In this document: positions 1-64,000 of the stretch, one piece after another
How the letters are laid out: every line of letters begins with the position of its first letter
Numbering within the stretch: position 1 is the stretch's first letter
Source: Lachnospiraceae bacterium
GTDB taxonomy: Bacteria; Bacillota; Clostridia; Lachnospirales; Lachnospiraceae
Length of the DNA: 64,000 nucleotides
NCBI GenBank assembly: GCA_030526245.1
Contig: JAUNDD010000002.1
Span: forward strand, 35,972 to 99,971
Direction: 5' to 3'
Program-made: the position numbers and the translations under genes
The notes under the pieces: model-generated
Seen by the model: only the letters and a program-made list of their open reading frames with translations
What the model was told of the DNA's origin: nothing
Databases searched by the model: none

Positions 1-535
1 GGAGGAATAGGGCATAGGCCGGTTTGAAATATATGCTGGGACGCAAAACGGATCCGAAAAGCCCGAAAAGGAAAAATATCACGGACAGACCTTTTTAGGC
101 ATTCGGGCAGTGGGAGACGTGCTGTGTGATCAGTATACACCGCTGCGAATGGGCTGCGACGAGGCTTTTCAGTTTTGTGCTATTGAAAAGCAGGTAAGTA
201 TTCGCTTAGTTATCGACTATCTGCATTACGAGCTACTGAGCCGGAGGCAGGCCAAAGGGGCGGTGGAAAACAGAAAGAGAAGCATAAGGAGGTGAGAAAG
301 CAAAGGACATGATAACAGACCGGGACGCATAGAGGGACTGCGTGGACACGTATACAATCCGGAGCAGAACTCCCCGTTTATGCATCTTTGGAGACAGTCG
401 CTTTGTGCGAACCGGTGGACTCACGGAAACTTCCGTACACTACTTTCAGCAGACAAAAATCCGGCACAGCCCACAGACTGACCTGAAGCGGTCTGGGGGT
501 GAACCGGGTTTTTTTATTAAGTTTTTTACAGAAAT

Positions 536-564
536 GTGACGAAAAAAATGTTTCCTGTTATAAT
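536..564 (+). promoter_or_regulatory. candidate sigma-A type promoter upstream of the GH18 gene
   Basis: TATAAT at 559-564. A TGAC-containing -35-like hexamer (gTGACg) lies at 536-541 with a 17-nt spacer. Identified by eye only. Confidence 0.35.
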
Positions 565-571
565 CGAGACG

Positions 572-634
572 GAACGCCGGCAGGATTGCCGTTCCGATAC
601 CGCACAGCAATCCTGCCGGCGTTCTGATCGTTTT
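572..634 (+). promoter_or_regulatory. leader hairpin with an 18-bp perfect stem (possible attenuator or terminator) in the GH18 5' leader
   Basis: 572-589 (GAACGCCGGCAGGATTGC) pairs perfectly with 607-624 (GCAATCCTGCCGGCGTTC). A competing 6-bp helix GGAACG 571-576 / CGTTCC 590-595 overlaps the 5' arm. A weak T-run follows at 631-634. Confidence 0.4.
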
Positions 635-734
635 AGAAATCTGAAAATATTACAAGGAATGAGCTGAAAACTCCCTGTGATGACTGTTTCACGGAGGGAG
701 ATTACATGCGAAAGATACAGGAACAACGGGGAGG

Positions 735-2684
735 ATGTCTGTGAAGGATAAAAGCGAGAAGATGAAGGAACGGCGCCGGCAGGTGCTTCGGACGAAAATG
801 CTGCTGACGGCGGGCGCGGTGATCCTGGCGGTGGCAGCTTATACCCTGCTGGCCCCCAGCCGAAAAAAGGCGGATCCGCTGGAATACTACAATCGGCTGA
901 TTCGGGAAAACGGCGGAGACAGCGGGCTGGGAGAGGGCGAGCTGGCGGTGGTACTGCAAAATCAGGTGGACCCGCGCAAGGCCATGGTGGTGGATGAGCA
1001 TCTGTATTTAAGCTACAGCATGGTGCGGGAAAATCTGTCCACCCGGTTTTACTGGGATGAGGAGACCGGCCAGATGCGCTACGTGACCGCGGAGGATATC
1101 CTGAAGTTCCCGGTCAACAGCCGGACCTATGAAACGAAGGAAGGAGAGCGTTCCTTTGACCAGGAGGTGATGATCGACCGGGATGGACGGCTTTACATCT
1201 CCGCGGATTTTGTGCAGCAGTATGTGAACGCAGAGGTCCTCCGGTTTGATGAGAGCAGCCATGTGGTGCTGAATTACCGATGGGGCACCCGGAAGAGTGC
1301 CGTGGTCGGAAAGAAGGGCGCTGTGCGGGAGGAGGCCTCTTTGAAGTCGTCCATCCTGACCCGGGTGGCCAAGGGAGATGTGGTGACCGTCCTGGAAGAG
1401 GGCGAAAAATGGATGAAGGTGATGACCGCTGACGGTTTCAGTGGCTATTATCGCAGCAAATATCTGAGCGAGCCAGAAGAAACGAAATACGAGCGGGAGT
1501 TTACAGCGGAAGAGATCCCGGATCTGGTGCGGGACGAGCGGATCAATCTGGTGTGGCATCAGATCGGTGTGGCTGAGTCCAACGATTATCTGGAGCAGGA
1601 TACCGCGGATATGACCGGCGTGAATGTGATCTCCCCCACCTGGTTCTCCCTTTCGGATAATGAAGGCAGCTTTACCTCCCTGGCGGACCGGAAGTATGTG
1701 CGCAAGGCGCACAAGGCTGGCTGGGAGGTCTGGGGACTGGTGGACAACTTCAGCAGTGAAATGAGTCTGGCCACTCTGACCGCCTCCTCCAGTGCCCGTG
1801 CCCGGCTGATCGACAACCTGGTGGAGGCGGCCCTGGATCTTGGCCTGGACGGCATCAATATTGACTTTGAATATATCACCAGCGAAGGCGCCTACGATTA
1901 TGTCCAGTTTATCCGGGAGCTTTCCGTAGAGACGAGAAAGGCCCAGCTGGTGCTTTCCGTGGATGTTCCGGTCTCCCTGGATTTCAACAGCTATTTTGAT
2001 CGTTCGGAGCTGGGGGCCTTTGCAGACTATGTCATCATCATGGGATACGATGAGCACTATGTGGGCTCCGAGGCCGGTTCCGTGGCTTCCCTGCCCTTTG
2101 AGGAGAAGGGAATCGTCAATACTCTGAAGGAAGTGCCGGCCCGCAAGGTGATCAGCGGTGTACCGTTCTATACGAGATTGTGGTATACTGGATACGATGC
2201 GAGCGGCTCCCCCAGTGTGTGGAGCGAGATCCTTGGCATGAATACCGTCACCCGGACGCTGGAGAGCTACGGCGTGGAACCGGTCTGGGATGAACAGATC
2301 GGACAGAATTATGCGGTATGGGATACCGAGGACGGCATCAATTGTCAGATCTGGATCGAGGATGAAGCTTCCATTGAGAAGAAGGCGCAGCTGGTAAGCA
2401 GGTATGATCTGGGCGGTATCGCAGCCTGGGCCCTTGGCAGCGAGCGAAAGAGCATCTGGAAGATCATATCCGAGCAGATCGGACAGGAAACAGCCGGGGA
2501 AGATACACCGGCTCCGGAGCAGGAAGAAGCGTCGGAGTCCGTGGAGGAAAGTACGGAGACGGCTGAAACAGAACGTGCGCCGCAGGGACAGGGAAAAGGT
2601 GTCCTTAAGGAGACCGAAGAACCGGAGACCGCGGCAGAAGAAGAGATCACAGAACAGATTTCGGAAGGAGACGGACATGATTGA
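735..2684 (+). CDS. glycoside hydrolase family 18 (YdhD/YaaH-like peptidoglycan or spore-cortex hydrolase) with an SH3b-like domain and an acidic C-terminal tail
   Basis: 649-aa ORF. N-terminal membrane anchor LLTAGAVILAVAAY. SH3-like segment GDVVTVLEEGEKWMKVMTADGFSGYYRSKYL. GH18 catalytic motif LDGINIDFEY (DxxDxDxE). E/T/A-rich tail. The start is ambiguous: ATG 735 abuts the GGAGG, so GTG 741 or ATG 762 are possible. Confidence 0.85.
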   Translation: MSVKDKSEKMKERRRQVLRTKMLLTAGAVILAVAAYTLLAPSRKKADPLEYYNRLIRENGGDSGLGEGELAVVLQNQVDPRKAMVVDEHLYLSYSMVRENLSTRFYWDEETGQMRYVTAEDILKFPVNSRTYETKEGERSFDQEVMIDRDGRLYISADFVQQYVNAEVLRFDESSHVVLNYRWGTRKSAVVGKKGAVREEASLKSSILTRVAKGDVVTVLEEGEKWMKVMTADGFSGYYRSKYLSEPEETKYEREFTAEEIPDLVRDERINLVWHQIGVAESNDYLEQDTADMTGVNVISPTWFSLSDNEGSFTSLADRKYVRKAHKAGWEVWGLVDNFSSEMSLATLTASSSARARLIDNLVEAALDLGLDGINIDFEYITSEGAYDYVQFIRELSVETRKAQLVLSVDVPVSLDFNSYFDRSELGAFADYVIIMGYDEHYVGSEAGSVASLPFEEKGIVNTLKEVPARKVISGVPFYTRLWYTGYDASGSPSVWSEILGMNTVTRTLESYGVEPVWDEQIGQNYAVWDTEDGINCQIWIEDEASIEKKAQLVSRYDLGGIAAWALGSERKSIWKIISEQIGQETAGEDTPAPEQEEASESVEESTETAETERAPQGQGKGVLKETEEPETAAEEEITEQISEGDGHD

Positions 2685-2928
2685 ATTTAAATACGACACC
2701 CAGCTTCTGATCGAGGGCGAGGATCTGGACGAGGATGCTATCAGCGAATACTTCACCGAGAATTTCAAAGGTGACTGTCTGCTGGCTGTAGGCGATGAGG
2801 AGCTGATCAAGATTCATTTCCATACCAATGAGCCCTGGAAGGTACTGGAGTACTGCGCAAGCCTGGGCGAGATCTACGATATCGTCATTGAGGATATGGA
2901 TCGTCAGGCCAGAGGACTGCAGGGCTGA
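2677..2928 (+). CDS. stand-alone 83-aa protein resembling the middle domain of DAK2-fusion protein YloV (possible gene remnant)
   Basis: ATG 2677 follows AAGGAGA and overlaps the GH18 stop. Sequence GDCLLAVGDEELIKIHFHTNEPWKVLEYCASLGEIYDIVIEDMDRQ matches the GDSLxVV..D..KVHVHT..PG.VL...G.L..I.I.NM..Q pattern of YloV-type proteins. No Dak2 (DhaL) domain is present upstream. Confidence 0.5.
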   Translation: MIEFKYDTQLLIEGEDLDEDAISEYFTENFKGDCLLAVGDEELIKIHFHTNEPWKVLEYCASLGEIYDIVIEDMDRQARGLQG

Positions 2929-3044
2929 TTTGGGAAACAGCAGGATGGCTGCAGGGGGTGCTCGTTTGTCGCTTGTTAAGTCGCGGGTATCGGGAACAAT
3001 GTGCAACGCAGGATGAAGCTGTCAGCATCATAAGGAAAAGAAAA

Positions 3045-3059
3045 TGATAATTATTATCA
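3045..3059. promoter_or_regulatory. perfect 7-1-7 Fur-type operator TGATAATTATTATCA
   Basis: Exact inverted repeat TGATAAT-T-ATTATCA. It is identical to the Bacillus subtilis Fur 7-1-7 consensus TGATAATnATTATCA. It lies 9 nt upstream of the -35 of the Fur-family gene promoter. Confidence 0.75.
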
Positions 3060-3067
3060 ATTTTATG

Positions 3068-3096
3068 TTGACAAACTGGCTTTAGCTGTGTATATT
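3068..3096 (+). promoter_or_regulatory. sigma-A type promoter of the Fur-family/rubrerythrin operon
   Basis: TTGACA at 3068-3073, a 17-nt spacer ending in TG, and TATATT at 3091-3096. A 5-3-5 inverted repeat AGTAAcaaTTACT at 3102-3114 lies between the -10 and the RBS. Confidence 0.6.
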
Positions 3097-3132
3097 GATA
3101 TCAGTAACAATTACTAATATCAAGGAGGGCAC

Positions 3133-3534
3133 ATGGCAGTTCAGAAATACAGCCGCCAGCGTGAAGAGATCCGAAAGCACCTGTTCGGACGGACCGATCA
3201 TCCCACCGCGGAAACGATCTATACCGAGATCCGAATGGAGAACCCGAAGATCAGTCTTGGCACGGTGTATCGAAATCTGGCACAGCTGGAAAGCGCCGGA
3301 GAGGTTATCCGTATTCCGGTGACCAACGGACCGGACCATTTCGATGGCAACACCAACGAGCACTATCATCTGATCTGTCCCAACTGCGGAAGTGTCAGCG
3401 ATCTTTGGATGGACGGCGTACGCAGAGAGCTTCACAAGGGACTTGAGGCACAGCGCCTTGATGCAGACCAGATCATCTTGAATGTGTACGGCTGCTGCAG
3501 CAATTGTAACGGTAAACTTCAGGCAGAGGTTTAA
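3133..3534 (+). CDS. Fur family transcriptional regulator (PerR-like by genomic context)
   Basis: 133 aa. Winged-helix N-terminus (ISLGTVYRNLAQLESAGEV). HYHLIC and two CxxC pairs (CPNCGS, CSNCNG). RBS AAGGAGGG. Co-oriented with rubrerythrin and rubredoxin. Confidence 0.9.
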   Translation: MAVQKYSRQREEIRKHLFGRTDHPTAETIYTEIRMENPKISLGTVYRNLAQLESAGEVIRIPVTNGPDHFDGNTNEHYHLICPNCGSVSDLWMDGVRRELHKGLEAQRLDADQIILNVYGCCSNCNGKLQAEV

Positions 3535-3593
3535 AAAGCAAAACAATTAAATAATTATATTAGATTGATATTTAAGAAAAGGAGAACAAAGTT

Positions 3594-4136
3594 ATGGCAA
3601 AGTGGGTATGTAATGTATGTGGTTATGTTCATGAAGGCGACGAAGCTCCGGAAGCATGTCCGGTATGTAAGGCTCCGGCTTCCAAGTTCACCAAGCAGGG
3701 TGAGGAAATGACCTGGGCTGCTGAGCATGTAGTAGGTGTTGCTCAGGGCGTTAGCGAAGACATCCTGGCAGATCTGAGAGCAAACTTCCAGGGCGAGTGC
3801 TCTGAGGTAGGTATGTACCTGGCTATGGCAAGAGTAGCTCACAGAGAAGGCTATCCGGAGATCGGCCTGTACTGGGAGAAGGCAGCTTACGAAGAGGCAG
3901 AGCATGCAGCTAAGTTCGCAGAGCTTCTGGGCGAAGTCGTAACTGACAGCACCAAGAAGAACCTGGAAATGCGTGTAGAGGCAGAGAACGGCGCAACCGC
4001 TGGTAAGTTCGATCTGGCAAAGCGTGCAAAGGCAGCAAACCTGGATGCAATCCATGACACGGTTCACGAAATGGCTCGTGACGAGGCACGCCACGGCAAG
4101 GCATTCAAGGGCCTTCTGGAGAGATACTTCGGTTAA
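3594..4136 (+). CDS. rbr: reverse rubrerythrin (N-terminal rubredoxin-like domain plus C-terminal di-iron ferritin-like domain)
   Basis: 180 aa. N-terminal CNVCGY...CPVCKA. ExxH di-iron motifs EEAEHAAKF and [21 protein letters not shown]. Confidence 0.9.
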
Positions 4137-4302
4137 GATAGGAATGCAAGACATACGCCGGCAACGAAGATGTCCGACCGAGCTTGCTCGGGGAGGACAT
4201 CAAGTTGTCGGTGGATGGCGGAGCAAGCGTCAGCTTGCGGGAAGGCTTCTGTTAAGAAGCCTGAATGCATTCCGTGATGGGCCGACCACCTCCAGCGAGA
4301 AG

Positions 4303-4387
4303 AAGCGAAGCGAATTCGAGCTGGCTCAGGCGCCAGCGTGGATGTCGCAGCAATTATTTAAGCGAAGCGAATTCGAGCTGGCTTAGG
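4303..4387. repeat. 28-bp direct repeat (27/28 identity, period 57 bp) inside a hairpin-rich spacer
   Basis: AAGCGAAGCGAATTCGAGCTGGCT(C/T)AGG occurs at 4303-4330 and 4360-4387. The surrounding 4137-4415 also contains hairpins GATGTCC...GGACATC (4169-4201) and AGGCTTCTgttaAGAAGCCT. Confidence 0.8.
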
Positions 4388-4415
4388 GTCGGCGATATAT
4401 ATAGGAGAAACAGTT

Positions 4416-4553
4416 ATGAAATACGTATGTGATGTTTGCGGTTGGGTCTACGATCCGGAAGAGAATGACGGTGTTGAATTCGAGAACCTGCCGGAAGATT
4501 TTGAGTGCCCGCTTTGCGGCGTAGGCAAGGATCAGTTCTCTGAGGAAGCTTAA
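4416..4553 (+). CDS. rubredoxin (45 aa, below the ORF-track length cutoff)
   Basis: Translation is [45 protein letters not shown], with the two canonical CxxCG knuckles. RBS AGGAGA lies 7 nt upstream. Stop TAA at 4551-4553. Confidence 0.9.
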
Positions 4554-4603
4554 TCCGGCTCGGCGATTGATCTGTCAGTTTTAAAACAAACAAATCGAAA
4601 AGT

Positions 4604-4637
4604 GTGGGGGAATCATGCAAATGGTTCTCCCATTTTG
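4604..4637 (+). terminator. probable rho-independent terminator after rubredoxin
   Basis: Stem GGGGGAA / TTCTCCC (one G-U pair) followed by ATTTTG. Confidence 0.45.
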
Positions 4638-4696
4638 CGTTGTATACGGTATAATCGTCATTAAAGGAAACAACCGATTCGACAAAGGAGAAGACG

Positions 4697-6115
4697 ATGA
4701 ACAGAAAACGAGCGATCCATCTGGTCATAGGCCCGGTACTTTTTGCCCTGTTTGCTTTTGGGCTCCCGGCATCGGTATTTGAGAGCTTTGCCTCCCGGGC
4801 GGCCATTGGCACCGTGGCCTGGATGGCTTACTGGTGGGTGACCGGCCCCATCGATTATGCGGTAACGGCATTTCTGCCGATCGCCCTGAATGCGGTATTT
4901 CAGATGACGGAGATGTCCGGCGTAATCGCCAATTATGCTTCAGAGACGATCCTGCTGCTGCTGGGTGCGTCGATCCTGACGGTATCCTGGGAGAAGACAG
5001 GGTTGGACAAGCGCATCGCGGCCGCCTTTCTGAAGATGGTGGGCAGTGATTTCAGAATGCAGCTGGTATTCTGGTTCATCCTGTCGGCGCTTCTCTCGGC
5101 GGTGCTGCCTAATGCTGTGGTGTGTGCTACCGTTACGCCCATTGCGGTATCCATGCTGAATTACATCGGTGAAGGGGATATTGCAAAGAGCAAGGTGGGT
5201 TCCAAGCTGCTTTTGAGCATTGCCTATGCCACTGGTCTGGGCGGCCTGGCCTCACCGCTGGGCGGCGCCATGAACCTGGTGACGGTGGAGCACCTGCAGC
5301 AGCTGACCGGGCAGGAGTACATTTATGTGGACTGGGTCATCCGGTTCCTGCCGATCATGGTCGTGCTGATGATCAGCAACATCCTCTTTATGCTCCGCGA
5401 TGTCAAAAAGGGAACCTCCCTTGGCGGCACCAGAGAATACTTTGTGGAGCAGTACAAAAAGCTGCCGAAGATGAGCTTTGAAGAGAAGATGGCGCTGCTG
5501 CTGTTTGTGTTGGCCACGGTGCTGTCCTTCACCAGACAGTTTTATCAGGCGTATCTGCCCGGTCTGAAGCCGGCCTACGTGTTCATCATCTGTGCGATCA
5601 TCTCGTTCCTGATCACGGATTCAAATGGTGAACGGCTGATGCTCTGGAATTCGGTGCAGAAGCAGATCGTGTGGGAGCTGATCTATATTTTCGCAGGTGG
5701 TCTGGCCGCCGGCACGCTGATCAAGGGCTCCGGCGCGGCGGATGCTATCGGAGCCATGGTGGCCGATATGAACCTGAGCGGCGGCATTCCTACCATTTTC
5801 GTAATCATTACCCTGACGCTGCTGCTGTCGGATGTGACATCCAATACCGCCACGGCAGCGGTGGCCATTCCGGTGGTGATCTCGGTGGTGCAGGGCATTG
5901 GACTGAATCCGATCCCCTTTGTGTACATCGCATCGGTGGGCGTCAACCTGTCCTATATGCTGCCGACCTCCATCCGGGCCATCCCGGTGGGCTATGGCCT
6001 GCAGCCAAAGTATATGCTTAAGGAAGGCGCCAAGATGACGGTGATGGTCATCGTGCTGATGACGATCGTCTGCACACTGCTGTACCGGTACTGGCCGGCG
6101 TTCAGCACGGTGTGA
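4697..6115 (+). CDS. SLC13/DASS family anion:sodium symporter (di/tricarboxylate or sulfate type)
   Basis: 472 aa and polytopic. DASS signature SDVTSNTATAAV. RBS AAAGGAGAA. Confidence 0.85.
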   Translation: MNRKRAIHLVIGPVLFALFAFGLPASVFESFASRAAIGTVAWMAYWWVTGPIDYAVTAFLPIALNAVFQMTEMSGVIANYASETILLLLGASILTVSWEKTGLDKRIAAAFLKMVGSDFRMQLVFWFILSALLSAVLPNAVVCATVTPIAVSMLNYIGEGDIAKSKVGSKLLLSIAYATGLGGLASPLGGAMNLVTVEHLQQLTGQEYIYVDWVIRFLPIMVVLMISNILFMLRDVKKGTSLGGTREYFVEQYKKLPKMSFEEKMALLLFVLATVLSFTRQFYQAYLPGLKPAYVFIICAIISFLITDSNGERLMLWNSVQKQIVWELIYIFAGGLAAGTLIKGSGAADAIGAMVADMNLSGGIPTIFVIITLTLLLSDVTSNTATAAVAIPVVISVVQGIGLNPIPFVYIASVGVNLSYMLPTSIRAIPVGYGLQPKYMLKEGAKMTVMVIVLMTIVCTLLYRYWPAFSTV

Positions 6116-6141
6116 AGCATGGGTGATTGTTAACAAGTGAT

Positions 6142-6277
6142 AGTGGGTGTTACAACGCATAGAACTATAAACTGCAGTGGGTATTGCAATGCAAAGAATT
6201 GTAAACTATAGTGGGGACGGCAATGCATAGCACTGTAAATCAACAGAGATGGCGTTGTGATGCAGTAAATCGGGAAA
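6142..6277. repeat. degenerate 34-bp tandem repeat, about 4 units
   Basis: The anchor AGTGGG recurs at 6142, 6176 and 6210 (period 34). Unit consensus is AGTGGGtnttnCAAyGCAwAGnAyTnTAAAyt. The fourth unit is strongly decayed. Confidence 0.7.
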
Positions 6278-6307
6278 CGTATAAATTGATAGAAAGAAGC
6301 GTATTGA

Positions 6308-6862
6308 TTGAAAAGGAATAGTATAACAAAGAAACGGAAACGGGCAGCGGCTGGTCTTTGCGCGGCGATGATCTGCGCAGCCGGCATGGCGTTGCCGACG
6401 AATGCATCCCTGATTGGAAAGAAGGGAGAGGCTTACACAGACGAAATGGAGAACTTCCTGGCCGGATTGGTGCCGGCGGAGGGGCTGACGATCCAGGGGC
6501 GCACCTATGATTACTGGGATGTGCTGGGGTTTTTGGAAGAGGTGCGCTGGGCACCGGATGACTATGTGCACAAAAATCACACCTGTGTGTTGTCACAGCT
6601 GCCGGAGGAGGACGTCCGGTCCATTGTGGCGGTTCTTCGGCTTCTTATGAACTGTCCGAAGACCTATGCGGACTATGAGACGGTGGCGAAGGTACAGGCG
6701 GCCCTGATCGAAGAGGGGTACGACTGCGGCTATGTGGATGGCATCCTGGGAGAGATGACCTATGCGGCTCTGAACGAGCTGCAGGAGGAGCATGAGCTGC
6801 GTGTGATCAATGCAGTGACAGATGAGGTGCTGGAGGTGCTGGAGCTGAAACCGGAGGATTAA
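6308..6862 (+). CDS. secreted protein with a peptidoglycan-binding (PG_binding_1-like) domain
   Basis: 184 aa with a TTG start. Basic n-region plus hydrophobic signal (KKRKRAAAGLCAAMICAAGMALPTNA). C-terminal GYDCGYVDGILGEMTYAALNELQEEHEL resembles PG-binding repeats. Confidence 0.65.
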   Translation: MKRNSITKKRKRAAAGLCAAMICAAGMALPTNASLIGKKGEAYTDEMENFLAGLVPAEGLTIQGRTYDYWDVLGFLEEVRWAPDDYVHKNHTCVLSQLPEEDVRSIVAVLRLLMNCPKTYADYETVAKVQAALIEEGYDCGYVDGILGEMTYAALNELQEEHELRVINAVTDEVLEVLELKPED

Positions 6863-6994
6863 GCAGGCGGCAGCTTAAATAACAGGACCGAAGACTTGTC
6901 TGCCTTCCTTATAGCATAAATCTGAAATGATACGACGAAGATAGAACATCGTGGGTCTTTGAAAGCACAGCGATCGCCGAGAAAATTAAAAATG

Positions 6995-7040
6995 AAAAAG
7001 CAGGTTTGACGCATGAAAGATGGTCAGACCTGCTTTTTTA
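6995..7040. terminator. bidirectional rho-independent terminator
   Basis: 11-bp stem GCAGGTTTGAC / GTCAGACCTGC, flanked by an A5 run upstream and a T6 run downstream. Confidence 0.8.
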
Positions 7041-7150
7041 ATGGAAAAAATGATGAAAAAATGATTCGGCGACCATCAAAAAGGTTTCAAAACGGTTCTA
7101 AAACGGTTGCAATTAAGGGGCGGATATGATAGTGTGAAATTAGAAATCCT

Positions 7151-7251
7151 GAGATATGGATCCAAAATCGAAAAGAACGGGTGTCAACCATGATGTCGAG
7201 GGCTGTGATTACCGATGAGATATGGATCTAAAATCGAAAAGCACGGGTGTC
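7151..7251 (+). repeat. 35-bp direct repeat (33/35 identity, period 66 bp) upstream of the HTH-Uma2 gene
   Basis: GAGATATGGATC(C/T)AAAATCGAAAAG(A/C)ACGGGTGTC at 7151-7185 and 7217-7251. Confidence 0.85.
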
Positions 7252-7280
7252 GATCGTTGGAAATGAAAGGAGGCATGGGG

Positions 7281-8078
7281 ATGACCATTGAAGAAATGAA
7301 GCAGAGAAAGATTGAACTGGGGTATTCCAATAAGACTTTAGCTGAAAAATCCGGTGTTCCGATCGGAACGCTTCAGAAGATTTTTGGCGGCAGTACTGGG
7401 GCACCGCGGGAGGAGACGATCCGGGCTCTGGAGAAGGTGCTGGAAAAGAAGTTCACGTATGAGGTCAGAACACCGGAGGGGATGGTTCTTCGGGAAGGGG
7501 CAGCAATCTATAATGCGCAGAAAAAGTATACCCTGGATGATTATCTGGCGCTTCCGGAGGATGAGAGGGTCGAGCTGATCGATGGCGTATTTTATGATAT
7601 GTCGGCACCCACCATCACACATCAGGGAATTGGCGGATACATTTACAGTGAATTTCTGCAGTATGTAAAAAAGAATAAGGGACCGTGCATTCCGATGATC
7701 GCACCGGTGGATGTGCAGCTGGATATGGACGAATACACGATCGTGCAGCCGGACGTACTGATCGTGTGTGAGCGGGATAAAATAGACAACAAAAAAAGAG
7801 TATACGGAGCACCTGATTTTGTGCTGGAAGTATTATCGCCCTCCACGAGAAGTAAGGATATCAAGCTGAAGCTGGCGAAATATACCATGGCGGGAGTAAG
7901 AGAATACTGGATGATCGATCCGGAAAAACAGGTGGTGGTCCAGTATGATCTGGAACATGCGGAGCTGCCGAAAATCTACAGTTTTGAGGAGCAGGTCCCG
8001 GTGCTGATCTGGGAAGGGAAGTGCTGCATTGATATGAAGGAGATGGTGGAGACGCTCACCTGGTTTGGAATAAATTAG
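7281..8078 (+). CDS. XRE-type HTH domain fused to a Uma2 family (DUF820, PD-(D/E)xK) endonuclease
   Basis: N-terminus IELGYSNKTLAEKSGVPIGTLQKIFGG is an HTH. The C-terminal part has Uma2-like motifs (ELIDGVFYDMSAPT, QPDVLIVC, APDFVLEVLSPST, GVREYWMIDP). The start was chosen after AAAGGAGG; ATG 7215 and 7275 are also in frame. Confidence 0.75.
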   Translation: MTIEEMKQRKIELGYSNKTLAEKSGVPIGTLQKIFGGSTGAPREETIRALEKVLEKKFTYEVRTPEGMVLREGAAIYNAQKKYTLDDYLALPEDERVELIDGVFYDMSAPTITHQGIGGYIYSEFLQYVKKNKGPCIPMIAPVDVQLDMDEYTIVQPDVLIVCERDKIDNKKRVYGAPDFVLEVLSPSTRSKDIKLKLAKYTMAGVREYWMIDPEKQVVVQYDLEHAELPKIYSFEEQVPVLIWEGKCCIDMKEMVETLTWFGIN

Positions 8079-8192
8079 AGACACGCGTTTAGCACCGACC
8101 GAGCCGAAGGCGAGATCTTGAACCCGGGGTTCGAGCCCACACATAAAGAAAAACACCGCCCCCGCCATCATGACGAAAACAGTGCTTTTAAG

Positions 8193-8265
8193 TGCGTCTT
8201 CAGGGGCTCGAACCCTGGACACCCTGATTAAGAGTCAGGTGCTCTACCAACTGAGCTAAAGACGC
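8193..8265 (-). tRNA. tRNA-Lys (anticodon CTT)
   Basis: The reverse complement folds as a cloverleaf. Acceptor GCGTCTT/AAGACGC. D arm GCTC-AGTTGGTA-GAGC. Anticodon arm CCTGA-CTCTTAA-TCAGG. T arm CAGGG-TTCGAGC-CCCTG. Discriminator A. CCA is not encoded. Confidence 0.95.
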
Positions 8266-8305
8266 ATTTTTTAATTTTTTGTTCGCTCCCTCAGGAACAA
8301 TATGC

Positions 8306-8334
8306 ATTATAATGGACGACCAGGAAAAATGCAA
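8306..8334 (-). promoter_or_regulatory. sigma-A type promoter for tRNA-Lys
   Basis: On the minus strand, TTGCAT (8334-8329), a 17-nt spacer, then TATAAT (8311-8306). This is about 40 nt upstream of the mature tRNA 5' end. Confidence 0.6.
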
Positions 8335-8511
8335 CCCCTTTTTTGCGATAAATCGGGCAAAATAAAAAGGCGCAATATTTAACAAATTATTACACAATTT
8401 GGCGAGGCGGGATAGAGCCCCAAAATCGGTGAAAAAAGGGAATTCTGCAGAATAAACAAAACGGTCGTTCTGAAAAAACGGCTGTTCGCGACATAAGCAG
8501 GCTGCGAAAAA

Positions 8512-8586
8512 TGTGGATAATGTGGATAACCTTGTGGAAAAGTCGTTCTTTTCCCCTTTATTGCGACGATTCCGGAGTGTGGATAA
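8512..8586 (+). promoter_or_regulatory. DnaA-box cluster (3 perfect and 1 one-mismatch box, all in the same orientation)
   Basis: TGTGGATAA (complement of TTATCCACA) at 8512-8520, 8521-8529 and 8578-8586. TGTGGAAAA at 8533-8541. Confidence 0.7.
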
Positions 8587-8944
8587 CCAGGTGTCTCGAA
8601 ACTGGACAGATCGGCAAATGGGAGAGCGAATAGGCTGGAATTTGGCTATTCTGTCAATGGACAGGATTCTCTGTAACAATTTCGAAATAGATCTGAAATA
8701 AACTGCGTCTACAAAAGTGAGAATAGTCGGACAAAAAGGCGGTTGTGGTAAAATTGAACTGGCGAAAGGCTGGAGGGATAAACGGAAACCGGAGTTGGCC
8801 GGTTTATGCTTCTAAGCGGGAAGCCCTGGTTATTCAATAGCCGGGTCGTTCATAGATTGTTTAGAATTGCAAGCTTGTGCAGGGTGACCGGGGAATGCTA
8901 TCATGTGAGATAGAATCTGATCGATATAACTCGGAAAAAGAGGT

Positions 8945-10210
8945 ATGAGAATGAGTGATAAAGCGAATGTGAAAGGACAGCGGATTCCTTCCGGCAGCCC
9001 GGGGGCATTCGGAGCTAAAACGGAAGAGGCGCCGGTTCAGGGAAAGAAAAAGCAGCAGTTTTTTCGAAGCGACACCTATTTTACGGTCTGCATCTATGTG
9101 TTTTTGCTGGTCGTATGCAGCGCCCTGGCGGTGAAAGCGATCTTTTCTTTTGATGATGTACGCCGGGTGGTGGCAGGATGGCTGCGGGCGATCTCGCCAT
9201 TCCTGATCGCACTGCTGATCGCCTACATACTGGGGCCTTTTGTGGAGGCTGCGAACCGTCTCCTGAAGAAGGTGTTCAAAAAGATGCCGGATAAGCCGCG
9301 CATGGTGCTGTCCATGCTGGTGGTATATCTGGTTGCGCTGGGCATGGTGATCTCCCTGCTGGTGTATGTTTTGCCGGAGGTGGTAAACAACCTGGCGGAT
9401 ATGATCCGGCAGGTCCCGGCAGTTTATAAGGCGGTACTGGACTTCGTGGAAAAGCTCCAGACCCATTTCCCGGATTATGATTTTGCGCCCTTTATGGATA
9501 TGCTGACCAATACACAGACAGACCTGGTATCCAGCCTGCAGGAGATCTCGGCTAATCTGATCCCGGTCCTGTATACGGCTTCGGTATCCATTGTCAGCTG
9601 GGCCGCTAATTTCCTGATCGCCATGGTGGTCTCGGTCTACATGTTGTACGGGCGCAGGCAGCTGCTTCGGATCTTTAAGATCTGTGTATATACCGTGGTT
9701 CCGCGGAAGAATGTTCCGTTGGTGCGTGAAGTGCTGTACGACTGTCATCGGATCTTTGGCCAGTATGTGACCAGCAAGATGGTGGACTCGCTGATCATCG
9801 GTGTGCTGTGCTATATTCTGATGACGATCCTGCGGCTTCCCTATGTGTTCCTGATCAGTGTGGTGGTGGGCATTACCAATATGATCCCGTATTTCGGACC
9901 GTTCATCGGAGCGGTTCCGGGTATTGTCATCATGCTGGTGGTCAGCCCGGTGAAAGCGCTGGTGTTTGCAGTGATGATCCTTTGCCTGCAGCAGTTTGAC
10001 GGTCTGTATCTGGGACCGAAGCTGATGGGAAATTCGGTGGGCATGAAGCCCATCTGGATCATTTTTGCCATTACACTGGGCGGCAAGTTCTTTGGCGTTG
10101 TGGGTATGTTCCTGGGTGTACCGGCGGTGGCAATTATGGCCTACCTGCTGGAGCGTCTGGTGCGGCACAAGCTGAAAGAAAAGAATATGACGATGGAAGA
10201 GATTACCTGA
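8945..10210 (+). CDS. AI-2E family transporter (PerM/UPF0118)
   Basis: 421 aa and polytopic. Motif GITNMIPYFGPFIGAVPG. Alternative start ATG 8951. Confidence 0.85.
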   Translation: MRMSDKANVKGQRIPSGSPGAFGAKTEEAPVQGKKKQQFFRSDTYFTVCIYVFLLVVCSALAVKAIFSFDDVRRVVAGWLRAISPFLIALLIAYILGPFVEAANRLLKKVFKKMPDKPRMVLSMLVVYLVALGMVISLLVYVLPEVVNNLADMIRQVPAVYKAVLDFVEKLQTHFPDYDFAPFMDMLTNTQTDLVSSLQEISANLIPVLYTASVSIVSWAANFLIAMVVSVYMLYGRRQLLRIFKICVYTVVPRKNVPLVREVLYDCHRIFGQYVTSKMVDSLIIGVLCYILMTILRLPYVFLISVVVGITNMIPYFGPFIGAVPGIVIMLVVSPVKALVFAVMILCLQQFDGLYLGPKLMGNSVGMKPIWIIFAITLGGKFFGVVGMFLGVPAVAIMAYLLERLVRHKLKEKNMTMEEIT

Positions 10211-10245
10211 AAAGGCTGTGCGCCGAAAACGGCGCACAGCCTTTT
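10211..10245. terminator. bidirectional rho-independent terminator between convergent genes
   Basis: Stem AAAGGCTGTGCGCC / GGCGCACAGCCTTT with loop GAAAAC, followed by a T-run. Confidence 0.85.
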
Positions 10246-10304
10246 AAAATGGGATTGTAATCATTAAAACCAAAAATACTGTGGCCGCTGCCGCTTTGGG
10301 TTGA

Positions 10305-11675
10305 TCACTGGAAGAACTTATCGTAGATTCCAAAGCCAAAGATGAACAGGACAATGATCGGAAGGATCCAGGTCAGATAAAAGCGCATCCAGTCCTGTAC
10401 CTTCAGGCCCTTGCCGGTATTGGCCTCGGCTTTGAAGTTGCTCCAGCCCCAGCCGTAGCGGGACACGCAGAAGAGCAGATAGACCAGCGAGCCGAGGGGC
10501 AGGAGGATATTGCTGACCAGGAAGTCCTCAAAATCCAGAGCTGTTCCGCCAAAGATGGCAAAGCCGTCCCAGGACCAGATGTTATAGCCCAGGGCGCAGG
10601 GCAGGGACAGCAGGATGATCAGCACCAGGTTGACCAGTCCCGATCTGCGGCGGCTGCAGCCGGTGAGCTCCATGCCGCAGCAGATAATGTTTTCAAATAC
10701 GGCAAGCACGGTGGACAGAGCGGCAAAGGACATGAAGAGGAAGAAAAGGCTTCCCCAGAAGCGTCCCATGAACATATTGGCGAAAATGTTCGGCAGAGTA
10801 ATAAAGATCAGGCTCGGTCCCTGGGCCTGGTCGACCCCGTAGGTAAAGCAGGCCGGGAAGATGATCAGTCCCGAGGTAATGGCCACAAAGGTATCGAGGA
10901 GCACGACCCGGAAAGATTCGCCCATGAGCGAGTAATCCTTGCCGATGTAGCTGCCGAAGATGGCCATGGCACCGACACCAAGGCTAAGCGTAAAGAAGGC
11001 CTGGTTCATGGCACCAACCAGTGTGTTGATCACACCGATCTGCTTCATGCGGCCCCAATCCGGGAGCAGATAGAAGGACAGACCTTCTTTGGCACCGGGC
11101 ATCAGGAAGCTGTTGACTGCCAGGATGACCATAATGGCAAGCAGTGCCAGCATCATGATCTTGGTGATGCGCTCCAGACCGCTCTGCAGTCCACGGATGC
11201 ATACGAAAATGCCGATGCAGGTGACGACCACCATCCAGAAGACCATGGTAGCCGGGGAGGCGAGCATGTTTCCGAATTCATTGCCGACGGCCTCCGGATC
11301 CAGTCCCTGGAAGCGACCGGTGGCGGTCAGATAGAAATAGTGGAGCATCCAGCCGGCTACGGTGGTGTAGAACATCATCAGAAGATAACATCCGATGAGG
11401 GTGATGTAGCCGTGGATATGCCATTTCTGACCAGGTTTTTCCAGAGCCTGATAGGCGCGGACCGGGCTCTTCTGGCTGGCGCGGCCGACCGAGAACTCCA
11501 TACACATGATGGGGAGGCCCAGGATGATCAGGAAGAGCAGGTAGAAAAGAACGAAGGCACCGCCGCCGCCCTGACCCGCCATGTAGGGGAATTTCCAAAC
11601 ATTTCCGATTCCGATGGCACATCCGGCTGAAAGAAGGATGAAGCCCAGTCGGGATCCAAGCTGTTCACGTTTCAT
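10305..11675 (-). CDS. sodium-dependent transporter, NSS (SNF) family
   Basis: 456 aa. N-terminal LGFILLSAGCAIGIGNVWKFPYMAGQGGGGAF is typical of the NSS family. RBS AAAGGAG. Confidence 0.9.
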   Translation of the reverse strand: MKREQLGSRLGFILLSAGCAIGIGNVWKFPYMAGQGGGGAFVLFYLLFLIILGLPIMCMEFSVGRASQKSPVRAYQALEKPGQKWHIHGYITLIGCYLLMMFYTTVAGWMLHYFYLTATGRFQGLDPEAVGNEFGNMLASPATMVFWMVVVTCIGIFVCIRGLQSGLERITKIMMLALLAIMVILAVNSFLMPGAKEGLSFYLLPDWGRMKQIGVINTLVGAMNQAFFTLSLGVGAMAIFGSYIGKDYSLMGESFRVVLLDTFVAITSGLIIFPACFTYGVDQAQGPSLIFITLPNIFANMFMGRFWGSLFFLFMSFAALSTVLAVFENIICCGMELTGCSRRRSGLVNLVLIILLSLPCALGYNIWSWDGFAIFGGTALDFEDFLVSNILLPLGSLVYLLFCVSRYGWGWSNFKAEANTGKGLKVQDWMRFYLTWILPIIVLFIFGFGIYDKFFQ

Positions 11676-11711
11676 GTTTACTGTACTCCTTTGATAAAAT
11701 AGTTCTTTGCA

Positions 11712-11729
11712 ATTTTAACATGGTAAAAT
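11712..11729. promoter_or_regulatory. candidate LysR-type T-N11-A dyad in the divergent promoter region
   Basis: ATTTTAacatggTAAAAT dyad between the NSS transporter gene and the divergently transcribed LysR gene. Assignment rests on position and symmetry only. Confidence 0.3.
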
Positions 11730-11792
11730 ACAGGATTAAAATATATAATAGCAATAATAAAATTGGAAAAACTTATGATAAAGGAGGGCGGC

Positions 11793-12671
11793 ATGAATCA
11801 GACACAGCTGGAATACTTTGTGAGCGTTGCGGAATTAAAGAGCTTTACAAAGGCGGCGCAGAAATATTTCGTTTCGCAGACCGCCGTAACGCAGCAGATC
11901 CAAAATCTGGAGGAACAGCTGAACATTAAGCTGTTTGATCGAAGAAAAAGACCGGTCTGTCTGACAGAAGCGGGCGGGGCCTTCCTGCTGGACGCAAGGG
12001 CTATTCTTGAGCGCATGAATGGAGCTGCGTCCAAGCTGGCCATGATCTCCGGCTCCAGTGGCGGAACCCTGCGGATCGGATATACGAATGGATATGAATT
12101 CAGCCGGCTTTCTCATTCCATGCGCTCGTTTCGCAGAGAGCATCCCAATGTATTTTTTACCTGCCATCGATACAACTGCCGAGAAATGGCCCGGTCATTG
12201 CAGCGGGATGAACTGGATATGATCTTTACCTGGGATCGGGATGAAGTGGTGAAGCAACCGGGGATCCGATACAAAAAGGTGGAGGAATCCTCACTGGTAG
12301 TGGTTTTGTATAACTCGCATCCTTTTATCAATCGTCCGTTTCTGACAAGAGCCGACCTGAAGGAGGAGAGGCTGCTGTATTTGTCCCCTTCCGGTTCGCT
12401 GTATGAGGACGCGTATTATCAGAAATATCGGGAAGCAGGGTATGAACCGCGTGTGATCTACATCTCGGATGACATGAACAGCCTTCTGATGATGGTGGCA
12501 GCGGAGGAGGGGATCCTGATCATGCCGGCTTACCTTGCCAGGAACATCCGGGGACTGGATGGCGTGGACTGCATTGCGCTTGAGGGAGACAATGAGAATG
12601 CAGCCATTGTTGCGGTCTGGAAGGAAGGGCGGGAAAATGCCCTGCTGGAAGCCTTTGCACAGGAACTGTGA
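11793..12671 (+). CDS. LysR family transcriptional regulator
   Basis: N-terminal HTH MNQTQLEYFVSVAELKSFTKAAQKYFVSQTAVTQQIQNLEEQL. RBS AAAGGAGGG precedes ATG 11793. Divergent from the transporter gene. Confidence 0.9.
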   Translation: MNQTQLEYFVSVAELKSFTKAAQKYFVSQTAVTQQIQNLEEQLNIKLFDRRKRPVCLTEAGGAFLLDARAILERMNGAASKLAMISGSSGGTLRIGYTNGYEFSRLSHSMRSFRREHPNVFFTCHRYNCREMARSLQRDELDMIFTWDRDEVVKQPGIRYKKVEESSLVVVLYNSHPFINRPFLTRADLKEERLLYLSPSGSLYEDAYYQKYREAGYEPRVIYISDDMNSLLMMVAAEEGILIMPAYLARNIRGLDGVDCIALEGDNENAAIVAVWKEGRENALLEAFAQEL

Positions 12672-12763
12672 GCGCATCGATCGGGATGGGAATGATTTGC
12701 AGGTGTCTGTTTTGACAAATCGTATGAATAGAGAAGGCGCTGAAGAATGATGTGAAAAAGAGC

Positions 12764-12905
12764 GTTACAGTTCACACAGTGAACTGTAACTGGCCAAAAT
12801 CCATTCCAAATTGCCTTCGGCAATGGGATTTTGGCCTGTAACCCTCGGGATTTTGCCGCGTACGCGGCAAAACACCTCGCGGAATCGAACTGCCTGAACT
12901 GTAAC
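12764..12905. mobile_element. 142-bp MITE-like non-autonomous element with GTTACAGTTCA terminal inverted repeats and an 8-bp target-site duplication
   Basis: The left end is GTTACAGTTCAC and the right end is GAACTGTAAC. The flanking direct repeat AAAAGAGC lies at 12756-12763 and 12906-12913. Internal perfect palindromes include TTTTGCCGCGTACGCGGCAAAA (12851-12872). There is no ORF. Related copies occur elsewhere in the window. Confidence 0.7.
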
Positions 12906-12906
12906 A

Positions 12907-12947
12907 AAAGAGCTGCTGCACAAACTGTGCCGCAGCTCTTTTCTTTA
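12907..12947. terminator. rho-independent terminator (serves the convergent LysR and P60 genes)
   Basis: Stem AAAGAGCTGC / GCAGCTCTTT followed by TCTTTATT. Its 5' arm is the right-hand copy of the MITE target-site duplication. Confidence 0.65.
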
Positions 12948-12985
12948 TTGGGAGTTAATTCAAATATCAGATGTTAGATCCGTGA

Positions 12986-14731
12986 TTACAGAAGTCTTCT
13001 TGCTGCACACGGTGTACGGTAGCTCATGCTTGAGATGATGATACCGTTGGTGGGGTTGCTGGCGTGTACTACGCTGCCGCCGCCGATGTAGATGGATACA
13101 TGACCGATGCCGCCGTCGCCCTGATAGAAGAGCAGGTCACCCGGCTGAAGGGCATCCAGGCTTACCGCTGTACCGTAGCCGGACTGAGCCGCTGCGTTGT
13201 GCGGAAGAGATACGCCGTAGTTTGCGTAGACTGCCATGGTGAAGCCGGAGCAGTCAGCGCCGCCGGTCAGACTGGAGCCGCCCCATACATAGGGGTTGCC
13301 AACGAACTGGCAGGCATAGTCTGCAACGGACTGGCCGGCGGAAGAAGTGGAAGCGGAGGAAGAAGTATCATCCGAAGCATCCTCTTCGTAACCGTCGTAG
13401 GAGTCATCGTAGGACTCGTCGGAAGAACCATCGTCGTAAGCGTCACCGTCTTCTTCGTAGCTTTCATCTTCATAACCGCTGTCGGTGCCGGCATCGGTGT
13501 AGGAGTCGTTGGAAGATTCTTCCGTGTAGGACGGCTCGGTGTAGGTTTCTTCACTGGTCTGAGTATCGGCAGACGGTGTATTGGCAGCTGCATAGTCGGC
13601 TGCGTTCTGAGCTTCTACGTAAACGCGGTAAGCTTCTACGGCAGCAGCAGCGGTATCCAGGATCGTCTGCTCATCGGCACCGTTAGCTACGGCTGCATCG
13701 GCAGCAGCCTGTGCATCCAGGTAAGCCTGATACAGCTCTTCCAGAGAGGCTCCGGAAGGAGCGGTGTAGGTCGGTTCGGTGTAAGTGGGCTCGGAATAGG
13801 TGGGCTCACTGTAGGTCGGTTCGCTGTAGGACGGCTCGGTCCAGGTCTGCTGCTGGGCCTGCTGAGCAGCTGCGATTGCTTCCTGCTCGGCCAGATATGC
13901 CAGCCACTGTGCATCCAGACGGGCCTGTTCCTCTTCCAGAGTTTCGCCGGTAGCGTAAGCGGTGGAAGTGTAAACGTAATCAGCGCTCACATAGCCGTAG
14001 GTGTTGGCATCCAGTGCAACCTTAACCCATTCGCCTTCGTCTGCAACGACCTCGATCTTCTGATCGCAGCTGACGGTTGCGATGATGTCTGAATCACCGC
14101 TGGCGGAGGAACGTACATTCAGGACCTCGGCGCCAACCTCAGCGGTGGTGTAACCACTCTGGGAAGCGATGGCATCGGCTGCGCTTCCGATGGCGATATA
14201 GTCAGCTGCAACATAGCCTTCCACATTACCGGAACGAACGTGATACCAGCCGTCGGCATCTACGCCCAGGATCTCCAGAGAACCATTGTTATAGATCTTA
14301 CCGACCACATCCGCTTCGATGTAATTGCCGGAACGAACGTTGACATATTCATCGCACTGCGCAAAACCGGTGGTTCCGACCATGCTGGTATCCAGCTCGG
14401 TCTGGGGCTCGGTGGCAGCTTCGGTAGCCGGCTCGGTCTGAGCCTCGGTCTGCGGAACTGCTTCCGTCTCAGCCGGTGCTGCGCTTGGAGCAGCGGCCTG
14501 TGTTTCCGGCTGTGCCGGTGCCTCAGCGGCTGCATTCATTTCCATGGCAGCCGTTTCAACGGTATATTCAGCAGCGGCTTTTTCCCCGGAAGCAGCTGTC
14601 TTAGTCTGTTTTGCTCCAATTCCAACCAGGACACGATCAGCACCTGCTGCGTAAGCGGCCAGGCTTCCCTCGCTGATGATCAGTCCCGCTGCCAGGCAGA
14701 ACGTTGTAAACTTGGCAATTCCCTTTTTCAT
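12986..14731 (-). CDS. secreted NlpC/P60 family peptidoglycan endopeptidase with SH3b domains and low-complexity linkers
   Basis: Signal peptide MKKGIAKFTTFCLAAGLIISEGSLAAYA after RBS CAGGAGG. Two SH3-like modules (VNVRSGNYIEADVVGKIY..., LNVRSSASGDSDIIATV...). EPTYS repeats and a D/E/Y/S-rich tract. C-terminal NlpC/P60 (GNPYVWGGSSLTGGADCSGF...GHVSIYIGGG...HAS). Confidence 0.9.
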   Translation of the reverse strand: MKKGIAKFTTFCLAAGLIISEGSLAAYAAGADRVLVGIGAKQTKTAASGEKAAAEYTVETAAMEMNAAAEAPAQPETQAAAPSAAPAETEAVPQTEAQTEPATEAATEPQTELDTSMVGTTGFAQCDEYVNVRSGNYIEADVVGKIYNNGSLEILGVDADGWYHVRSGNVEGYVAADYIAIGSAADAIASQSGYTTAEVGAEVLNVRSSASGDSDIIATVSCDQKIEVVADEGEWVKVALDANTYGYVSADYVYTSTAYATGETLEEEQARLDAQWLAYLAEQEAIAAAQQAQQQTWTEPSYSEPTYSEPTYSEPTYTEPTYTAPSGASLEELYQAYLDAQAAADAAVANGADEQTILDTAAAAVEAYRVYVEAQNAADYAAANTPSADTQTSEETYTEPSYTEESSNDSYTDAGTDSGYEDESYEEDGDAYDDGSSDESYDDSYDGYEEDASDDTSSSASTSSAGQSVADYACQFVGNPYVWGGSSLTGGADCSGFTMAVYANYGVSLPHNAAAQSGYGTAVSLDALQPGDLLFYQGDGGIGHVSIYIGGGSVVHASNPTNGIIISSMSYRTPCAARRLL

Positions 14732-14821
14732 ATATAACCTCCTGATAAAGTCTCTGGCCCGGCCATGCATCCGGCTCCTCAGAAACAATTATTACGAATT
14801 TGTTACATTTATTACACAGGC

Positions 14822-14850
14822 ATCATAACAAATTGAAATATTTATGTCAA
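14822..14850 (-). promoter_or_regulatory. sigma-A type promoter of the P60 gene
   Basis: On the minus strand, TTGACA (14850-14845), a 17-nt spacer, then TATGAT (14827-14822). Confidence 0.65.
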
Positions 14851-15167
14851 GGATAAAAGGAAAATATTTAACAAAACATGAACGAAACGTGAACGAAAGC
14901 TTAACAGGAGGCGAATGACAGGGCAAAACAAGCCGCTGTTCAGGCAGTTTGAAGCCTGAAGTCAGGGGAACTTACGGTGGATCGCTATATAAATAGGGAA
15001 GTATTTCGGTAAAAATGATCAGTTTTTGTGGTTTATTTTGTGGAAAAGGGCAGAGGAAACGGCTGAAACGGGGGAGAAACGTAGGGAAACGGGAAATTGA
15101 TACAATTTATTAACAAATGGGAAAGTGGAGAGGTGATGCGGGGGTAAATAATTGTAAATATTACAAA

Positions 15168-15197
15168 ATAAAAAACCCGCTGCACTAAGCAGCGGGG
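15168..15197 (-). terminator. rho-independent terminator of trmB
   Basis: On the minus strand, CCCGCTGC-ttagt-GCAGCGGG followed by a T-run. It starts 7 nt after the trmB stop. Confidence 0.85.
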
Positions 15198-15203
15198 GAT
15201 GGA

Positions 15204-15860
15204 TCAGGCCTGCGGCGGAGTGATCACCAGCTTGAAGATCGGGTTGCCGGCACTGGAGAAGCGCTCCTCGTACTCGGTCATGATATTGCCTTCCATCAGC
15301 TTTTCATCGGCATGCAGGTTCCAGGTGAGTACATCGATGGTCCAGCCTTCCTCCTGTGCACATTCGATGGCAAAGGTGAAGAGATCACGGTTGTCGGTCT
15401 TAAACTCGATGTGAGCACCCTTCTTCAGAATCTGCTGATAGCGGCGCAGAAATTCCCGGCTGGGGAGACGACGGGACGCGTGACGGTCCTTGGGCCAGGG
15501 ATCGGAGAAGTTCAGATAGATTCCATCCACCTCCTGGGGACCGAATACCTCGGTGATATCCACCGCATCCATACGAAGGAACCACAGATTGTTCAACTCC
15601 TCGCTGACAGCACGTTTTTCCAGTGCCCGGAGCAGAACGCTGGAGTATTTTTCGATACCTACAAAATTGGTATCCGGATGAGTCTGGGCCTGTTCCATGA
15701 TAAAGCGGCCCTTGCCCATGCCGATCTCCAGCCAGAGCGGCTGATCGTTGCCGAATACTTCGTTCCAGTGTCCTTTCTTGTCACGCATTACATCCTCGTG
15801 TACCACGTATTCGCTGGCGGCGATGGTTTCGCGTGAGCCCGGTATATTTCTTAAGCGCAT
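15204..15860 (-). CDS. trmB: tRNA (guanine46-N7)-methyltransferase
   Basis: MRLRNIPGSRE...WLEIGMGKGRFI...NFVGIEK...LNFSDPWPKDRHASRRL is a typical TrmB sequence. The start is taken at the internal Met, because the longer ORF to 15953 has no similarity or RBS support. Confidence 0.9.
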   Translation of the reverse strand: MRLRNIPGSRETIAASEYVVHEDVMRDKKGHWNEVFGNDQPLWLEIGMGKGRFIMEQAQTHPDTNFVGIEKYSSVLLRALEKRAVSEELNNLWFLRMDAVDITEVFGPQEVDGIYLNFSDPWPKDRHASRRLPSREFLRRYQQILKKGAHIEFKTDNRDLFTFAIECAQEEGWTIDVLTWNLHADEKLMEGNIMTEYEERFSSAGNPIFKLVITPPQA

Positions 15861-16207
15861 ACTTGATTTACTCCAATCCTGTCGGTGAAATTCTACTTTT
15901 TGAATTGATGGATCTGGGCGTTGCAGCATGCAGCGAACTGCTCCGGTATCCAAAAGCTCGCATTTCAGAGGCGCTTTTAGCGGAGGAGAGATCCACGCCT
16001 ACGGAGACCAAAATGCGAGGGCCACACCCCGAGCATTTTATATATGGTCGTAGTTGGCGTTAGCTCGACGGAGCGTTGCCTCAGCGAGCGTTGGATCTGG
16101 ACAGGAGCTGCTCCCGAACAGTTTCAAAAAGTACAGTTTAGTTAACTGGCAGGTAAAACGACCTGCGCACACCTACACAACATATATGAAGGAAGCACAT
16201 TTGTCAA

Positions 16208-16246
16208 ACGACAAAACACAACGCCGCACCCCGAAGGATGCGGCGC
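16208..16246 (-). terminator. rho-independent terminator of the phosphohexomutase gene
   Basis: On the minus strand, CGCCGCAtccttcgggGTGCGGCG followed by TTGTGTTTTGTCGTTTG. Confidence 0.65.
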
Positions 16247-16289
16247 TGTATATAAAATGGCAAAAAGAAAATTTAAGATCAGTAATGCA

Positions 16290-17972
16290 TCAGGAGAAGA
16301 TCGGCTTCAGGGCTGCAGCCAGCGTATCCTTCTGAGCCTGCGCCTCGGTCAGGTCCTTGCCAAGGGTGGTGTAGTAAGCCTTGATCTTGGGCTCGGTTCC
16401 GGACGGACGGATGATCACGTTGGCACCGCCCTCCAGGGTGTAGGACAGAACGTTGGCAGCCGGCAGGCCGGTCTCCTCGGTCTTGTTGTAGTCCACAGCC
16501 TTGGTGACCTTCAGACCTGCGATCTCGGACAGCGGTGTCTCACGCAGCTGAGCCATGATGCCGGCCATCTTGTCCATGCCGGACAGACCCGGGAATTCGA
16601 AGCTGTCGGTCTTGTTCAGATAGCGGCCGTACTCGGCGTAGATCTCCTCCAGACGCTGCTTGAGGGAGCTGCCGATGCTGCGGTAGTAGGCAGCCATTTC
16701 GCAGATGAGCATGGAACCGATGACAGCATCCTTGTCGCGGACATACGGTCCGGCCAGATAGCCGTAGCTTTCCTCGAAGCCGAAGATGAAGCGGTCTACT
16801 TCGCCGGCTGCTTCCAGCTGTGCGATCTGATCGCCGATCCACTTGAAGCCGGTGAGCACGTTGCGCATTTCAACACCGTAGTGTGCAGCGATGGCATCTG
16901 CCAGCGGAGTGGAAACCAGGGACTTAACGGCAACCGCCTTGGCCGGCATGGTGCCCTTTTCAATACGGCCTGCACAGATGTAGTCCAGAAGGAGAGCGCC
17001 GACTTCGTTACCGCTGACCAGCTCGTAGGAGCCGTCCGGACACTTCATGGCGATACCCACACGGTCTGCATCCGGGTCGGTGGCCAGCATCAGATCTGCG
17101 CCGGTCTCCTTAGCCAGCTCCAGACCCTTTTCCAGAGCGGCAAAGATCTCCGGATTCGGGTAGCTGCAGGTGGTGAAGTAACCGTTGGGGTATTCCTGCT
17201 CCGGTACGATGGTGATGTCGGTGATGCCGATATCCTTTAAGATCTGGGTGACCGGAACGAGACCGGAACCGTTGAGCGGGCTGTAGACCAGCTTCAGGCC
17301 GGCGGTCTGGCACAGCCCCGGACGAACCTGACGGGACTCAATGGCTTCGTACAGAGCTTTCTTGCAATCGTCGCCAACGAAACGGATCAGGCCGTTTTCA
17401 ACGCCTTCAGCGAAGGAGATGTATTTAGCGCCGGTGAGGACATCGGTCTTGCAGATCTCTTCATATACAATAGCGGCAGCGTCATCCGTCATCTGGCATC
17501 CGTCCGGACCGTAGGCCTTGTAGCCGTTGTACTGAGCCGGATTGTGGGAGGCGGTAACCATGATACCGGCGTTGCACTGATAGTAGCGGGTGGCAAAGGA
17601 AAGAGCCGGAACCGGCATCAGTGCATCGTAAATGCGGACTTTGATACCGTTGGCAGCCAGAACACCGGCAGCGGTTTTGGCAAAGACATCGCTCTTAAGA
17701 CGGCTGTCGTAGCTGATGGCTACGGTCTGATTGCCGCCCTGGGTCTTCACCCAGTTAGCCAGACCCTGGGTAGCCTGACGAACCACATAAATATTCATGC
17801 GGTTGGTGCCGGCACCGAGCACGCCGCGAAGGCCGGCGGTACCAAACTTCAGGGAAACAGCAAAGCGCTCCTTGATCTGCTCGTCGTCGCCCTCGATCTT
17901 GGAAAGCTCCGGTTTCAGGTCAGCATCCTCCAGGTCGGCTGCAAGCCAACGTTTGTACTCATCTAAATACAT
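16290..17972 (-). CDS. phosphoglucomutase/phosphomannomutase family phospho-sugar mutase
   Basis: 560 aa. Active-site loop GIMVTASHNPAQYNGYK and metal site ATDPDADR. RBS AAGGAGAA. Confidence 0.9.
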   Translation of the reverse strand: MYLDEYKRWLAADLEDADLKPELSKIEGDDEQIKERFAVSLKFGTAGLRGVLGAGTNRMNIYVVRQATQGLANWVKTQGGNQTVAISYDSRLKSDVFAKTAAGVLAANGIKVRIYDALMPVPALSFATRYYQCNAGIMVTASHNPAQYNGYKAYGPDGCQMTDDAAAIVYEEICKTDVLTGAKYISFAEGVENGLIRFVGDDCKKALYEAIESRQVRPGLCQTAGLKLVYSPLNGSGLVPVTQILKDIGITDITIVPEQEYPNGYFTTCSYPNPEIFAALEKGLELAKETGADLMLATDPDADRVGIAMKCPDGSYELVSGNEVGALLLDYICAGRIEKGTMPAKAVAVKSLVSTPLADAIAAHYGVEMRNVLTGFKWIGDQIAQLEAAGEVDRFIFGFEESYGYLAGPYVRDKDAVIGSMLICEMAAYYRSIGSSLKQRLEEIYAEYGRYLNKTDSFEFPGLSGMDKMAGIMAQLRETPLSEIAGLKVTKAVDYNKTEETGLPAANVLSYTLEGGANVIIRPSGTEPKIKAYYTTLGKDLTEAQAQKDTLAAALKPIFS

Positions 17973-18169
17973 ATTTTTTCTCCTTGTTCATAATTTAGCC
18001 TGTGAAGGGAAAAGGGATGGAAAAACCCTGCCCATCGATAGCTGGCTTTAGTCAAAATGACAAAAACACACCTATAATATACCGCTTGGCTTGGTAAGTG
18101 TCAATAAAGCGAAAGGCTGTTTGGAACAGAAAAACAGGAAAAAATGTTTGGCTGAGAGATGGGTTTAAC

Positions 18170-18197
18170 TTGACATTTCCAGGTGGATATGTAATAT
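18170..18197 (+). promoter_or_regulatory. candidate sigma-A promoter of the second P60 gene
   Basis: TTGACA at 18170-18175, a 16-nt spacer ending in TG, then TAATAT at 18192-18197. Confidence 0.5.
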
Positions 18198-18325
18198 TTT
18201 TAATATGCCGTAATATTTTTGTAATAAGTGAAGCAAAAATGTTCGAAACAAAGATCCTGAGATCAGGACTGTGCGAGCCTGCGGCAGGCCGGCGGTCTGC
18301 CGGAAGAAATGGAGTTAAAAGCCTT

Positions 18326-20461
18326 ATGAAGAAATTTTACCGATATATAATAGGAAGCCTGCTGGCGATGCTGCTGCTTTCGGGCAGTGCGCTGGCCGAC
18401 TGGAAGACGACCCCCGAGGGTAAGATCTATACCACCACCGCCAACAAGGCCGGCTACTATACCGGCTGGCATACCATCGATGGCAAACGGTATTATTTTT
18501 CGCCGTCCAACGGCGTTATGCAGACGGGCTGGCAGAAGATCGACGGGTACACCTACTATCTGGGAAGCAACGGACAGATGAGGACCGGCTGGCGGACCAT
18601 TGAGAAGAAGGTCTATTATTTTGGCAGCAATGGCCGTATGCGGATCGGTTTCATTAATTTTAAAAACGGTGACAGCACATACACCTGCCTCTTTGATGAG
18701 AACGGTGTTCGGCAGAGCGGATTGGTGTGGGTCAAAAACGATCTGTACTACTTCGGTGATAAGGGCGTCATGCAGAAGGGCCGTTTCAAGGCGAACGGCA
18801 AGTTCTACTATGGAGATCCGGCCACCGGCGTTCTGGCCCGGAACAAGTGGGTCGGCAATTATTACTACCAGGCGGACGGAACCATGGCTGCCAATCAGTG
18901 GGTCGACGGAAAGTGGCTGGGATCCACCGGTCTGTGGAACAACGGCAACACCGGCGGCATGGTCGTTAAAGGCGGCAAGACCTACTTTATCGATAAAAAC
19001 GGAAAGAAGAAGACCGGCTGGCTGATCAGCAACGGAAAGAAATACTACTTCGACAGCAAGGGTGTCATGAAGAAGGGCTGGTTTACCGTCGGCAATTACA
19101 CCTACTACGCCGGCAGCGACGGAGCTCTCTGGCAGGATCGCTGGAACGGACGGAAGTACCTGACCGTGACCGGAGCCATGGCCAAGGGCTGGCAGACCAT
19201 CGGAGGCAAACGCTACTGCTTTAAGAGCAGCGGTGTGCGCCGGCATGGCTGGGCCAAGGTGGACGGCAAAAACCTCCACTTTACCAAGGGTGTGCTGGAC
19301 ACCAACAAGTGGCTGGTCAAGAGTAAGAAAAAAGTATATGTGGGTGCGGATGGACAGCGTCTCACCGGTCTGCAGGAGATCGGCGGAAATACCTATTATT
19401 TCTCCACGGCCTCCGGCAATCCCATGCTGACGGGCTGGCTGAAACTGTCCGGCAAGATCTACTACGCGCATCCGACTACCGGTGCAATCGTAAAGAACAA
19501 GGCCTTTACGGTCGGAAAGTATCGATACTATGCTCAGGAAAACGGCGCACTGGCCACGGGGCTGACGAAGATCGGCAGCAAACTGTATTACTTCACCACC
19601 ACCAAGGGCCGGATGAGCAAGAACAAGAAGCGTGTGGTCAAGGGCGACACCTACTATTTCGGTTCAGACGGTGCGGCGCTGATGAAGCAGTGGAAGCAGA
19701 TCAGCGGCAAGTATTACTACTTTGGTGCGGAAGGCAAGATGCTGAAGAACACCATCGTGGACGGCTACTCCGTAGGAGCCGACGGTGTGCGCGGGGCCAA
19801 GACCACAGCGAATGGCTGGCAGACCATCGACGGCAAGAAGGTCTATGTGAAAAATGGCAGCATCCTGAAGGGCTGGCAGACCGTTGACGGAAGCCGGTAT
19901 TATTTCGATAAGACCAGCGGAGCCATGTTCACCGGCATTCAGGAGATCGACGGAAAGAAGTATTATTTCTATCCCACCGGCAAGCTGGCTACCAATATTT
20001 CACTGGCCGTAGGCAGCAAGGTCTACACCATCAATACCTCCGGTGTGGTTACAAAGGAGGCGGTGATCAACGTATCCGGCAATAACAAGGGTGCTCAGAT
20101 CGCCAAGTATGCGGTGAAGTTCGTGGGCAATCCCTATGTCTGGGGCGGCACCAGCCTGACCAACGGCGCGGACTGTTCCGGTTTCGTGCTGTCCGTATTC
20201 AAAAACTTCGGTATCACGGTCAAGCGTGTGGCGGACGACCAGATGAAGGGCGGCGGCTACATCGTCAAGAATACCTCGGATATGCTGCCGGGTGACCTGG
20301 TCTTCTACGGCCAGAGCAACTACGCCAGCCACGTGGCGATCTACATCGGAAACGGACAGATCGTACATGCCAGCAATTCCCAGCCCTATCCGGCGGGCGG
20401 CATCAAGATCTCCAATTATAACTACCAGACACCGATCCGGATCGTGCGGTACTGGACCTGA
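18326..20461 (+). CDS. cell-wall-binding-repeat (CW_binding_1/glucan-binding type) protein with a C-terminal NlpC/P60 endopeptidase domain
   Basis: Signal peptide MKKFYRYIIGSLLAMLLLSGSALA. More than 20 copies of the ~20-aa GW.k..gk.YYf...G.m.tGW repeat. C-terminal GNPYVWGGTSLTNGADCSGF...SHVAIYIGNG...HAS. Confidence 0.9.
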   Translation: MKKFYRYIIGSLLAMLLLSGSALADWKTTPEGKIYTTTANKAGYYTGWHTIDGKRYYFSPSNGVMQTGWQKIDGYTYYLGSNGQMRTGWRTIEKKVYYFGSNGRMRIGFINFKNGDSTYTCLFDENGVRQSGLVWVKNDLYYFGDKGVMQKGRFKANGKFYYGDPATGVLARNKWVGNYYYQADGTMAANQWVDGKWLGSTGLWNNGNTGGMVVKGGKTYFIDKNGKKKTGWLISNGKKYYFDSKGVMKKGWFTVGNYTYYAGSDGALWQDRWNGRKYLTVTGAMAKGWQTIGGKRYCFKSSGVRRHGWAKVDGKNLHFTKGVLDTNKWLVKSKKKVYVGADGQRLTGLQEIGGNTYYFSTASGNPMLTGWLKLSGKIYYAHPTTGAIVKNKAFTVGKYRYYAQENGALATGLTKIGSKLYYFTTTKGRMSKNKKRVVKGDTYYFGSDGAALMKQWKQISGKYYYFGAEGKMLKNTIVDGYSVGADGVRGAKTTANGWQTIDGKKVYVKNGSILKGWQTVDGSRYYFDKTSGAMFTGIQEIDGKKYYFYPTGKLATNISLAVGSKVYTINTSGVVTKEAVINVSGNNKGAQIAKYAVKFVGNPYVWGGTSLTNGADCSGFVLSVFKNFGITVKRVADDQMKGGGYIVKNTSDMLPGDLVFYGQSNYASHVAIYIGNGQIVHASNSQPYPAGGIKISNYNYQTPIRIVRYWT

Positions 20462-20539
20462 TGTCCGGGCGAGGACGCGTGACAGACTGACCTGGAAAAG
20501 GGGAGTCTGACAGGCAAAATACATGAACAAAAAGCAAGG

Positions 20540-20570
20540 GGGCTCTGCGCAGGCAGAGCCCTTTTCTCTT
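20540..20570 (+). terminator. rho-independent terminator of the P60 gene
   Basis: 9-bp stem GGGCTCTGC-gcag-GCAGAGCCC followed by TTTTCTCTT. Confidence 0.85.
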
Positions 20571-20584
20571 AAGGAAATCTTCGG

Positions 20585-20612
20585 TTGAAATGGACCCCGG
20601 CGGTGTTATAAT
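20585..20612 (+). promoter_or_regulatory. extended -10 sigma-A promoter of the motA-like/motB-like operon
   Basis: TTGAAA at 20585-20590, a 16-nt spacer, then TGtTATAAT at 20604-20612. It lies about 215 nt upstream of the start codon. Confidence 0.6.
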
Positions 20613-20827
20613 CGTTACAGTATACATACGATGGGTAGACAGGCGGATCATCCGTGTGAGACCCGAAATGTATCCATGTATTAAACGGGGAGAACAATGG
20701 GTGACAGACGCGTCCGGCGCGGCTGTCGGAAACGGTCGGATCGGAGCATCCGGCCATGAAAAATGAGGCTGCTTATGAGAAAGGAAAGAAGAACCGTCAT
20801 GAGCAGACCTTAGGGAGGGGTTATACC

Positions 20828-22264
20828 ATGCGAAAAACATCGAATGTGATCGTAGGCCTGATGTCAGCGGCTGTTTGCGCGTTTGTGTCCTACATGATGC
20901 TGGGTTCGGGCCTGTTTACGATCATTTACAATCTGGGATTTCTGGCGATCATGCTGCTAATCCTCATTCTGGCGGAAGTGTTCGGCTTCCGGCGGATGCG
21001 GCAGACGGTAAAGGGCCTGGACAGTGCATCCCGCAAGCTGATGGCGGCCTATAAAAACAAGCCGGATCTGCTGGAGCTGACCAGAGCCGGCGCTCAGATC
21101 TTTGAGGTGGAGTATCTGGACCGCAAGTACCAGGAATATCTGGGGTACCTGCGCAAAACCAACAGTCCCTGCGATATCGGTGACTACATCGGCGAATATG
21201 AGATCAACAACTACACCCACCGTCGGCTGGTGGAGATGGTACCGGATATCCTGACCAGCTTCGGTATTCTGGGAACCTTCATCGGTCTGGTCATCGGTCT
21301 GGCCGGCTTTAATCCGGTTTCCTATGAGGCCATGGCGACCTCCATCACCTCGCTGGTGGAAGGTATCAAGATCGCTTTCGTTACCTCGATCTACGGTATC
21401 TCCCTGTCGATGGCTTACAATTACTGGCTGCGCGGCGCGCTGACCGGTGTGTCCGAGAGCCTGGACAATTTCCTGGACAAGTATTATCTGTGTGCGGTCT
21501 CGCCCACGGATGCCACCGCCATGAACCATGTGCTGGCGAACCAGAAGGAGCAGATCCGGGCCCTGGAGACCATGGGACGGGATATGTCGGAGCAGATGAG
21601 CGGCGCCCTGGATCCGGTCCTGGCTCAGATCAGCCAGACGCTGGAGGACTTTGTGGGCGTGGTGACCCTTAATCAGCAGGAAATGCTGGAACGGGTGGCC
21701 TCCCAGGTGGCCAGCTCCATGAAAAAGGAGTACATGACCGAGTTTTTCGAGATGCACAATATCTTAAAGGAGACCAACCGGGCACAGAAGGAATATCTGA
21801 ATATCCTGGGAGATGCCCAGCATACCTTTGAGGAGAGCATCCGCAGAAGTGCCGGCGAGATCGCGGCAGCGGCTTCCGGTGTGGCGGCCAGTCAGAAGGA
21901 AACTGCCAGACAGCTGGAGCAGCAGCAGGAGCACTTAAGCCAGTTTGTGGCGTATATGAGTGAAGTGATGCAGCGCATGAGCACGGGCATGAGTGCCATG
22001 AACGAGCAGACCGGCAAAGCCCTGGAGGCCATGACCGGACAGGCGGAGAGCCTGAAGGTGCTGGCGGAGCAGAGTGCGGCCAATGCGGCGCGGGCTCAGC
22101 GGGCACTGGAGGATGCAAGAGCGGCGGCGGAAGAGGTGGAACACCCCACCGTGCATACGCAGATCGAGGATATGGAAGAGCTGACCCAGCGGCTGGACCG
22201 GGTGGCGGATCTGATGGAGCGTCAGGCCCGGAAGGCACCGGCCAAGAAGGGATTTTTCAGATAA
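20828..22264 (+). CDS. MotA/TolQ/ExbB family proton-channel protein with a ~250-aa C-terminal coiled-coil tail (ZorA-like architecture)
   Basis: 478 aa starting at ATG 20828 after GGGAGGGG. Two N-terminal TM helices. Channel core PDILTSFGILGTFIGLVIGL...LVEGIKIAFVTSIYGISLSMAYNYWL. This is followed by a Q/E/A/M-rich helical region with no further hydrophobic segment. Confidence 0.8.
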   Translation: MRKTSNVIVGLMSAAVCAFVSYMMLGSGLFTIIYNLGFLAIMLLILILAEVFGFRRMRQTVKGLDSASRKLMAAYKNKPDLLELTRAGAQIFEVEYLDRKYQEYLGYLRKTNSPCDIGDYIGEYEINNYTHRRLVEMVPDILTSFGILGTFIGLVIGLAGFNPVSYEAMATSITSLVEGIKIAFVTSIYGISLSMAYNYWLRGALTGVSESLDNFLDKYYLCAVSPTDATAMNHVLANQKEQIRALETMGRDMSEQMSGALDPVLAQISQTLEDFVGVVTLNQQEMLERVASQVASSMKKEYMTEFFEMHNILKETNRAQKEYLNILGDAQHTFEESIRRSAGEIAAAASGVAASQKETARQLEQQQEHLSQFVAYMSEVMQRMSTGMSAMNEQTGKALEAMTGQAESLKVLAEQSAANAARAQRALEDARAAAEEVEHPTVHTQIEDMEELTQRLDRVADLMERQARKAPAKKGFFR

Positions 22265-22275
22265 GAGGATAAACG

Positions 22276-23352
22276 ATGAAGAAGGTAAATCGAAGAAGAA
22301 TGGACGACAGCACGCCCCATAACGTCTGGCGATCCTTTTCGGATATGATGTCCGGACTGCTCCTTCTGTTTGTCCTGATTATGGCAGTCTGTCTGATGCA
22401 GGCGCAGAAGAACTATACGGAAAAGCTGGCGGAGCAGGCCAAGCAGTCCCAGACCTTAAGCGAGCTGCAGGCCAGCCAGAGCCAGGTCAGTGAGCAGCAG
22501 GAAAAGCTCAGCGAGCAGGAGGCGACCCTGGCGGAGCAGGCCAGCGCCCTGGAGACCCTTCAGGCTGCGCTGGAGGCCCATCAGCTGAGCCTCAATGAAA
22601 AGGAGACGGAGCTGGAGAATGCCCAGTTGGCACTGGATGCCCAGACGCTGCTTCTTAATGAGCGGGAGTCGGAGTTGGCTCTGTCCCAGGCAAGCTTAAG
22701 TGCCTCCCAGCTGAAGCTGGACGAGGCCAACGCTCTGATGCTGCAGCAGCAGAGCAAGATCGACCAGATCATCGGTGTCAAGGCGGATCTGGTGGCGGCG
22801 CTGAACGATGAGTTTAAAAAGAACAGCATCTCGGTGCAGATCGATTCGAATACGGGCGCGATCCTGCTCGACTCCAGCGTTCTGTTCGAATTCAGTGAAA
22901 GTGAGCTGACTTCGGCCGGTATGGAGGTGCTCGATCAGGTGCTGGAGCCCTACTGTGAGGTATTGCTTCGCGAGGAATATGTGAATTACATTGCAGAAAT
23001 CATCATTGATGGTTATACTGATTCCAGTGGAGATTATCAATCGAACCTGATGCTGTCACAGCAGCGCGCCTACGCGGTGGCTGCGTACCTGACAGATACG
23101 ATGTATCAGTTCCTGAGCGGGCCCCAGACCGAGATCCTTCTCGGCAAGCTGACGGCAAACGGAAAATCCTCCAGCAATCTGATTCTGGAAGCGGACGGAC
23201 GGGAGAATGCAGACGCATCCCGTCGTGTTGAGATCAAGTTCCGCCTGAAGGATGAGGAGATGATCAGCGAGCTGCAGAAGCTGATCGTGGAGAGCCAGGC
23301 GGCAGCGGGCGGAGAGACAGCAGTTGCGGAAGCGGCTGCTGAGCAGGAATAA
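22276..23352 (+). CDS. MotB/OmpA family protein with a long coiled-coil linker and a C-terminal peptidoglycan-binding domain
   Basis: 358 aa. MotB-type N-terminus WRSFSDMMSGLLLLFVLIMAV with the conserved Asp. About 140 aa of heptad-like Q/E/L/S/A sequence. OmpA-like IIDGYTDSSGDYQSNLMLSQQRAYAVAAYL...ADASRRVEIKF. Lies 11 nt after the MotA-like gene. Confidence 0.8.
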   Translation: MKKVNRRRMDDSTPHNVWRSFSDMMSGLLLLFVLIMAVCLMQAQKNYTEKLAEQAKQSQTLSELQASQSQVSEQQEKLSEQEATLAEQASALETLQAALEAHQLSLNEKETELENAQLALDAQTLLLNERESELALSQASLSASQLKLDEANALMLQQQSKIDQIIGVKADLVAALNDEFKKNSISVQIDSNTGAILLDSSVLFEFSESELTSAGMEVLDQVLEPYCEVLLREEYVNYIAEIIIDGYTDSSGDYQSNLMLSQQRAYAVAAYLTDTMYQFLSGPQTEILLGKLTANGKSSSNLILEADGRENADASRRVEIKFRLKDEEMISELQKLIVESQAAAGGETAVAEAAAEQE

Positions 23353-23618
23353 TAAGATTGGCAATTGAACAGCAGCAGGTTCAGATCTTCGGGAAATCTG
23401 CCGTGATCGTCCGGTATGGCGTTTGGTGAACAACGGCATGCCGGTACGGGAGCGGATTCTTTCGAAGATTTGTTCCTGTGTTATCGATAAGGGTGAAGAT
23501 GGTACGGTTCAGGCAAACTGGAGTGGATTTTGTCATGTACAGTTTATTGCGGAACGGCAGCGGTAAGCGGCCGGCCTGAGTCGGGAAGCAGCCGGAGAAG
23601 GAAGACAGGAGGTAGATC

Positions 23619-24617
23619 ATGGCAGGTTTTGATCGGATCATTGGACATGAGCAGACTGTGATGCAGCTGAAGGCGTCCCTGCGGGAGGGACGGGTCAGTC
23701 ATGCCTGCATTATTGAAGGAAATCCGGGTTCCGGACGCCGGACGCTGGCACTGGCCTATGCGGCTGCGCTGGAATGCGAGGTGCTGACGGATGATTCCTG
23801 TACGGAGTGTACGTCCTGCAGGCAGGCGGCAAGCCACAATCACCCGGACATTATCTGGATCACCCACGAGAAGCCCTCGGTGATCAGTGTGGATGAGGTG
23901 CGGACTCAGCTGGTGGGGGACATTCAGATCAAGCCCTATTCCGGAAAGTATAAGATCTATATCATGCCGGAGGCGGAGAAGATGAATCAGGCAGCCCAGA
24001 ATGCGCTGCTGAAGACCCTGGAGGAGCCGCCGGCCTATGCGGTGATCCTGCTGCTGACCGCCAATGCCTCCTCCCTGCTGGAGACCATCCGGTCCCGCTG
24101 CGTGCACTATCAGCTGCGCCCCCTGGAGGATGAGCTGGTGCGCAAAACCGTGATGCAGCGGATGGAGGTGCCGGATTATCATGCGGCTTTGTGTGCCGCC
24201 TTTGGTCAGGGAAGCATCGGCAAGGCGCTGCAGCTGGCCGGATCGGAGAATTTTGTGCAGCTGCGGGATATGGCGCTGCGCATCGTGGCCAAGGCGCCGA
24301 CGATGTCCATCGCTGCCCTGGCAGCGGAGGTAAAGGAGGTCACCGAGTATAAGGTGACGATCCACGATTTCCTGGATATCCTGTCGATCTGGTATCGGGA
24401 TGTGCTGTATTTTAAGGCGACCCGGCAGACAGACCGGCTGATCATGCCGGATCAGATTCCCATGATTCGGCGGGCGGCGAGCAAGTGCTCCTACGAGGGT
24501 GTGGAAATGATCCTGGAGGCACTGGATAAGGCCAAGGCCCGTCTGGATGCCAATGTCAGCTTTGATCTGACCATGGAGCTTCTGTTTATGACCATCCGGG
24601 AGTATTCGGAGAAATAA
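23619..24617 (+). CDS. holB: DNA polymerase III subunit delta prime
   Basis: 332 aa. IIGHEQTVMQLKASLREGRVSHACIIEGNPGSGRRTLA, zinc module CTECTSC, KIYIMPEAEKMNQAAQNALLKTLEEPP and SRC motif TIRSRC. RBS ACAGGAGG. Confidence 0.9.
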   Translation: MAGFDRIIGHEQTVMQLKASLREGRVSHACIIEGNPGSGRRTLALAYAAALECEVLTDDSCTECTSCRQAASHNHPDIIWITHEKPSVISVDEVRTQLVGDIQIKPYSGKYKIYIMPEAEKMNQAAQNALLKTLEEPPAYAVILLLTANASSLLETIRSRCVHYQLRPLEDELVRKTVMQRMEVPDYHAALCAAFGQGSIGKALQLAGSENFVQLRDMALRIVAKAPTMSIAALAAEVKEVTEYKVTIHDFLDILSIWYRDVLYFKATRQTDRLIMPDQIPMIRRAASKCSYEGVEMILEALDKAKARLDANVSFDLTMELLFMTIREYSEK

Positions 24618-24784
24618 TGAATGAGAGTATGAGAGCATGGAAAGAAAAGGCATAGGCACAGGATCGTGTATGTCTTTCCTGAAATGACATATGTATGTTA
24701 GGAAGGCAGACGGCTTCGTTTGAAAAGACGCTTTCACGGTGTTTTTACCAAAGCCGGACTGCGCAGTGGAGAGTAAAAAGCAAG

Positions 24785-26104
24785 ATGATAAGAATTGTTG
24801 GCGTCCGTTTCAGAGATACGGGCAAATCGTACTATTTTGATCCGAAGGATTTTCAGCTCAGAGCCGGCATGCACGTTGTGGTTGAGACCGTGCATGGCCC
24901 GGAATACGGAACGGTATCGGGCGGGATCCGGGAAATGGAGGATGATAAAATCACACAGCCGCTGAAGGCGGTGCTTCGGATCGCGACCCCGGAGGATGAC
25001 GAACGGGTGGCAGTCAATCGTGTCCGTGAAAAGGAAGCCATGGTGATCTGTAAGGAAAAGATCCGCCGGCACGAGCTGGAGATGAAGCTGATCGATGTGG
25101 AATATGCCTTCGATAACAGCAAGATCCTGTTCTACTTTACCGCCGACGGACGCATCGATTTCAGGGAGCTGGTCAAGGATCTGGCATCGGTATTCCGGAC
25201 CAGAATCGAGCTGCGCCAGATCGGTGTGCGTGATGAGACCAAGATTTTGGGCGGTATCGGCATCTGCGGCCGGCCCCTTTGCTGCAGCACCTGGCTGTCG
25301 GATTTTGTACCGGTATCCATTAAGATGGCCAAGGAGCAGAATCTGTCCCTCAATCCCACCAAGATCTCGGGACTGTGCGGTCGTTTAATGTGCTGCCTGA
25401 AGAATGAGGAGGCCACCTACGAATATCTGAACAGCCGTCTGCCGGCGGTGGGCGATACCGCCGCCACAGCAGATGGCATGGAGGGCGTCGTCACCGAGGT
25501 CAATGTGCTGCGTCAGCGGGTCAAGCTGATGGTGGACCATGACGGCAATAAGGAGCTGCATGAGTTCCCGGCGGAGGAGCTGACCTTCCAGTCCAGAAAG
25601 CGCCGGGATAAAAAGGGCGGTGACCGCGCCGACCGGGGTAGCGAGGAGCGCCGGGAGGCCAGAGGTGAGCAGACCAGAAAGGACGGCCGCCCGGAGAGTG
25701 GAAAGAAGGACCGCCGGGAAAACCGGGGTGAGAACGGTCAGGGAGAGCAGCGCGAGGAGCGTGGTGAAGGCCGTAAGAGTCGCCGGGAAGACCGGGGAGA
25801 GAACGGCCGGAGAGAGCGCGAGGAGCGCGGTGAAGGCCAAAGAGATCGCCGGGAAGACCGGGGAGAGAACGGACGCAGAGAGCGCCGGGAGGATGGCGCC
25901 GGTCGTCCGGAGCGCAGAAAATTCAGAGAACGCCCGTCGGACCGGACCGCGGCCGGCGGTGAGGAAAACCAGGGACAGGAAGCCGGTGACCGGGGCGAAG
26001 GCTTTGAGAAACGACGTCCGCGCCGCCGCCGGCATGAGCGCGGCACCGGTGAGGAGAACGGCTCCGCTCCGGTGACAGACGGAGGCGAGCGCAGCCATGA
26101 ATAA
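24785..26104 (+). CDS. ricT: PSP1 domain protein (RicT/YaaT-like) with a ~170-aa Arg/Glu/Gly-rich C-terminal extension
   Basis: N-terminal 270 aa are typical PSP1 (VGVRFRDTGKSYYFDP, GGIGICGRPLCCSTWL, CGRLMCCLKNE). From about nt 25590 the sequence is a repetitive RREDRGENGRREREERGEG tract. The stop overlaps the next gene's start. Confidence 0.85.
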   Translation: MIRIVGVRFRDTGKSYYFDPKDFQLRAGMHVVVETVHGPEYGTVSGGIREMEDDKITQPLKAVLRIATPEDDERVAVNRVREKEAMVICKEKIRRHELEMKLIDVEYAFDNSKILFYFTADGRIDFRELVKDLASVFRTRIELRQIGVRDETKILGGIGICGRPLCCSTWLSDFVPVSIKMAKEQNLSLNPTKISGLCGRLMCCLKNEEATYEYLNSRLPAVGDTAATADGMEGVVTEVNVLRQRVKLMVDHDGNKELHEFPAEELTFQSRKRRDKKGGDRADRGSEERREARGEQTRKDGRPESGKKDRRENRGENGQGEQREERGEGRKSRREDRGENGRREREERGEGQRDRREDRGENGRRERREDGAGRPERRKFRERPSDRTAAGGEENQGQEAGDRGEGFEKRRPRRRRHERGTGEENGSAPVTDGGERSHE

Positions 26105-26837
26105 GGTAGAGCTCAAGCCCGGTGAGCGGCTGGACGACCTGCAGCGCTGCGGCTTTCAGATCATTCAGTCGGATGCATCCTTCTGCTTTGGCATGGATGC
26201 GGTCCTGCTGGCTGCCTTTGCGGGAGCGAAGGAAGGGGATCATGTGCTGGATCTGGGAACCGGAACGGGTGTGATCCCGTTGCTGATGCGGGCCAGAACG
26301 CCGGGCACCACCTACGAGGCCCTGGAGATCAATCCGGTCAGCGCGGATATGGCGGAGCGAAGCGTCCGCTATAATCAGATGGAAGAGGACATCCATGTGA
26401 TCCGGGGAGATCTGAAGGAGGTCCATACCCTGCTCAAGGCCGGAAGCTACGATGTGGTGACCTCCAATCCGCCCTATATGATCGGCGGACACGGACTGGT
26501 GGGGGCGGACGAAGGCAAGGCCGGTGCCCGGCATGAGATCTGGTGTACGCTGGATGATGTGACCCGGCAGGCGGCCAAAATGCTGAAGCCGGGAGGACGC
26601 TTCTGTATGGTACACCGGCCCTTCCGGCTGGCGGAGATCATCCGGTCCTTATCGGCCCACGGCCTGGAGCCCAAGCGGATGCGGCTGGTCTATCCCTTTG
26701 CCGATCGGGAGCCGAACATGGTGCTGATCGAATCCGTGCGGGGCGGCCGGCCCCGGATGACGGTGGAAAAGCCGCTGATCGTATATGAAGCACAGGGCGT
26801 GTATACTCAGGAGATCCTGGACCTGTACCGGGAGTGA
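26097..26837 (+). CDS. tRNA1(Val) (adenine37-N6)-methyltransferase-like SAM-dependent methyltransferase (YabB/TrmN6 type)
   Basis: 246 aa. SAM motif VLDLGTGTGVIPL and catalytic VTSNPPYM. Conserved position between ricT and rsmI. Confidence 0.8.
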   Translation: MNKVELKPGERLDDLQRCGFQIIQSDASFCFGMDAVLLAAFAGAKEGDHVLDLGTGTGVIPLLMRARTPGTTYEALEINPVSADMAERSVRYNQMEEDIHVIRGDLKEVHTLLKAGSYDVVTSNPPYMIGGHGLVGADEGKAGARHEIWCTLDDVTRQAAKMLKPGGRFCMVHRPFRLAEIIRSLSAHGLEPKRMRLVYPFADREPNMVLIESVRGGRPRMTVEKPLIVYEAQGVYTQEILDLYRE

Positions 26838-26943
26838 CGAAAAGAGATGCATACACGGTAAAGGTGAACGGTGCTGTCTTTCGGAGCGTGTCTCCCGGAG
26901 GAGAGACGGCGATGCGCACCCTGGCTGTAACAGAAAGGAAACT

Positions 26944-27810
26944 ATGGAAGAACTTGGCAGAGGAAAACTGATGCTGGTGGCAACACCCATCGGCAACCTG
27001 GAGGATATGACCTACCGGGCGGTCCGGGTCCTGCAGGAAGCGGATCTGATCGCAGCGGAGGATACCCGGGGCAGCTTAAAGCTGCTGAACCATTTTGATA
27101 TACATACGCCGATGACCAGCTATCACCAGAACAACCGGATCGAAAAGGCCCGGGTGCTGGTGGAGAAGATGCTGGGAGGCACCACCATCGCACTGGTCAC
27201 GGATGCGGGAACGCCGGGCATCTCCGATCCTGGTGAGGATCTGGTGCGCATGAGCCTGGAGGCCGGCATTCCGGTAACGAGTATTCCGGGAGCCTGTGCC
27301 TGCATCACGGCGCTGACCATGTCCGGGCAGGCGACCCGCCGGTTCTGCTTTGAGGCCTTTCTGCCGCCGGATAAGAAGCCGCGTCAGGAGGTGCTGGAGG
27401 AGCTGAAGGAAGAGACCCGTACCATCGTGATGTACGAGGCGCCGCATCGTCTGGTGCGTACGCTTAAGGAGCTGGCTCAGGTGCTGGGAAGCGAGCGGCC
27501 GGTGACCCTGTGCCGGGAGCTGACCAAGAAGCATGAGGAAAACTTTGTCAGCACCCTGGGCGGACTGATCGAGCGCTATGAGACCGGGGATGAGCCCCGG
27601 GGCGAGTGCGTCCTGGTGATCGCCGGCCGGGACCGGCGGGAGATGAAGCTGGAGCAGCAGCAGGAGTGGCGCAGGCTCAGCCCTGGGGAGCATGTCCGGC
27701 TGTATGAAGAGCAGGGAATGGACCGGAAGGCGGCCATGAAGGCGGCTGCGAAGGACCGGGGCGTGTCCAAGAGTGACCTGTACCGGCAGCTGCTCGAGGA
27801 GAATGAATAA
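26944..27810 (+). CDS. rsmI: 16S rRNA (cytidine1402-2'-O)-methyltransferase
   Basis: KLMLVATPIGNLEDMTYRAVRVLQEADLIAAEDTR...TDAGTPGISDPG is the tetrapyrrole-methylase fold typical of RsmI. The longer ORF from 26785 lacks support. Confidence 0.9.
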   Translation: MEELGRGKLMLVATPIGNLEDMTYRAVRVLQEADLIAAEDTRGSLKLLNHFDIHTPMTSYHQNNRIEKARVLVEKMLGGTTIALVTDAGTPGISDPGEDLVRMSLEAGIPVTSIPGACACITALTMSGQATRRFCFEAFLPPDKKPRQEVLEELKEETRTIVMYEAPHRLVRTLKELAQVLGSERPVTLCRELTKKHEENFVSTLGGLIERYETGDEPRGECVLVIAGRDRREMKLEQQQEWRRLSPGEHVRLYEEQGMDRKAAMKAAAKDRGVSKSDLYRQLLEENE

Positions 27811-27875
27811 CAGCAGGAGTCGGAGGCGTTCGCTGGAATGCCGGTCCTGCGTGGAGGATAAAAAGGAGGAAGTCA

Positions 27876-28592
27876 ATGGGCAAGATCTATGGAGTCGTGC
27901 TGGCCGGAGGTATCGGAAGCCGCATGGGAAATGTGGAAAAACCGAAGCAGTTTCTGGAGCTGAAGGATAAGCCGATCATTGTACATACACTGGAAAAGTT
28001 TGCGGTCTATCCGGAGATGGATGAGGTGCTGGTGCTGACGCCGAAGGCATGGGTCAGCTTTACCCAGGATACCATCCGCCGGTATATCCCCAATGCGGAC
28101 GAACACATCAAGGTGCTGGCCGGCGGCGAGACCCGCAACGAGACGATCATGAATGCGATCCGTTACATTGAGGAGTGCGGCTGCTTGGATGAGGAGACCA
28201 TCATCGTGACCCACGATTCGGTGCGCCCCTTCGTGACCCATCGGATCCTGGAGGAGAACATCCGGTACGCCAGACAGTACGGTGCGACGGATACGGTGAT
28301 CCCGGCTACGGATACCATCGTGGAGAGCACCGGCGGGGATCAGATCACCTCGATCCCGAACCGCAAATACATGTATCAGGGCCAGACGCCCCAGACCTTC
28401 CATGCCCTTCGTCTGAAGCAGCTGTATGAGGCGCTGACGGATGAGGAGAAGGATGTGCTGACGGATGCCTGCAAGATCCTGGTGCTGAAGGGCGAGCATG
28501 TGCATCTGGTACAGGGTGAGACCTTTAACATCAAGATCACCTACCCCTATGATCTGACGGTGGCCAAGGCACTGCTCGGACTGGAAGAGTGA
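27876..28592 (+). CDS. tarI: ribitol-5-phosphate cytidylyltransferase (IspD family)
   Basis: 238 aa. VVLAGGIGSRMGNVEKPKQFLEL and VTHDSVRPFV. Immediately followed by a TarJ-like reductase. RBS AAAAGGAGGAA. Confidence 0.85.
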   Translation: MGKIYGVVLAGGIGSRMGNVEKPKQFLELKDKPIIVHTLEKFAVYPEMDEVLVLTPKAWVSFTQDTIRRYIPNADEHIKVLAGGETRNETIMNAIRYIEECGCLDEETIIVTHDSVRPFVTHRILEENIRYARQYGATDTVIPATDTIVESTGGDQITSIPNRKYMYQGQTPQTFHALRLKQLYEALTDEEKDVLTDACKILVLKGEHVHLVQGETFNIKITYPYDLTVAKALLGLEE

Positions 28593-28605
28593 GAGGAGGG
28601 AGCCC

Positions 28606-29655
28606 ATGCTTAATGCTGTATATCAGCTGGTGAGACCCAGACAGTTTGAGGTCAGCTTTTCCCACATCGATCTGAACGGCGGGGACGTGATCGTACGTCC
28701 CACCCATCTGTCCATCTGTAATGCCGACCAGCGGTACTACCAGGGCAAGCGTTCGGAGGAGATCCTGCGGCAGAAGCTGCCCATGGCCCTGATCCACGAG
28801 GCCATCGGCCGGGTGGTGGCCGATCCCACCGGCACCTTTGCACCGGGAGACAAGGTGGTCATGATCCCGAATGTACCGGTTCTGCCGGAGGATCCGGCGG
28901 AATGTCCCCAGGTGGTGGCTGAAAACTACCGGCGCTCCAGTAAATTCCGGGGCAGCAGCCTGGATGGCTTTATGCAGGAGTACATCGCCACCCGTCCGGA
29001 CCGTCTGGTGAAGATCCCGGACTGCATCGACAACGATCTGGTGGCAGCCTTTACGGAGATGGTCAGCGTCTGCTACCACGCCATCAGCCGCTTTGAGCGC
29101 ACGGCCCATGCGGTGCGCGGCACCATCGGTGTCTGGGGCGACGGAAATATGGGATATTTTACCGCGCTGCTGCTCCACGCCCGTTTCCCGGAGGCAAAGA
29201 TCCTGGTATTCGGTGTGGATGAGAGCAAGCTCAGCGACTTTACCTTTGCGGATGCTGTATACAAGGTGAATGCGATCCCGAAGGATCTGATCGTGGACCA
29301 CGCCTTTGAGTGCGTGGGCGGTATGGTGTCCGGTACGGTCATCGGGCAGATCATCGATCATATCCGGCCGGAGGGAACCATCGCGATCCTGGGTGTATCC
29401 GAGGAGCCGGTGCCCATCTATACCAGAATGGTACTGGAAAAGGGCCTGCGGATCATCGGCACCAGCCGCAGCGGCTACGAAGACTTTGCAGGTGTGATCG
29501 AGCTGTACGCCCAGCGTCCGGATGTGGTCAACTATCTGGAAAAGATGGTTGGCGCGGTGGTGGATATCCGCAGTATCCGGGACATCAATGAGGCCTTTGA
29601 GATGGACATCGCCAAGGCTGGCGGCAAGACCATCATGCATTGGGAATGCTTCTGA
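28606..29655 (+). CDS. tarJ: ribulose-5-phosphate reductase (zinc-dependent MDR family)
   Basis: 349 aa. N-terminus MLNAVYQLVRPRQFE...THLSICNADQRYYQG is typical of TarJ. Follows tarI. Confidence 0.8.
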   Translation: MLNAVYQLVRPRQFEVSFSHIDLNGGDVIVRPTHLSICNADQRYYQGKRSEEILRQKLPMALIHEAIGRVVADPTGTFAPGDKVVMIPNVPVLPEDPAECPQVVAENYRRSSKFRGSSLDGFMQEYIATRPDRLVKIPDCIDNDLVAAFTEMVSVCYHAISRFERTAHAVRGTIGVWGDGNMGYFTALLLHARFPEAKILVFGVDESKLSDFTFADAVYKVNAIPKDLIVDHAFECVGGMVSGTVIGQIIDHIRPEGTIAILGVSEEPVPIYTRMVLEKGLRIIGTSRSGYEDFAGVIELYAQRPDVVNYLEKMVGAVVDIRSIRDINEAFEMDIAKAGGKTIMHWECF

Positions 29656-30899
29656 TGGGCATGAAAAAGACCGTCCGTGGATGGATCAGTGCCGCACCTT
29701 TTGTAAAGGTGCGGCATTTTCTCGGACACCGACGGGATGATCTGGAATATTTCCTGGAATATCCGGCGCTGTACCGGCGGGAGGCCCGCCGGCCGGTGGA
29801 GGAAAACAAGGTCGTGATGATCGAGGTGCGGCTGGAGGGAATCAGCAATAACTTTACCCTGCTGCACCGGGAGCTGACCGGGACCTATGGTCTGGATGTG
29901 CATGTGCATCATCTGCGCACTGGTTTTGTGGGGCACCGGGAGTACCGGCGCCGCTGCCGGGCACTGATCCGGGATCTGGCTACGGCTAAATATGTGCTGA
30001 TCAACGAGGGGTCTCTCGTTTTATCCTGTCTGCCGCTGCGAAAGGAGACCGTCTGCGTGCAGACCTGGCATGCCTGCGGGGCCTTTAAGCGCTTCGGTAT
30101 GAGTACGGGAAAGTATCTGTTCGGCATGGATGAGAAGCGTCAGCGCCGGCATCCCCAGTATCGGGGCTATACCTTCGCCACGGTGAGCAGTCCGGAGGTG
30201 GTCTGGGCCTATGCGGAGGCCTTTGATATGAAGGAGATGGATTACGAAAAGGTGATCCGGCCTCTGGGTGTCAGCCGGACGGATATCTACTTCGATCCGG
30301 CGGCCAGGGACAGGGCCTTTGCGCATCTGTATCAGGCCTTTCCGGCGGCTCGGGGCAAAAAAGTGATCCTGTATGCCCCCACCTTCCGGGGCAGGGTGGC
30401 AGATGGCATCACAGCGGACCGGCTGGATGCGGAAGCCTTTTACCGGGCTCTGGGAGAGGAGTATGTGCTGATCACAAAGCATCACCCGGTGACGAAAAAG
30501 CTGCCGGAGCTGCCGGAGGAGCTGGTGGGAAGCTTTGTATACGATGCCACCCGCAGTCTGAGCATTGAGGATCTGCTGCTGGTCAGTGACGTGTGCATTT
30601 CCGACTATTCCTCCCTGATCTATGAGTACTCCCTGCTGGAGCGGCCCATGCTGTTTTTTGCCTATGACCTGGAGGAGTACTATGACTGGCGCGGCTTTTA
30701 CTACAGCTATGAGGAGCTGACACCGGGGCCGGTGTGCCGGACCAATGAGGAGCTGATCGACTGGATCGCTCACCTGGAGGAGCGGTTTGACCGGCAGCAG
30801 GTCATCGACTTTAAGGACCGGTTCATGTCGGCCTGTGACGGGCATGCCACGGAGCGGATCCTGAAGGAGATGAAGGTGGCAGAAGGGTCGACAGTATGA
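29655..30899 (+). CDS. CDP-glycerol/CDP-ribitol poly(alditol phosphate) phosphotransferase, TagF/TarL family (paralog 1)
   Basis: Motifs TWHACGAFKRFG, YAPTFRG and ISDYSSLIYEYSLLERPMLFFAYD, with C-terminal FMSACDGHATERI. The start overlaps the tarJ stop (TGATG); ATG 29640, 29646 and 29661 are also in frame. Confidence 0.85.
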   Translation: MGMKKTVRGWISAAPFVKVRHFLGHRRDDLEYFLEYPALYRREARRPVEENKVVMIEVRLEGISNNFTLLHRELTGTYGLDVHVHHLRTGFVGHREYRRRCRALIRDLATAKYVLINEGSLVLSCLPLRKETVCVQTWHACGAFKRFGMSTGKYLFGMDEKRQRRHPQYRGYTFATVSSPEVVWAYAEAFDMKEMDYEKVIRPLGVSRTDIYFDPAARDRAFAHLYQAFPAARGKKVILYAPTFRGRVADGITADRLDAEAFYRALGEEYVLITKHHPVTKKLPELPEELVGSFVYDATRSLSIEDLLLVSDVCISDYSSLIYEYSLLERPMLFFAYDLEEYYDWRGFYYSYEELTPGPVCRTNEELIDWIAHLEERFDRQQVIDFKDRFMSACDGHATERILKEMKVAEGSTV

Positions 30900-32056
30900 A
30901 TATCAAACTATTCTTAAAGCAATACGTTAAAATGGCAGCACAGAAGGTTGTGCTGCCTGTTATCTATCGGCGCTGGCGCGGCGAAGGGGTGGATCCGAAG
31001 CTGGTGATCCTGGCGGATGCCCACCACAACGAGCGGCCGGAAAACATGCGGCTGCTGTACGAGGCGCTGAAGGCGGCGCCGGAGAACTATCATATCCGGG
31101 AGATGTACCTGGATTACGGCCGGTCATCTGCCGGACAGGTATTTCGGCACATGGCGGATTTCATGAAGTGGTATGCCCGGGCCTCGTCGGTGGTGATTTG
31201 TGACAACTTTCTGCCGGCGGCGGGCTGCCGGAAGCGGCCCGAGACCCAGGTGATCCAGCTTTGGCACGCCTGCGGGAGCCTGAAGCGTTTCGGATACGAT
31301 ACCACCGGAGACATTCCCGCCAATTACCGCGGCAACGTCTTCCGGAATACGGATGTGGTGACGGTATCGGCACCGGCCTGTGTGCCGGCCTTTGCCGGCG
31401 CCATGCGTCTGCCCCGGGAGGCGGTGCAGCCCCTGGGGGTGAGCCGAACGGACCGCTACGCCGATCCGGCCTGGGCAGCTGCCTGCCGGGAAAAGTTTGA
31501 AAGGCTGTATCCCCAGGCGGCGGGCCGCAAGATCGTCCTGTGGGCTCCGACCTTCCGGGGCAGTCCCGGGGCTCCGGTGGTGGAACTGCCGGACCTGGAG
31601 AGGCTGAGCCGGGAGCTGGGTGAGGAGACCAGGCTGATCGTGCGGCTGCATCCCCATATGAAGGAGGCGGCGGGACAGCTTTCGGCGGAGATGACCGCCG
31701 AGGGGATGACCACCGAAGAACTCTTTGCGGTGACGGATGTGCTGATCGCGGACTATTCCTCGCTGATCTTTGAATATCTGCTCTTTGGGGGGCGGCTGGT
31801 TCGCTATGCCCCGGATCTGGAGCACTATATAAAAGAGAGAGGCTTCTATCTGGATTACAGCAGTATCCCCGGCGAGCTTGTCCTGGAGGAGCCGAAGCTG
31901 GCGCCGGCGGTACGCCGGGCTCTGGAGACGGAAGAAACGCCGGAAGAGGCGCAGAAGCGAAAGCAGTTTCTGCAGCGGTACATGAGTGCCTGCGACGGAC
32001 ATGCCACGCAGCGGGTGGCGGAGCTGATCCGGAAGCACGGGGAGTCGATTCGCTGA
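30896..32056 (+). CDS. TagF/TarL family phosphotransferase (paralog 2)
   Basis: 386 aa. LWHACGSLKRFG, WAPTFRG, IADYSSLIFEYLLFGG and YMSACDGHATQRV. ATGA overlap with paralog 1. Confidence 0.85.
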   Translation: MNIKLFLKQYVKMAAQKVVLPVIYRRWRGEGVDPKLVILADAHHNERPENMRLLYEALKAAPENYHIREMYLDYGRSSAGQVFRHMADFMKWYARASSVVICDNFLPAAGCRKRPETQVIQLWHACGSLKRFGYDTTGDIPANYRGNVFRNTDVVTVSAPACVPAFAGAMRLPREAVQPLGVSRTDRYADPAWAAACREKFERLYPQAAGRKIVLWAPTFRGSPGAPVVELPDLERLSRELGEETRLIVRLHPHMKEAAGQLSAEMTAEGMTTEELFAVTDVLIADYSSLIFEYLLFGGRLVRYAPDLEHYIKERGFYLDYSSIPGELVLEEPKLAPAVRRALETEETPEEAQKRKQFLQRYMSACDGHATQRVAELIRKHGESIR

Positions 32057-32102
32057 GCGGGTAGCAGAGCTGATCCGGAAGCACGGGGAGTCGATTCGCT
32101 GA
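32011..32102 (+). repeat. 46-bp tandem duplication (44/46 identity) of the 3' end and stop codon of TagF paralog 2
   Basis: GCGGGT(G/A)GC(G/A)GAGCTGATCCGGAAGCACGGGGAGTCGATTCGCTGA at 32011-32056 and 32057-32102. The last 36 bp are identical. Confidence 0.9.
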
Positions 32103-32195
32103 CCGGGGAAGACAGCGCAAACAGACGAAGAAGCCAGAGGCTCGGTGCAGCATAAAGGCGGACAGCGGATGACGGAATCAGGAGGACCAGACGAG

Positions 32196-33434
32196 ATGAA
32201 AAAGATAAAAGAATGTCTGAAGACACTGGCCAAGGATGTGGTCTTAAAAGGCTACTATCCGGCACTCTACCGGCGGCTGAGCCGGAGACCGGTGGAAAAA
32301 AAGGTGGTCCTGCTGGAGGTGCGCCGGGAACGGCTCTCCGAAAACTTTGAGACCATCTATCCCGAGCTTCGCCGGGGACGGGGCTGGAAGGTGCGGGTCT
32401 GCTGCATCCAGGAGGGAGTGGCGGACCGGCTGACGGTGATCCGAAACTGCCGGCGGGCAATTCGGGAAATATCCACCGCCTCGGTGGTGCTGATGAACGA
32501 TACCTGCTACATGATCGGAGCCCTGCCCCTTCGTCCGGAAACAAAGGTGATCCAGCTGTGGCACGCCTGCGGAGCCTTTAAGCGGGTGGGCTATTCCACG
32601 GCGGATGCCGGCTTTGGACGCGGCACGAAGGAGCTGGAGAAATACGGTCTGTACCGGAACATCTCGAAGGTGGCGGTGAGCAGTCCGGGGGTGCGCTGGG
32701 CCTATGCGGAGGCCTTTGATATGAAGGATCGTCCGGAGGATGTGGTGGCGGCCGGGGTGGCCCGCACGGATCTGTTCTACAGCCGGAAGCGGGTGAAAAA
32801 AGCCTACGAGCGTCTGCATTCGGTCCTGCCGGAGCTGAGCGGCAGCCGGCGGATCGTGCTGTATGCCCCCACCTTCCGGGGGCAGAGCGGACAGGCCTTT
32901 TCCCCGGAGGAGCTGGATCTGGTGCAGCTGAAGCGGCAGCTGGGAGAGCGCTGCTGCCTGCTCATCAAACACCATCCGCTGGTAAAGAAGCGACCGCCGA
33001 TTCCGGCGGAGTGCAGCGGCTTTGCCTTTGATGTGTCGGACCGGATGGATATTACGGATCTTCTGATGACGGCGGACATCTGTATCACGGACTATTCGTC
33101 GGTGATCTTTGAGTATTCACTGCTCAATCGGCCGATCATTTTGTTTGCACCGGACCTGGAAGCGTATTATGATGAGCGGGGCTTTTATTATCCCTTTGAT
33201 CAGATCGCACCCGGACCGGTGGCAAAGACCACGGAGGAGCTCGGCCGCTATGTGGAAAATATAGAGGAATACTTTGATCCGGATGCACTGGAGGATTTTC
33301 GCATACGTTTCATGAGTGCCTGCGATGGCCATGCCACACGCCGGGTACTTGAACTGATGGAGGAGCTATGGGTAAAATATTCTGCCTGCTCGGCAAGAGC
33401 GCCACAGGAAAAGACACCATCTACGAACAGCTGA
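32196..33434 (+). CDS. TagF/TarL family phosphotransferase (paralog 3)
   Basis: Start ATG 32196 after AGGAGG. LWHACGAFKRVG, YAPTFRG, ITDYSSVIFEYSLLNRPIILFAPD and FMSACDGHATRRV. The 3' end overlaps the next gene by 67 nt. Confidence 0.85.
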   Translation: MKKIKECLKTLAKDVVLKGYYPALYRRLSRRPVEKKVVLLEVRRERLSENFETIYPELRRGRGWKVRVCCIQEGVADRLTVIRNCRRAIREISTASVVLMNDTCYMIGALPLRPETKVIQLWHACGAFKRVGYSTADAGFGRGTKELEKYGLYRNISKVAVSSPGVRWAYAEAFDMKDRPEDVVAAGVARTDLFYSRKRVKKAYERLHSVLPELSGSRRIVLYAPTFRGQSGQAFSPEELDLVQLKRQLGERCCLLIKHHPLVKKRPPIPAECSGFAFDVSDRMDITDLLMTADICITDYSSVIFEYSLLNRPIILFAPDLEAYYDERGFYYPFDQIAPGPVAKTTEELGRYVENIEEYFDPDALEDFRIRFMSACDGHATRRVLELMEELWVKYSACSARAPQEKTPSTNS

Positions 33435-33979
33435 TGGCGGAACCCGGCCTGGGTCTGGCGCCGCTGGTATCCTATACCACCCGGCCGATCCGGGAGGGGG
33501 AAGTGGACGGAGAGACCTACCATTTTACCGATGAGGCCGGACTGAAAAGCCTGCAGGAGCAGGGAAAGGTGATCGAGGTCCGCTGCTATCAGACCGTATG
33601 CGGTCCCTGGTATTATTTCACCGCTGACGACGGCTCGGTGGAGGCGGAGGGCGGTGACCGGCTGTACATCGGCACCCTGGTCTCCTACGAAAAGCTGCGG
33701 GATCATTTCGGTGAGGATCGGGTCTGCCCCATCTACATCGAGGTGGAGGACAGGACAAGACTGGAACGATCCATTGCCCGGGAGAGCCGGCAGAAAACGC
33801 CGCGTTATGAGGAGGTCTGCCGCCGGTTCCTGGCGGATCAGGAGGATTTTGCCGAAGAAAAGCTGGCAGCGGCGGGCATTGGGCGCCGGTTCAGCAACCA
33901 GGGTGAGCCCGGTGAGTGCCTGGAGCAGGTGCGGGCGTATATTTGGTCAATGAGGGAATCCGGAGGGATTTCCAGATAG
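33368..33979 (+). CDS. guanylate kinase-like P-loop protein
   Basis: 203 aa. P-loop GKSATGKDT and GMP-binding-like SYTTRPIREGEVDGETYHF. RBS GGAGGAG. Confidence 0.75.
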   Translation: MGKIFCLLGKSATGKDTIYEQLMAEPGLGLAPLVSYTTRPIREGEVDGETYHFTDEAGLKSLQEQGKVIEVRCYQTVCGPWYYFTADDGSVEAEGGDRLYIGTLVSYEKLRDHFGEDRVCPIYIEVEDRTRLERSIARESRQKTPRYEEVCRRFLADQEDFAEEKLAAAGIGRRFSNQGEPGECLEQVRAYIWSMRESGGISR

Positions 33980-33996
33980 AATAAAGGAGAAATGTT

Positions 33997-34101
33997 ATGG
34001 GAAAGTTAGGACCGAAGAAGAGTAATAAGGATGCAAAGCAGAAGCAGATGGCCCAGCAGCTGGCAGCGCTGGCCAGAAAGAATGCCGGAAAGAAGAAATA
34101 A
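33997..34101 (+). CDS. putative 34-aa lysine-rich small protein
   Basis: Translation is MGKLGPKKSNKDAKQKQMAQQLAALARKNAGKKK. AAAGGAGAA lies 7 nt upstream of the ATG. It sits 15 nt before the next gene and is below the ORF-track cutoff. No homology is recognised. Confidence 0.4.
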   Translation: MGKLGPKKSNKDAKQKQMAQQLAALARKNAGKKK

Positions 34102-34115
34102 CCAGGCGGGAAGGC

Positions 34116-36011
34116 ATGGAAAGCATGAAAGCGGATAAGAGTAAGGTGTTTCGCCTGTTCCGGGGCTGTGTGCTTTTGGGGATCTGGGCGGTGGTGTGTT
34201 TTCTGGCGGTGGAAGCGGCCATGCATACCGGAAACAGGATCCTGCCCAAAAGTGCGGGAGCCCTGATCCTGAATGTGTACCTCTATTTTCTCGTTGAGCT
34301 GGTGTTTCTGGTCCTGTTTCGCAGGCTGTCGGCGGTGCTGGTGGGCGGGGCGGTATTCTCGTCCCTGTTTGCGGCGGCCAACCTCTATGTGATCGAGTTT
34401 CGCCAGATCCCCATCTACGCCACAGACCTGACCACGGTGGGGACCGCCATGCAGGTGGCCGGAGAGTACGAATACCGGTTGAAGCGGGAGCTGCTGATTC
34501 TGGCTGGTCTGATCGTTGCTGCGGTGGTGCTGGGAATCTGGCTGGAGCGCCGAAGAAAAAAGAACGGAAGCCATCGGCGGACCGGCTGGAGATCCTACCT
34601 GGCGGGGCTGCTGGGGGGCGTGCTTTTAGTGGCCGGCTCGGGCTATATGCTCTGGTTTTCGCCGCTTCTTAGAAACCGCATTGCGCTTCGGAATAACCGC
34701 CCGATCCAGAGCTACATCGATTCGGGCGGACTTCTGATCTTTGCCAAGAGCTTTAAGGTGCTGTTTGTCGAAAAACCGGAGGGCTACTCCGCCGCGGAGA
34801 TCCGGCGGATCGAGGAGACCTACCCGGCGGAGAATCCGGGTGAGCCGGAAGAGGCGGCAGCTTCCGGAGAAAAAAGTGTCGGAAACCAGGCGGTGACGAC
34901 CAGAACCCCGAACGTGATCATCGTGATGAATGAGGCCCTGGCGGATCTGCAGCAGACGGGCAGCTTTGAGACCAGTGAAGAGGTGCTGCCCTTCCTGTCC
35001 GGACTGACCGAAAATACGGTGAGCGGCCGGTGCTATGTGTCCGTATTCGGCGGCCATACCGCAAACTCGGAGTATGAGGTGCTCACCGGCGACAGCATGG
35101 CCTATCTGCCGGCGGATATTACCCCTTATCAGATGTATGTGAAGCACGATATGGCTTCCCTGCCCCGGGAGCTGGCGGAGAAAGGCTACCGGACACTGGC
35201 CATGCATCCGAATGCGGGCAGCAATTATCAGAGAAACGCAGTCTATCAGCACTTTGGAATCGAGCGGTTCCTCACCATCGATGACTTTGAGCAGACACCG
35301 GAAAACCTGGTGCGCAGGCTGATCTCGGATCAGGCGGATGTAAGCCGGATCATCGCGGAGTATGAGGACTGCCGGGCCCAGGGGGATGAGCCCTATTTCA
35401 TGTTCAATGTGACCATGCAGAATCACAGCTCCTACTCCAGTGCCTTCGACAATCTGCCGGAGACGATCGAGATCACTACGGAGAATTGTCAGGATGAGGA
35501 GGCCCGGCGCTATCTGAACCTGATCCGTCTAACGGATGCGGCCATGCAGGCGCTGATCGAATACTTTGAGCAGATCGAGGAACCGACGGTGATCCTGCTC
35601 TTTGGCGATCATCAGCCCGGACTTTCGGAAAAGTTCTATTCCACCATTCTGGGGAAAGAGGTAAGAGCCTTAAGTGCCGAGGAGGAGCTGCGAAGCCGCT
35701 ACTGGACCCCCTACTGGATCTGGGCCAACTATGATATCGAGGAACAGACCGGCCGGGATGTCAGTGCCAACTATCTTCAGATGCTTTTGAAGGAGACCGC
35801 CGGCATGGAGTTAACACCCTATGACCGGTTCCTGCAGCGGCTGTCCCGGGAGATGCCGGTGATCACGGTGCAGGGCATGATCGATTCGGAGGATCGGTAT
35901 CACCGGCTGCAGGATACCGAGGTGGCCTGCCGGCAGATGCTGAAGGATTATGAGATGCTGGTCTACAATCATCTGTTTGACCGGAAGAATCCGTCGGACT
36001 GGTTTCAGTGA
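34116..36011 (+). CDS. LTA synthase family protein (polytopic N-domain plus extracellular sulfatase/alkaline-phosphatase-type domain), paralog 1
   Basis: 631 aa. Five or more N-terminal TM helices. Extracellular domain with IVMNEALADL, SVFGGHTANSEYEVLTGD, MHPN and LFGDHQP motifs typical of LtaS-like enzymes. Confidence 0.8.
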   Translation: MESMKADKSKVFRLFRGCVLLGIWAVVCFLAVEAAMHTGNRILPKSAGALILNVYLYFLVELVFLVLFRRLSAVLVGGAVFSSLFAAANLYVIEFRQIPIYATDLTTVGTAMQVAGEYEYRLKRELLILAGLIVAAVVLGIWLERRRKKNGSHRRTGWRSYLAGLLGGVLLVAGSGYMLWFSPLLRNRIALRNNRPIQSYIDSGGLLIFAKSFKVLFVEKPEGYSAAEIRRIEETYPAENPGEPEEAAASGEKSVGNQAVTTRTPNVIIVMNEALADLQQTGSFETSEEVLPFLSGLTENTVSGRCYVSVFGGHTANSEYEVLTGDSMAYLPADITPYQMYVKHDMASLPRELAEKGYRTLAMHPNAGSNYQRNAVYQHFGIERFLTIDDFEQTPENLVRRLISDQADVSRIIAEYEDCRAQGDEPYFMFNVTMQNHSSYSSAFDNLPETIEITTENCQDEEARRYLNLIRLTDAAMQALIEYFEQIEEPTVILLFGDHQPGLSEKFYSTILGKEVRALSAEEELRSRYWTPYWIWANYDIEEQTGRDVSANYLQMLLKETAGMELTPYDRFLQRLSREMPVITVQGMIDSEDRYHRLQDTEVACRQMLKDYEMLVYNHLFDRKNPSDWFQ

Positions 36012-36140
36012 TCCGGTAAGGAAGCGGTCGGCGTTATTGTGATGTACGGCTGCAGCTTGCTGCGTGAAGCGGCTGCAGTACCTGCGGCAGACGATCACGA
36101 TTTACTGTCTGGTCAAATTTGAAAAAGAGGAAGAAGTAAT

Positions 36141-38120
36141 ATGTCTAAGATCATCCGAAGAGATGCGTTAAGACAGCACAGGGGATGGCTGATCAAAACC
36201 GCCGTGCTGCTGGTTTATCCGTTTCTTTGCTTTTATATTTCTGAGCTGGCGATGGAGTTTGGAAAGGATGTACTTCCTTACGGTGTGTATGTTCATCTGT
36301 TCAATTATCTCTGGTATCTGCTGCCGGAGCTGGCGCTGCTGGCCCTGACCCGCTCGGCCTGGCCGGCGATTACGGGTCTGACGATATGGACGGTGCTGTT
36401 TTCCACGGTGAATATCTTTCTGATGCAGTTTCGTTCCATCCCGCTGTACATGACAGATCTGGTGGTGGCCGGAACGGCCATGAATGTGGCGGGGGAGTAT
36501 TCCTATAAGCCCACCAGGGGAATCTGGATTCTGGCGGCTTTTCTGGTGGCGGGATGTCTGCTTGGCTGGTTCTGCCGCAGAAAGCAGAAGCGGCCGATCC
36601 GCTGGCTTTCCTATCTGCTGGGGGTGGCCGTATCCTTTGCAGCCATCGGGGGCTTGTACGGGTACACTCTGTTTTCCCCGCGCATGGCGCAGCGCGTTCC
36701 ACTGTCCAACGGTTTTAATCCAACCAGCCGCTATATCAAGCATGGCGGCATGCTGAGTTTTATGCGCAGCGGCGCGTTTTTTCATACCAGGGCGCCGGAG
36801 GGCTACGATGAGGATGCCGTGCGGGCACTGACGGAAGAGCTGGCGGTGGAGTATGGAGCAGGTGATTTGACAGCTCAGATGGATACGGCAGCGGCGCCTG
36901 CAGTATCTGCAGCAAAAGCTGACAGCGCGGAAAACGGTGCAGTCGAGGCGGGAAAGGAAAATGGAGAGGCTTCGGCCGCGGCAGCAGAAATGCCGGGCTG
37001 GGAGGACATCAACCTGATCGTGATCATGGATGAGACCTTTGCGGACCTCCAGCAGACCTGTGATTTTGAAACGAACGAGGATGTCATGCCTTTCTACCAC
37101 AGCCTGACAGAAAATACCCGGAAAGGACTGATGGTCACCTCGGTCTTCGGTGGTGAAACGGCCAACTCCGAGTATGAATTCCTGACGGGTGACAGCATTG
37201 CCTTCCTGCCGTCCCGGTCCTCACCCTTCCAGACCTTTATCAAGTATCCGATGGATTCTTTCTCGCTGGGAATGGAAGAGCTGGGCTATGCCGGACGGAT
37301 CGCTATGCATCCCTACCTGCGCAAGGGCTATAACCGGGAAACGGCTTACAGCAATCTGGGCTTTACATCCTTCATCAGCGTGGAGGATCTGCCGAAGGAT
37401 ATAGCGAAGATCCGGAACCGGGTCACCGATGAGGCGGATGTGGACTGGATGATCGAGACCTTTGATGAACTGATCCGGGAGCATGAGGAACCGGTATTCC
37501 TCTATAATGTCACCATGCAGAACCACGGGCCCCATGATGTGCCCTGGGATGATGTGCCGGATACGATCCGGATCACCAGTGAGGGCGTGGCGGATCAGGC
37601 CACCGTCGAACAGTATCTGAATCTGGTACACCTGTCGGATGCGGCGCTGGAGAAGCTGATCCGGTATTGTGAAACGCTGGAGGAGCCCACGGTGGTAGTC
37701 TTCTTCGGAGATCATCTGCCGTCCATCACACCGGAGTTCTATCAGTCGGTGACCGGAGCGGATAAGGATACGGCGAAGGGAAGCGACATCTTAAACTATT
37801 ACCGTGTACCCTATCTGATCTGGAGCAATTTTGAAAGTGAATCCCAGACCGTGGATGATATGAGCATCAACTATCTTCATACGGTGGTGCAGGAGCGCTT
37901 TAACCTGCCTATGAGCGGGTACGACCGGTATGTGAACCGGCTCATGGAAGCCTACCCGGTGTTGTCGGCCCATGGCGTGATCGATGCCGCTGGACAGTAT
38001 TATGCACCGGATGATGAGGAGCTGCTGAGCCAGGAACTGTATCAGCAGTACAGCTATCTGTCCTTTTATCATCTGTTTGACTCCCAGGAGGGCGAGGCCT
38101 TTTACTGTGTTGGCAGATGA
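36141..38120 (+). CDS. LTA synthase family protein, paralog 2
   Basis: 659 aa with the same architecture as paralog 1 (IVIMDETFADL, SVFGGETANSEYEFLTGD, MHPY, FFGDHLP). RBS AAAGAGGAAG. Confidence 0.8.
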   Translation: MSKIIRRDALRQHRGWLIKTAVLLVYPFLCFYISELAMEFGKDVLPYGVYVHLFNYLWYLLPELALLALTRSAWPAITGLTIWTVLFSTVNIFLMQFRSIPLYMTDLVVAGTAMNVAGEYSYKPTRGIWILAAFLVAGCLLGWFCRRKQKRPIRWLSYLLGVAVSFAAIGGLYGYTLFSPRMAQRVPLSNGFNPTSRYIKHGGMLSFMRSGAFFHTRAPEGYDEDAVRALTEELAVEYGAGDLTAQMDTAAAPAVSAAKADSAENGAVEAGKENGEASAAAAEMPGWEDINLIVIMDETFADLQQTCDFETNEDVMPFYHSLTENTRKGLMVTSVFGGETANSEYEFLTGDSIAFLPSRSSPFQTFIKYPMDSFSLGMEELGYAGRIAMHPYLRKGYNRETAYSNLGFTSFISVEDLPKDIAKIRNRVTDEADVDWMIETFDELIREHEEPVFLYNVTMQNHGPHDVPWDDVPDTIRITSEGVADQATVEQYLNLVHLSDAALEKLIRYCETLEEPTVVVFFGDHLPSITPEFYQSVTGADKDTAKGSDILNYYRVPYLIWSNFESESQTVDDMSINYLHTVVQERFNLPMSGYDRYVNRLMEAYPVLSAHGVIDAAGQYYAPDDEELLSQELYQQYSYLSFYHLFDSQEGEAFYCVGR

Positions 38121-38160
38121 CCGGGCATGGCAGAGGCAAAGTGAATTCGGAATAGAATCA

Positions 38161-38192
38161 AAAAAGGAGATCCGCTGTGGATCTCCTTTTTG
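38161..38192. terminator. bidirectional rho-independent terminator
   Basis: AAAAA-GGAGATCC-gctgt-GGATCTCC-TTTTT. Confidence 0.85.
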
Positions 38193-38223
38193 TATAGGCA
38201 GGAAATTCTGGAAGGAATTTCCT

Positions 38224-38250
38224 GGTACAGTTCACTGCGTGAACTGTACC
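38224..38250. repeat. solo palindrome of the GTTACAGTTCA element family (12-3-12)
   Basis: GGTACAGTTCAC-tgc-GTGAACTGTACC. It is flanked by the direct repeat ATTTCCT (38217-38223 and 38252-58). It lies just past the 3' end of the HNH gene. Confidence 0.75.
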
Positions 38251-38328
38251 TATTTCCTGCGGGTTTGTATCATTGGGCAGGTATCCGGATCGTCGCTGCA
38301 GGGCAAACCATGCAGGCCCCCTCGGGGA

Positions 38329-40533
38329 TCAATCCAGATCGTCCTCCAGCTCCTTGATCAGCTTTTTCAGCTTCTTGGCACGTTTGCGTCCGTAGCGAAG
38401 CTTGGCCTGATACAGGAAGATGTGTTCGATCCGCTCGAAGAATTCATCCCCCAGACTGTCGTCCTTGGCCTTGTTGCAGAAGCTGCAGCAGGCCTGCAGA
38501 TTGTCCAGATCGTTGGTGCCGCCCTTGGAAAGCGGGATGATGTGGTCGACGGTGTATTCCTCCAGCGGAATAAAGCGACCGCAGATGCCGCAGTGTCCCT
38601 CGGTACGGTTGTAGATCAGATGACGCTCCTGGATGGTAAAGAGACGACGCTTGGACTGTGCCTCCGATACCGGAATGTTGCGTCCCTTTTTGCCGCGGAA
38701 GCGATCCGGGCGGCGGGAACGACGGTTGACCTCGGCCTCATGAGCGGAGGTGTCGTTTGCCGGAGCCGGAGCAGCCGGCGAAGCGGGAGCGGATACGACC
38801 GGTGCTGCCGGTGCCGGATCCGATGTCAGGCGGGATGCCTCCAGGGTATCCTGCTTGGCATTATGCTGCCGCATGACGCGGCGCATACGGCGTCTGGCCT
38901 GGTTGGACATACGCGGCTGCTGTTCCTCGGCCGGAGCCTGGGGGGTTGCGGCAGAAGCGTTTTCCTCGAAGGTATCGACCGGAGCCTGTTCCCTGTAAAC
39001 GGGAGCCGTTTCCTGATTGCGGGAGACCGGAGCCTCCTGGTAAGCCGAAGCCGTTTCCTGTCTCTGGAGTTCAGCTGTTTCCTGACGGGAGGAACGCTGT
39101 CTCCGGGAGGATCTGCGCCGGCGATCGGAAGATGCTGTCGATCTTGCTGTTTCGTCAGCTGTTTCCTGGGCAGGTGTATGACCTGCGTGGCCGGAGGTCT
39201 CCTGAGCCGGAGCGTGATCTTCGCGGACCGGAGCTTCCTGAGCCGGAGCGTGATCTTCGCGGATTGGGGCCTCCTGAGCAGAAACCAGATCTTCGCGGAT
39301 CGGAGTTTCCGGAACCGGAGCCTCTTCTGCAAAGGCAGTGCTGTGTCTGGCCGGAGCTTCCGGGGCATCGACAGCTGTTTCAGCCGGGCGTTTTTCTTCA
39401 CGAACCGGTGCCGGAGCTTCCGTCTTGCGATTGCGTTTGTTCTTCAGGGACGGGACCACAATGACCTCATCATCCCAAAGGCGGGAGCTGGCCTCCAGCA
39501 TAGCCTGGAAGGGGTCCGCCGGAGCCTGCGCAGCTTTCACAGCCGGGGATACAGCTTCCGGCTGGCTGGCAGCCTTCACCGGCTGATGCTCGTGTACCGT
39601 CATGGTAAAGAGCGGAGCAGCAGCTTCAGCGGAAACGGGTGTTGTTTCGGCGGCAGCTTCAGTGATCTCGGCGGCATCGTTCTCCGGAGCAGCGATCTCA
39701 GCTTCATCGGCGACAGCCTGATCCCCGGTCTCCGAAGCTGTGAACTCAGCCTCATCGGCAGATCCTGCGACCTGGGCGATCTCCGTATCCTGAGCAGTGA
39801 TCTCAGCTTCATCGGCGCCAGGCTGGTCCACGGTCTCCGAAGCTGTGAATTCAGCCTCAGTGGCAGCAACCGGCGCTTCGGTGTCCTGAGCAGCCATTGC
39901 AGTCTCAGTGGCAGCGATCGTCGCTTCGGTGTCCTGAGCAGCGGCGCTGGTCTCCATAGCAGTTACATCAACGGTTACATCCGCGGCTGCCTGCGCAGCC
40001 TGCTCGGTCTGTACAGCTGCAGCTTCTGCATTCTCGGCCTGACGGGACCGTCTGCGGCGGCCGCCGCGATGGCGGCTTCTGCGTGCCGGTGCATTTTCCT
40101 CAGCTGCATGGTTGGTTTCGGCGTTTGCTTCGCCGGTGGTCTCCGCTGCGATGGCGGCGGAGGTGTCCTTTGCTGCTTCCTCCTGGGAAACAGCGGTTTC
40201 TGCCGGTGCGGCAGTGTTGGTGGCTGCGCTGATCGGTTCGTCAGCGGCGTTGGCCTGCGGGGCATTTGCCGAAGATGCGTCGGCGGCTGCTTTTCTGGTG
40301 CGTCGGCGTTTGGTGCCGGAAGCTTTCTGTTCGGCTTCCGGAGCCGGTGCTTTTGCAGCGGATAAATCAACGATCTCGAAGCCCTTCAGCTTCTTGGTTG
40401 CCCGGGCCAGAAGTTTTTCGGCGGCATCCAGGCTGCGGAACTTAGTGGCTTCCGCAAGCTCCTGCACGATCTCCACGGCCTGTGACCGTGTGCGGCGGCA
40501 ATAGGATGTGCCGTTCGTAATAATATATGACAT
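38329..40533 (-). CDS. HNH endonuclease domain protein with a ~560-aa repetitive, low-complexity (A/E/T/P/Q-rich) central region
   Basis: Start ATG 40533 after GGAGGG. About 60 aa at the N-terminus look ordered. The central region is built from 12-, 16- and 35-aa repeats. C-terminal HNH motif is CGICGRFIPLEEYTVDHIIPLSKGGTNDLDNLQACCSFCNKAKDD. The tail is basic. Confidence 0.8.
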   Translation of the reverse strand: MSYIITNGTSYCRRTRSQAVEIVQELAEATKFRSLDAAEKLLARATKKLKGFEIVDLSAAKAPAPEAEQKASGTKRRRTRKAAADASSANAPQANAADEPISAATNTAAPAETAVSQEEAAKDTSAAIAAETTGEANAETNHAAEENAPARRSRHRGGRRRRSRQAENAEAAAVQTEQAAQAAADVTVDVTAMETSAAAQDTEATIAATETAMAAQDTEAPVAATEAEFTASETVDQPGADEAEITAQDTEIAQVAGSADEAEFTASETGDQAVADEAEIAAPENDAAEITEAAAETTPVSAEAAAPLFTMTVHEHQPVKAASQPEAVSPAVKAAQAPADPFQAMLEASSRLWDDEVIVVPSLKNKRNRKTEAPAPVREEKRPAETAVDAPEAPARHSTAFAEEAPVPETPIREDLVSAQEAPIREDHAPAQEAPVREDHAPAQETSGHAGHTPAQETADETARSTASSDRRRRSSRRQRSSRQETAELQRQETASAYQEAPVSRNQETAPVYREQAPVDTFEENASAATPQAPAEEQQPRMSNQARRRMRRVMRQHNAKQDTLEASRLTSDPAPAAPVVSAPASPAAPAPANDTSAHEAEVNRRSRRPDRFRGKKGRNIPVSEAQSKRRLFTIQERHLIYNRTEGHCGICGRFIPLEEYTVDHIIPLSKGGTNDLDNLQACCSFCNKAKDDSLGDEFFERIEHIFLYQAKLRYGRKRAKKLKKLIKELEDDLD

Positions 40534-40658
40534 ATAGCCCTCCATGTCTGATCTTGCCTGTGAGCAAAAAGCTTTCGATGACAGGCATATCAAACTTAGT
40601 ATAGCAAAGAATAAAACCTCAGACAACGAAAATAAGGAATTCACACAGTAACTATATT

Positions 40659-40686
40659 GGTTACAGTTCACGCGTGAACTGTAACC
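40659..40686. repeat. solo palindrome of the GTTACAGTTCA element family (perfect 28-nt palindrome)
   Basis: GGTTACAGTTCACG/CGTGAACTGTAACC, about 125 nt upstream of the HNH start codon. Confidence 0.8.
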
Positions 40687-40766
40687 TATAACGTATCAGA
40701 CGGAGCTTTGAGGCGGGGAGAAAAGGGTTTTCAGTGCTTTCAAAAGCAAGGGAAACGCATTTTTTC

Positions 40767-40795
40767 TTGCATTCGGGACAGAAACAGCATATTAT
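40767..40795 (+). promoter_or_regulatory. candidate sigma-A promoter of the aminotransferase gene
   Basis: TTGCAT at 40767-40772, a 17-nt spacer, then TATTAT at 40790-40795. This implies a leader of about 190 nt. Confidence 0.4.
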
Positions 40796-40990
40796 TACTC
40801 AGATATGTGTTTTTTGAAAGAAAAAACGTTACTGTCCACATGGTGAATGGTAACGAAATACAATTCTGTCCGGGCAGTTCGTTTCCGCAAGGTTTTGGCC
40901 TTAAGATGGCAAAAGCCCGGGGGACTGCATCAAAAATGCATGATCAAATTCGGATCGGGATAGATTCAGACTGAGAAAGTGAGGAAAGCC

Positions 40991-42295
40991 ATGAAATTAT
41001 TTACCGAGATGACTGCGGAAGAACTGAGAGAAGAGATGAATCGGGCGCAGGCTGAATACAAGAAGATGCAGGATATGGATCTGCATCTGGATATGAGCCG
41101 CGGCAAGCCCTGCCGTGATCAGCTGGATCTGTCCATGGGTATGATGGATGCGTTGAACTCGGATGCGGATATGACCTGTGAGGATGGCTTTGACTGCCGT
41201 AACTATGGTGTGCTTAGCGGCATCCAGGAGGCAAAGGTGCTTCTTGGCGATATGATGGAGAATAATCCGAGCAACATTCTGATCTACGGAAATTCTTCCC
41301 TGAACGTGATGTATGATACGATTTCCCGCGCCATGACCCACGGTATCATGGGCAACACCCCCTGGGGCAAGCTGGATAAGGTAAAATTCCTGTGTCCGGT
41401 ACCGGGCTATGATCGTCATTTCACCATTACCGAGCACTTTGGTATCGAAATGATCCCGGTTCCCATGACTCCCACCGGCCCGGATATGGATCTGGTGGAA
41501 AAGCTGGTGGCAGAGGATGAGGCCATCAAGGGTATCTGGTGCGTACCGAAGTACTCCAATCCCCAGGGATACTCCTATTCGGATGAGACCGTACGCCGCT
41601 TTGCAAGACTGAAGCCGGCAGCCAATGACTTCCGTATTTTCTGGGACAATGCCTACGGCATCCATCATCTGTATGACACGGATCAGGATTACCTGATCGA
41701 GATCCTGGCTGAATGTAAGCGTGCCGGAAATCCGGATATGGTCTACAAGTTTGCCAGCACCTCCAAGGTGACCTTCCCGGGCAGCGGTATTGCAGCACTG
41801 GCTACTTCTCTGAACAACCTGGAGGAGATCAAGAACCAGATGATGTGCCAGACTATCGGTTACGATAAGGTCAATCAGCTGCGTCATGTACGTTTCTTCG
41901 GCGATATCCACGGCATGGTAGAGCACATGCGCAAGCATGCGGATATCCTTCGTCCGAAGTTCGAAGCCGTTGAGGCGATTTTTGAGGAAAATCTGGGCGG
42001 TCTTGGCATCGGTGAGTGGACCAACCCGAAGGGCGGTTACTTCATTACCTTCGATTCTCTGCCGGGCTGTGCCAAGAGAATCGTGGAGAAGGCACGCAAG
42101 GCCGGTGTAACTCTGACCAAGGCCGGCGCGACCTGGCCCTATGGCAAGGATCCGCAGGATACCAACATTCGTATTGCACCCAGCTATCCGCCGCTGGAGG
42201 ATCTGAAGATGGCTGCCAAGCTGTTCACGATCTGTGTACGTTATATTTCCGCCAAGAAGCTTTTGGAGGAGATGGGCGAGCTGGGACAGGCGTAA
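40991..42295 (+). CDS. class I/II fold PLP-dependent aminotransferase
   Basis: 434 aa starting at ATG 40991 after GAGGAAA. N-terminus DMSRGKPCRDQLDL and FASTSKVTFPGSGIA (lysine-containing PLP region) are typical of the clostridial aspartate-aminotransferase-like family. Confidence 0.8.
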   Translation: MKLFTEMTAEELREEMNRAQAEYKKMQDMDLHLDMSRGKPCRDQLDLSMGMMDALNSDADMTCEDGFDCRNYGVLSGIQEAKVLLGDMMENNPSNILIYGNSSLNVMYDTISRAMTHGIMGNTPWGKLDKVKFLCPVPGYDRHFTITEHFGIEMIPVPMTPTGPDMDLVEKLVAEDEAIKGIWCVPKYSNPQGYSYSDETVRRFARLKPAANDFRIFWDNAYGIHHLYDTDQDYLIEILAECKRAGNPDMVYKFASTSKVTFPGSGIAALATSLNNLEEIKNQMMCQTIGYDKVNQLRHVRFFGDIHGMVEHMRKHADILRPKFEAVEAIFEENLGGLGIGEWTNPKGGYFITFDSLPGCAKRIVEKARKAGVTLTKAGATWPYGKDPQDTNIRIAPSYPPLEDLKMAAKLFTICVRYISAKKLLEEMGELGQA

Positions 42296-42314
42296 GCAGA
42301 AAAATATCAGGCAT

Positions 42315-42359
42315 AAAAAAACTCCCGGGAGTTCGTGTTGAACTCGCCGGGAGTTTTTG
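42315..42359. terminator. bidirectional rho-independent terminator between convergent genes
   Basis: AAAAAA-ACTCCCGGGAGTTC-gtgtt-GAACTCgCCGGGAGT-TTTT. Confidence 0.85.
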
Positions 42360-42457
42360 AGTTTCACAGGGCACGCCGTTCAAAACAGGGGAAGATCTTC
42401 GGAGAAACGCCGCAAAACGACTGGTGTGCTTCGCACGTCAGGCCCCGAACCGGAGGA

Positions 42458-43690
42458 TCAGGATACCGGACGCTGACCCAGTGTCAGATCCATTGTTACC
42501 TCCTCGTAATAACCGGAGGCTGTATTCTGGGTGTAGACCTCAATGGAAACGGTCTCACCGGCCCGATAGTAGGGCAGAAGGGCGGTCAGATCACTCAGAC
42601 CGGAGATGTCATGTCCGTCAAAGGAGAGAAGAATGTCTCCGGCTGTCAATCCGGCCTGGGCTGAGGGGCCGTCCTCGGCGACATAGGTGATGTAGACACC
42701 GGATGGAATGTCGTAGAACATGATGGCATCATAGGAAACATCCTGGCCGTTGAAGCCCACATAGCCAACCTCGGAATCCTCTACGCGGGTCCGGGTGACC
42801 TGGGTCATCAGGTTTTCCAGGATCGGCATGGCGGCGGAGATGGGGATGGCGTAGCCCATGCCCTCCACATCGCTTTCGGCGGCCTTGGCGGAGTTGATGC
42901 CGATGACCTCGCCGTTCATGTTCAGCAGGGCACCGCCGCTGTTGCCCGGGTTGATGGCGGCATCCGTCTGGATCAGATTATTGAAGACGGAAACATCGGA
43001 ATCTTCTTCCTGTCCATAGGTATAGTAGCTGCCGGAGTTAGAGGAGTTCGTATTGATGGAACGATCCTTGGCACTGATGATGCCGGTGGTGACGGACTGA
43101 CCGTAGCCCAGGGCATTGCCGATGGCCACGACCTGCTCGCCGATGCGCATGGTATCGGAGTCACCGATCCGGGCAATGCGGATGGCGTCCATGGTCTCCT
43201 GGGGAATATCCGTCAGCTGCACGGCGACCACGGCCAGATCGTTGCGGGCATCGGTACCCTTGATCTGGGCACTGAAGGACTCGTTGTTGATAAAGGAGAC
43301 CGTCAGATCCCGGGCTCCCTCCACCACGTGATTGTTGGTGCAGATCAAAAGCTCGGTGTCGTTGCTGCCCACGATGATGCCGCTGCCGGCACTCTTGGAT
43401 TCATACTGATAGGAGTGGCGGCCGTAGAAAAAGCTGCGCACCTCCTGCACGGAGGTGTTGGTGATGGCCACAATGGAGGGCATCACGGCTTCGGCCAGAT
43501 CGGCAATGTTGGCATAGGAAAAGTCCGGAATATCAGCGGATGCATCGCCGACGTCGGATACGGTGGAGATCTGTACCGGACCGGCGGCACCGCCCTCGAT
43601 GGAAAGGGCCGGATCACCGGCAGCGTACAGCATACTGCTGGTCAGCAGGACACTTAAGCTGCAGAGGAATGCAATGCTTCGTTTTTTCAT
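42458..43690 (-). CDS. htrA: S1C family serine protease (HtrA/DegP type) with a PDZ domain
   Basis: Signal anchor MKKRSIAFLCSLSVLLTSSMLYA. Catalytic motifs TNNHVV, DLAVV and NPGNSGGALLN. C-terminal PDZ (GLTAGDILLSFDGHDI). Confidence 0.9.
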   Translation of the reverse strand: MKKRSIAFLCSLSVLLTSSMLYAAGDPALSIEGGAAGPVQISTVSDVGDASADIPDFSYANIADLAEAVMPSIVAITNTSVQEVRSFFYGRHSYQYESKSAGSGIIVGSNDTELLICTNNHVVEGARDLTVSFINNESFSAQIKGTDARNDLAVVAVQLTDIPQETMDAIRIARIGDSDTMRIGEQVVAIGNALGYGQSVTTGIISAKDRSINTNSSNSGSYYTYGQEEDSDVSVFNNLIQTDAAINPGNSGGALLNMNGEVIGINSAKAAESDVEGMGYAIPISAAMPILENLMTQVTRTRVEDSEVGYVGFNGQDVSYDAIMFYDIPSGVYITYVAEDGPSAQAGLTAGDILLSFDGHDISGLSDLTALLPYYRAGETVSIEVYTQNTASGYYEEVTMDLTLGQRPVS

Positions 43691-44044
43691 ATCGTTAACG
43701 CCTTCTTTCATGGATAATCGGAATGGGGTCATTCGTATGGTGGAACGACCTGATTGGAAGCATTCGGTTTATGTGCAGAAACCGAAACATCTTCTGTTTA
43801 TGTTGGCATTATCATAGCCACTGAATATGTTCAAACTGTGTTCTGCTTTCGTTCATTTAGTGAAAGTGAAGCTTTGGAGAAGTTTTTGTCCGGTATAGTT
43901 TGCTTTGTGAAGAAACGTTTTAAGTAGTGGAAATTTTAAAAAACTGTTGTATAATGCCGTATAAGCAGAACTATGCCATGAGCATGGGAGGTGCTGTGTA
44001 ACCAATCGTCATTATATATAGAAGTGATTAGGAAAGAAGATAAC

Positions 44045-45154
44045 ATGGCAGATAATAAGATCATCTGTGAATCACAGGAGGTACTGTACCAGAAGGCGGT
44101 CAAGAAGATGAACGCTGACCGCGTGATCGTACAGCATGCCTACAAAATCGAGAATTATCAGATCGCAGCCGGCATGTTTGATGAGGTGGGCGATTTTGAG
44201 GACGCGGCCGAGCTGGCGGCCCGCTGCCGCAAGCTGGCAGCGCAGACGCGGGAGGAAGAGAAGGAAGAAAAATACCGGAATGCTTCCCGTCGGATCGAAG
44301 GAGATCCCACCGAGGATATCTGGAAGAAAGCAGAGGCTGAGTTTGCGTCACTGGGAGATTATAAGGACAGTGCGCAGCAGACCCTGAAATGCCGGGAGAA
44401 GCTGGATGGCATCAACAGGAAGTATCGCCGTAAGCGGAATGTGCTGGCAGGCAGTGCCCTGCTGCTGGCTTCGCTGGTGGTGGCCGGCTCTGCCAGCGGA
44501 TTTTTCAAATATATGCTGGGCTGGGGCATGGTGCAGGGCGGCATGTATAACCAGGCTCTGGAGATTCTGGAAACAAAGAGCGGCTTTTTGTCAGCGGATT
44601 CTCTGGCAGACCAGTGCCGGGATGAACTGATCCGGGAGTCCAGGGTGGGCGACGAGGTCTACTTTGGCCGTTATAAATGGAAGGTACTGGATCGGGAAGA
44701 CGATGTGATCACAGCTATCACCTCTGCGGTGAGCGAGGATCATGACTTCTACAGCGTGGCCTTCGACGAGCAGGGCGGTTCTTCCTGGGAAACCTCCTCG
44801 CTGCGCAGCTGGCTGAATACCACGATCTATGAGGAAGCCTTTTCGGAGCGGGAACGCGGGGCCATTCTGCCGGTGGTGACGGAGACCACACAGAACGAGC
44901 AGTATGGTACGCAGGAAAAAGGCGGCTGCGAGGATCATCTGACACTGCTGAGTGCTCAGCAGGCAGAAGACTATGCGGATATCCTCAAGTCTTTGGGACT
45001 GAATTACTGGCTTCGCACCCCCGGTCATGAGGATGGCACGGAGGCTTTTGTTTCGGCCGGTCGTCATCAGGCCATGCTCTACGGCTATCCTACCGACAGT
45101 CAGGAGCTGAGCGTACGCGCTGTGATCCGGATCGACTGTGCAGGTTTAAAGTAG
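44045..45154 (+). CDS. hypothetical single-pass membrane protein (N-terminal GDxxDA/S..C repeats; C-terminal DUF6273-like domain)
   Basis: 369 aa. Three F..(V/L)GD(F/Y)(E/K)D(A/S)...C(R) motifs. TM segment VLAGSALLLASLVVAGSA. C-terminal WKVLDRE...SSLRSWLN...NYWLRTPG resembles DUF6273-type domains. Assignment made from memory only. Confidence 0.5.
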   Translation: MADNKIICESQEVLYQKAVKKMNADRVIVQHAYKIENYQIAAGMFDEVGDFEDAAELAARCRKLAAQTREEEKEEKYRNASRRIEGDPTEDIWKKAEAEFASLGDYKDSAQQTLKCREKLDGINRKYRRKRNVLAGSALLLASLVVAGSASGFFKYMLGWGMVQGGMYNQALEILETKSGFLSADSLADQCRDELIRESRVGDEVYFGRYKWKVLDREDDVITAITSAVSEDHDFYSVAFDEQGGSSWETSSLRSWLNTTIYEEAFSERERGAILPVVTETTQNEQYGTQEKGGCEDHLTLLSAQQAEDYADILKSLGLNYWLRTPGHEDGTEAFVSAGRHQAMLYGYPTDSQELSVRAVIRIDCAGLK

Positions 45155-45164
45155 GAGAAATAGG

Positions 45165-45953
45165 ATGAGTTCATTTAAATTTAGAATCAAGATGCTGCGC
45201 CAGTATAAGGATCTGATCAAAGAGCTGGTAACGCGTGATATCAAGCTGAAGTACAGACGCAGCTTTCTGGGATATGTCTGGAGCGTGCTGAATCCGCTGC
45301 TGGTCATGCTGGTTATGACCTTCGTGTTCTCGGCCATGTTCAAGCGCAACATCGAAAACTACCCGGTGTATCTTCTGATCGGCCGCATGACCTACGATTT
45401 TCTGACCACCAGTACCAACCAGGCCATGCGTTCCGTGACCGGTAATGCAGCCCTGATGAAGAAGACCTACATTCCGAAATACATCTTTACGGTGGCCAAG
45501 GTCACCAGCTGTCTGGTGGATTTCGTCTTCTCCCTGGGTGCGCTGCTGATCGTTATGATCTTTACCGGAGCCCGTTTCCATTTGACCATGCTGGCGCTGC
45601 CGCTGGTGTTCGCCCAGCTGTATCTGTTCTGCATGGGCCTTGGCTTCCTGCTGTCGGCACTGCACGTGTTCTTCCGGGATATCCAGTACATCTATAAAGC
45701 CATCACCACGGCCTGGATGTATCTGACCCCGATCTTTTATCCGCTGGAGCAGCTGCCCTCCTCGATGCAGATCCTGATCAAGACCTTCAACCCCATGTAT
45801 TATTACGTGGCCCAGTTCAGAGATATGGTACTGGCCGGTCATTTCCCGGGCAGCCGGATCTTCATCGGCGGCTGGATCTTTGCTGTATTGATGATGCTGA
45901 TCGGATTATGGGTATTCCAGAAGCGGAAAGATCGGTTTATCTTGTTCATTTGA
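45165..45953 (+). CDS. tagG: ABC-2 type polysaccharide/teichoic acid export permease
   Basis: 262 aa with six TM helices. N-terminus YKDLIKELVTRDIKLKYRRSFLGYVWSVLNPLL is typical of TagG/Wzm. Confidence 0.9.
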   Translation: MSSFKFRIKMLRQYKDLIKELVTRDIKLKYRRSFLGYVWSVLNPLLVMLVMTFVFSAMFKRNIENYPVYLLIGRMTYDFLTTSTNQAMRSVTGNAALMKKTYIPKYIFTVAKVTSCLVDFVFSLGALLIVMIFTGARFHLTMLALPLVFAQLYLFCMGLGFLLSALHVFFRDIQYIYKAITTAWMYLTPIFYPLEQLPSSMQILIKTFNPMYYYVAQFRDMVLAGHFPGSRIFIGGWIFAVLMMLIGLWVFQKRKDRFILFI

Positions 45954-45954
45954 T

Positions 45955-46153
45955 CATACCAGGGTCGGAGGACACGATACACCCGCTTGCGGGGGATAGC
46001 GTGTCCTCAGGACCCGCCCAAACATGAGAAAGCAGCCATTTTCCGAAGGAAAATGAGCGGATTTCGAATGTTTGCAGGATTTCGGGAGCGCAAAGCGCGA
46101 AGAAATCCGTATGATCGAGATGACTTCCATACCAGGGTCGGAGGACACGATAC
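45955..46153 (+). repeat. 26-bp perfect direct repeat (period 173 bp) bracketing a hairpin-rich insert between tagG and tagH
   Basis: CATACCAGGGTCGGAGGACACGATAC at 45955-45980 and 46128-46153. Each copy is followed by a CCCGCyTGCGGGG hairpin. Confidence 0.85.
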
Positions 46154-46187
46154 GGCCCCGCCTGCGGGGACAAAAATAGGAGATACA

Positions 46188-48092
46188 ATGGAAAAGAATA
46201 TTATTGATGTGGATCACGTATCGATCCGCTTTAATCTGGCCAGTGAAAAGGTCAATAATCTGAAAGAATATGCCATTAAGATGCTCAAGCACGAGCTGAT
46301 GTTCCAGGAGTTCATGGCCCTGAAGGATGTCAGCCTGCACATCAAGCCCGGTGAGTCCTGGGGCCTGATCGGTACCAACGGTTCCGGTAAGTCCACCCTG
46401 CTGAAGACCATCACCGGAATCTTAAAGCCCTATGAGGGCAGCGTAAAGGTGCGGGGCAAGATCGCACCGATGATCGAGCTGGGAGCCGGCTTCGACCAGG
46501 AGCTGACCGCCCGGGAAAACATCTTCCTGAACGGTGCCGTGCTGGGTCACTCCCGGGAATTTATGGAGGAGCATTTTGAGGAGATCGTGGACTTTGCGGG
46601 CATTCGCAACTTCCTGGACTCCCCGATCAAGAACTATTCCTCCGGTATGAAGGCACGTCTTGGCTTCGCGGTGGCCACCATGGTGGATCCGGAGATTCTG
46701 ATCGTGGACGAGGTTCTGTCCGTTGGTGACTATCAGTTCCGAAAGAAATGCTCGGAGCGTATGCAGCAGATGCTGTCCGGCGGAACCACCCTGCTGTACG
46801 TGTCCCATGATATCAATTCCGTCAAGCAGCTGTGTTCCCATGCTCTGTGGCTGGACCACGGCGATACCATCATGGCCGGTCCGGCAGCACAGGTCTGCGA
46901 TGCCTACAACACCAGACAGGAGCAGCTGTTTAAGGTGGAAAAGAAGGCCAAGGAGATCAAAAAGGCGGAGGAAAAAAAGAGCAAATACGATTATCTGATC
47001 GTAGGTGCGGGTCTGTATGGTGCCGTCTTTGCCTACGAGGCCTACAAGGCCGGCAAGCGCTGCAAGGTGATCGATCGCAGGGAGCACATCGGCGGCAACG
47101 TGTATACGGAAAATGTAAAGGATATCAATGTCCACAAGTACGGAGCGCACATCTTCCATACCAATAACGAAGCTATCTGGAAGTACGTATCCCAGTTCGC
47201 CACCTTCAACAACTATATCAACCAGCCGGTGGCGGTGTATAAGGATGAGCTGTACAATCTGCCCTTCAATATGAATACCTTCAGCCGGCTCTGGGGTGTG
47301 CATACACCGCAGCAGGCAAAGGAAAAAATAGCGTCCCAGATTGCGGAGATGGGCATTACGGATCCGAAAAATCTGGAAGAGCAGGCCCTGTCGCTGGTGG
47401 GACCGGATGTGTACGAGAAGCTGGTGAAGGGCTATACGGAGAAGCAGTGGGGCCGTGACTGCAAGGATCTGCCCGCCTTCATCATTCGCCGTCTGCCCCT
47501 TCGGTTCACCTACGACAACAACTATTTCAACGACCGCTATCAGGGAATTCCGGAGGGCGGTTACACCGCCATGGTGGAAAAGATGCTGGAGAATATCGAT
47601 CTGGAGCTGGGCGTGGACTATAAGACCTATGTGGCGGCCCATCCGGATGAGTTTGAAAAGGTGATCTATACCGGTCCCATCGATGAGTATTTCGATTACA
47701 GGCTGGGACATCTGCAGTACCGGACGGTGACCTTTGAGACCGAGGAGCTGGAGATGGAGGATTATCAGGGCAATGCGGTGGTCAACTACACCGAGCGTGA
47801 AGTGCCCTATACCCGGATCATCGAGCACAAGCATTTCGAGTTCGGAAAGCAGCCGGTGACCATCATCTCCAGGGAATATTCCACCGAGTGGAAGCCGGGC
47901 ATGGAGCCCTATTATCCGGTGAACGACGATGCCAATATGAAGCTGTATGAGGAATACAAGGCGCTGGCCCAGCAGGAGAGCCGGGTGATCTTTGGCGGAA
48001 GACTGGGAGATTACAAGTATTACAACATGGATCAGGTCATCGAGCAGGCCCTGGCGACCGCGTCAAAGGAGCTGAACCGGAAGCTGATCTAA
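46188..48092 (+). CDS. fusion protein: TagH/Wzt-type ABC transporter ATP-binding domain plus UDP-galactopyranose mutase
   Basis: 634 aa starting at ATG 46188 after AGGAGA. ATPase motifs are Walker A GTNGSGKST, signature YSSGMKARLGF, Walker B ILIVDE and H-loop YVSHD. A K/E linker follows. Glf motifs from about nt 46984 are YDYLIVGAGLYGAVFA, GGNVYT, HKYGAHIFHT, YYPVND and FGGRLGDYKYYNMDQ. One uninterrupted frame. Confidence 0.85.
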   Translation: MEKNIIDVDHVSIRFNLASEKVNNLKEYAIKMLKHELMFQEFMALKDVSLHIKPGESWGLIGTNGSGKSTLLKTITGILKPYEGSVKVRGKIAPMIELGAGFDQELTARENIFLNGAVLGHSREFMEEHFEEIVDFAGIRNFLDSPIKNYSSGMKARLGFAVATMVDPEILIVDEVLSVGDYQFRKKCSERMQQMLSGGTTLLYVSHDINSVKQLCSHALWLDHGDTIMAGPAAQVCDAYNTRQEQLFKVEKKAKEIKKAEEKKSKYDYLIVGAGLYGAVFAYEAYKAGKRCKVIDRREHIGGNVYTENVKDINVHKYGAHIFHTNNEAIWKYVSQFATFNNYINQPVAVYKDELYNLPFNMNTFSRLWGVHTPQQAKEKIASQIAEMGITDPKNLEEQALSLVGPDVYEKLVKGYTEKQWGRDCKDLPAFIIRRLPLRFTYDNNYFNDRYQGIPEGGYTAMVEKMLENIDLELGVDYKTYVAAHPDEFEKVIYTGPIDEYFDYRLGHLQYRTVTFETEELEMEDYQGNAVVNYTEREVPYTRIIEHKHFEFGKQPVTIISREYSTEWKPGMEPYYPVNDDANMKLYEEYKALAQQESRVIFGGRLGDYKYYNMDQVIEQALATASKELNRKLI

Positions 48093-48142
48093 GTTCCGTG
48101 ATCTTTCAGGCAGAGAGAGAGGCACATGATTTTGCTCTGCAG

Positions 48143-48207
48143 CCCTCGGGCTCTTGCCGCATACACGGCAAAACGCCTTGCGGAACCGAATCGCCTGAAC
48201 TGTAACC
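48143..48207 (+). repeat. partial (right-half) copy of the GTTACAGTTCA element family
   Basis: CCCTCGGGctcTTGCCGCatacaCGGCAAAACgCCTtGCGGAAcCGAAtcGCCTGAACTGTAACC aligns with 12843-12905. No left TIR is present. Confidence 0.7.
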
Positions 48208-48246
48208 ACTCTTTCTTTAATGAAGCAGAGCGGCGAAGTCTATTCG

Positions 48247-48275
48247 TTGACTATTTCCGGCATTTAGTATAGAAT
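48247..48275 (+). promoter_or_regulatory. sigma-A type promoter of the TAXI-TRAP operon
   Basis: TTGACT at 48247-48252, a 17-nt spacer, then TAGAAT at 48270-48275. Confidence 0.6.
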
Positions 48276-48374
48276 AGAACCAATATTTTGGTTTGACAGG
48301 ACAAATGGACAAAGAAATGTCGACGTGTATGTCAATGGTACTAAAGTAAATTTTACATATGGAGGGAAACTACT

Positions 48375-49325
48375 ATGAAAAAAGTAATTCTTGCAGCTGC
48401 AGCAGCCGCTATGGTTCTTGCACCGATGAACGCTATGGCAGCCGATGAGCTGATCCTGGCTACCGGCGGTACCACCGGTACCTACTATGCAGTCGGTGGT
48501 GTTATGGCTACCGTTCTGAACCAGAAGATGGAAGATGTAAGCCTGACCGTTACCTCTACCGGTGCTTCCAAGGCAAACATCCAGCTGATCGATGACGAGG
48601 ATGCTGATCTGGCGATCGTACAGAACGACGTTATGTACTACGCTTTTTCCGGCACCGACATGTTTGCAGATGAAGATCCCTATGAGACCTTCGCTTCTGT
48701 AGCATGCCTGTATGATGAGACCGTTCAGATCATCACCTGCAACGAAGAGATCAAGACCGTTGCTGATCTGGCCGGCAAGACCGTATCCGTTGGTGATGCA
48801 GGTTCAGGCGTAGAGTTCAACGCAAAGCAGGTTCTGGAAGCTTACGGCCTGACCTTCGATGACATCACCGTTGTAAACGCTGGTTTCGGTGATTCTGCAG
48901 ACGGCCTGAAGGACGGCAAGATCGATGCTGCTTTCGTTGTAGCAGGCGCACCGACCACCGCTGTTGTTGACCTGGCTACCACCAAGGACGTATATCTGGT
49001 ACAGCTGGATGAGGAGCACATCGCTTCCATGCAGGAAAAGTACAGCTACTATACCGCTACCACGATCCCGGGCGGCACCTATGACGGTGTTGACGAGGAT
49101 GCTACCACCGTATCGGTTCGTGCAACCCTGATCGCTTCCACTGAGGTCAGCGAAGATGCGATCTACGAGCTGCTTTCTTCTATGTTTGAGAACCAGGCTG
49201 AGCTGCAGGAAGGCCATGCCAAGTTCGAAAACCTGACTCTGGAAGGTGCTGTATCCGGTGTGAGCGTACCGTTCCACGCAGGTGCTGTTAAGTTCTATGA
49301 GGAGCAGGGAATTACCGTCGAGTAA
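48375..49325 (+). CDS. TAXI family TRAP transporter solute-binding subunit
   Basis: 316 aa. Signal peptide. LATGGTTGTYYAVGG is the TAXI hallmark. Confidence 0.9.
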   Translation: MKKVILAAAAAAMVLAPMNAMAADELILATGGTTGTYYAVGGVMATVLNQKMEDVSLTVTSTGASKANIQLIDDEDADLAIVQNDVMYYAFSGTDMFADEDPYETFASVACLYDETVQIITCNEEIKTVADLAGKTVSVGDAGSGVEFNAKQVLEAYGLTFDDITVVNAGFGDSADGLKDGKIDAAFVVAGAPTTAVVDLATTKDVYLVQLDEEHIASMQEKYSYYTATTIPGGTYDGVDEDATTVSVRATLIASTEVSEDAIYELLSSMFENQAELQEGHAKFENLTLEGAVSGVSVPFHAGAVKFYEEQGITVE

Positions 49326-49815
49326 CACCCGTTTCCATAAACCGTTGCTGATCGCGGCAGCTTTGATCACAGTAGTGGTTGCAGCTGCCGTGATTTTGTA
49401 TACCGGAAGGTTCGGTCTGCTGACTCTGACCGATGCAAAGACCGGGGAGGTCTACGCCCGCTATCTGATGCACGGTGAAGAGGAGTTCAGCGTCGGCTTT
49501 ATCCATTCCGTCAATAAGAGTCCGGTGATCGATCATTACCAGCCGGAACGGGACGGGATCTATGTGGTGAAGACGGTATACTATGGTTTTGGTGCAGGTG
49601 TTCAGACACTGATCGAGGAGGGACAGACACTCTCCTACGGAGACGACGGCAGTATGATCGTGACGGGATTTGATCAGAAGATCCCCGACCTGATCTACTT
49701 TGTCGGTACCGTGTCCGATCACACACTGACGATCGCAGATCGGAAGGAGATCAGTCTGCGTGAGCTGTGCGGCAGAAATTCAATGGTCCGCTTCAGCTAT
49801 CGCCGGCTATTATAG
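49282..49815 (+). CDS. DUF1850 domain protein (typical TAXI-TRAP operon partner)
   Basis: N-terminal TM segment LLIAAALITVVVAAAVIL, then FSVGFIHSVNKSPVIDHY...GIYVVKTVYYGFGAGV. The start is uncertain (ATG 49282 or 49297, both overlapping the upstream gene). Confidence 0.7.
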   Translation: MLLSSMRSRELPSSNTRFHKPLLIAAALITVVVAAAVILYTGRFGLLTLTDAKTGEVYARYLMHGEEEFSVGFIHSVNKSPVIDHYQPERDGIYVVKTVYYGFGAGVQTLIEEGQTLSYGDDGSMIVTGFDQKIPDLIYFVGTVSDHTLTIADRKEISLRELCGRNSMVRFSYRRLL

Positions 49816-49944
49816 GCGAAGTTACCGGCGTGCAGGGCACGCTGCGTTTTGATGGCCCGATTGAATGCGGGCGAGTAACCGAACAACCGCCGCAAAGCGG
49901 CTGGCGTGCCAGGCACGCTATGTTCTTTTGGAGGGCACTATTTT

Positions 49945-51900
49945 ATGGAAGAAAAGAATAAAAACATCCATCCGGGAAGTGAGCCGGACGTTGAAGTCGG
50001 CTCCCAGGCCGATGTGGATGCGATTATGAAAAAATTTGACCGGGAATCGAATGTGCGCCCCTGGGAAGGCATCCCGGCCATGGTCATCAAGGTTCTGTTG
50101 GCTGCATTTTCAGTTTTTATGGTCTACATGAACCTGTTCACAGTCTGGGATGAGCGTATCCGTCGACCGCTCTTCTTAGGTCTGGTCATCCTGTTCGTTT
50201 TCATCCTGTATCCGATGAAGAAGAGCTATGTAAAGCCTCAGAAGGTCAACCGGATCCCGTTCTATGACATTCTGCTGGCGGTAGCCGGTGCAGGAAGCTT
50301 TTTCTATTTTGTTATCAACAACCGGACCATCATCGATCATGCGACCCGTATCAATACGGTGGAGATCGTTCTTGGTATCATCGGTATCCTGGTCCTGGCA
50401 GAGTGCTGCCGTCGTGTGACCGGTATCCCGATCCTGCTGGTGGCCGGCTGCTTCGTGATCTATGCACTGATGAACGGCGGAAAGCATCCGCTGCGTAAGA
50501 CGGTGTACAACCTGTTCTACACCACCACCGGTGTCATCGGTACACCGGTAGGTGTCTGCAGTACCTACATCGTGCTGTTCATTATCTTCGGTGCCTTCCT
50601 GGAGGCCACCGGTATTGCAGAATTCTTTATCCAGTGCGCCAACTGCCTGGCCGGTTCGGCTGCCGGCGGTCCGGCCAAGGTGTCGGTCATCTCTTCCGCT
50701 CTGTGCGGTATGGTATCCGGCTCCAGCGTTGGTAATACGGTAACCACCGGTTCCGTAACCATTCCGATGATGAAAAAGACCGGTTATCCGGGTGCCTTTG
50801 CCGGCGCTGTTGAAGCGGCTGCATCCACCGGCGGTCAGATCATGCCCCCGATTATGGGTGCGGCAGCCTTCCTGATGGCGGAGATGGTGGGTGTTCCCTA
50901 TTCCAACATCGTAGTGGTAGCCATCCTTCCGGCTGTGCTGTACTTCCTGGGAATCTTCCTGATGGTACATCTGCGGGCTAAGAGACTGGGCCTGAAGGGT
51001 ATCCCCAGAGAGCAGCTGCCCAAGGCGAAGGAGATTCTGCCGAAGGTATATCTGCTGGTTCCGCTGGTCGCCCTGATCTATCTGATCACCAGCGGCTTCA
51101 CCATGAGCCGTGCGGCCATCATCGCCACCCTGCTTTGCATCGTGGTCAGCATGGTGGACAAGGAGCATCGTCTGACACCGAAGAAATTCCTGGATGCCCT
51201 GGAGACCGGTGCCAAGAATACACTGTCCATCGCGGTAGCCTGCGGTATCGCCGGTATCATTGCCGGTGTAGTTACCATGACCGGTCTGGGTCAGGTACTG
51301 ATCTCCGCCGTTGTCGGCATTTCCAAGGGTAATCTGCTGGTTGCTCTGTTCCTGACCATGCTGTGCTGCATCATCCTGGGTATGGGTGTGCCCACCACAG
51401 CAACCTATATCATCATGGCCACCACCTGTGCACCGATCCTGACCACCGGTATGGGACTGAATGCACTGTGTGCCAGCATGTTCGTATTCTACTTCGGTAT
51501 CGTAGCGGATATTACACCGCCGGTGGCACTGGCAGCCTATGCCGGATCGGCCATCGCCAAGGCGGATCCTATGAAGACGGCCTTTAATGCTACCCGACTG
51601 GCCATTGCCGCATTCCTGATCCCGTATATGTTCTGTCTGAATCCGGCGATGATGCTCATCGATACCAACGCAGCAGAATTCGTGCTGATCGTTATCACCA
51701 GTATCGTGGGAATGTACGCCATCGCGGTGGCCCTGGAGGGCTACATGGTGAAGGTGCTCAATCCGCTGTTCAGAGTCATTCTGGCTGCGGCAGGTCTGGC
51801 ACTGATGTATCCGGGACTGGTGACGGATATTGCCGGTATGGCAGTGGTAGCTGTGATCCTGGTGATCGAGATCGGAGCCAAGAAGCACCAGAAGGCCTGA
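49945..51900 (+). CDS. TRAP transporter fused permease subunit (TAXI-associated 4TM/12TM type)
   Basis: 651 aa starting at ATG 49945 after GGAGGG. Highly hydrophobic polytopic protein downstream of the TAXI receptor. Confidence 0.85.
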   Translation: MEEKNKNIHPGSEPDVEVGSQADVDAIMKKFDRESNVRPWEGIPAMVIKVLLAAFSVFMVYMNLFTVWDERIRRPLFLGLVILFVFILYPMKKSYVKPQKVNRIPFYDILLAVAGAGSFFYFVINNRTIIDHATRINTVEIVLGIIGILVLAECCRRVTGIPILLVAGCFVIYALMNGGKHPLRKTVYNLFYTTTGVIGTPVGVCSTYIVLFIIFGAFLEATGIAEFFIQCANCLAGSAAGGPAKVSVISSALCGMVSGSSVGNTVTTGSVTIPMMKKTGYPGAFAGAVEAAASTGGQIMPPIMGAAAFLMAEMVGVPYSNIVVVAILPAVLYFLGIFLMVHLRAKRLGLKGIPREQLPKAKEILPKVYLLVPLVALIYLITSGFTMSRAAIIATLLCIVVSMVDKEHRLTPKKFLDALETGAKNTLSIAVACGIAGIIAGVVTMTGLGQVLISAVVGISKGNLLVALFLTMLCCIILGMGVPTTATYIIMATTCAPILTTGMGLNALCASMFVFYFGIVADITPPVALAAYAGSAIAKADPMKTAFNATRLAIAAFLIPYMFCLNPAMMLIDTNAAEFVLIVITSIVGMYAIAVALEGYMVKVLNPLFRVILAAAGLALMYPGLVTDIAGMAVVAVILVIEIGAKKHQKA

Positions 51901-51906
51901 GAGGAC

Positions 51907-51964
51907 GGTTCAGGCAGTTTGCTTCCGCAAGGCGGTTTGCCGCACAGGCGGCAAGTTCCCGGGG
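51907..51964 (-). repeat. degenerate partial copy (inverted orientation) of the GTTACAGTTCA element family
   Basis: GGTTCAGGCAGTTtGctTCCGCaAGGcGgTTTGCCGCacaGGCGGCAAgtTCCCGGGG aligns with the reverse complement of 12843-12900. Confidence 0.55.
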
Positions 51965-52067
51965 AGAGCTGCCCTGAGTGCCTGGATGAAGGTACTTCGG
52001 AGAGTTTGTGAAAACAGATTTAACAACAGCTGAGAATGTGCGAGAGCACGCTATGAGGTGAAAGATT

Positions 52068-52673
52068 ATGGCAGAAGGAAAGAAATATCCGGTCATTACC
52101 ATCAGCAGACTGTATGCAGCCGGCGGACGTTCGGTGGCCAAGGGCCTGTCCGAAAAGCTGGGCATTGAATACTACGATAAGGATTTTGTCAGCCTGACGG
52201 CTAAGAGCAGCGGCTTTTCCGAGGAAGAGGTTCGCCGTGTAGGTGAGGACATGAGCAGCGGCGCCTGGTTCCTGAATTCGTTTGTCAACACGACTTCACT
52301 GTATACCAGTGCTCACGATGCGGTCTTTAAAGCCGAGCGTGACGTAGTCATCGAGCTGGCAGCCAAAGGCAACTGCATCATCGTAGGCCGCGGCGCCAAC
52401 GTGATTCTGCGGGAGGTGGGCATCCCCACCTTCGATATCTTCCTGTATGCGGACATGGAGCATCGGGTGAAGAGAGCCGCGGAGCTGGGACAGAACGGCA
52501 ATATCGTACTGGAGAAGTACATTGCCAAGGTAGATCGGTACCGCAACCTGTACCACAAGGCCTACGAGGGATCGGATATCGGCGATTACCGCAACTACAA
52601 TATCTGTCTGGATACCGGCCGCATCGGCATCGACCGCTGCGTGGATCTGCTGGCAGATATCCTGAACAGCTAA
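52068..52673 (+). CDS. cytidylate kinase-like family protein
   Basis: 201 aa. N-terminus PVITISRLYAAGGRSVAKGLSEKLGIEYYDKDF is typical of this family. Confidence 0.75.
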   Translation: MAEGKKYPVITISRLYAAGGRSVAKGLSEKLGIEYYDKDFVSLTAKSSGFSEEEVRRVGEDMSSGAWFLNSFVNTTSLYTSAHDAVFKAERDVVIELAAKGNCIIVGRGANVILREVGIPTFDIFLYADMEHRVKRAAELGQNGNIVLEKYIAKVDRYRNLYHKAYEGSDIGDYRNYNICLDTGRIGIDRCVDLLADILNS

Positions 52674-52713
52674 GCTGCAGGAACGAGAGGATCGAACGAA
52701 ACTGCATAAGCAA

Positions 52714-52750
52714 ACAGGGAGACGACAGGGTTCGTCTCCCTGTTTTTTTT
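52714..52750 (+). terminator. rho-independent terminator
   Basis: 12-bp stem ACAGGGAGACGA / TCGTCTCCCTGT followed by T8. Confidence 0.9.
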
Positions 52751-52780
52751 CAGTGGCTGGCGTGCATTGTGCTTTGGCCC

Positions 52781-52807
52781 GTTACACTTCACTGCGTGAA
52801 CTGTAAC
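52781..52807. repeat. solo palindrome of the GTTACAGTTCA element family (one mismatch)
   Basis: GTTACAcTTCAC-tgc-GTGAACTGTAAC. Confidence 0.75.
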
Positions 52808-53067
52808 CCTGGATCGTGTGGAAAACGTGAGAATAATGTGAGCTTTTCGGTCAGAGTCTTTACAAATGAAGGTTTTTCTGCGTATACTGAATATTACGCG
52901 AGTATTAAAAGTATGTTACAGGAATCAAATCCGTTTGCAGAGAGCTTTTTTTGCTCAGGTTTTATGCTGTGAATGGCAGCAAGGCTGCTTTACGGTCCCG
53001 GGGGCCGGAAGGGCAGCCGTTACGGGGAGAAGATCGTTTGCCGGGCGAACGAAGAAAGAGGGGAGAC

Positions 53068-54192
53068 TTGAGAACAGTATTTGTGAGGAGCGGACGAAAT
53101 AAAACATACAGGAAGGTCTTTTGGGGGATTCTTTTCTGTCTGATGCTGGCAGCCGGTGCCGGGATGACAGCCCGGGCGGCTTCCGAAAATATGATCCAGA
53201 CGGCCCGGCGCCATAAGGTATCCGGCGGAACCTGGGAGCAGGAGAATGGCAAAACCTATTACCGGAAAAAGCCGACGAAAAAGAAACCGAAGGGAGAGCG
53301 TCTTCGCAATACCTGGGTCAGAATCGATGGAAGCATCTACTATTTTAACCGCAGCGGAGCACTGGAGTACGGACGCTTTAAATACCAGGGACAAAGGTAT
53401 ATTTCCGATCCGGATACCGGCGAGGTATTCGCTGGTGAACTGGCCGAGCTGGAGGATGCGACCTATGCGGTGAAAAAGGACGGGACCCTGGGCTCGAAGG
53501 AATGGGTCCGGCTGGACAGCTACAGCTTTTACTGCAATGCATACGGAAGGGTGGTGACGAACCGCTGGATCGGAGATCGATATGCGGGCGTAGACGGAGC
53601 TGCCCTGAAGGGTGTGAATCGAAAGAAGATCTCGAAGAATGCGACGGTCAGCGAACAGAAAATGAAGCAGCGGCTGATCATCGTGGGAGCCTCCCGGGTC
53701 TGCGATATGCGCGATGCGACCCGGAAGACCAGAAAATTTACCTACAAGGGGAAGCAATGGAATACCGTGTTCATCTGCTGCCGAGGTGCCGGGTTTGACT
53801 GGTTTCACGATGAAGCCATCGCAAAGCTGCGGGCGTATCTGGATCTGTACCCCCGAAGCAAGGTGGTGGTCCAGATGGGAAACAATGATGTGTACCATGT
53901 GGAGGATGGCAGACTGGACGAGTATGCAGAGCTGTACCAGAAGCTGATGCGTCGATATCCGAAGGCATCCTTCTACTTTATGGATGTATTGCCCAGTGTC
54001 GATCCGGACAAGAATGAGAAGAGACAGACGTATAATGAGGTGTTGAAGACAGCTTTTCCGAAGCAGTGGATCGGAGGGTATGAGTTTCTGATGGAGCTGC
54101 CCTTCCGCCCCCGGGAGGACGGGGTACATTACCGGCCGTCCACCAGCCGTGCGATCTTTGAGTACATTCGAAAGATGGTGGGCTTGAAATGA
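53068..54192 (+). CDS. cell-wall-binding-repeat protein with a C-terminal SGNH/GDSL-type hydrolase domain (paralog 1)
   Basis: Signal anchor VFWGILFCLMLAAGAGMTARA. CW-binding-like repeats (GKTYYRKK, GSIYYFNRSGAL). SGNH blocks IIVGASRV, QMGNNDV and DGVHY. The start is uncertain: TTG 53068 follows AAAGAGG, GTG 53083 is possible, and the track ORF starts at ATG 52951. Confidence 0.75.
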   Translation: MRTVFVRSGRNKTYRKVFWGILFCLMLAAGAGMTARAASENMIQTARRHKVSGGTWEQENGKTYYRKKPTKKKPKGERLRNTWVRIDGSIYYFNRSGALEYGRFKYQGQRYISDPDTGEVFAGELAELEDATYAVKKDGTLGSKEWVRLDSYSFYCNAYGRVVTNRWIGDRYAGVDGAALKGVNRKKISKNATVSEQKMKQRLIIVGASRVCDMRDATRKTRKFTYKGKQWNTVFICCRGAGFDWFHDEAIAKLRAYLDLYPRSKVVVQMGNNDVYHVEDGRLDEYAELYQKLMRRYPKASFYFMDVLPSVDPDKNEKRQTYNEVLKTAFPKQWIGGYEFLMELPFRPREDGVHYRPSTSRAIFEYIRKMVGLK

Positions 54193-54323
54193 TTGAAACA
54201 GGCGGGACCCGGATGGTGTTTCGATCCTGATCCGTACTGTTTTGGGGCATGCCGAACCGGGAAGCCAGGAACCGGGGAAGCCATGACCGGGGATACTATG
54301 AAAAGGGGAAACCAGGGAACAAA

Positions 54324-55553
54324 ATGAAAAGTAAGATAAGACGCGGCCGGTTCGGCTGGCTGATGGTGCTGACACTGCTTTTGTGTCTGTGGATCGCTTT
54401 GCCGGGCCAGGCGGCTGTAAAGAAAACTACATCGAAGAATGTGATCCGGATGGCGAAGAGGAATCAGATCAGCGGAGGGACCTGGGAAAAGAAAAACGGT
54501 AAGATCTATTACCGGAAGGCGCCCACCAAAAAAAAGCCCAGAGGCGAGCGAATTGCCGGAGCCTGGGCCATGATCGACGATAATGTCTACTATTTCAATG
54601 CCAAAGGAGCGCTGGTCTTCGGAAAGTTTAAGTACAATGGAAAGCAGTACATGTCGGATCGGGAGACCGGTGAGGTGTACTACGGCGAGCTGGTCAAGAT
54701 AGGAAAGAAGACCTATGGCTTTCGGACGGATGGTGTTCTGGCGAAAAAGGAGTGGATCTGGGTCGACGAGGACAAATATTATTGTGATGCCAAAGGAAGA
54801 GTCCTGACCAGCTGCTGGATCGGAAAGCGGTATGTTGGGTCGAATGGAGCCATGGTGCAGGGCTTTTCCAAAAAACAGGTGACAAAGAATGCCTCCAAAG
54901 CGGAAGTGAAAAAGAAGCAGCGGCTGATCGTTGTGGGCGCTTCCCGGGTTTGTGATATGCGGGATGCGGTGGGCACGGATCGGAAGTTCCGTTACGATGG
55001 ACAGGAATGGAATACCGTGTTTATCTGTCGACGGGGAGCCGGCTTCGACTGGTTTCGGGATATAGCCTCTGCCAAGCTGCAGGCCTATCTGGACATCTAT
55101 CCCAAAAGCAAGGTGGTGATCCAGCTGGGGAATAATGATGTGAGCCATGTGGAGGATGGAAGACTGGGTGAGTATGCAGCCCTGTACCGGAAGCTGATGC
55201 GCCGGTACCCGAAAGCAACCTTCTACTTTATGGATGCCCTGCCGAGTATGCATGAGCAGGCAAATGTCCGGCGCCAGGTCTATAATCGCGCTTTGCGTGC
55301 GGCTTTCCCGAAACAGTGGATCGGCGGCTTTGATTTTCTGCTGGCTCTGCCCTTCTCGCCGACGGAGGATGGTACGCACTATCAGCCCTCCACCAGTGTC
55401 GCAATCTTTAAGTACATCCGGCAGAAGGTGGGACTGATGAAACCTTCCAGTATCATTGCGCAGCCCGAGGGACTGACTGGAAGCCAGACCGGGAAACCGC
55501 CTGTGATCGTGCCGGAGCAGACACCGGAGACAGAAGGAACACCGGAAACGTAA
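54324..55553 (+). CDS. cell-wall-binding-repeat protein with a C-terminal SGNH/GDSL-type hydrolase domain (paralog 2)
   Basis: Start MKSKIRRGRFGWLMVLTLLLCLWIALPGQA. Same domain order as the upstream gene, with long stretches of near-identity (VGASRVCDMRDA, WNTVFIC(C/R)RGAGFDWF). SGNH blocks IVVGASRV, QLGNNDV and DGTHY. Confidence 0.8.
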   Translation: MKSKIRRGRFGWLMVLTLLLCLWIALPGQAAVKKTTSKNVIRMAKRNQISGGTWEKKNGKIYYRKAPTKKKPRGERIAGAWAMIDDNVYYFNAKGALVFGKFKYNGKQYMSDRETGEVYYGELVKIGKKTYGFRTDGVLAKKEWIWVDEDKYYCDAKGRVLTSCWIGKRYVGSNGAMVQGFSKKQVTKNASKAEVKKKQRLIVVGASRVCDMRDAVGTDRKFRYDGQEWNTVFICRRGAGFDWFRDIASAKLQAYLDIYPKSKVVIQLGNNDVSHVEDGRLGEYAALYRKLMRRYPKATFYFMDALPSMHEQANVRRQVYNRALRAAFPKQWIGGFDFLLALPFSPTEDGTHYQPSTSVAIFKYIRQKVGLMKPSSIIAQPEGLTGSQTGKPPVIVPEQTPETEGTPET

Positions 55554-55604
55554 GTAACAGGCAAAGCGGCGGAAGAGGCTGCGCCTGAAATAAGGATATG
55601 ATAA

Positions 55605-55650
55605 GAAAAAGGGTGAGCACCTGCGCAAGGCAGATGTCTCACCCTTTTTG
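55605..55650. terminator. bidirectional rho-independent terminator between convergent genes
   Basis: AAAAAGGGTGAG...CTCACCCTTTTT (9-bp stem plus A/T runs). Confidence 0.8.
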
Positions 55651-55775
55651 TCTAATGAAGTCTGTGTCGTGAAGACTTTGATTCGTTGCATCACGCACTG
55701 TATGCCAGTCAGCTTCTAAGCGGAAGCATCCGGGAATACGTGAAAAAGCTGTTGGCATCCCGTCGGAACCGGTTG

Positions 55776-56300
55776 TTATGCCTCGTCCGGGGAAGTCTCC
55801 GGCCAGGCCCAGGATACGTCCTCGGTCTCCCGGTCGTTGATATACTGCTGCAGCTTGCCAAAGGCATTTTTGTAGATGACGGACAGCAGTCGGTCCAGAT
55901 GACGCAGGGCAGCCTGCGCCTGGGTATCCTCAATGAGATGGTCGCGCATGGCATCCGCCAGCTCGTCCAGATCCACTACCCGGACATAGCCGTCGGGATA
56001 GACCACCACATCGGCGAGGAGATCCGTAAACACGTAGGTGTTTTCGGCCGGATCGTAGGTGTGGGAGATCAGGTCGCAGTACCAGCTGATGAGCTGATTG
56101 TCGTGATCGTAAAACTTGCTGACCTTGTAGCCGCGCTCCAGAAAGTAGCAGGAGTAGCCGTGATGGAGTGTTTTCTTGGGCTTGAGAGTCCGCCAGCGGG
56201 TGACGATCACTTCATTGTCCCGATAAAGGATCTCGTCATCCCTGAGTTCTACACATTCATTGGGAATAATACGCTTGCGAAACATTTTGATTGCGTCCAT
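55776..56300 (-). CDS. DUF402 domain protein (FomD-like nucleoside di/triphosphatase family)
   Basis: TRWRTLKPKKTLHHGYSCYFLERGYKVSKFYD...ISWYCDLI...TDLLADVVVYPDG is typical of DUF402. The start is either ATG 56309 (abuts the RBS) or ATG 56300 (9-nt spacing). Confidence 0.75.
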   Translation of the reverse strand: MDAIKMFRKRIIPNECVELRDDEILYRDNEVIVTRWRTLKPKKTLHHGYSCYFLERGYKVSKFYDHDNQLISWYCDLISHTYDPAENTYVFTDLLADVVVYPDGYVRVVDLDELADAMRDHLIEDTQAQAALRHLDRLLSVIYKNAFGKLQQYINDRETEDVSWAWPETSPDEA

Positions 56301-56426
56301 GTCAGTCATCCTCGCCAGAATTCAGTCTGAATACAGCCGATCGAAGAGACACTTTTCCGGTCCTGAACCCGGATCGGGAAAACGAAATCGAATCGTCTGC
56401 TCCGTATTCTGTCATTATAGCATTCG

Positions 56427-56578
56427 ATGACGTTACAGTTCAAGCGGTTCGATTCCGCGAGGCGTTTGGCCTCGTATGCGGAAAAACCCTGAGGGGCAAT
56501 GACGTTACCGTTCAGGCGGTTCGATTCCGCGAGGCGTTTGGCCTCGTATGCGGAAAAATCCCGAGGGGCAATGACGGG
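56427..56578 (-). repeat. two tandem copies (periods 71 and 73 bp) of the right-half module of the GTTACAGTTCA element family
   Basis: ATGACGTTAC(A/C)GTTCA(A/G)GCGGTTCGATTCCGCGAGGCGTTTGGCCTCGTATGCGGAAAAA(C/T)CC(T/C)GAGGGGCA starts at 56427 and 56498, with a third start ATGACGGG at 56571. It aligns with the reverse complement of 12843-12905. Confidence 0.85.
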
Positions 56579-56673
56579 AATAGCTGGTTGCAGACAAAAA
56601 GAAACGATGAAGAAAACCGCATAGTAGAGTATAATAGTAACAGTTTAATCATACAGTATTCACAGGAGAAGCT

Positions 56674-57324
56674 ATGACGAAAAAAAAACTGGCGCTGGAA
56701 GTGATCGAGCGCCTGAAAAAGGAGTACCCGGACGCAGACTGTACGCTGTCCTATGACGACGCCTGGAAGCTGCTGGTGGGCGTGCGGCTGGCCGCCCAGT
56801 GCACCGATGAACGGGTAAATCAGATCACAGCCGTATTGTTTGAAAAGTATCCGTCCATTGAAGCTCTGGCCGGGGCTTCGGTGGAGGAGATCGAGGAGAT
56901 CGTACGTCCCTGCGGACTGGGAAAAAGCAAGGCACGGGATATCAGTGCCTGTATGCGTCAGCTGCTGACTGAGCATGGCGGAGAGGTGCCGGCAGATTTT
57001 GATGCCCTGCTGCGGCTGCCCGGGGTTGGGCGCAAGAGTGCCAATCTGATCATGGGGGATGTGTTCGGGAAGCCGGCCATCGTAACCGATACCCACTGTA
57101 TCCGTCTTTCCAACCGGATCGGCCTGGTGGATCACATCAAGGATCCCAAAAAGGTGGAGATGGAGCTTTGGAAGATCGTGCCGCCCGAGGAGGGAAGTGA
57201 TCTGTGTCACCGGCTGGTATGGCATGGCCGGGAGGTCTGCACGGCCCGGACCGCACCCCACTGTGAGCGGTGTGTGCTTCGTTCGATCTGTCGGAGCGTG
57301 AGTGAGCCGGAGGAGCAGAGGTAA
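56674..57324 (+). CDS. nth: endonuclease III (DNA-(apurinic or apyrimidinic site) lyase)
   Basis: 216 aa. HhH-GPD (LPGVGRKSANLIMG) and C-terminal 4Fe-4S cluster CTARTAPHCERCVLRSIC. Confidence 0.9.
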   Translation: MTKKKLALEVIERLKKEYPDADCTLSYDDAWKLLVGVRLAAQCTDERVNQITAVLFEKYPSIEALAGASVEEIEEIVRPCGLGKSKARDISACMRQLLTEHGGEVPADFDALLRLPGVGRKSANLIMGDVFGKPAIVTDTHCIRLSNRIGLVDHIKDPKKVEMELWKIVPPEEGSDLCHRLVWHGREVCTARTAPHCERCVLRSICRSVSEPEEQR

Positions 57325-57485
57325 AAGAACGGACGCAGGCGGTGTTACGAAAACAGTTCAGAAGATCTGGTGACGGATATCGGCGCAGTATTCTGAAATG
57401 TAAGCGGCGGTCTGCAAAAAACGGGAGAATGTATATAGTCAGGACCATAGACTTAGAGACAAAAGAGGAAAGGCAGGGTGAATGT

Positions 57486-59138
57486 ATGTATCAGGATGGA
57501 AAGATCTATCTGGGAAAAGCCGGTGACGAGAAGGTTTGTATTCTGCCGCAGATGGCGAACCGCCATGGCATGATCTGCGGGGCTACCGGTACGGGAAAAA
57601 CGGTGACCTTAAAGGTGCTGGCAGAATCCTTCAGCGATGCGGGGGTGCCGGTATTTCTGGCGGATGTGAAGGGGGATCTGGCAGGTATGTCCCAGGGCGG
57701 CACCGAGACGGAGGATATGGCCCGGCGGCTGGATAGCTTCGGTCTGCGGGAGGATGGCTTCGCATTCAAGGGCTATCCCACCCAGTACTGGGATATCTAC
57801 GGACAAAGCGGTCTGCCGCTTCGGACCACGGTGACGGAAATGGGTCCGCTGCTGCTGGCACAGATCCTGGGGCTGAACGATACCCAGGAGGCGGTGCTGA
57901 CCGTGATCTTCAAGATTGCGGATGATGAGGGGCTGCTGCTGATCGATACCAAGGATCTGAATTCCATGCTGATGCATGTGAGCGAAAACTCAAAGGAGTA
58001 CTCCCTGCGCTACGGCAATATCGCCAAACAGTCCGTAGGGGCGATCCAGAGGGCGCTGCTGGCGCTGGAGCAGCAGGGCGGTGAGCTGTTTATGGGTGAG
58101 CCGGCTCTGAATATTTCCGACTGGCTGACCAGAGATCCGGACGGACACGGAACCATCAACATCCTGGATTGCCAGAAGCTGATTCTGAACCCAACCATGT
58201 ATTCCACCTTTATGCTGTGGATGCTTTCGGAGCTGTTTGAGACCCTGCCGGAGGTGGGGGATGCGGCCCGGCCCAAGATGGTCTTTTTCTTTGACGAGGC
58301 CCATCTGCTCTTTGACATGGCTTCGAAGGAACTGCTGCAGAAGATCGAGCAGGTGGTGAAGCTGATCCGGTCCAAGGGAGTGGGCATCTATTTCATCACC
58401 CAGAATCCGTCGGATATCCCCGGCGGCGTGCTGGCCCAGCTTGGCAACAAGGTGCAGCATGCGCTCCATGCCTATACCCCGGCGGAGCAGCGCGGCGTGA
58501 AGGCGGCGGCGGATTCCTTCCGGCCCAATCCGGCCTTTGATACCCGAGAAGCCATTGAAAGCCTGGGAATCGGGGAAGCCCTGGTGTCGGTGCTGGATGA
58601 GCAGGGAGTGCCCGGCATGGTGCAGCGGACAAAGATCCTGCCGCCCCAGAGTCAGATGGGAGCCATTGAAGATGAACGGCGCGCCGGTCTGATTCGTGAG
58701 AGCCTGTTGTATACCCGCTATGCGGAGATGGTCGACCGGGATTCTGCTTACGAGTTCCTGGAGCGGATGCGTCTGACCCAGGAGGAGAACGAGCGGAAGG
58801 CGGAGGAAGAAAAGATCCGTCAGAAGGAAGAGGCGCTGGCCGAGAAGGAACGGATGAAAGAGGAAGCAGCGGCAGCCAAAGAGCAGATGCGCCTGGAGCG
58901 CGAGGCAGAGCGCCAGCGTCTGAAGGAAGAGGTGGCGCAGCAGCGGGCTAAGGATGCGGCGGACCGCCGGAAGAAGTCCGAGATCAACAAGGTGGTGAGC
59001 TCGGCGACGGGTACCATCGGCCGCGAGCTGGGAAAATCCGTGGGCGGCGCAGTAGGCGGCCGATTTGGCAAGACCCTGGGCGGTAACGTGGGTGCCTCCC
59101 TGGGACGGGGCATGTTCAAGACCCTGTTCAAGCTGTAG
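57486..59138 (+). CDS. DUF853 family HerA-like ATPase (YjgR type) with a charged coiled-coil and Gly-rich C-terminal tail
   Basis: MANRHGMICGATGTGKTVTLKVLAE (Walker A) and VFFFDEAHLLF (Walker B). The C-terminal 110 aa are E/K/R/A-rich, ending in GGAVGGRFGKTLGGNVGASLGRGMFKTLFKL. Confidence 0.8.
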   Translation: MYQDGKIYLGKAGDEKVCILPQMANRHGMICGATGTGKTVTLKVLAESFSDAGVPVFLADVKGDLAGMSQGGTETEDMARRLDSFGLREDGFAFKGYPTQYWDIYGQSGLPLRTTVTEMGPLLLAQILGLNDTQEAVLTVIFKIADDEGLLLIDTKDLNSMLMHVSENSKEYSLRYGNIAKQSVGAIQRALLALEQQGGELFMGEPALNISDWLTRDPDGHGTINILDCQKLILNPTMYSTFMLWMLSELFETLPEVGDAARPKMVFFFDEAHLLFDMASKELLQKIEQVVKLIRSKGVGIYFITQNPSDIPGGVLAQLGNKVQHALHAYTPAEQRGVKAAADSFRPNPAFDTREAIESLGIGEALVSVLDEQGVPGMVQRTKILPPQSQMGAIEDERRAGLIRESLLYTRYAEMVDRDSAYEFLERMRLTQEENERKAEEEKIRQKEEALAEKERMKEEAAAAKEQMRLEREAERQRLKEEVAQQRAKDAADRRKKSEINKVVSSATGTIGRELGKSVGGAVGGRFGKTLGGNVGASLGRGMFKTLFKL

Positions 59139-59284
59139 AAAGAGAATGGATCAGCAGGCCGGTATGCGGTCGTATGCCGGTCGAAGCGTTTCAAAAAAAG
59201 AGTTTTAAAGACCGGATCAGGCTCGTTTCCCCTGGTTATTCCAGAGGTAAGCGGGCTTGATCCGATGATGAATGAAGGAATCAA

Positions 59285-61261
59285 ATGAAGCAGTTTTTTA
59301 AGTATCTCGATGGATTGAAGAAGGAATGTGTGATGGCACCGCTTTTCAAGATGCTGGAGGCCTTTTTCGATCTGCTGGTGCCGCTGGTGGTGGCGGCGAT
59401 CATCAATCACGGAATTGCCGGAAAGAGCTATCCGGCGATCTGGAAAAACATCCTGCTGCTGGTGGCCCTGGCTCTGATCGGGCTGACCTGCAGCGTGACA
59501 GCTCAGTATTTTGCGGCCAACGCCAGTGTGCGGTTTGCTGCCCGGGTGCGGCAGGCGGCCTTTGATCATGTGCTGGGACTCTCCTACAGTCAGCTGGATG
59601 AGCTGGGAACAGGCAGTCTGATCACCAGGCTGACGGCGGACATCAATCAGATGCAGACGGGTGTCAACATGACCCTGCGCCTGCTGCTGCGCAGTCCCTT
59701 TATCGTATTTGGATCCATGATCATGGCCTTTACCATCAATGTCCGGTGCGCGCTGGTGTTTGCGGCCGCCATTCCGGTGCTGGCGGTGGTGGTGTACGGA
59801 ATCATGCTGGTGAGCATTCCGCTGTACAAAAAGGTGCAAAGTGCGCTGGATGCCGTGACGGTACGGACCCGTGAAAACCTCACCGGTGTCCGGGTGATCC
59901 GGGCCTTTGGCCAGGAGCGGGAGGAAGTAAAGGAATTCGACCGCTTAAACGGCGAGCTGACCCGGACCAATGAATTTGTGGGCCGGATCGCTGCCCTGAT
60001 GAATCCGCTGACCTATGCTCTGATCAACATTGCCACCATCGTTCTGATCCGGATCGGCGCGGTGCAGGTCAATCTGGGAACGCTGCAGCAGGGTGATGTG
60101 GTGGCCTTATACAATTACATGGCCCAGGTGATCGTGGAGCTGATCAAGCTGGCGTCCCTGATCGTAACCATCAACAAGGCCCTGGCCTGCAGTGCCCGGG
60201 TAGGCATGGTGATGGCCATGGAGCCTGAGATGGAGGACGTGCAGACATCTGGTTCGGATGTGGCCGATCCGGCAGCAGCAGAGAAAGGGACTCCGGCGAA
60301 GGGAATGGCCGGCGGAAATGACCGGCTGCGTGAGAACGGCCTGGACAAGGCGGGAAGCATCGGCCCGGGACGGATCCGGTTTGAACAGGTGTCCTTTACC
60401 TACCGCGGGGCAGGCGATGAGACCTTAACGGACATCAGCTTTGAGGCAAAGCCCGGAGAGGTCATCGGTATCATCGGCGGCACCGGCAGCGGCAAATCCA
60501 CTCTGGTGCAGCTGATTCCGCGTTTCTACGATGTCACAGCGGGACGTGTGCTGGTGGACGGCGTGGACGTGCGGCAGATTCCCAGGGAAACCCTGTTAGC
60601 GCGTGTGGGCATCGTACCCCAGAAGGCGGTTTTGTTTGCCGGCAGTATCCGGGACAATCTGCGTTGGGGAAATGAGCAGGCCACGGATGCGGAGCTGATG
60701 GCCGCGGTGGAAGCGGCCCAGGCCGGTGAGGTGGTGGCCGGAAAGGAAGGCGGACTGGATCATATCCTGGAGGCCGGCGGCCGGAACCTGTCCGGCGGCC
60801 AGCGGCAGCGTCTTACCATTGCCCGGACGCTGGTGAAAAAGCCGGGAATCCTGATCCTGGACGACAGCGCCAGTGCGCTGGACTTTGCCACGGATGCGGC
60901 CCTGCGCCGGGCGATCCGCGGTATGGCCGGCACCACCACGACCCTGATCGTTTCCCAGCGCTGTTCCAGTATCCAGAGCGCCGACCGCATTCTGGTGCTG
61001 CAGGACGGACAGCTGGTGGGCAGCGGCCGGCATGAGCAGCTGCTGGAAAGCTGCGAGGAATATCAGGAGATCTACTACTCCCAGTATCCGGAGAAAAGGC
61101 ATTCATCCGAGGGGGGAGAACGGCCGGCACCGCAGGGCGGCGTGTCAGCGGTCTCGGATCATAAACAGGAGGCTTTCGGTGACGTGCCGGATCGAGCCAT
61201 GACAAACAAAGGTAATCGAGCCATGACAAACAAAGGTAAAGGAGGTGCGGCCGGATGCTGA
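59285..61261 (+). CDS. ABC transporter ATP-binding/permease protein (type I exporter half-transporter, subunit A)
   Basis: 658 aa. Six-TM domain, Walker A GGTGSGKST, signature LSGGQRQR and Walker B ILILDD. It also has a ~50-aa insert between the TMD and NBD and a ~65-aa C-terminal extension. Confidence 0.85.
   Translation: MKQFFKYLDGLKKECVMAPLFKMLEAFFDLLVPLVVAAIINHGIAGKSYPAIWKNILLLVALALIGLTCSVTAQYFAANASVRFAARVRQAAFDHVLGLSYSQLDELGTGSLITRLTADINQMQTGVNMTLRLLLRSPFIVFGSMIMAFTINVRCALVFAAAIPVLAVVVYGIMLVSIPLYKKVQSALDAVTVRTRENLTGVRVIRAFGQEREEVKEFDRLNGELTRTNEFVGRIAALMNPLTYALINIATIVLIRIGAVQVNLGTLQQGDVVALYNYMAQVIVELIKLASLIVTINKALACSARVGMVMAMEPEMEDVQTSGSDVADPAAAEKGTPAKGMAGGNDRLRENGLDKAGSIGPGRIRFEQVSFTYRGAGDETLTDISFEAKPGEVIGIIGGTGSGKSTLVQLIPRFYDVTAGRVLVDGVDVRQIPRETLLARVGIVPQKAVLFAGSIRDNLRWGNEQATDAELMAAVEAAQAGEVVAGKEGGLDHILEAGGRNLSGGQRQRLTIARTLVKKPGILILDDSASALDFATDAALRRAIRGMAGTTTTLIVSQRCSSIQSADRILVLQDGQLVGSGRHEQLLESCEEYQEIYYSQYPEKRHSSEGGERPAPQGGVSAVSDHKQEAFGDVPDRAMTNKGNRAMTNKGKGGAAGC
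61191..61238 (+). repeat. perfect 24-bp tandem duplication inside the 3' extension of the ABC gene
   Basis: ATCGAGCCATGACAAACAAAGGTA occurs twice (61191-61214 and 61215-61238). It is in frame, giving RAMTNKG twice, and lies directly upstream of the RBS of the next gene. Confidence 0.9.
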
Positions 61262-63156
61262 CGAAAAAGATGAAAAAGCAGCCCGCCTCCGGAGCGGGCT
61301 CCATGCAGACGCTGAAAAAGGTGCTGGGAATGCTGGGGCGTTATCGCCTCTATCTGCTGATGAGCATTGTACTGGCCACGGCCTCGGTCATCCTGCAGCT
61401 GTATGTGCCGATCCTGTTTGGCGATGCCATCGACGGGATCATCGGCAGCGGCCGGGTGAATTTTGCACTGGTGTCGACCTATGCACTGCGGATCCTGATC
61501 CTGGTGCTGAGCTCTGCGGCAGCCACCTGGATCATGAACATGATCAATAACCGGATGACCTACCGGGTGGTTCAGGATGTCCGGAGCCGGGCCCTGCATC
61601 ACATCCAGACGCTGCCCCTGTCCTATCTGGACGCCCACAGCGCCGGCGATATTGTCAGCCGGGTCATTGCGGATGCGGACCAGCTTTCGGATGGACTGCT
61701 GCTGGGCTTTACCCAGCTCTTTACCGGTGTGATCACCATCGTGATGACGCTGATCTTTATGCTCAGCAAGAACATCCCCATCACACTGATGGTGGTGCTG
61801 CTGACACCCTTAAGCTTTTTTGTGGCCCGGTTTATCTCCACCCACACCTTTAACTACTTTTCGGAGCAGTCCAAAGCCCGGGGTGAACAGACCGGCCTGA
61901 TCGAAGAGATGATCGGCAACGCCAAGGTCGTAAAGGCCTTCGGCTACGAAAAAAAGGCCAGCGCGCGGTTCGCAGATGTGAACGCAAGGCTGGAACAGGC
62001 CGGACGCAAGGCGGTGTTTTATTCCAGCCTGACCAATCCCTGTACCCGTTTCGTCAACAACGTGATCTATGCGGCGGTGGCGCTGGTGGGAGCCTTTGTG
62101 ATCCTGGCCGGGCACCTGAGCGTCGGCGGTCTGTCCGTGCTTCTCAGCTATGCCAGCCAGTATACCAAGCCCTTTAATGACATCAGTTCGGTGGTAACGG
62201 AGCTGCAGAATGCGCTGGCCTGTGCTCAGCGGCTCTTTGCTCTGATCGAGGAAAAGCCGGAGCCGGCTGCGGTGGAGTGTGATGGTGACATGGAAGAGAG
62301 CCGGGAAAAAGCCTGCACAGATAAAGGAAACGCAGGTGGAACGACGGAAGCGGAAGGTGGACATTCGCTTGCTCTGAGCAGAAAGGATGGAAAAGAAACA
62401 GCGAGGGATCCGCTGCCGGAGAGAGAAGCGGCGGGCTGCGTCGAGCTTGATCATGTCTGCTTCAGCTATGTGAAGGACCGGAAGCTGATCGAGGACTATT
62501 CTCTGTGCATCCGGCCGGGTATGCATGCCGCCATCGTCGGCCCCACCGGCTGCGGCAAGACCACGCTGATCAATCTGCTGATGCGCTTTTACGATGTGGA
62601 CAGCGGTGACATCCGGATCGATGGCCGCAGCATCTATGAGATGAGCCGGCATGAGCTGCGCAGTCAGTACGGCATGGTGCTCCAGGATACCTGGATCCGA
62701 AGCGGAACGGTGCGGGATAACATTACACTGGGCCGGACGGATGTGACGGATGAAGAGATCATCGCGGCCGCGAAGGAGGCCCACAGCTGGAGCTTTATCC
62801 GCCGTCTTCCCAAGCGGCTGGATACGGTGCTGACCGAGGACAGCTTAAGCCAGGGACAGAAGCAGCTGCTGTGCATCACCCGGGTGATGCTCTCCAAGCC
62901 GCCGATGCTGATCCTGGATGAAGCCACCTCCAGTATCGATACCAGAACAGAGCTGCGGATTCAGAAGGCCTTCGACCGGCTGATGGAAGGCCGGACCAGC
63001 TTTGTGGTGGCGCACCGTCTGTCCACGATCCGTAGTGCGGACGTGATCCTGGTGATGAAGGATGGACGGATCATTGAGCAGGGAAGCCACGAAGAGCTGA
63101 TGGAGCAGAATGGCTTCTATACCAGGCTCTATAACAGCCAGTTTGCACAGGGGTGA
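61255..63156 (+). CDS. ABC transporter ATP-binding/permease protein (type I exporter half-transporter, subunit B)
   Basis: 633 aa. ATGCTGA overlap with subunit A. Walker A GPTGCGKTT, signature LSQGQKQL and Walker B MLILDE. A ~70-aa charged insert lies between the TMD and NBD. Confidence 0.85.
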   Translation: MLTKKMKKQPASGAGSMQTLKKVLGMLGRYRLYLLMSIVLATASVILQLYVPILFGDAIDGIIGSGRVNFALVSTYALRILILVLSSAAATWIMNMINNRMTYRVVQDVRSRALHHIQTLPLSYLDAHSAGDIVSRVIADADQLSDGLLLGFTQLFTGVITIVMTLIFMLSKNIPITLMVVLLTPLSFFVARFISTHTFNYFSEQSKARGEQTGLIEEMIGNAKVVKAFGYEKKASARFADVNARLEQAGRKAVFYSSLTNPCTRFVNNVIYAAVALVGAFVILAGHLSVGGLSVLLSYASQYTKPFNDISSVVTELQNALACAQRLFALIEEKPEPAAVECDGDMEESREKACTDKGNAGGTTEAEGGHSLALSRKDGKETARDPLPEREAAGCVELDHVCFSYVKDRKLIEDYSLCIRPGMHAAIVGPTGCGKTTLINLLMRFYDVDSGDIRIDGRSIYEMSRHELRSQYGMVLQDTWIRSGTVRDNITLGRTDVTDEEIIAAAKEAHSWSFIRRLPKRLDTVLTEDSLSQGQKQLLCITRVMLSKPPMLILDEATSSIDTRTELRIQKAFDRLMEGRTSFVVAHRLSTIRSADVILVMKDGRIIEQGSHEELMEQNGFYTRLYNSQFAQG

Positions 63157-63163
63157 GGAGTAC

Positions 63164-63937
63164 ATGGAAATTCGTGAGATTTTGACAGGTCTGCAGCAGG
63201 GAACCGTCCCCCTTGAGGAGGCGGAGCAGCTGCTGAAGGACCTGTCCTATGAGGAAATGGGATATGCGAAGCTGGATCATCACCGACAGAAGCGTACCGG
63301 CTTTGGCGAGGTGATCTACTGTGAAGGAAAGAGCCTGGAGCATCTGCAGCAGATCTATCTTCATTTTTCGGAAAAGACCGGCCAGGTGCTGGGAACCAGA
63401 GCCAGCCGGCAGCAGGCAGAGGCTGTGCAGGAGGTGCTGCCTCAGGTCAGGTACGATGCACTCTCCCGCACCCTGCTGTTGCAGAAGGAGGATGTAAAGG
63501 CACAGGAGAGGATCGGAAAGATCACAGTCTGCACCGGAGGTACCTCGGATATTCCGGTGGCGGAGGAGGCGGCCATCACAGCGGAATACTTTGGAAGCCG
63601 GGTGACCCGGCTCTATGATGTAGGCGTGGCCGGCATTCACCGGCTGTTATCCAATACGGATAAGCTCCGGGGCAGCAGCTGCGTCATCGCGGTAGCCGGG
63701 ATGGAGGGCGCGCTGCCGGGAGTGGTAGCCGGACTCTGCGATGTGCCGGTGATTGCCGTGCCTACTTCGGTGGGATACGGAGCACACTTTGGCGGACTGT
63801 CGCCGCTGCTGACGATGCTTAATTCCTGCGCGGAGGGAATCGCCGTGGTGAATATCGACAACGGATTTGGGGCCGGGTATATGGCCACGCAGATCAATCG
63901 GCTGGCGGTGAAGGGCAGCACGCACGTGGAAGTATGA
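63164..63937 (+). CDS. larB: nickel pincer cofactor biosynthesis protein LarB (PurE-like carboxylase/hydrolase)
   Basis: AKLDHHRQKRTGFGEVIYCEGKS followed by a PurE-like fold (ITVCTGGTSDIPVAEEA, IAVAGMEGALPGVVAG, IAVPTSVGYG). Confidence 0.8.
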   Translation: MEIREILTGLQQGTVPLEEAEQLLKDLSYEEMGYAKLDHHRQKRTGFGEVIYCEGKSLEHLQQIYLHFSEKTGQVLGTRASRQQAEAVQEVLPQVRYDALSRTLLLQKEDVKAQERIGKITVCTGGTSDIPVAEEAAITAEYFGSRVTRLYDVGVAGIHRLLSNTDKLRGSSCVIAVAGMEGALPGVVAGLCDVPVIAVPTSVGYGAHFGGLSPLLTMLNSCAEGIAVVNIDNGFGAGYMATQINRLAVKGSTHVEV

Positions 63938-63953
63938 TACCGGGCGTGTCAAT

Positions 63954-64000
63954 AAGACACAGTATGGCTTACATGCAGGCATGATGCCATACTGTGTCTT
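63954..64000 (+). terminator. 15-bp perfect hairpin, probable terminator of larB (truncated by the window end)
   Basis: AAGACACAGTATGGC...GCCATACTGTGTCTT. The downstream T-run cannot be seen. Confidence 0.5.

What the first reader, a model, noticed from the sequence alone, without database searches (positions are those of the whole stretch)
20828..23352. Orphan MotA/MotB-type stator-like pair with long coiled coils on both subunits and no flagellar, Tol/Ton or effector partners
The two ORFs are 11 nt apart and have their own promoter.

ORF-A (478 aa) has two N-terminal TM helices and a MotA/ExbB channel core (PDILTSFGILGTFIGLVIGL…LVEGIKIAFVTSIYGISLSMAYNYWL). About 250 aa of uninterrupted Q/E/A/M-rich helix follow.

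ORF-B (358 aa) has the MotB-type plug/TM segment with the conserved Asp (FSDMMSGLLLLFVLIMAV). It then has about 140 aa of heptad-like Q/E/L/S sequence and an OmpA/MotB peptidoglycan-binding domain (GYTDSSG…NLMLSQQRAYAV…RRVEIKF).

Nothing flagellar, chemotactic or Ton/Tol-like occurs anywhere in the 64 kb. The flanks are a wall hydrolase and holB.

A MotA-like pentamer-forming subunit with a long cytoplasmic tail plus a PG-anchored MotB-like subunit is the ZorA/ZorB core of Zorya anti-phage systems. However, no ZorC/D/E/F/G-like effector is adjacent; the only HNH gene is 15 kb away in a separate unit. The extra coiled coil on the MotB-like partner is not, as far as I know, a ZorB feature. In a thick Gram-positive wall it could span the peptidoglycan.

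This looks like an ion-driven envelope machine of unknown output. Candidate roles are envelope-stress or phage sensing, wall remodelling, or a minimal Zorya-like module.
Basis: partly seen in the sequence, partly recalled or inferred. Interest (0 to 1): 0.75.

Follow-up and report, generated by a model that had tools for sequence, protein, structure and literature searches.

The report
Effector-less ZorAB-like motor, stalked ZorB
This gene pair encodes a proton-driven membrane motor related to the core of the Zorya anti-phage system, but it lacks Zorya's DNA-attacking partner genes, carries a long stalk suited to a thick Gram-positive wall, and sits as a conserved core gene pair in many gut Lachnospiraceae, so its real job is still unknown.

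Summary
ORF-A (20828-22264) and ORF-B (22276-23352) form a two-gene unit with its own sigma-70-like promoter.

By profile, solved-structure sequence search and predicted fold, both proteins are closest to ZorA/ZorB and far from flagellar MotAB. The newest Pfam already labels ORF-A's family 'ZorA-like_t1'. The proton-path residues (ZorB Asp, ZorA Thr/Ser) and three of the four ZorB residues that Hu et al. tested as PG-binding are conserved.

Three features set it apart from canonical ZorAB:
- ORF-B has a ~140-residue heptad coiled-coil stalk inserted between the TM helix and the OmpA-like domain.
- ORF-A has an extra N-terminal TM helix.
- ORF-A's tail is shorter and ends in a basic/aromatic tip.

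No ZorC/D/E/F/G gene was found in the window or near the pair in about 125 related loci. The pair occurs across Lachnospiraceae (Porcincola, Merdiplasma, Blautia, Marvinbryantia) at fixed housekeeping positions. In Blautia it is under purifying selection like its essential neighbours. It is essentially absent from plasmid and phage collections.

It is most likely a ZorAB-type wall-anchored rotary sensor with an unidentified cytoplasmic output. Whether that output serves envelope surveillance or defence is not settled. I rate it a new variant of a known kind.

The parts
18098..20461 (+). Upstream neighbour (context only, not shown to be a partner): secreted cell-wall-binding-repeat NlpC/P60 peptidoglycan hydrolase
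   Evidence: Pfam Choline_bind_3 1e-76 and NLPC_P60 1e-22. Of 26 related genome loci with at least 5 kb of upstream sequence, 19 have a homologue upstream on the same strand. It is absent from the Blautia loci.
20540..20570 (+). GC-rich hairpin (GGGCTCTGCG-CAGG-CAGAGCCC) followed by TTTTCTCTT: likely terminator of the hydrolase gene
   Evidence: Sequence read. The scan flagged the same hairpin, reporting it on the minus strand.
20585..20612 (+). Sigma-70-type promoter-like site TTGAAA-16-TATAAT with a TG extended -10
   Evidence: 11 of 12 consensus matches. A similar CTTAAGAAA...GTTGAAAT-17-TATAAT block lies upstream of the orthologous gene in L001-L003, L010, L020 and L044. This is a consensus match only; transcription was not tested.
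20613..20827 (+). About 215-nt leader with a Shine-Dalgarno GGGAGGGG at 20813-20820
   Evidence: No Rfam family matches it; the only weak hit nearby lies on the terminator hairpin. Several relatives have leaders of only about 25-40 nt.
20828..22264 (+). ORF-A, ZorA-like subunit (478 aa)
   Evidence: PADLOC: 19 ZorA models, best 4.4e-19. Pfam PF28082 'ZorA-like_t1'. The family profile hits ZorA chains 8vvn_C at 7e-24 and 8qyd_A at 7.7e-18, against MotA 8gqy at E 0.34. The top 6 Foldseek hits are all ZorA.
20840..20989 (+). ORF-A residues 5-54: two N-terminal TM helices (a hairpin); the first is extra relative to canonical 3-TM ZorA
   Evidence: Hydropathy peaks at residues 7-25 and 36-54. AF2 helices 2-26 and 29-76 with pLDDT 81-92. 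The canonical ZorA in L043 has one N-terminal TM, and EcZorA has three TMs in total.
20990..21235 (+). ORF-A residues 55-136: membrane-proximal cytoplasmic domain with the near-invariant motif KYQEYLxYLRKTNSPxDIGDYIGEYEINNYTHRR
   Evidence: Alignment A1. This region aligns with the matching region of Shewanella type I ZorA 8vvn_C.
21236..21436 (+). ORF-A residues 137-203: TM3, extracellular loop and TM4 channel core. P139, I147, T150, E167 and S187 correspond to EcZorA P136, I144, T147, E164 and S184
   Evidence: Residue-by-residue HMM alignment to 8qyd_A. These residues are invariant in A1, and T150 and S187 are also invariant in A4. 44% identity to E. coli ZorA2 over residues 131-198. Residue roles are taken from Hu et al..
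21437..22264 (+). ORF-A residues 204-478: helical cytoplasmic tail (at most about 41 nm if fully extended) ending in the basic/aromatic tip KKGFFR
   Evidence: AF2 predicts all helix with breaks near residues 258-261, 349-354 and 439-449, at low pLDDT. The tail aligns with the EcZorA tail (second stretch, 1.3e-5). The tip is conserved in most orphan lineages and absent from the canonical ZorA of L043.
22276..23352 (+). ORF-B, ZorB-like subunit (358 aa)
   Evidence: PADLOC ZorB1 PDLC00609 1e-63 and ZorB2 8.9e-35. PDB ZorB chains 8vvi_A 2.8e-13 and 8qyd_F 1.6e-12. The top 5 Foldseek hits are all ZorB.
22276..22401 (+). ORF-B residues 1-42: basic N-terminus and TM helix with the invariant Asp23 (codon 22342-22344), equivalent to EcZorB Asp26
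   Evidence: Alignment to 8qyd_F. D23 is invariant in 21 homologues. D26 is essential in EcZorB.
22402..22821 (+). ORF-B residues 43-182: extracellular heptad coiled-coil stalk (about 21 nm), an insertion relative to canonical ZorB
   Evidence: AF2 predicts one continuous helix over residues 20-182, pLDDT mostly 70-93. The PADLOC ZorB1 match splits into two stretches around it. It appears as an insertion of about 80-125 aa against the ZorB of L043. Hydrophobic periodicity power is 1.56 at 3.5 residues against 0.14 at 3.6. Its length varies in blocks between lineages.
22822..23352 (+). ORF-B residues 183-358: OmpA-like peptidoglycan-binding domain (N257, L260 and R264 match EcZorB N152, L155 and R159), a conserved C-terminal helix KFRLKDEEM, and an acidic tail
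   Evidence: Pfam OmpA 1.5e-11. Alignment to 8qyd_F. Invariant columns in A2. Predicted fold.

Best explanation
The pair encodes a ZorA/ZorB-type ion-driven membrane motor. It belongs to a distinct effector-less lineage that is fixed in the core chromosome of many Lachnospiraceae.

SHOWN:
- Both subunits are homologous to ZorA and ZorB in sequence and in predicted fold.
- The proton-path residues are conserved (ZorB-like D23; ZorA-like T150 and S187).
- ORF-B carries an OmpA-type wall-binding domain.
- ORF-B has a roughly 140-residue coiled-coil insertion.
- No Zorya effector gene was found in the window or in the related loci.
- Gene position is conserved within clades, and the pair is under purifying selection in Blautia.

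INFERRED by analogy with the solved E. coli ZorA5B2 complex:
- Five ORF-A subunits surround a dimer of ORF-B.
- The ORF-B dimer forms a rigid stalk of about 20 nm that places its peptidoglycan-binding domains inside the thick Gram-positive wall.
- When the stalk is anchored, proton flow through Asp23 turns the ORF-A pentamer, and with it the roughly 275-residue helical cytoplasmic tail.
- The tail and its conserved basic/aromatic tip pass the state of the wall to one or more cytoplasmic partners encoded elsewhere.

The most likely role is standing surveillance or maintenance of the cell envelope, which may include detecting phage attack. A canonical Zorya response that degrades DNA is less likely.
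For: Identity as ZorAB:
- PADLOC ZorA 4e-19 and ZorB 1e-63.
- Pfam PF28082 'ZorA-like_t1'.
- PDB sequence hits go to ZorA and ZorB chains only; MotA scores E 0.34.
- Foldseek ranks ZorA (about 1e-6), then ExbB/TolQ (about 1e-2), then MotA (about 4e-2). ZorB heads the list for ORF-B.

Mechanism residues: D23, T150, S187, P139, I147 and E167 align with EcZorB D26 and EcZorA T147, S184, P136, I144 and E164 and are invariant in alignments A1/A2. Three of the four PG-binding residues tested by Hu et al. (N257, L260, R264) are conserved.

Stalk: one continuous predicted helix over residues 20-182. It is a heptad-periodic insertion relative to canonical ZorB.

No effectors found:
- The window-wide PADLOC scan shows none.
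- In 39 genome loci the recurrent neighbours I identified are housekeeping or cell-wall genes.
- 80 metagenome loci carry no ZorC or ZorD homologue.
- By contrast, the distant family member in L043 has ZorC (EH_Signature) and ZorD (SNF2) and sits in a defence island.

Core-gene behaviour:
- Position is fixed within each clade: NlpC/P60|A-B|holB in the window's clade, and pheST-HisPhos|A-B|map-rplS-lepB in Blautia.
- One exact Blautia protein is indexed in 42,905 blocks of the collection.
- dN/dS is 0.075 for A and 0.051 for B, against 0.014-0.084 for the flanking essential genes. The stalk is at 0.015 and the tail at 0.082.
- Close relatives are absent from 72,556 plasmids. Two weak hits occur in 50,697 phage records, and one in 2.9 million viral contigs.

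Envelope context:
- The window holds two NlpC/P60 genes, pgm, teichoic-acid genes, LtaS-type genes and HtrA.
- 22 of 26 related loci have an NlpC/P60 or a transglutaminase-like secreted enzyme upstream.
Against: - There are no experimental data for any member of this lineage, and I found no paper on it.
- Every characterised ZorAB acts in phage defence.
- The output partner is unidentified, so the signalling step is pure inference.
- The link to wall enzymes is confined to the window's clade and is absent in Blautia. It could be inherited gene order and nothing more.
- Purifying selection and chromosomal fixation do not exclude a defence role.
- The AF2 tail model has low confidence (pLDDT 37-71 per 10-residue block), and the 5:2 assembly was not modelled.
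- Scores against NCBI's curated ZorA/ZorB models fall below their cut-offs: 66 against 100 bits, and 63 against 400 bits.
- Effector absence in the metagenome loci rests on BLAST with a single ZorC/ZorD pair as probes.
Confidence: 0.55

Rival explanations
1. It is a minimal Zorya-like anti-phage module. The ZorAB-like sensor detects phage-induced wall damage. It then works with effectors encoded elsewhere in the genome, with a still unrecognised effector, or alone (for example by dissipating the membrane potential).
For: All close characterised relatives are Zorya cores. The tail, which recruits effectors in E. coli, is retained and under purifying selection. The conserved basic/aromatic tip could be a docking site. 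The same Pfam family includes a true type I Zorya (L043).
Against: No ZorC/D/E/F/G gene was found in the window or in about 125 related loci. In E. coli, deleting any Zorya gene abolishes defence, and the depolarisation model was refuted. Earlier work also found that ZorAB is not sufficient for defence. The pair lies in housekeeping regions and not in defence islands, and it is not seen on plasmids or phages. Zorya is under-represented in monoderms.
Confidence: 0.3
2. It is a mechanical energiser of extracellular wall enzymes, acting as a Gram-positive counterpart of Tol-Pal or Ton. The proton-driven motor acts through the long B stalk to position or activate peptidoglycan hydrolases (NlpC/P60, the transglutaminase-like protein) or the teichoic-acid machinery.
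For: NlpC/P60 and/or a secreted transglutaminase-like gene lies upstream on the same strand in 22 of 26 related loci. In L006, L008, L012, L026 and L038 the gap is only about 30-80 nt with no promoter, which suggests co-transcription. L001 and L003 have other PG enzymes directly upstream. The window is rich in envelope genes. The long helical stalk recalls the periplasm-spanning helix of TolA (my own knowledge).
Against: The link to wall enzymes is missing in Blautia, Marvinbryantia and other lineages that keep the pair. In the window the hydrolase gene has its own terminator and the pair its own promoter. By analogy with MotAB and ZorAB, an OmpA-anchored B subunit would be the static part, so the moving part would be the cytoplasmic tail and not the stalk. 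This model also gives the conserved tail no role.
Confidence: 0.12
3. It is an ordinary flagellar stator (MotAB or MotPS), or a decaying remnant of one.
For: Public annotations call relatives 'flagellar motor component MotA' or 'chemotaxis protein MotB'. There are weak Pfam MotA_ExbB and MotB_plug hits.
Against: MotA and MotP score far worse than ZorA: E 0.34 in PDB and E 0.018 for MotP in NCBIfam. Fold ranking puts MotA below ExbB/TolQ. No flagellar gene was identified near the pair in the loci I examined or in the window ORFs I scanned. Strong purifying selection excludes decay. The pair is present in Blautia, which is described as non-motile (my own knowledge).
Confidence: 0.02

Closest known systems
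ZorAB core of type I Zorya (E. coli EcZorAB, PDB 8qyd; Shewanella sp. ANA-3, PDB 8vvn)
   Same: These are the best sequence, profile and fold matches for ORF-A. They share the MPCD motif region and the TM2/TM3-equivalent channel core with the Thr/Ser filter. ZorB's TM Asp, an OmpA-like PGBD with Asn/Leu/Arg PG-binding residues, and a long helical cytoplasmic tail with detectable tail homology are also shared. ORF-A falls in the same Pfam family, ZorA-like_t1.
   Different: No ZorC or ZorD. ORF-B carries a roughly 140-aa coiled-coil stalk, whereas the EcZorB PGBD is fused directly to the TM helix. ORF-A is predicted to have four TM helices, not three. Its tail is about 275 aa against about 507 aa (70 nm) and ends in a basic/aromatic tip. 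The PGBD has a single Cys, so the two EcZorB disulfides cannot form. The pair lies in the core genome and not in a defence island.
ZorAB core of type II Zorya (Sulfuricurvum kujiense, PDB 8vvi; E. coli ZorA2)
   Same: It gives the best PDB and Foldseek match for ORF-B: 8vvi_A at 2.8e-13 and 7e-11. ORF-A is 44% identical to ZorA2 over residues 131-198. PADLOC ZorA2 models score about as well as ZorA1 models.
   Different: No ZorE. The only HNH protein in the window lies 15 kb away on the other strand and matches no ZorE model. The stalk, the extra TM helix and the genomic context differ as described for type I.
Flagellar stators MotAB, MotPS and PomAB
   Same: They share the 5:2-motor superfamily, a four-TM A subunit, and a B subunit with a TM Asp and an OmpA-like wall anchor. 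The MotS periplasmic domain is a mid-ranking fold hit for ORF-B.
   Different: Sequence and fold similarity are much weaker. There are no flagellar neighbours. The A subunit has a long coiled tail, not a FliG-binding cytoplasmic domain. The B subunit has a rigid heptad stalk, not a plug plus flexible linker.
ExbBD-TonB and TolQR-TolA
   Same: They are second-tier fold matches for ORF-A's membrane core. Functionally they link a proton motor to the envelope through a long helical element.
   Different: Their B subunits lack an OmpA-type domain, and the long helix belongs to a separate protein (TonB or TolA). They serve the outer membrane, which this organism lacks. No TonB- or TolA-like gene is present.
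NCBIfam PRK09039-type 'peptidoglycan-binding protein' (TM + coiled coil + OmpA; NF006543 and NF006542)
   Same: The overall B-subunit layout is similar: an N-terminal TM helix, a long coil and a C-terminal OmpA-like domain. NF006543 aligns over ORF-B residues 4-275 at E 1.4e-8.
   Different: Scores are far below the curated cut-offs (35 against 305 bits). The function of that family is also uncharacterised as far as I know. The relationship was not examined further.

Membership tests
ZorAB motor (ZorA/ZorB protein families) | A subunit matches ZorA profiles better than any other MotA/ExbB/TolQ-type family | tested here: met
   19 PADLOC ZorA models, best 4.4e-19. Pfam PF28082 ZorA-like_t1. PDB ZorA 7e-24 against MotA 0.34.
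ZorAB motor (ZorA/ZorB protein families) | B subunit matches ZorB profiles and chains best | tested here: met
   PADLOC ZorB1 1e-63. PDB 8vvi_A 2.8e-13 and 8qyd_F 1.6e-12. Top 5 Foldseek hits are ZorB.
ZorAB motor (ZorA/ZorB protein families) | Scores reach NCBI's curated cut-offs for named ZorA/ZorB subfamilies or equivalogs | tested here: not met
   antiphage_ZorA_2 scores 66.4 bits against a cut-off of 100. ZorB1 scores 63 against 400. ZorA1 and ZorA2 equivalogs score 37-49 against 700-750. It is therefore a divergent relative and not a member of the named type I/II equivalogs.
ZorAB motor (ZorA/ZorB protein families) | Predicted fold of the membrane core matches solved ZorA | tested here: met
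   Foldseek top 6 are ZorA chains, E 2.6e-6 to 7.4e-5, TM-score (target-normalised) 0.45-0.66. Residues 1-220 of the model have block-mean pLDDT of 62-92, mostly 75 or higher.
ZorAB motor (ZorA/ZorB protein families) | Essential TM aspartate in B and a Thr/Ser ion filter in A | tested here: met
   D23 matches EcZorB D26. T150 and S187 match EcZorA T147 and S184. All are invariant in the family alignments.
ZorAB motor (ZorA/ZorB protein families) | OmpA-like PGBD carrying the residues that Hu et al. mutated as PG-binding (EcZorB Y151, N152, L155, R159) | tested here: met
   N257, L260 and R264 are conserved and invariant. Y151 corresponds to S256, so 3 of 4 are kept. Binding itself was not tested.
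ZorAB motor (ZorA/ZorB protein families) | ZorB PGBD fused to the TM helix without a linker | tested here: not met
   About 140 residues of continuous helix (43-182) lie between the TM helix and the PGBD. This is an insertion of 80-125 aa relative to canonical ZorB.
ZorAB motor (ZorA/ZorB protein families) | ZorA with three TM helices | tested here: not met
   Two hydrophobic helices precede the MPCD, giving four TMs in total. The canonical ZorA of L043 has one. This rests on hydropathy and AF2 only.
ZorAB motor (ZorA/ZorB protein families) | Long alpha-helical cytoplasmic tail on ZorA | tested here: met
   About 275 residues are predicted helical, with sequence similarity to the EcZorA tail. 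It is shorter than the roughly 507-aa EcZorA tail.
ZorAB motor (ZorA/ZorB protein families) | A5B2 stoichiometry and proton-driven rotation | not testable with these tools
   No multimer modelling was available. This needs cryo-EM or AlphaFold-Multimer, plus functional assays.
Zorya anti-phage system (types I, II, III) | zorAB co-localised with zorC+zorD, zorE, or zorF+zorG | tested here: not met
   None appears in the window: a PADLOC scan of 116 ORFs and a targeted scan of the HNH gene found none. None appears among the neighbours I identified in 39 genome loci, in 80 metagenome loci, or in the Blautia, L041 and L042 contexts. The positive control L043 shows both ZorC and ZorD.
Zorya anti-phage system (types I, II, III) | Accessory or defence-island genomic behaviour | tested here: not met
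   The pair keeps fixed housekeeping positions within clades. Close relatives are absent from the plasmid collection and nearly absent from phage and viral collections. dN/dS resembles that of flanking essential genes.
Zorya anti-phage system (types I, II, III) | Protects against phage infection | not testable with these tools
   This requires phage-challenge experiments.
Flagellar stator MotAB/MotPS | Best similarity to MotA/MotB families and a flagellar gene context | tested here: not met
   MotP E 0.018, MotA (PDB) E 0.34, Pfam MotA_ExbB below its gathering score. No flagellar genes were identified in the window ORFs scanned or near the pair in related loci.
ExbBD/TolQR energisers | A partner TonB or TolA, and a B subunit of ExbD/TolR type | tested here: not met
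   The B subunit is of OmpA/ZorB type. No TonB- or TolA-like genes are present. ExbB and TolQ are only second-tier fold matches.

The most novel reading that the evidence does not exclude
This lineage would be a new functional class of 5:2 rotary motor, beside motility, Ton/Tol, gliding/T9SS and Zorya defence. It would be a housekeeping ZorAB-type machine of monoderm bacteria. Its stalked ZorB would act as a molecular ruler embedded in the thick wall, and its rotating cytoplasmic tail would report or regulate cell-wall state independently of any nuclease effector. On this reading, Zorya could have arisen by coupling such an envelope sensor to DNA-degrading effectors, or the sensor could have arisen from Zorya by losing them.
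Probability: 0.3. Interest if true: 0.8.

Novelty: new variant of a known kind. Interest (0 to 1): 0.62.

Why it matters
ZorAB is the newest class of 5:2 ion-driven motor. Its activation model depends on the short distance between ZorB and the membrane in Gram-negative cells. Zorya is reported as under-represented in single-membrane bacteria, possibly because of wall architecture.

This lineage shows that Gram-positive gut bacteria keep a ZorAB-type motor with a built-in stalk of about 14-21 nm and with none of the known effectors. Carriers include Blautia, which is very widely detected in gut metagenomes. The pair behaves as a conserved core gene pair.

It offers a natural experiment on three questions:
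- How does ZorB reach and sense peptidoglycan?
- What does the ZorA tail do when ZorC and ZorD are absent?
- Do ZorAB motors have roles outside phage defence?

It also bears on annotation. Defence-finder tools will hit these genes at the HMM level but should not call a Zorya system. Public annotations label them as flagellar MotA/MotB, including in Blautia, which is described as non-motile (my own knowledge).

Tried and rejected
- **Riboswitch or known RNA in the 215-nt leader.** No Rfam family matched at gathering or at E<=1. The only weak hit lies on the terminator hairpin.
- **The HNH gene at 38329-40668(-) as a displaced ZorE.** It gives only weak, generic HNH matches (REase_II, Cas9 HNH, PtuB) and no ZorE hit.
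- **'mad2/3/8' PADLOC hits as a defence system.** The mad3 and mad8 hits I checked fall on ABC-transporter ATPases and a HerA-like ATPase. I did not trace which ORFs give the mad2 hits.
- **The 1,670-aa ORF downstream of the pair in one Blautia lineage as a new effector.** It is a signal-peptide, leucine-rich-repeat surface protein.
- **PF27881 and PF28019 on ORF-B homologues as specific ZorB-stalk families.** They are weak, generic coiled-coil matches (CRWN_N, HmpF).
- **Literature.** Searches for PF28082, 'ZorA-like', ZorAB with monoderm, Blautia with MotA/MotB/OmpA, and orphan or stator-like terms found no description of this lineage. The stator-phylogeny preprint excluded ZorAB.
- **Plasmid, phage and viral carriage.** I found only remote proteobacterial ZorA core hits, two weak hits in unannotated faecal contigs, and one IMG/VR contig.
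- **Prevalence of the Blautia pair against flanking pheS by exact-sequence look-up.** I used synteny and dN/dS instead.
- **WalR-type box in the promoter region, by eye.** No convincing match.
- **The third homologue search with intermediate relatives.** It returned only 28 proteins because of the word index, though these were enough to find L041-L043.

Full report
**1. Observation**

The two ORFs are real. ORF-A runs 20828..22264 (478 aa); an in-frame upstream ATG at 20756 gives the 502-aa form used in public gene calls. ORF-B runs 22276..23352 (358 aa), 11 nt downstream.

The start at 20828 is preferred for two reasons. It is preceded by GGGAGGGG at 20813-20820. Twenty diverse homologues also begin at the same MRK.

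The upstream hydrolase gene is followed by a GC-rich hairpin and T-run at 20540-20570. An 11/12 sigma-70-like promoter with a TG extended -10 lies at 20585-20612. An AGAGGA Shine-Dalgarno sits in the 11-nt gap before ORF-B. The pair is therefore plausibly its own operon with a leader of about 215 nt. That leader matches no Rfam family.

**2. What the proteins are**

Pfam alone is weak for ORF-A: MotA_ExbB at E 5e-4, below the gathering score. For ORF-B it is clear: OmpA at 1.5e-11.

Defence-specific and structural comparisons are decisive.
- ORF-A hits 19 PADLOC ZorA models, best 4.4e-19. ORF-B hits ZorB1 at 1e-63 and ZorB2 at 8.9e-35.
- NCBIfam ranks ZorA and ZorB families first, although below their curated cut-offs.
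- A profile of 21 ORF-A homologues finds only ZorA chains in the PDB with significance: 8vvn_C at 7e-24, EcZorA 8qyd_A at 7.7e-18 and 8vvi_F at 3e-11. Flagellar MotA (8gqy) scores E 0.34.
- ORF-B's best PDB hits are ZorB chains.
- AF2 models were built from the family alignments. ORF-A has mean pLDDT 66, with block means of 62-92 (mostly 75 or higher) over residues 1-220. ORF-B has mean pLDDT 80.
- Foldseek on the ORF-A model ranks ZorA first (top six hits, E 2.6e-6 to 7.4e-5), then ExbB/TolQ (about 1e-2), then MotA/PomA (about 4e-2 and weaker).
- Foldseek on the ORF-B model ranks ZorB first (top five hits, 7e-11 to 1e-7).
- The precomputed Pfam label on all ORF-A homologues, PF28082, resolves to 'ZorA-like_t1'.

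**3. Mechanistic residues**

I used the residue-level alignments to EcZorAB and the functional map in Hu et al. 2024 (PMC11946911).
- ORF-B D23 corresponds to the essential ZorB D26.
- ORF-A T150 and S187 correspond to the T147/S184 ion filter.
- P139, I147 and E167 correspond to P136, I144 and E164.
- ORF-B N257, L260 and R264 correspond to three of the four residues Hu et al. mutated as PG-binding (N152, L155, R159).

All of these are invariant in the family alignments. T150 and S187 stay invariant in more distant relatives. This supports a working ion-driven, wall-anchored motor of the ZorAB type. The 5:2 stoichiometry is inferred, not tested.

**4. How it differs from canonical ZorAB**

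(a) *The ZorB stalk.* AF2 predicts one continuous helix over residues 20-182. The PADLOC ZorB1 match splits into two stretches around it. Aligned with a canonical ZorB (L043), the orphan-type B proteins carry an insertion of about 80-125 residues between the TM helix and the PGBD. The insertion has heptad periodicity: power 1.56 at 3.5 residues against 0.14 at 3.6. Its length changes in blocks between lineages. At 0.15 nm per residue (standard alpha-helix geometry), 140 residues give about 21 nm. Hu et al. stress that the EcZorB PGBD is fused to the TM helix without a linker. Their activation model depends on the PGBD normally being too short to reach the wall.

(b) *An extra TM helix.* ORF-A and its relatives have two N-terminal hydrophobic helices, giving four TMs with the N-terminus inside. 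Canonical ZorA has three TMs in total.

(c) *The tail.* It is about 275 residues against about 507 in EcZorA. It retains detectable similarity to the EcZorA tail (second stretch, 1.3e-5). In most orphan lineages it ends in a basic/aromatic tip: KKGFFR, RRGLFGR, FSLFK, FGLFK or VLFRRRKK. The canonical ZorA of L043 lacks this tip.

**5. No effectors**

I scanned all 116 window ORFs of at least 120 aa against PADLOC. ZorA and ZorB hits were the only Zorya hits among the 25 families listed; 42 families were hit in all.

I scanned 39 window ORFs against Pfam, including the two target ORFs. They include:
- two NlpC/P60 hydrolases, pgm, trmB, holB, PSP1/RicT and rsmI;
- TarI/TarJ-like genes, three TagF-type transferases and two LtaS-type sulfatases;
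- HtrA, a GH18+SH3 protein, transporters and choline-binding-repeat proteins.

Nothing flagellar, chemotactic or Ton/Tol-like turned up.

**6. Distribution and context**

A genome scan returned 39 loci, all from Lachnospiraceae or unclassified Clostridia/Clostridiales MAGs. They include Porcincola, Candidatus Merdiplasma and many rumen and gut MAGs. ZorB follows ZorA in 37 of them, and the other two contigs are truncated.

Downstream genes vary and are housekeeping: holB-ricT-rsmI, SbcCD or V-ATPase. Further upstream lie Sua5, ProC, AroE and S1/CvfB genes.

Of 26 loci with at least 5 kb of upstream sequence, 19 carry the NlpC/P60 gene and 13 carry a roughly 900-aa secreted transglutaminase-core protein. 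22 carry at least one of the two. L001 and L003 instead have a beta-lactamase-fold protein and an LD-carboxypeptidase directly upstream.

An exhaustive HMMER search with the motor domain found 2,707 representative clusters at E<=1e-3, 423 at <=1e-10 and 42 at <=1e-30.

Contexts of more distant members give a clear contrast.
- L043 is a textbook type I Zorya. It has ZorA-like_t1, a 249-aa ZorB, an EH_Signature protein (ZorC) and an SNF2 protein (ZorD). It sits inside a defence island with McrBC, a methyltransferase and DEAD/MZB genes.
- L041 and L042 are orphan pairs with 313-326-aa B subunits in housekeeping surroundings.

A metagenome scan returned 80 more loci, mostly from the human gut. Every locus with enough downstream sequence has an adjacent B gene, of about 310-373 aa where complete. 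None has a ZorC or ZorD homologue.

Exact-sequence look-up assigns the two dominant lineages to Blautia (a 'MULTISPECIES [Blautia]' protein, B. wexlerae, B. massiliensis, Blautia sp. MCC270). Another lineage belongs to Marvinbryantia. One Blautia protein is indexed in 42,905 blocks of the collection. It sits between pheS-pheT-HisPhos and map-rplS-lepB-ylqF-rnhB in three independent metagenomes. The upstream synteny is shared by both Blautia lineages.

**7. Core-like behaviour**

In 14 Blautia loci, Nei-Gojobori dN/dS is 0.075 for A (motor 0.060, tail 0.082) and 0.051 for B (stalk 0.015, PGBD 0.071). The flanking genes span 0.014 (pheS) to 0.084 (HisPhos).

Close relatives are absent from 72,556 plasmids; only the TM core matches proteobacterial ZorA1 and ZorA2. 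There are two weak hits in 50,697 phage records and one locus in 2.9 million IMG/VR contigs.

This pattern is vertical inheritance at clade-specific fixed positions, under selection like that on neighbouring essential genes. It is unlike the defence-island setting of L043. It does not by itself exclude a defence role.

**8. Interpretation**

The firm conclusion is that the pair is a ZorAB-type motor of a distinct, effector-less, stalk-bearing lineage. I put about 0.9 on this identity.

How it works is inferred from EcZorAB. A ZorA-like pentamer surrounds a ZorB-like dimer. The dimer's stalk places the PGBDs about 20 nm out, within the thick wall. Proton flow through D23 turns the pentamer and its tail. 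The tail and its tip address cytoplasmic partners that are not encoded next to the pair.

The stalk bears directly on the Hu et al. model. The canonical sensor is 'too short' until the envelope is perturbed. This lineage has a fixed-length spacer under very strong constraint, which fits a ruler-like or constitutively engaged anchor.

I rank the readings of the output as follows.
- Envelope surveillance or maintenance is the most likely role. My confidence in that full statement, identity plus this role, is 0.55.
- A minimal defence module with unlinked or unknown effectors is second (0.30). Against it, ZorAB alone is insufficient in E. coli and the depolarisation model was refuted.
- A Tol-like energiser of the neighbouring wall enzymes is third (0.12). 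It is attractive in the window's clade, where short gaps suggest co-transcription with the transglutaminase-like gene in L006, L008, L012, L026 and L038. The link is absent in Blautia.
- A flagellar stator or a decaying relic is effectively excluded (0.02).

**9. Novelty**

I found no paper describing this lineage. Hu et al. note only that Zorya is under-represented in monoderms. Public annotation calls these proteins MotA/TolQ/ExbB-family, 'flagellar motor component MotA' or OmpA-family. The newest Pfam files ORF-A under ZorA-like_t1, so the homology is already curated.

What appears to be unreported is the combination of four features: missing effectors, the ZorB stalk, the fourth TM helix with the tail tip, and core-genome fixation in widely detected gut commensals. 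I therefore rate it a new variant of a known kind, with interest 0.62.

Noticed in passing
window 45951-46117 (+): Rfam 'Clostridiales-1 RNA' (RF01699) at 110.8 bits, E 2.6e-24, full length. It lies immediately 5' of, and overlaps, the start of ORF 45987-48092. That ORF is an unusual fusion of an ABC-transporter ATPase with a UDP-galactopyranose mutase (ABC_tran + NAD_binding_8 + GLF).
   Followed up: no
window 27876-38120 (+): A teichoic-acid and lipoteichoic-acid block. It holds an IspD/TarI-like gene, an ADH/TarJ-like gene, three paralogous TagF-type glycerophosphotransferases (29640, 30896, 32145) and two LtaS-type sulfatase-domain proteins (34116, 36141). Part of this block is syntenic in the close relative L127.
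   Followed up: partly
window 38329-40668 (-): A 779-aa protein whose only recognisable domain is a C-terminal HNH (residues 693-743). About 690 N-terminal residues have no Pfam match. PADLOC gives no ZorE match. A 762-aa ORF with no Pfam hit overlaps it on the opposite strand.
   Followed up: partly
window 7215-8078 (+): An HTH_3 + Uma2 (putative restriction endonuclease fold) protein that matches the PADLOC candidate defence family PDC-S03 at 3.2e-40.
   Followed up: no
window 56674-59138 (+): A 216-aa protein matching a 'Type II nicking endonuclease' model (2.3e-17) lies directly upstream of a 598-aa HerA_C-type ATPase (Pfam 1.2e-204). This could be a nuclease-ATPase pair.
   Followed up: no
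L006, L008, L012, L026, L038 (for example L026:5023-7923): A roughly 900-aa secreted protein lies directly upstream of the ZorA-like gene. It has a transglutaminase/cysteine-protease core and repeated Cys-rich motifs. The gap is only about 30-80 nt and has no promoter-like block, so it may be co-transcribed with the pair in those species. The window lacks it.
   Followed up: partly
window 20565-20612, and upstream of the ZorA-like gene in L001-L003, L010, L020, L044: A conserved block CTTAAGAAA(n)GTTGAAAT-17-TATAAT lies upstream of the orthologous genes. The CTTAAGAAA element could be an UP element or a regulator site. The window has a 215-nt leader where several relatives have about 25-40 nt.
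   Followed up: no
L043:1-21824: A canonical type I Zorya: ZorA-like_t1 607 aa, ZorB 249 aa, EH_Signature ZorC and SNF2 ZorD. It is embedded in a defence island with McrBC, an N6 methyltransferase/Eco57I-type protein, and UvrD and DEAD/MZB helicases. It served as a positive control for what a complete system looks like with the same tools.
   Followed up: yes
L094, L096, L106, L109, L110, L113 (for example L113:9779-14776): In the Blautia lineage with a 553-aa A subunit, a roughly 1,670-aa surface protein follows the pair on the same strand. It has a signal peptide and leucine-rich repeats. The other Blautia lineage has map-rplS-lepB at that position.
   Followed up: partly
L128 (IMGVR_UViG_3300029372_000158): This is the only IMG/VR contig, out of 2.9 million, with a family member (30% identity). 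I did not check whether the pair lies in a host flank of a predicted provirus.
   Followed up: no
window 735-2684 (+) and 12986-14788 (-): Further wall-active enzymes lie in the window: a GH18 + SH3 + Cu_amine_oxidN1 protein, and a second NlpC/P60 with SH3 domains. The latter is syntenic with the pair in L035 and L036.
   Followed up: no
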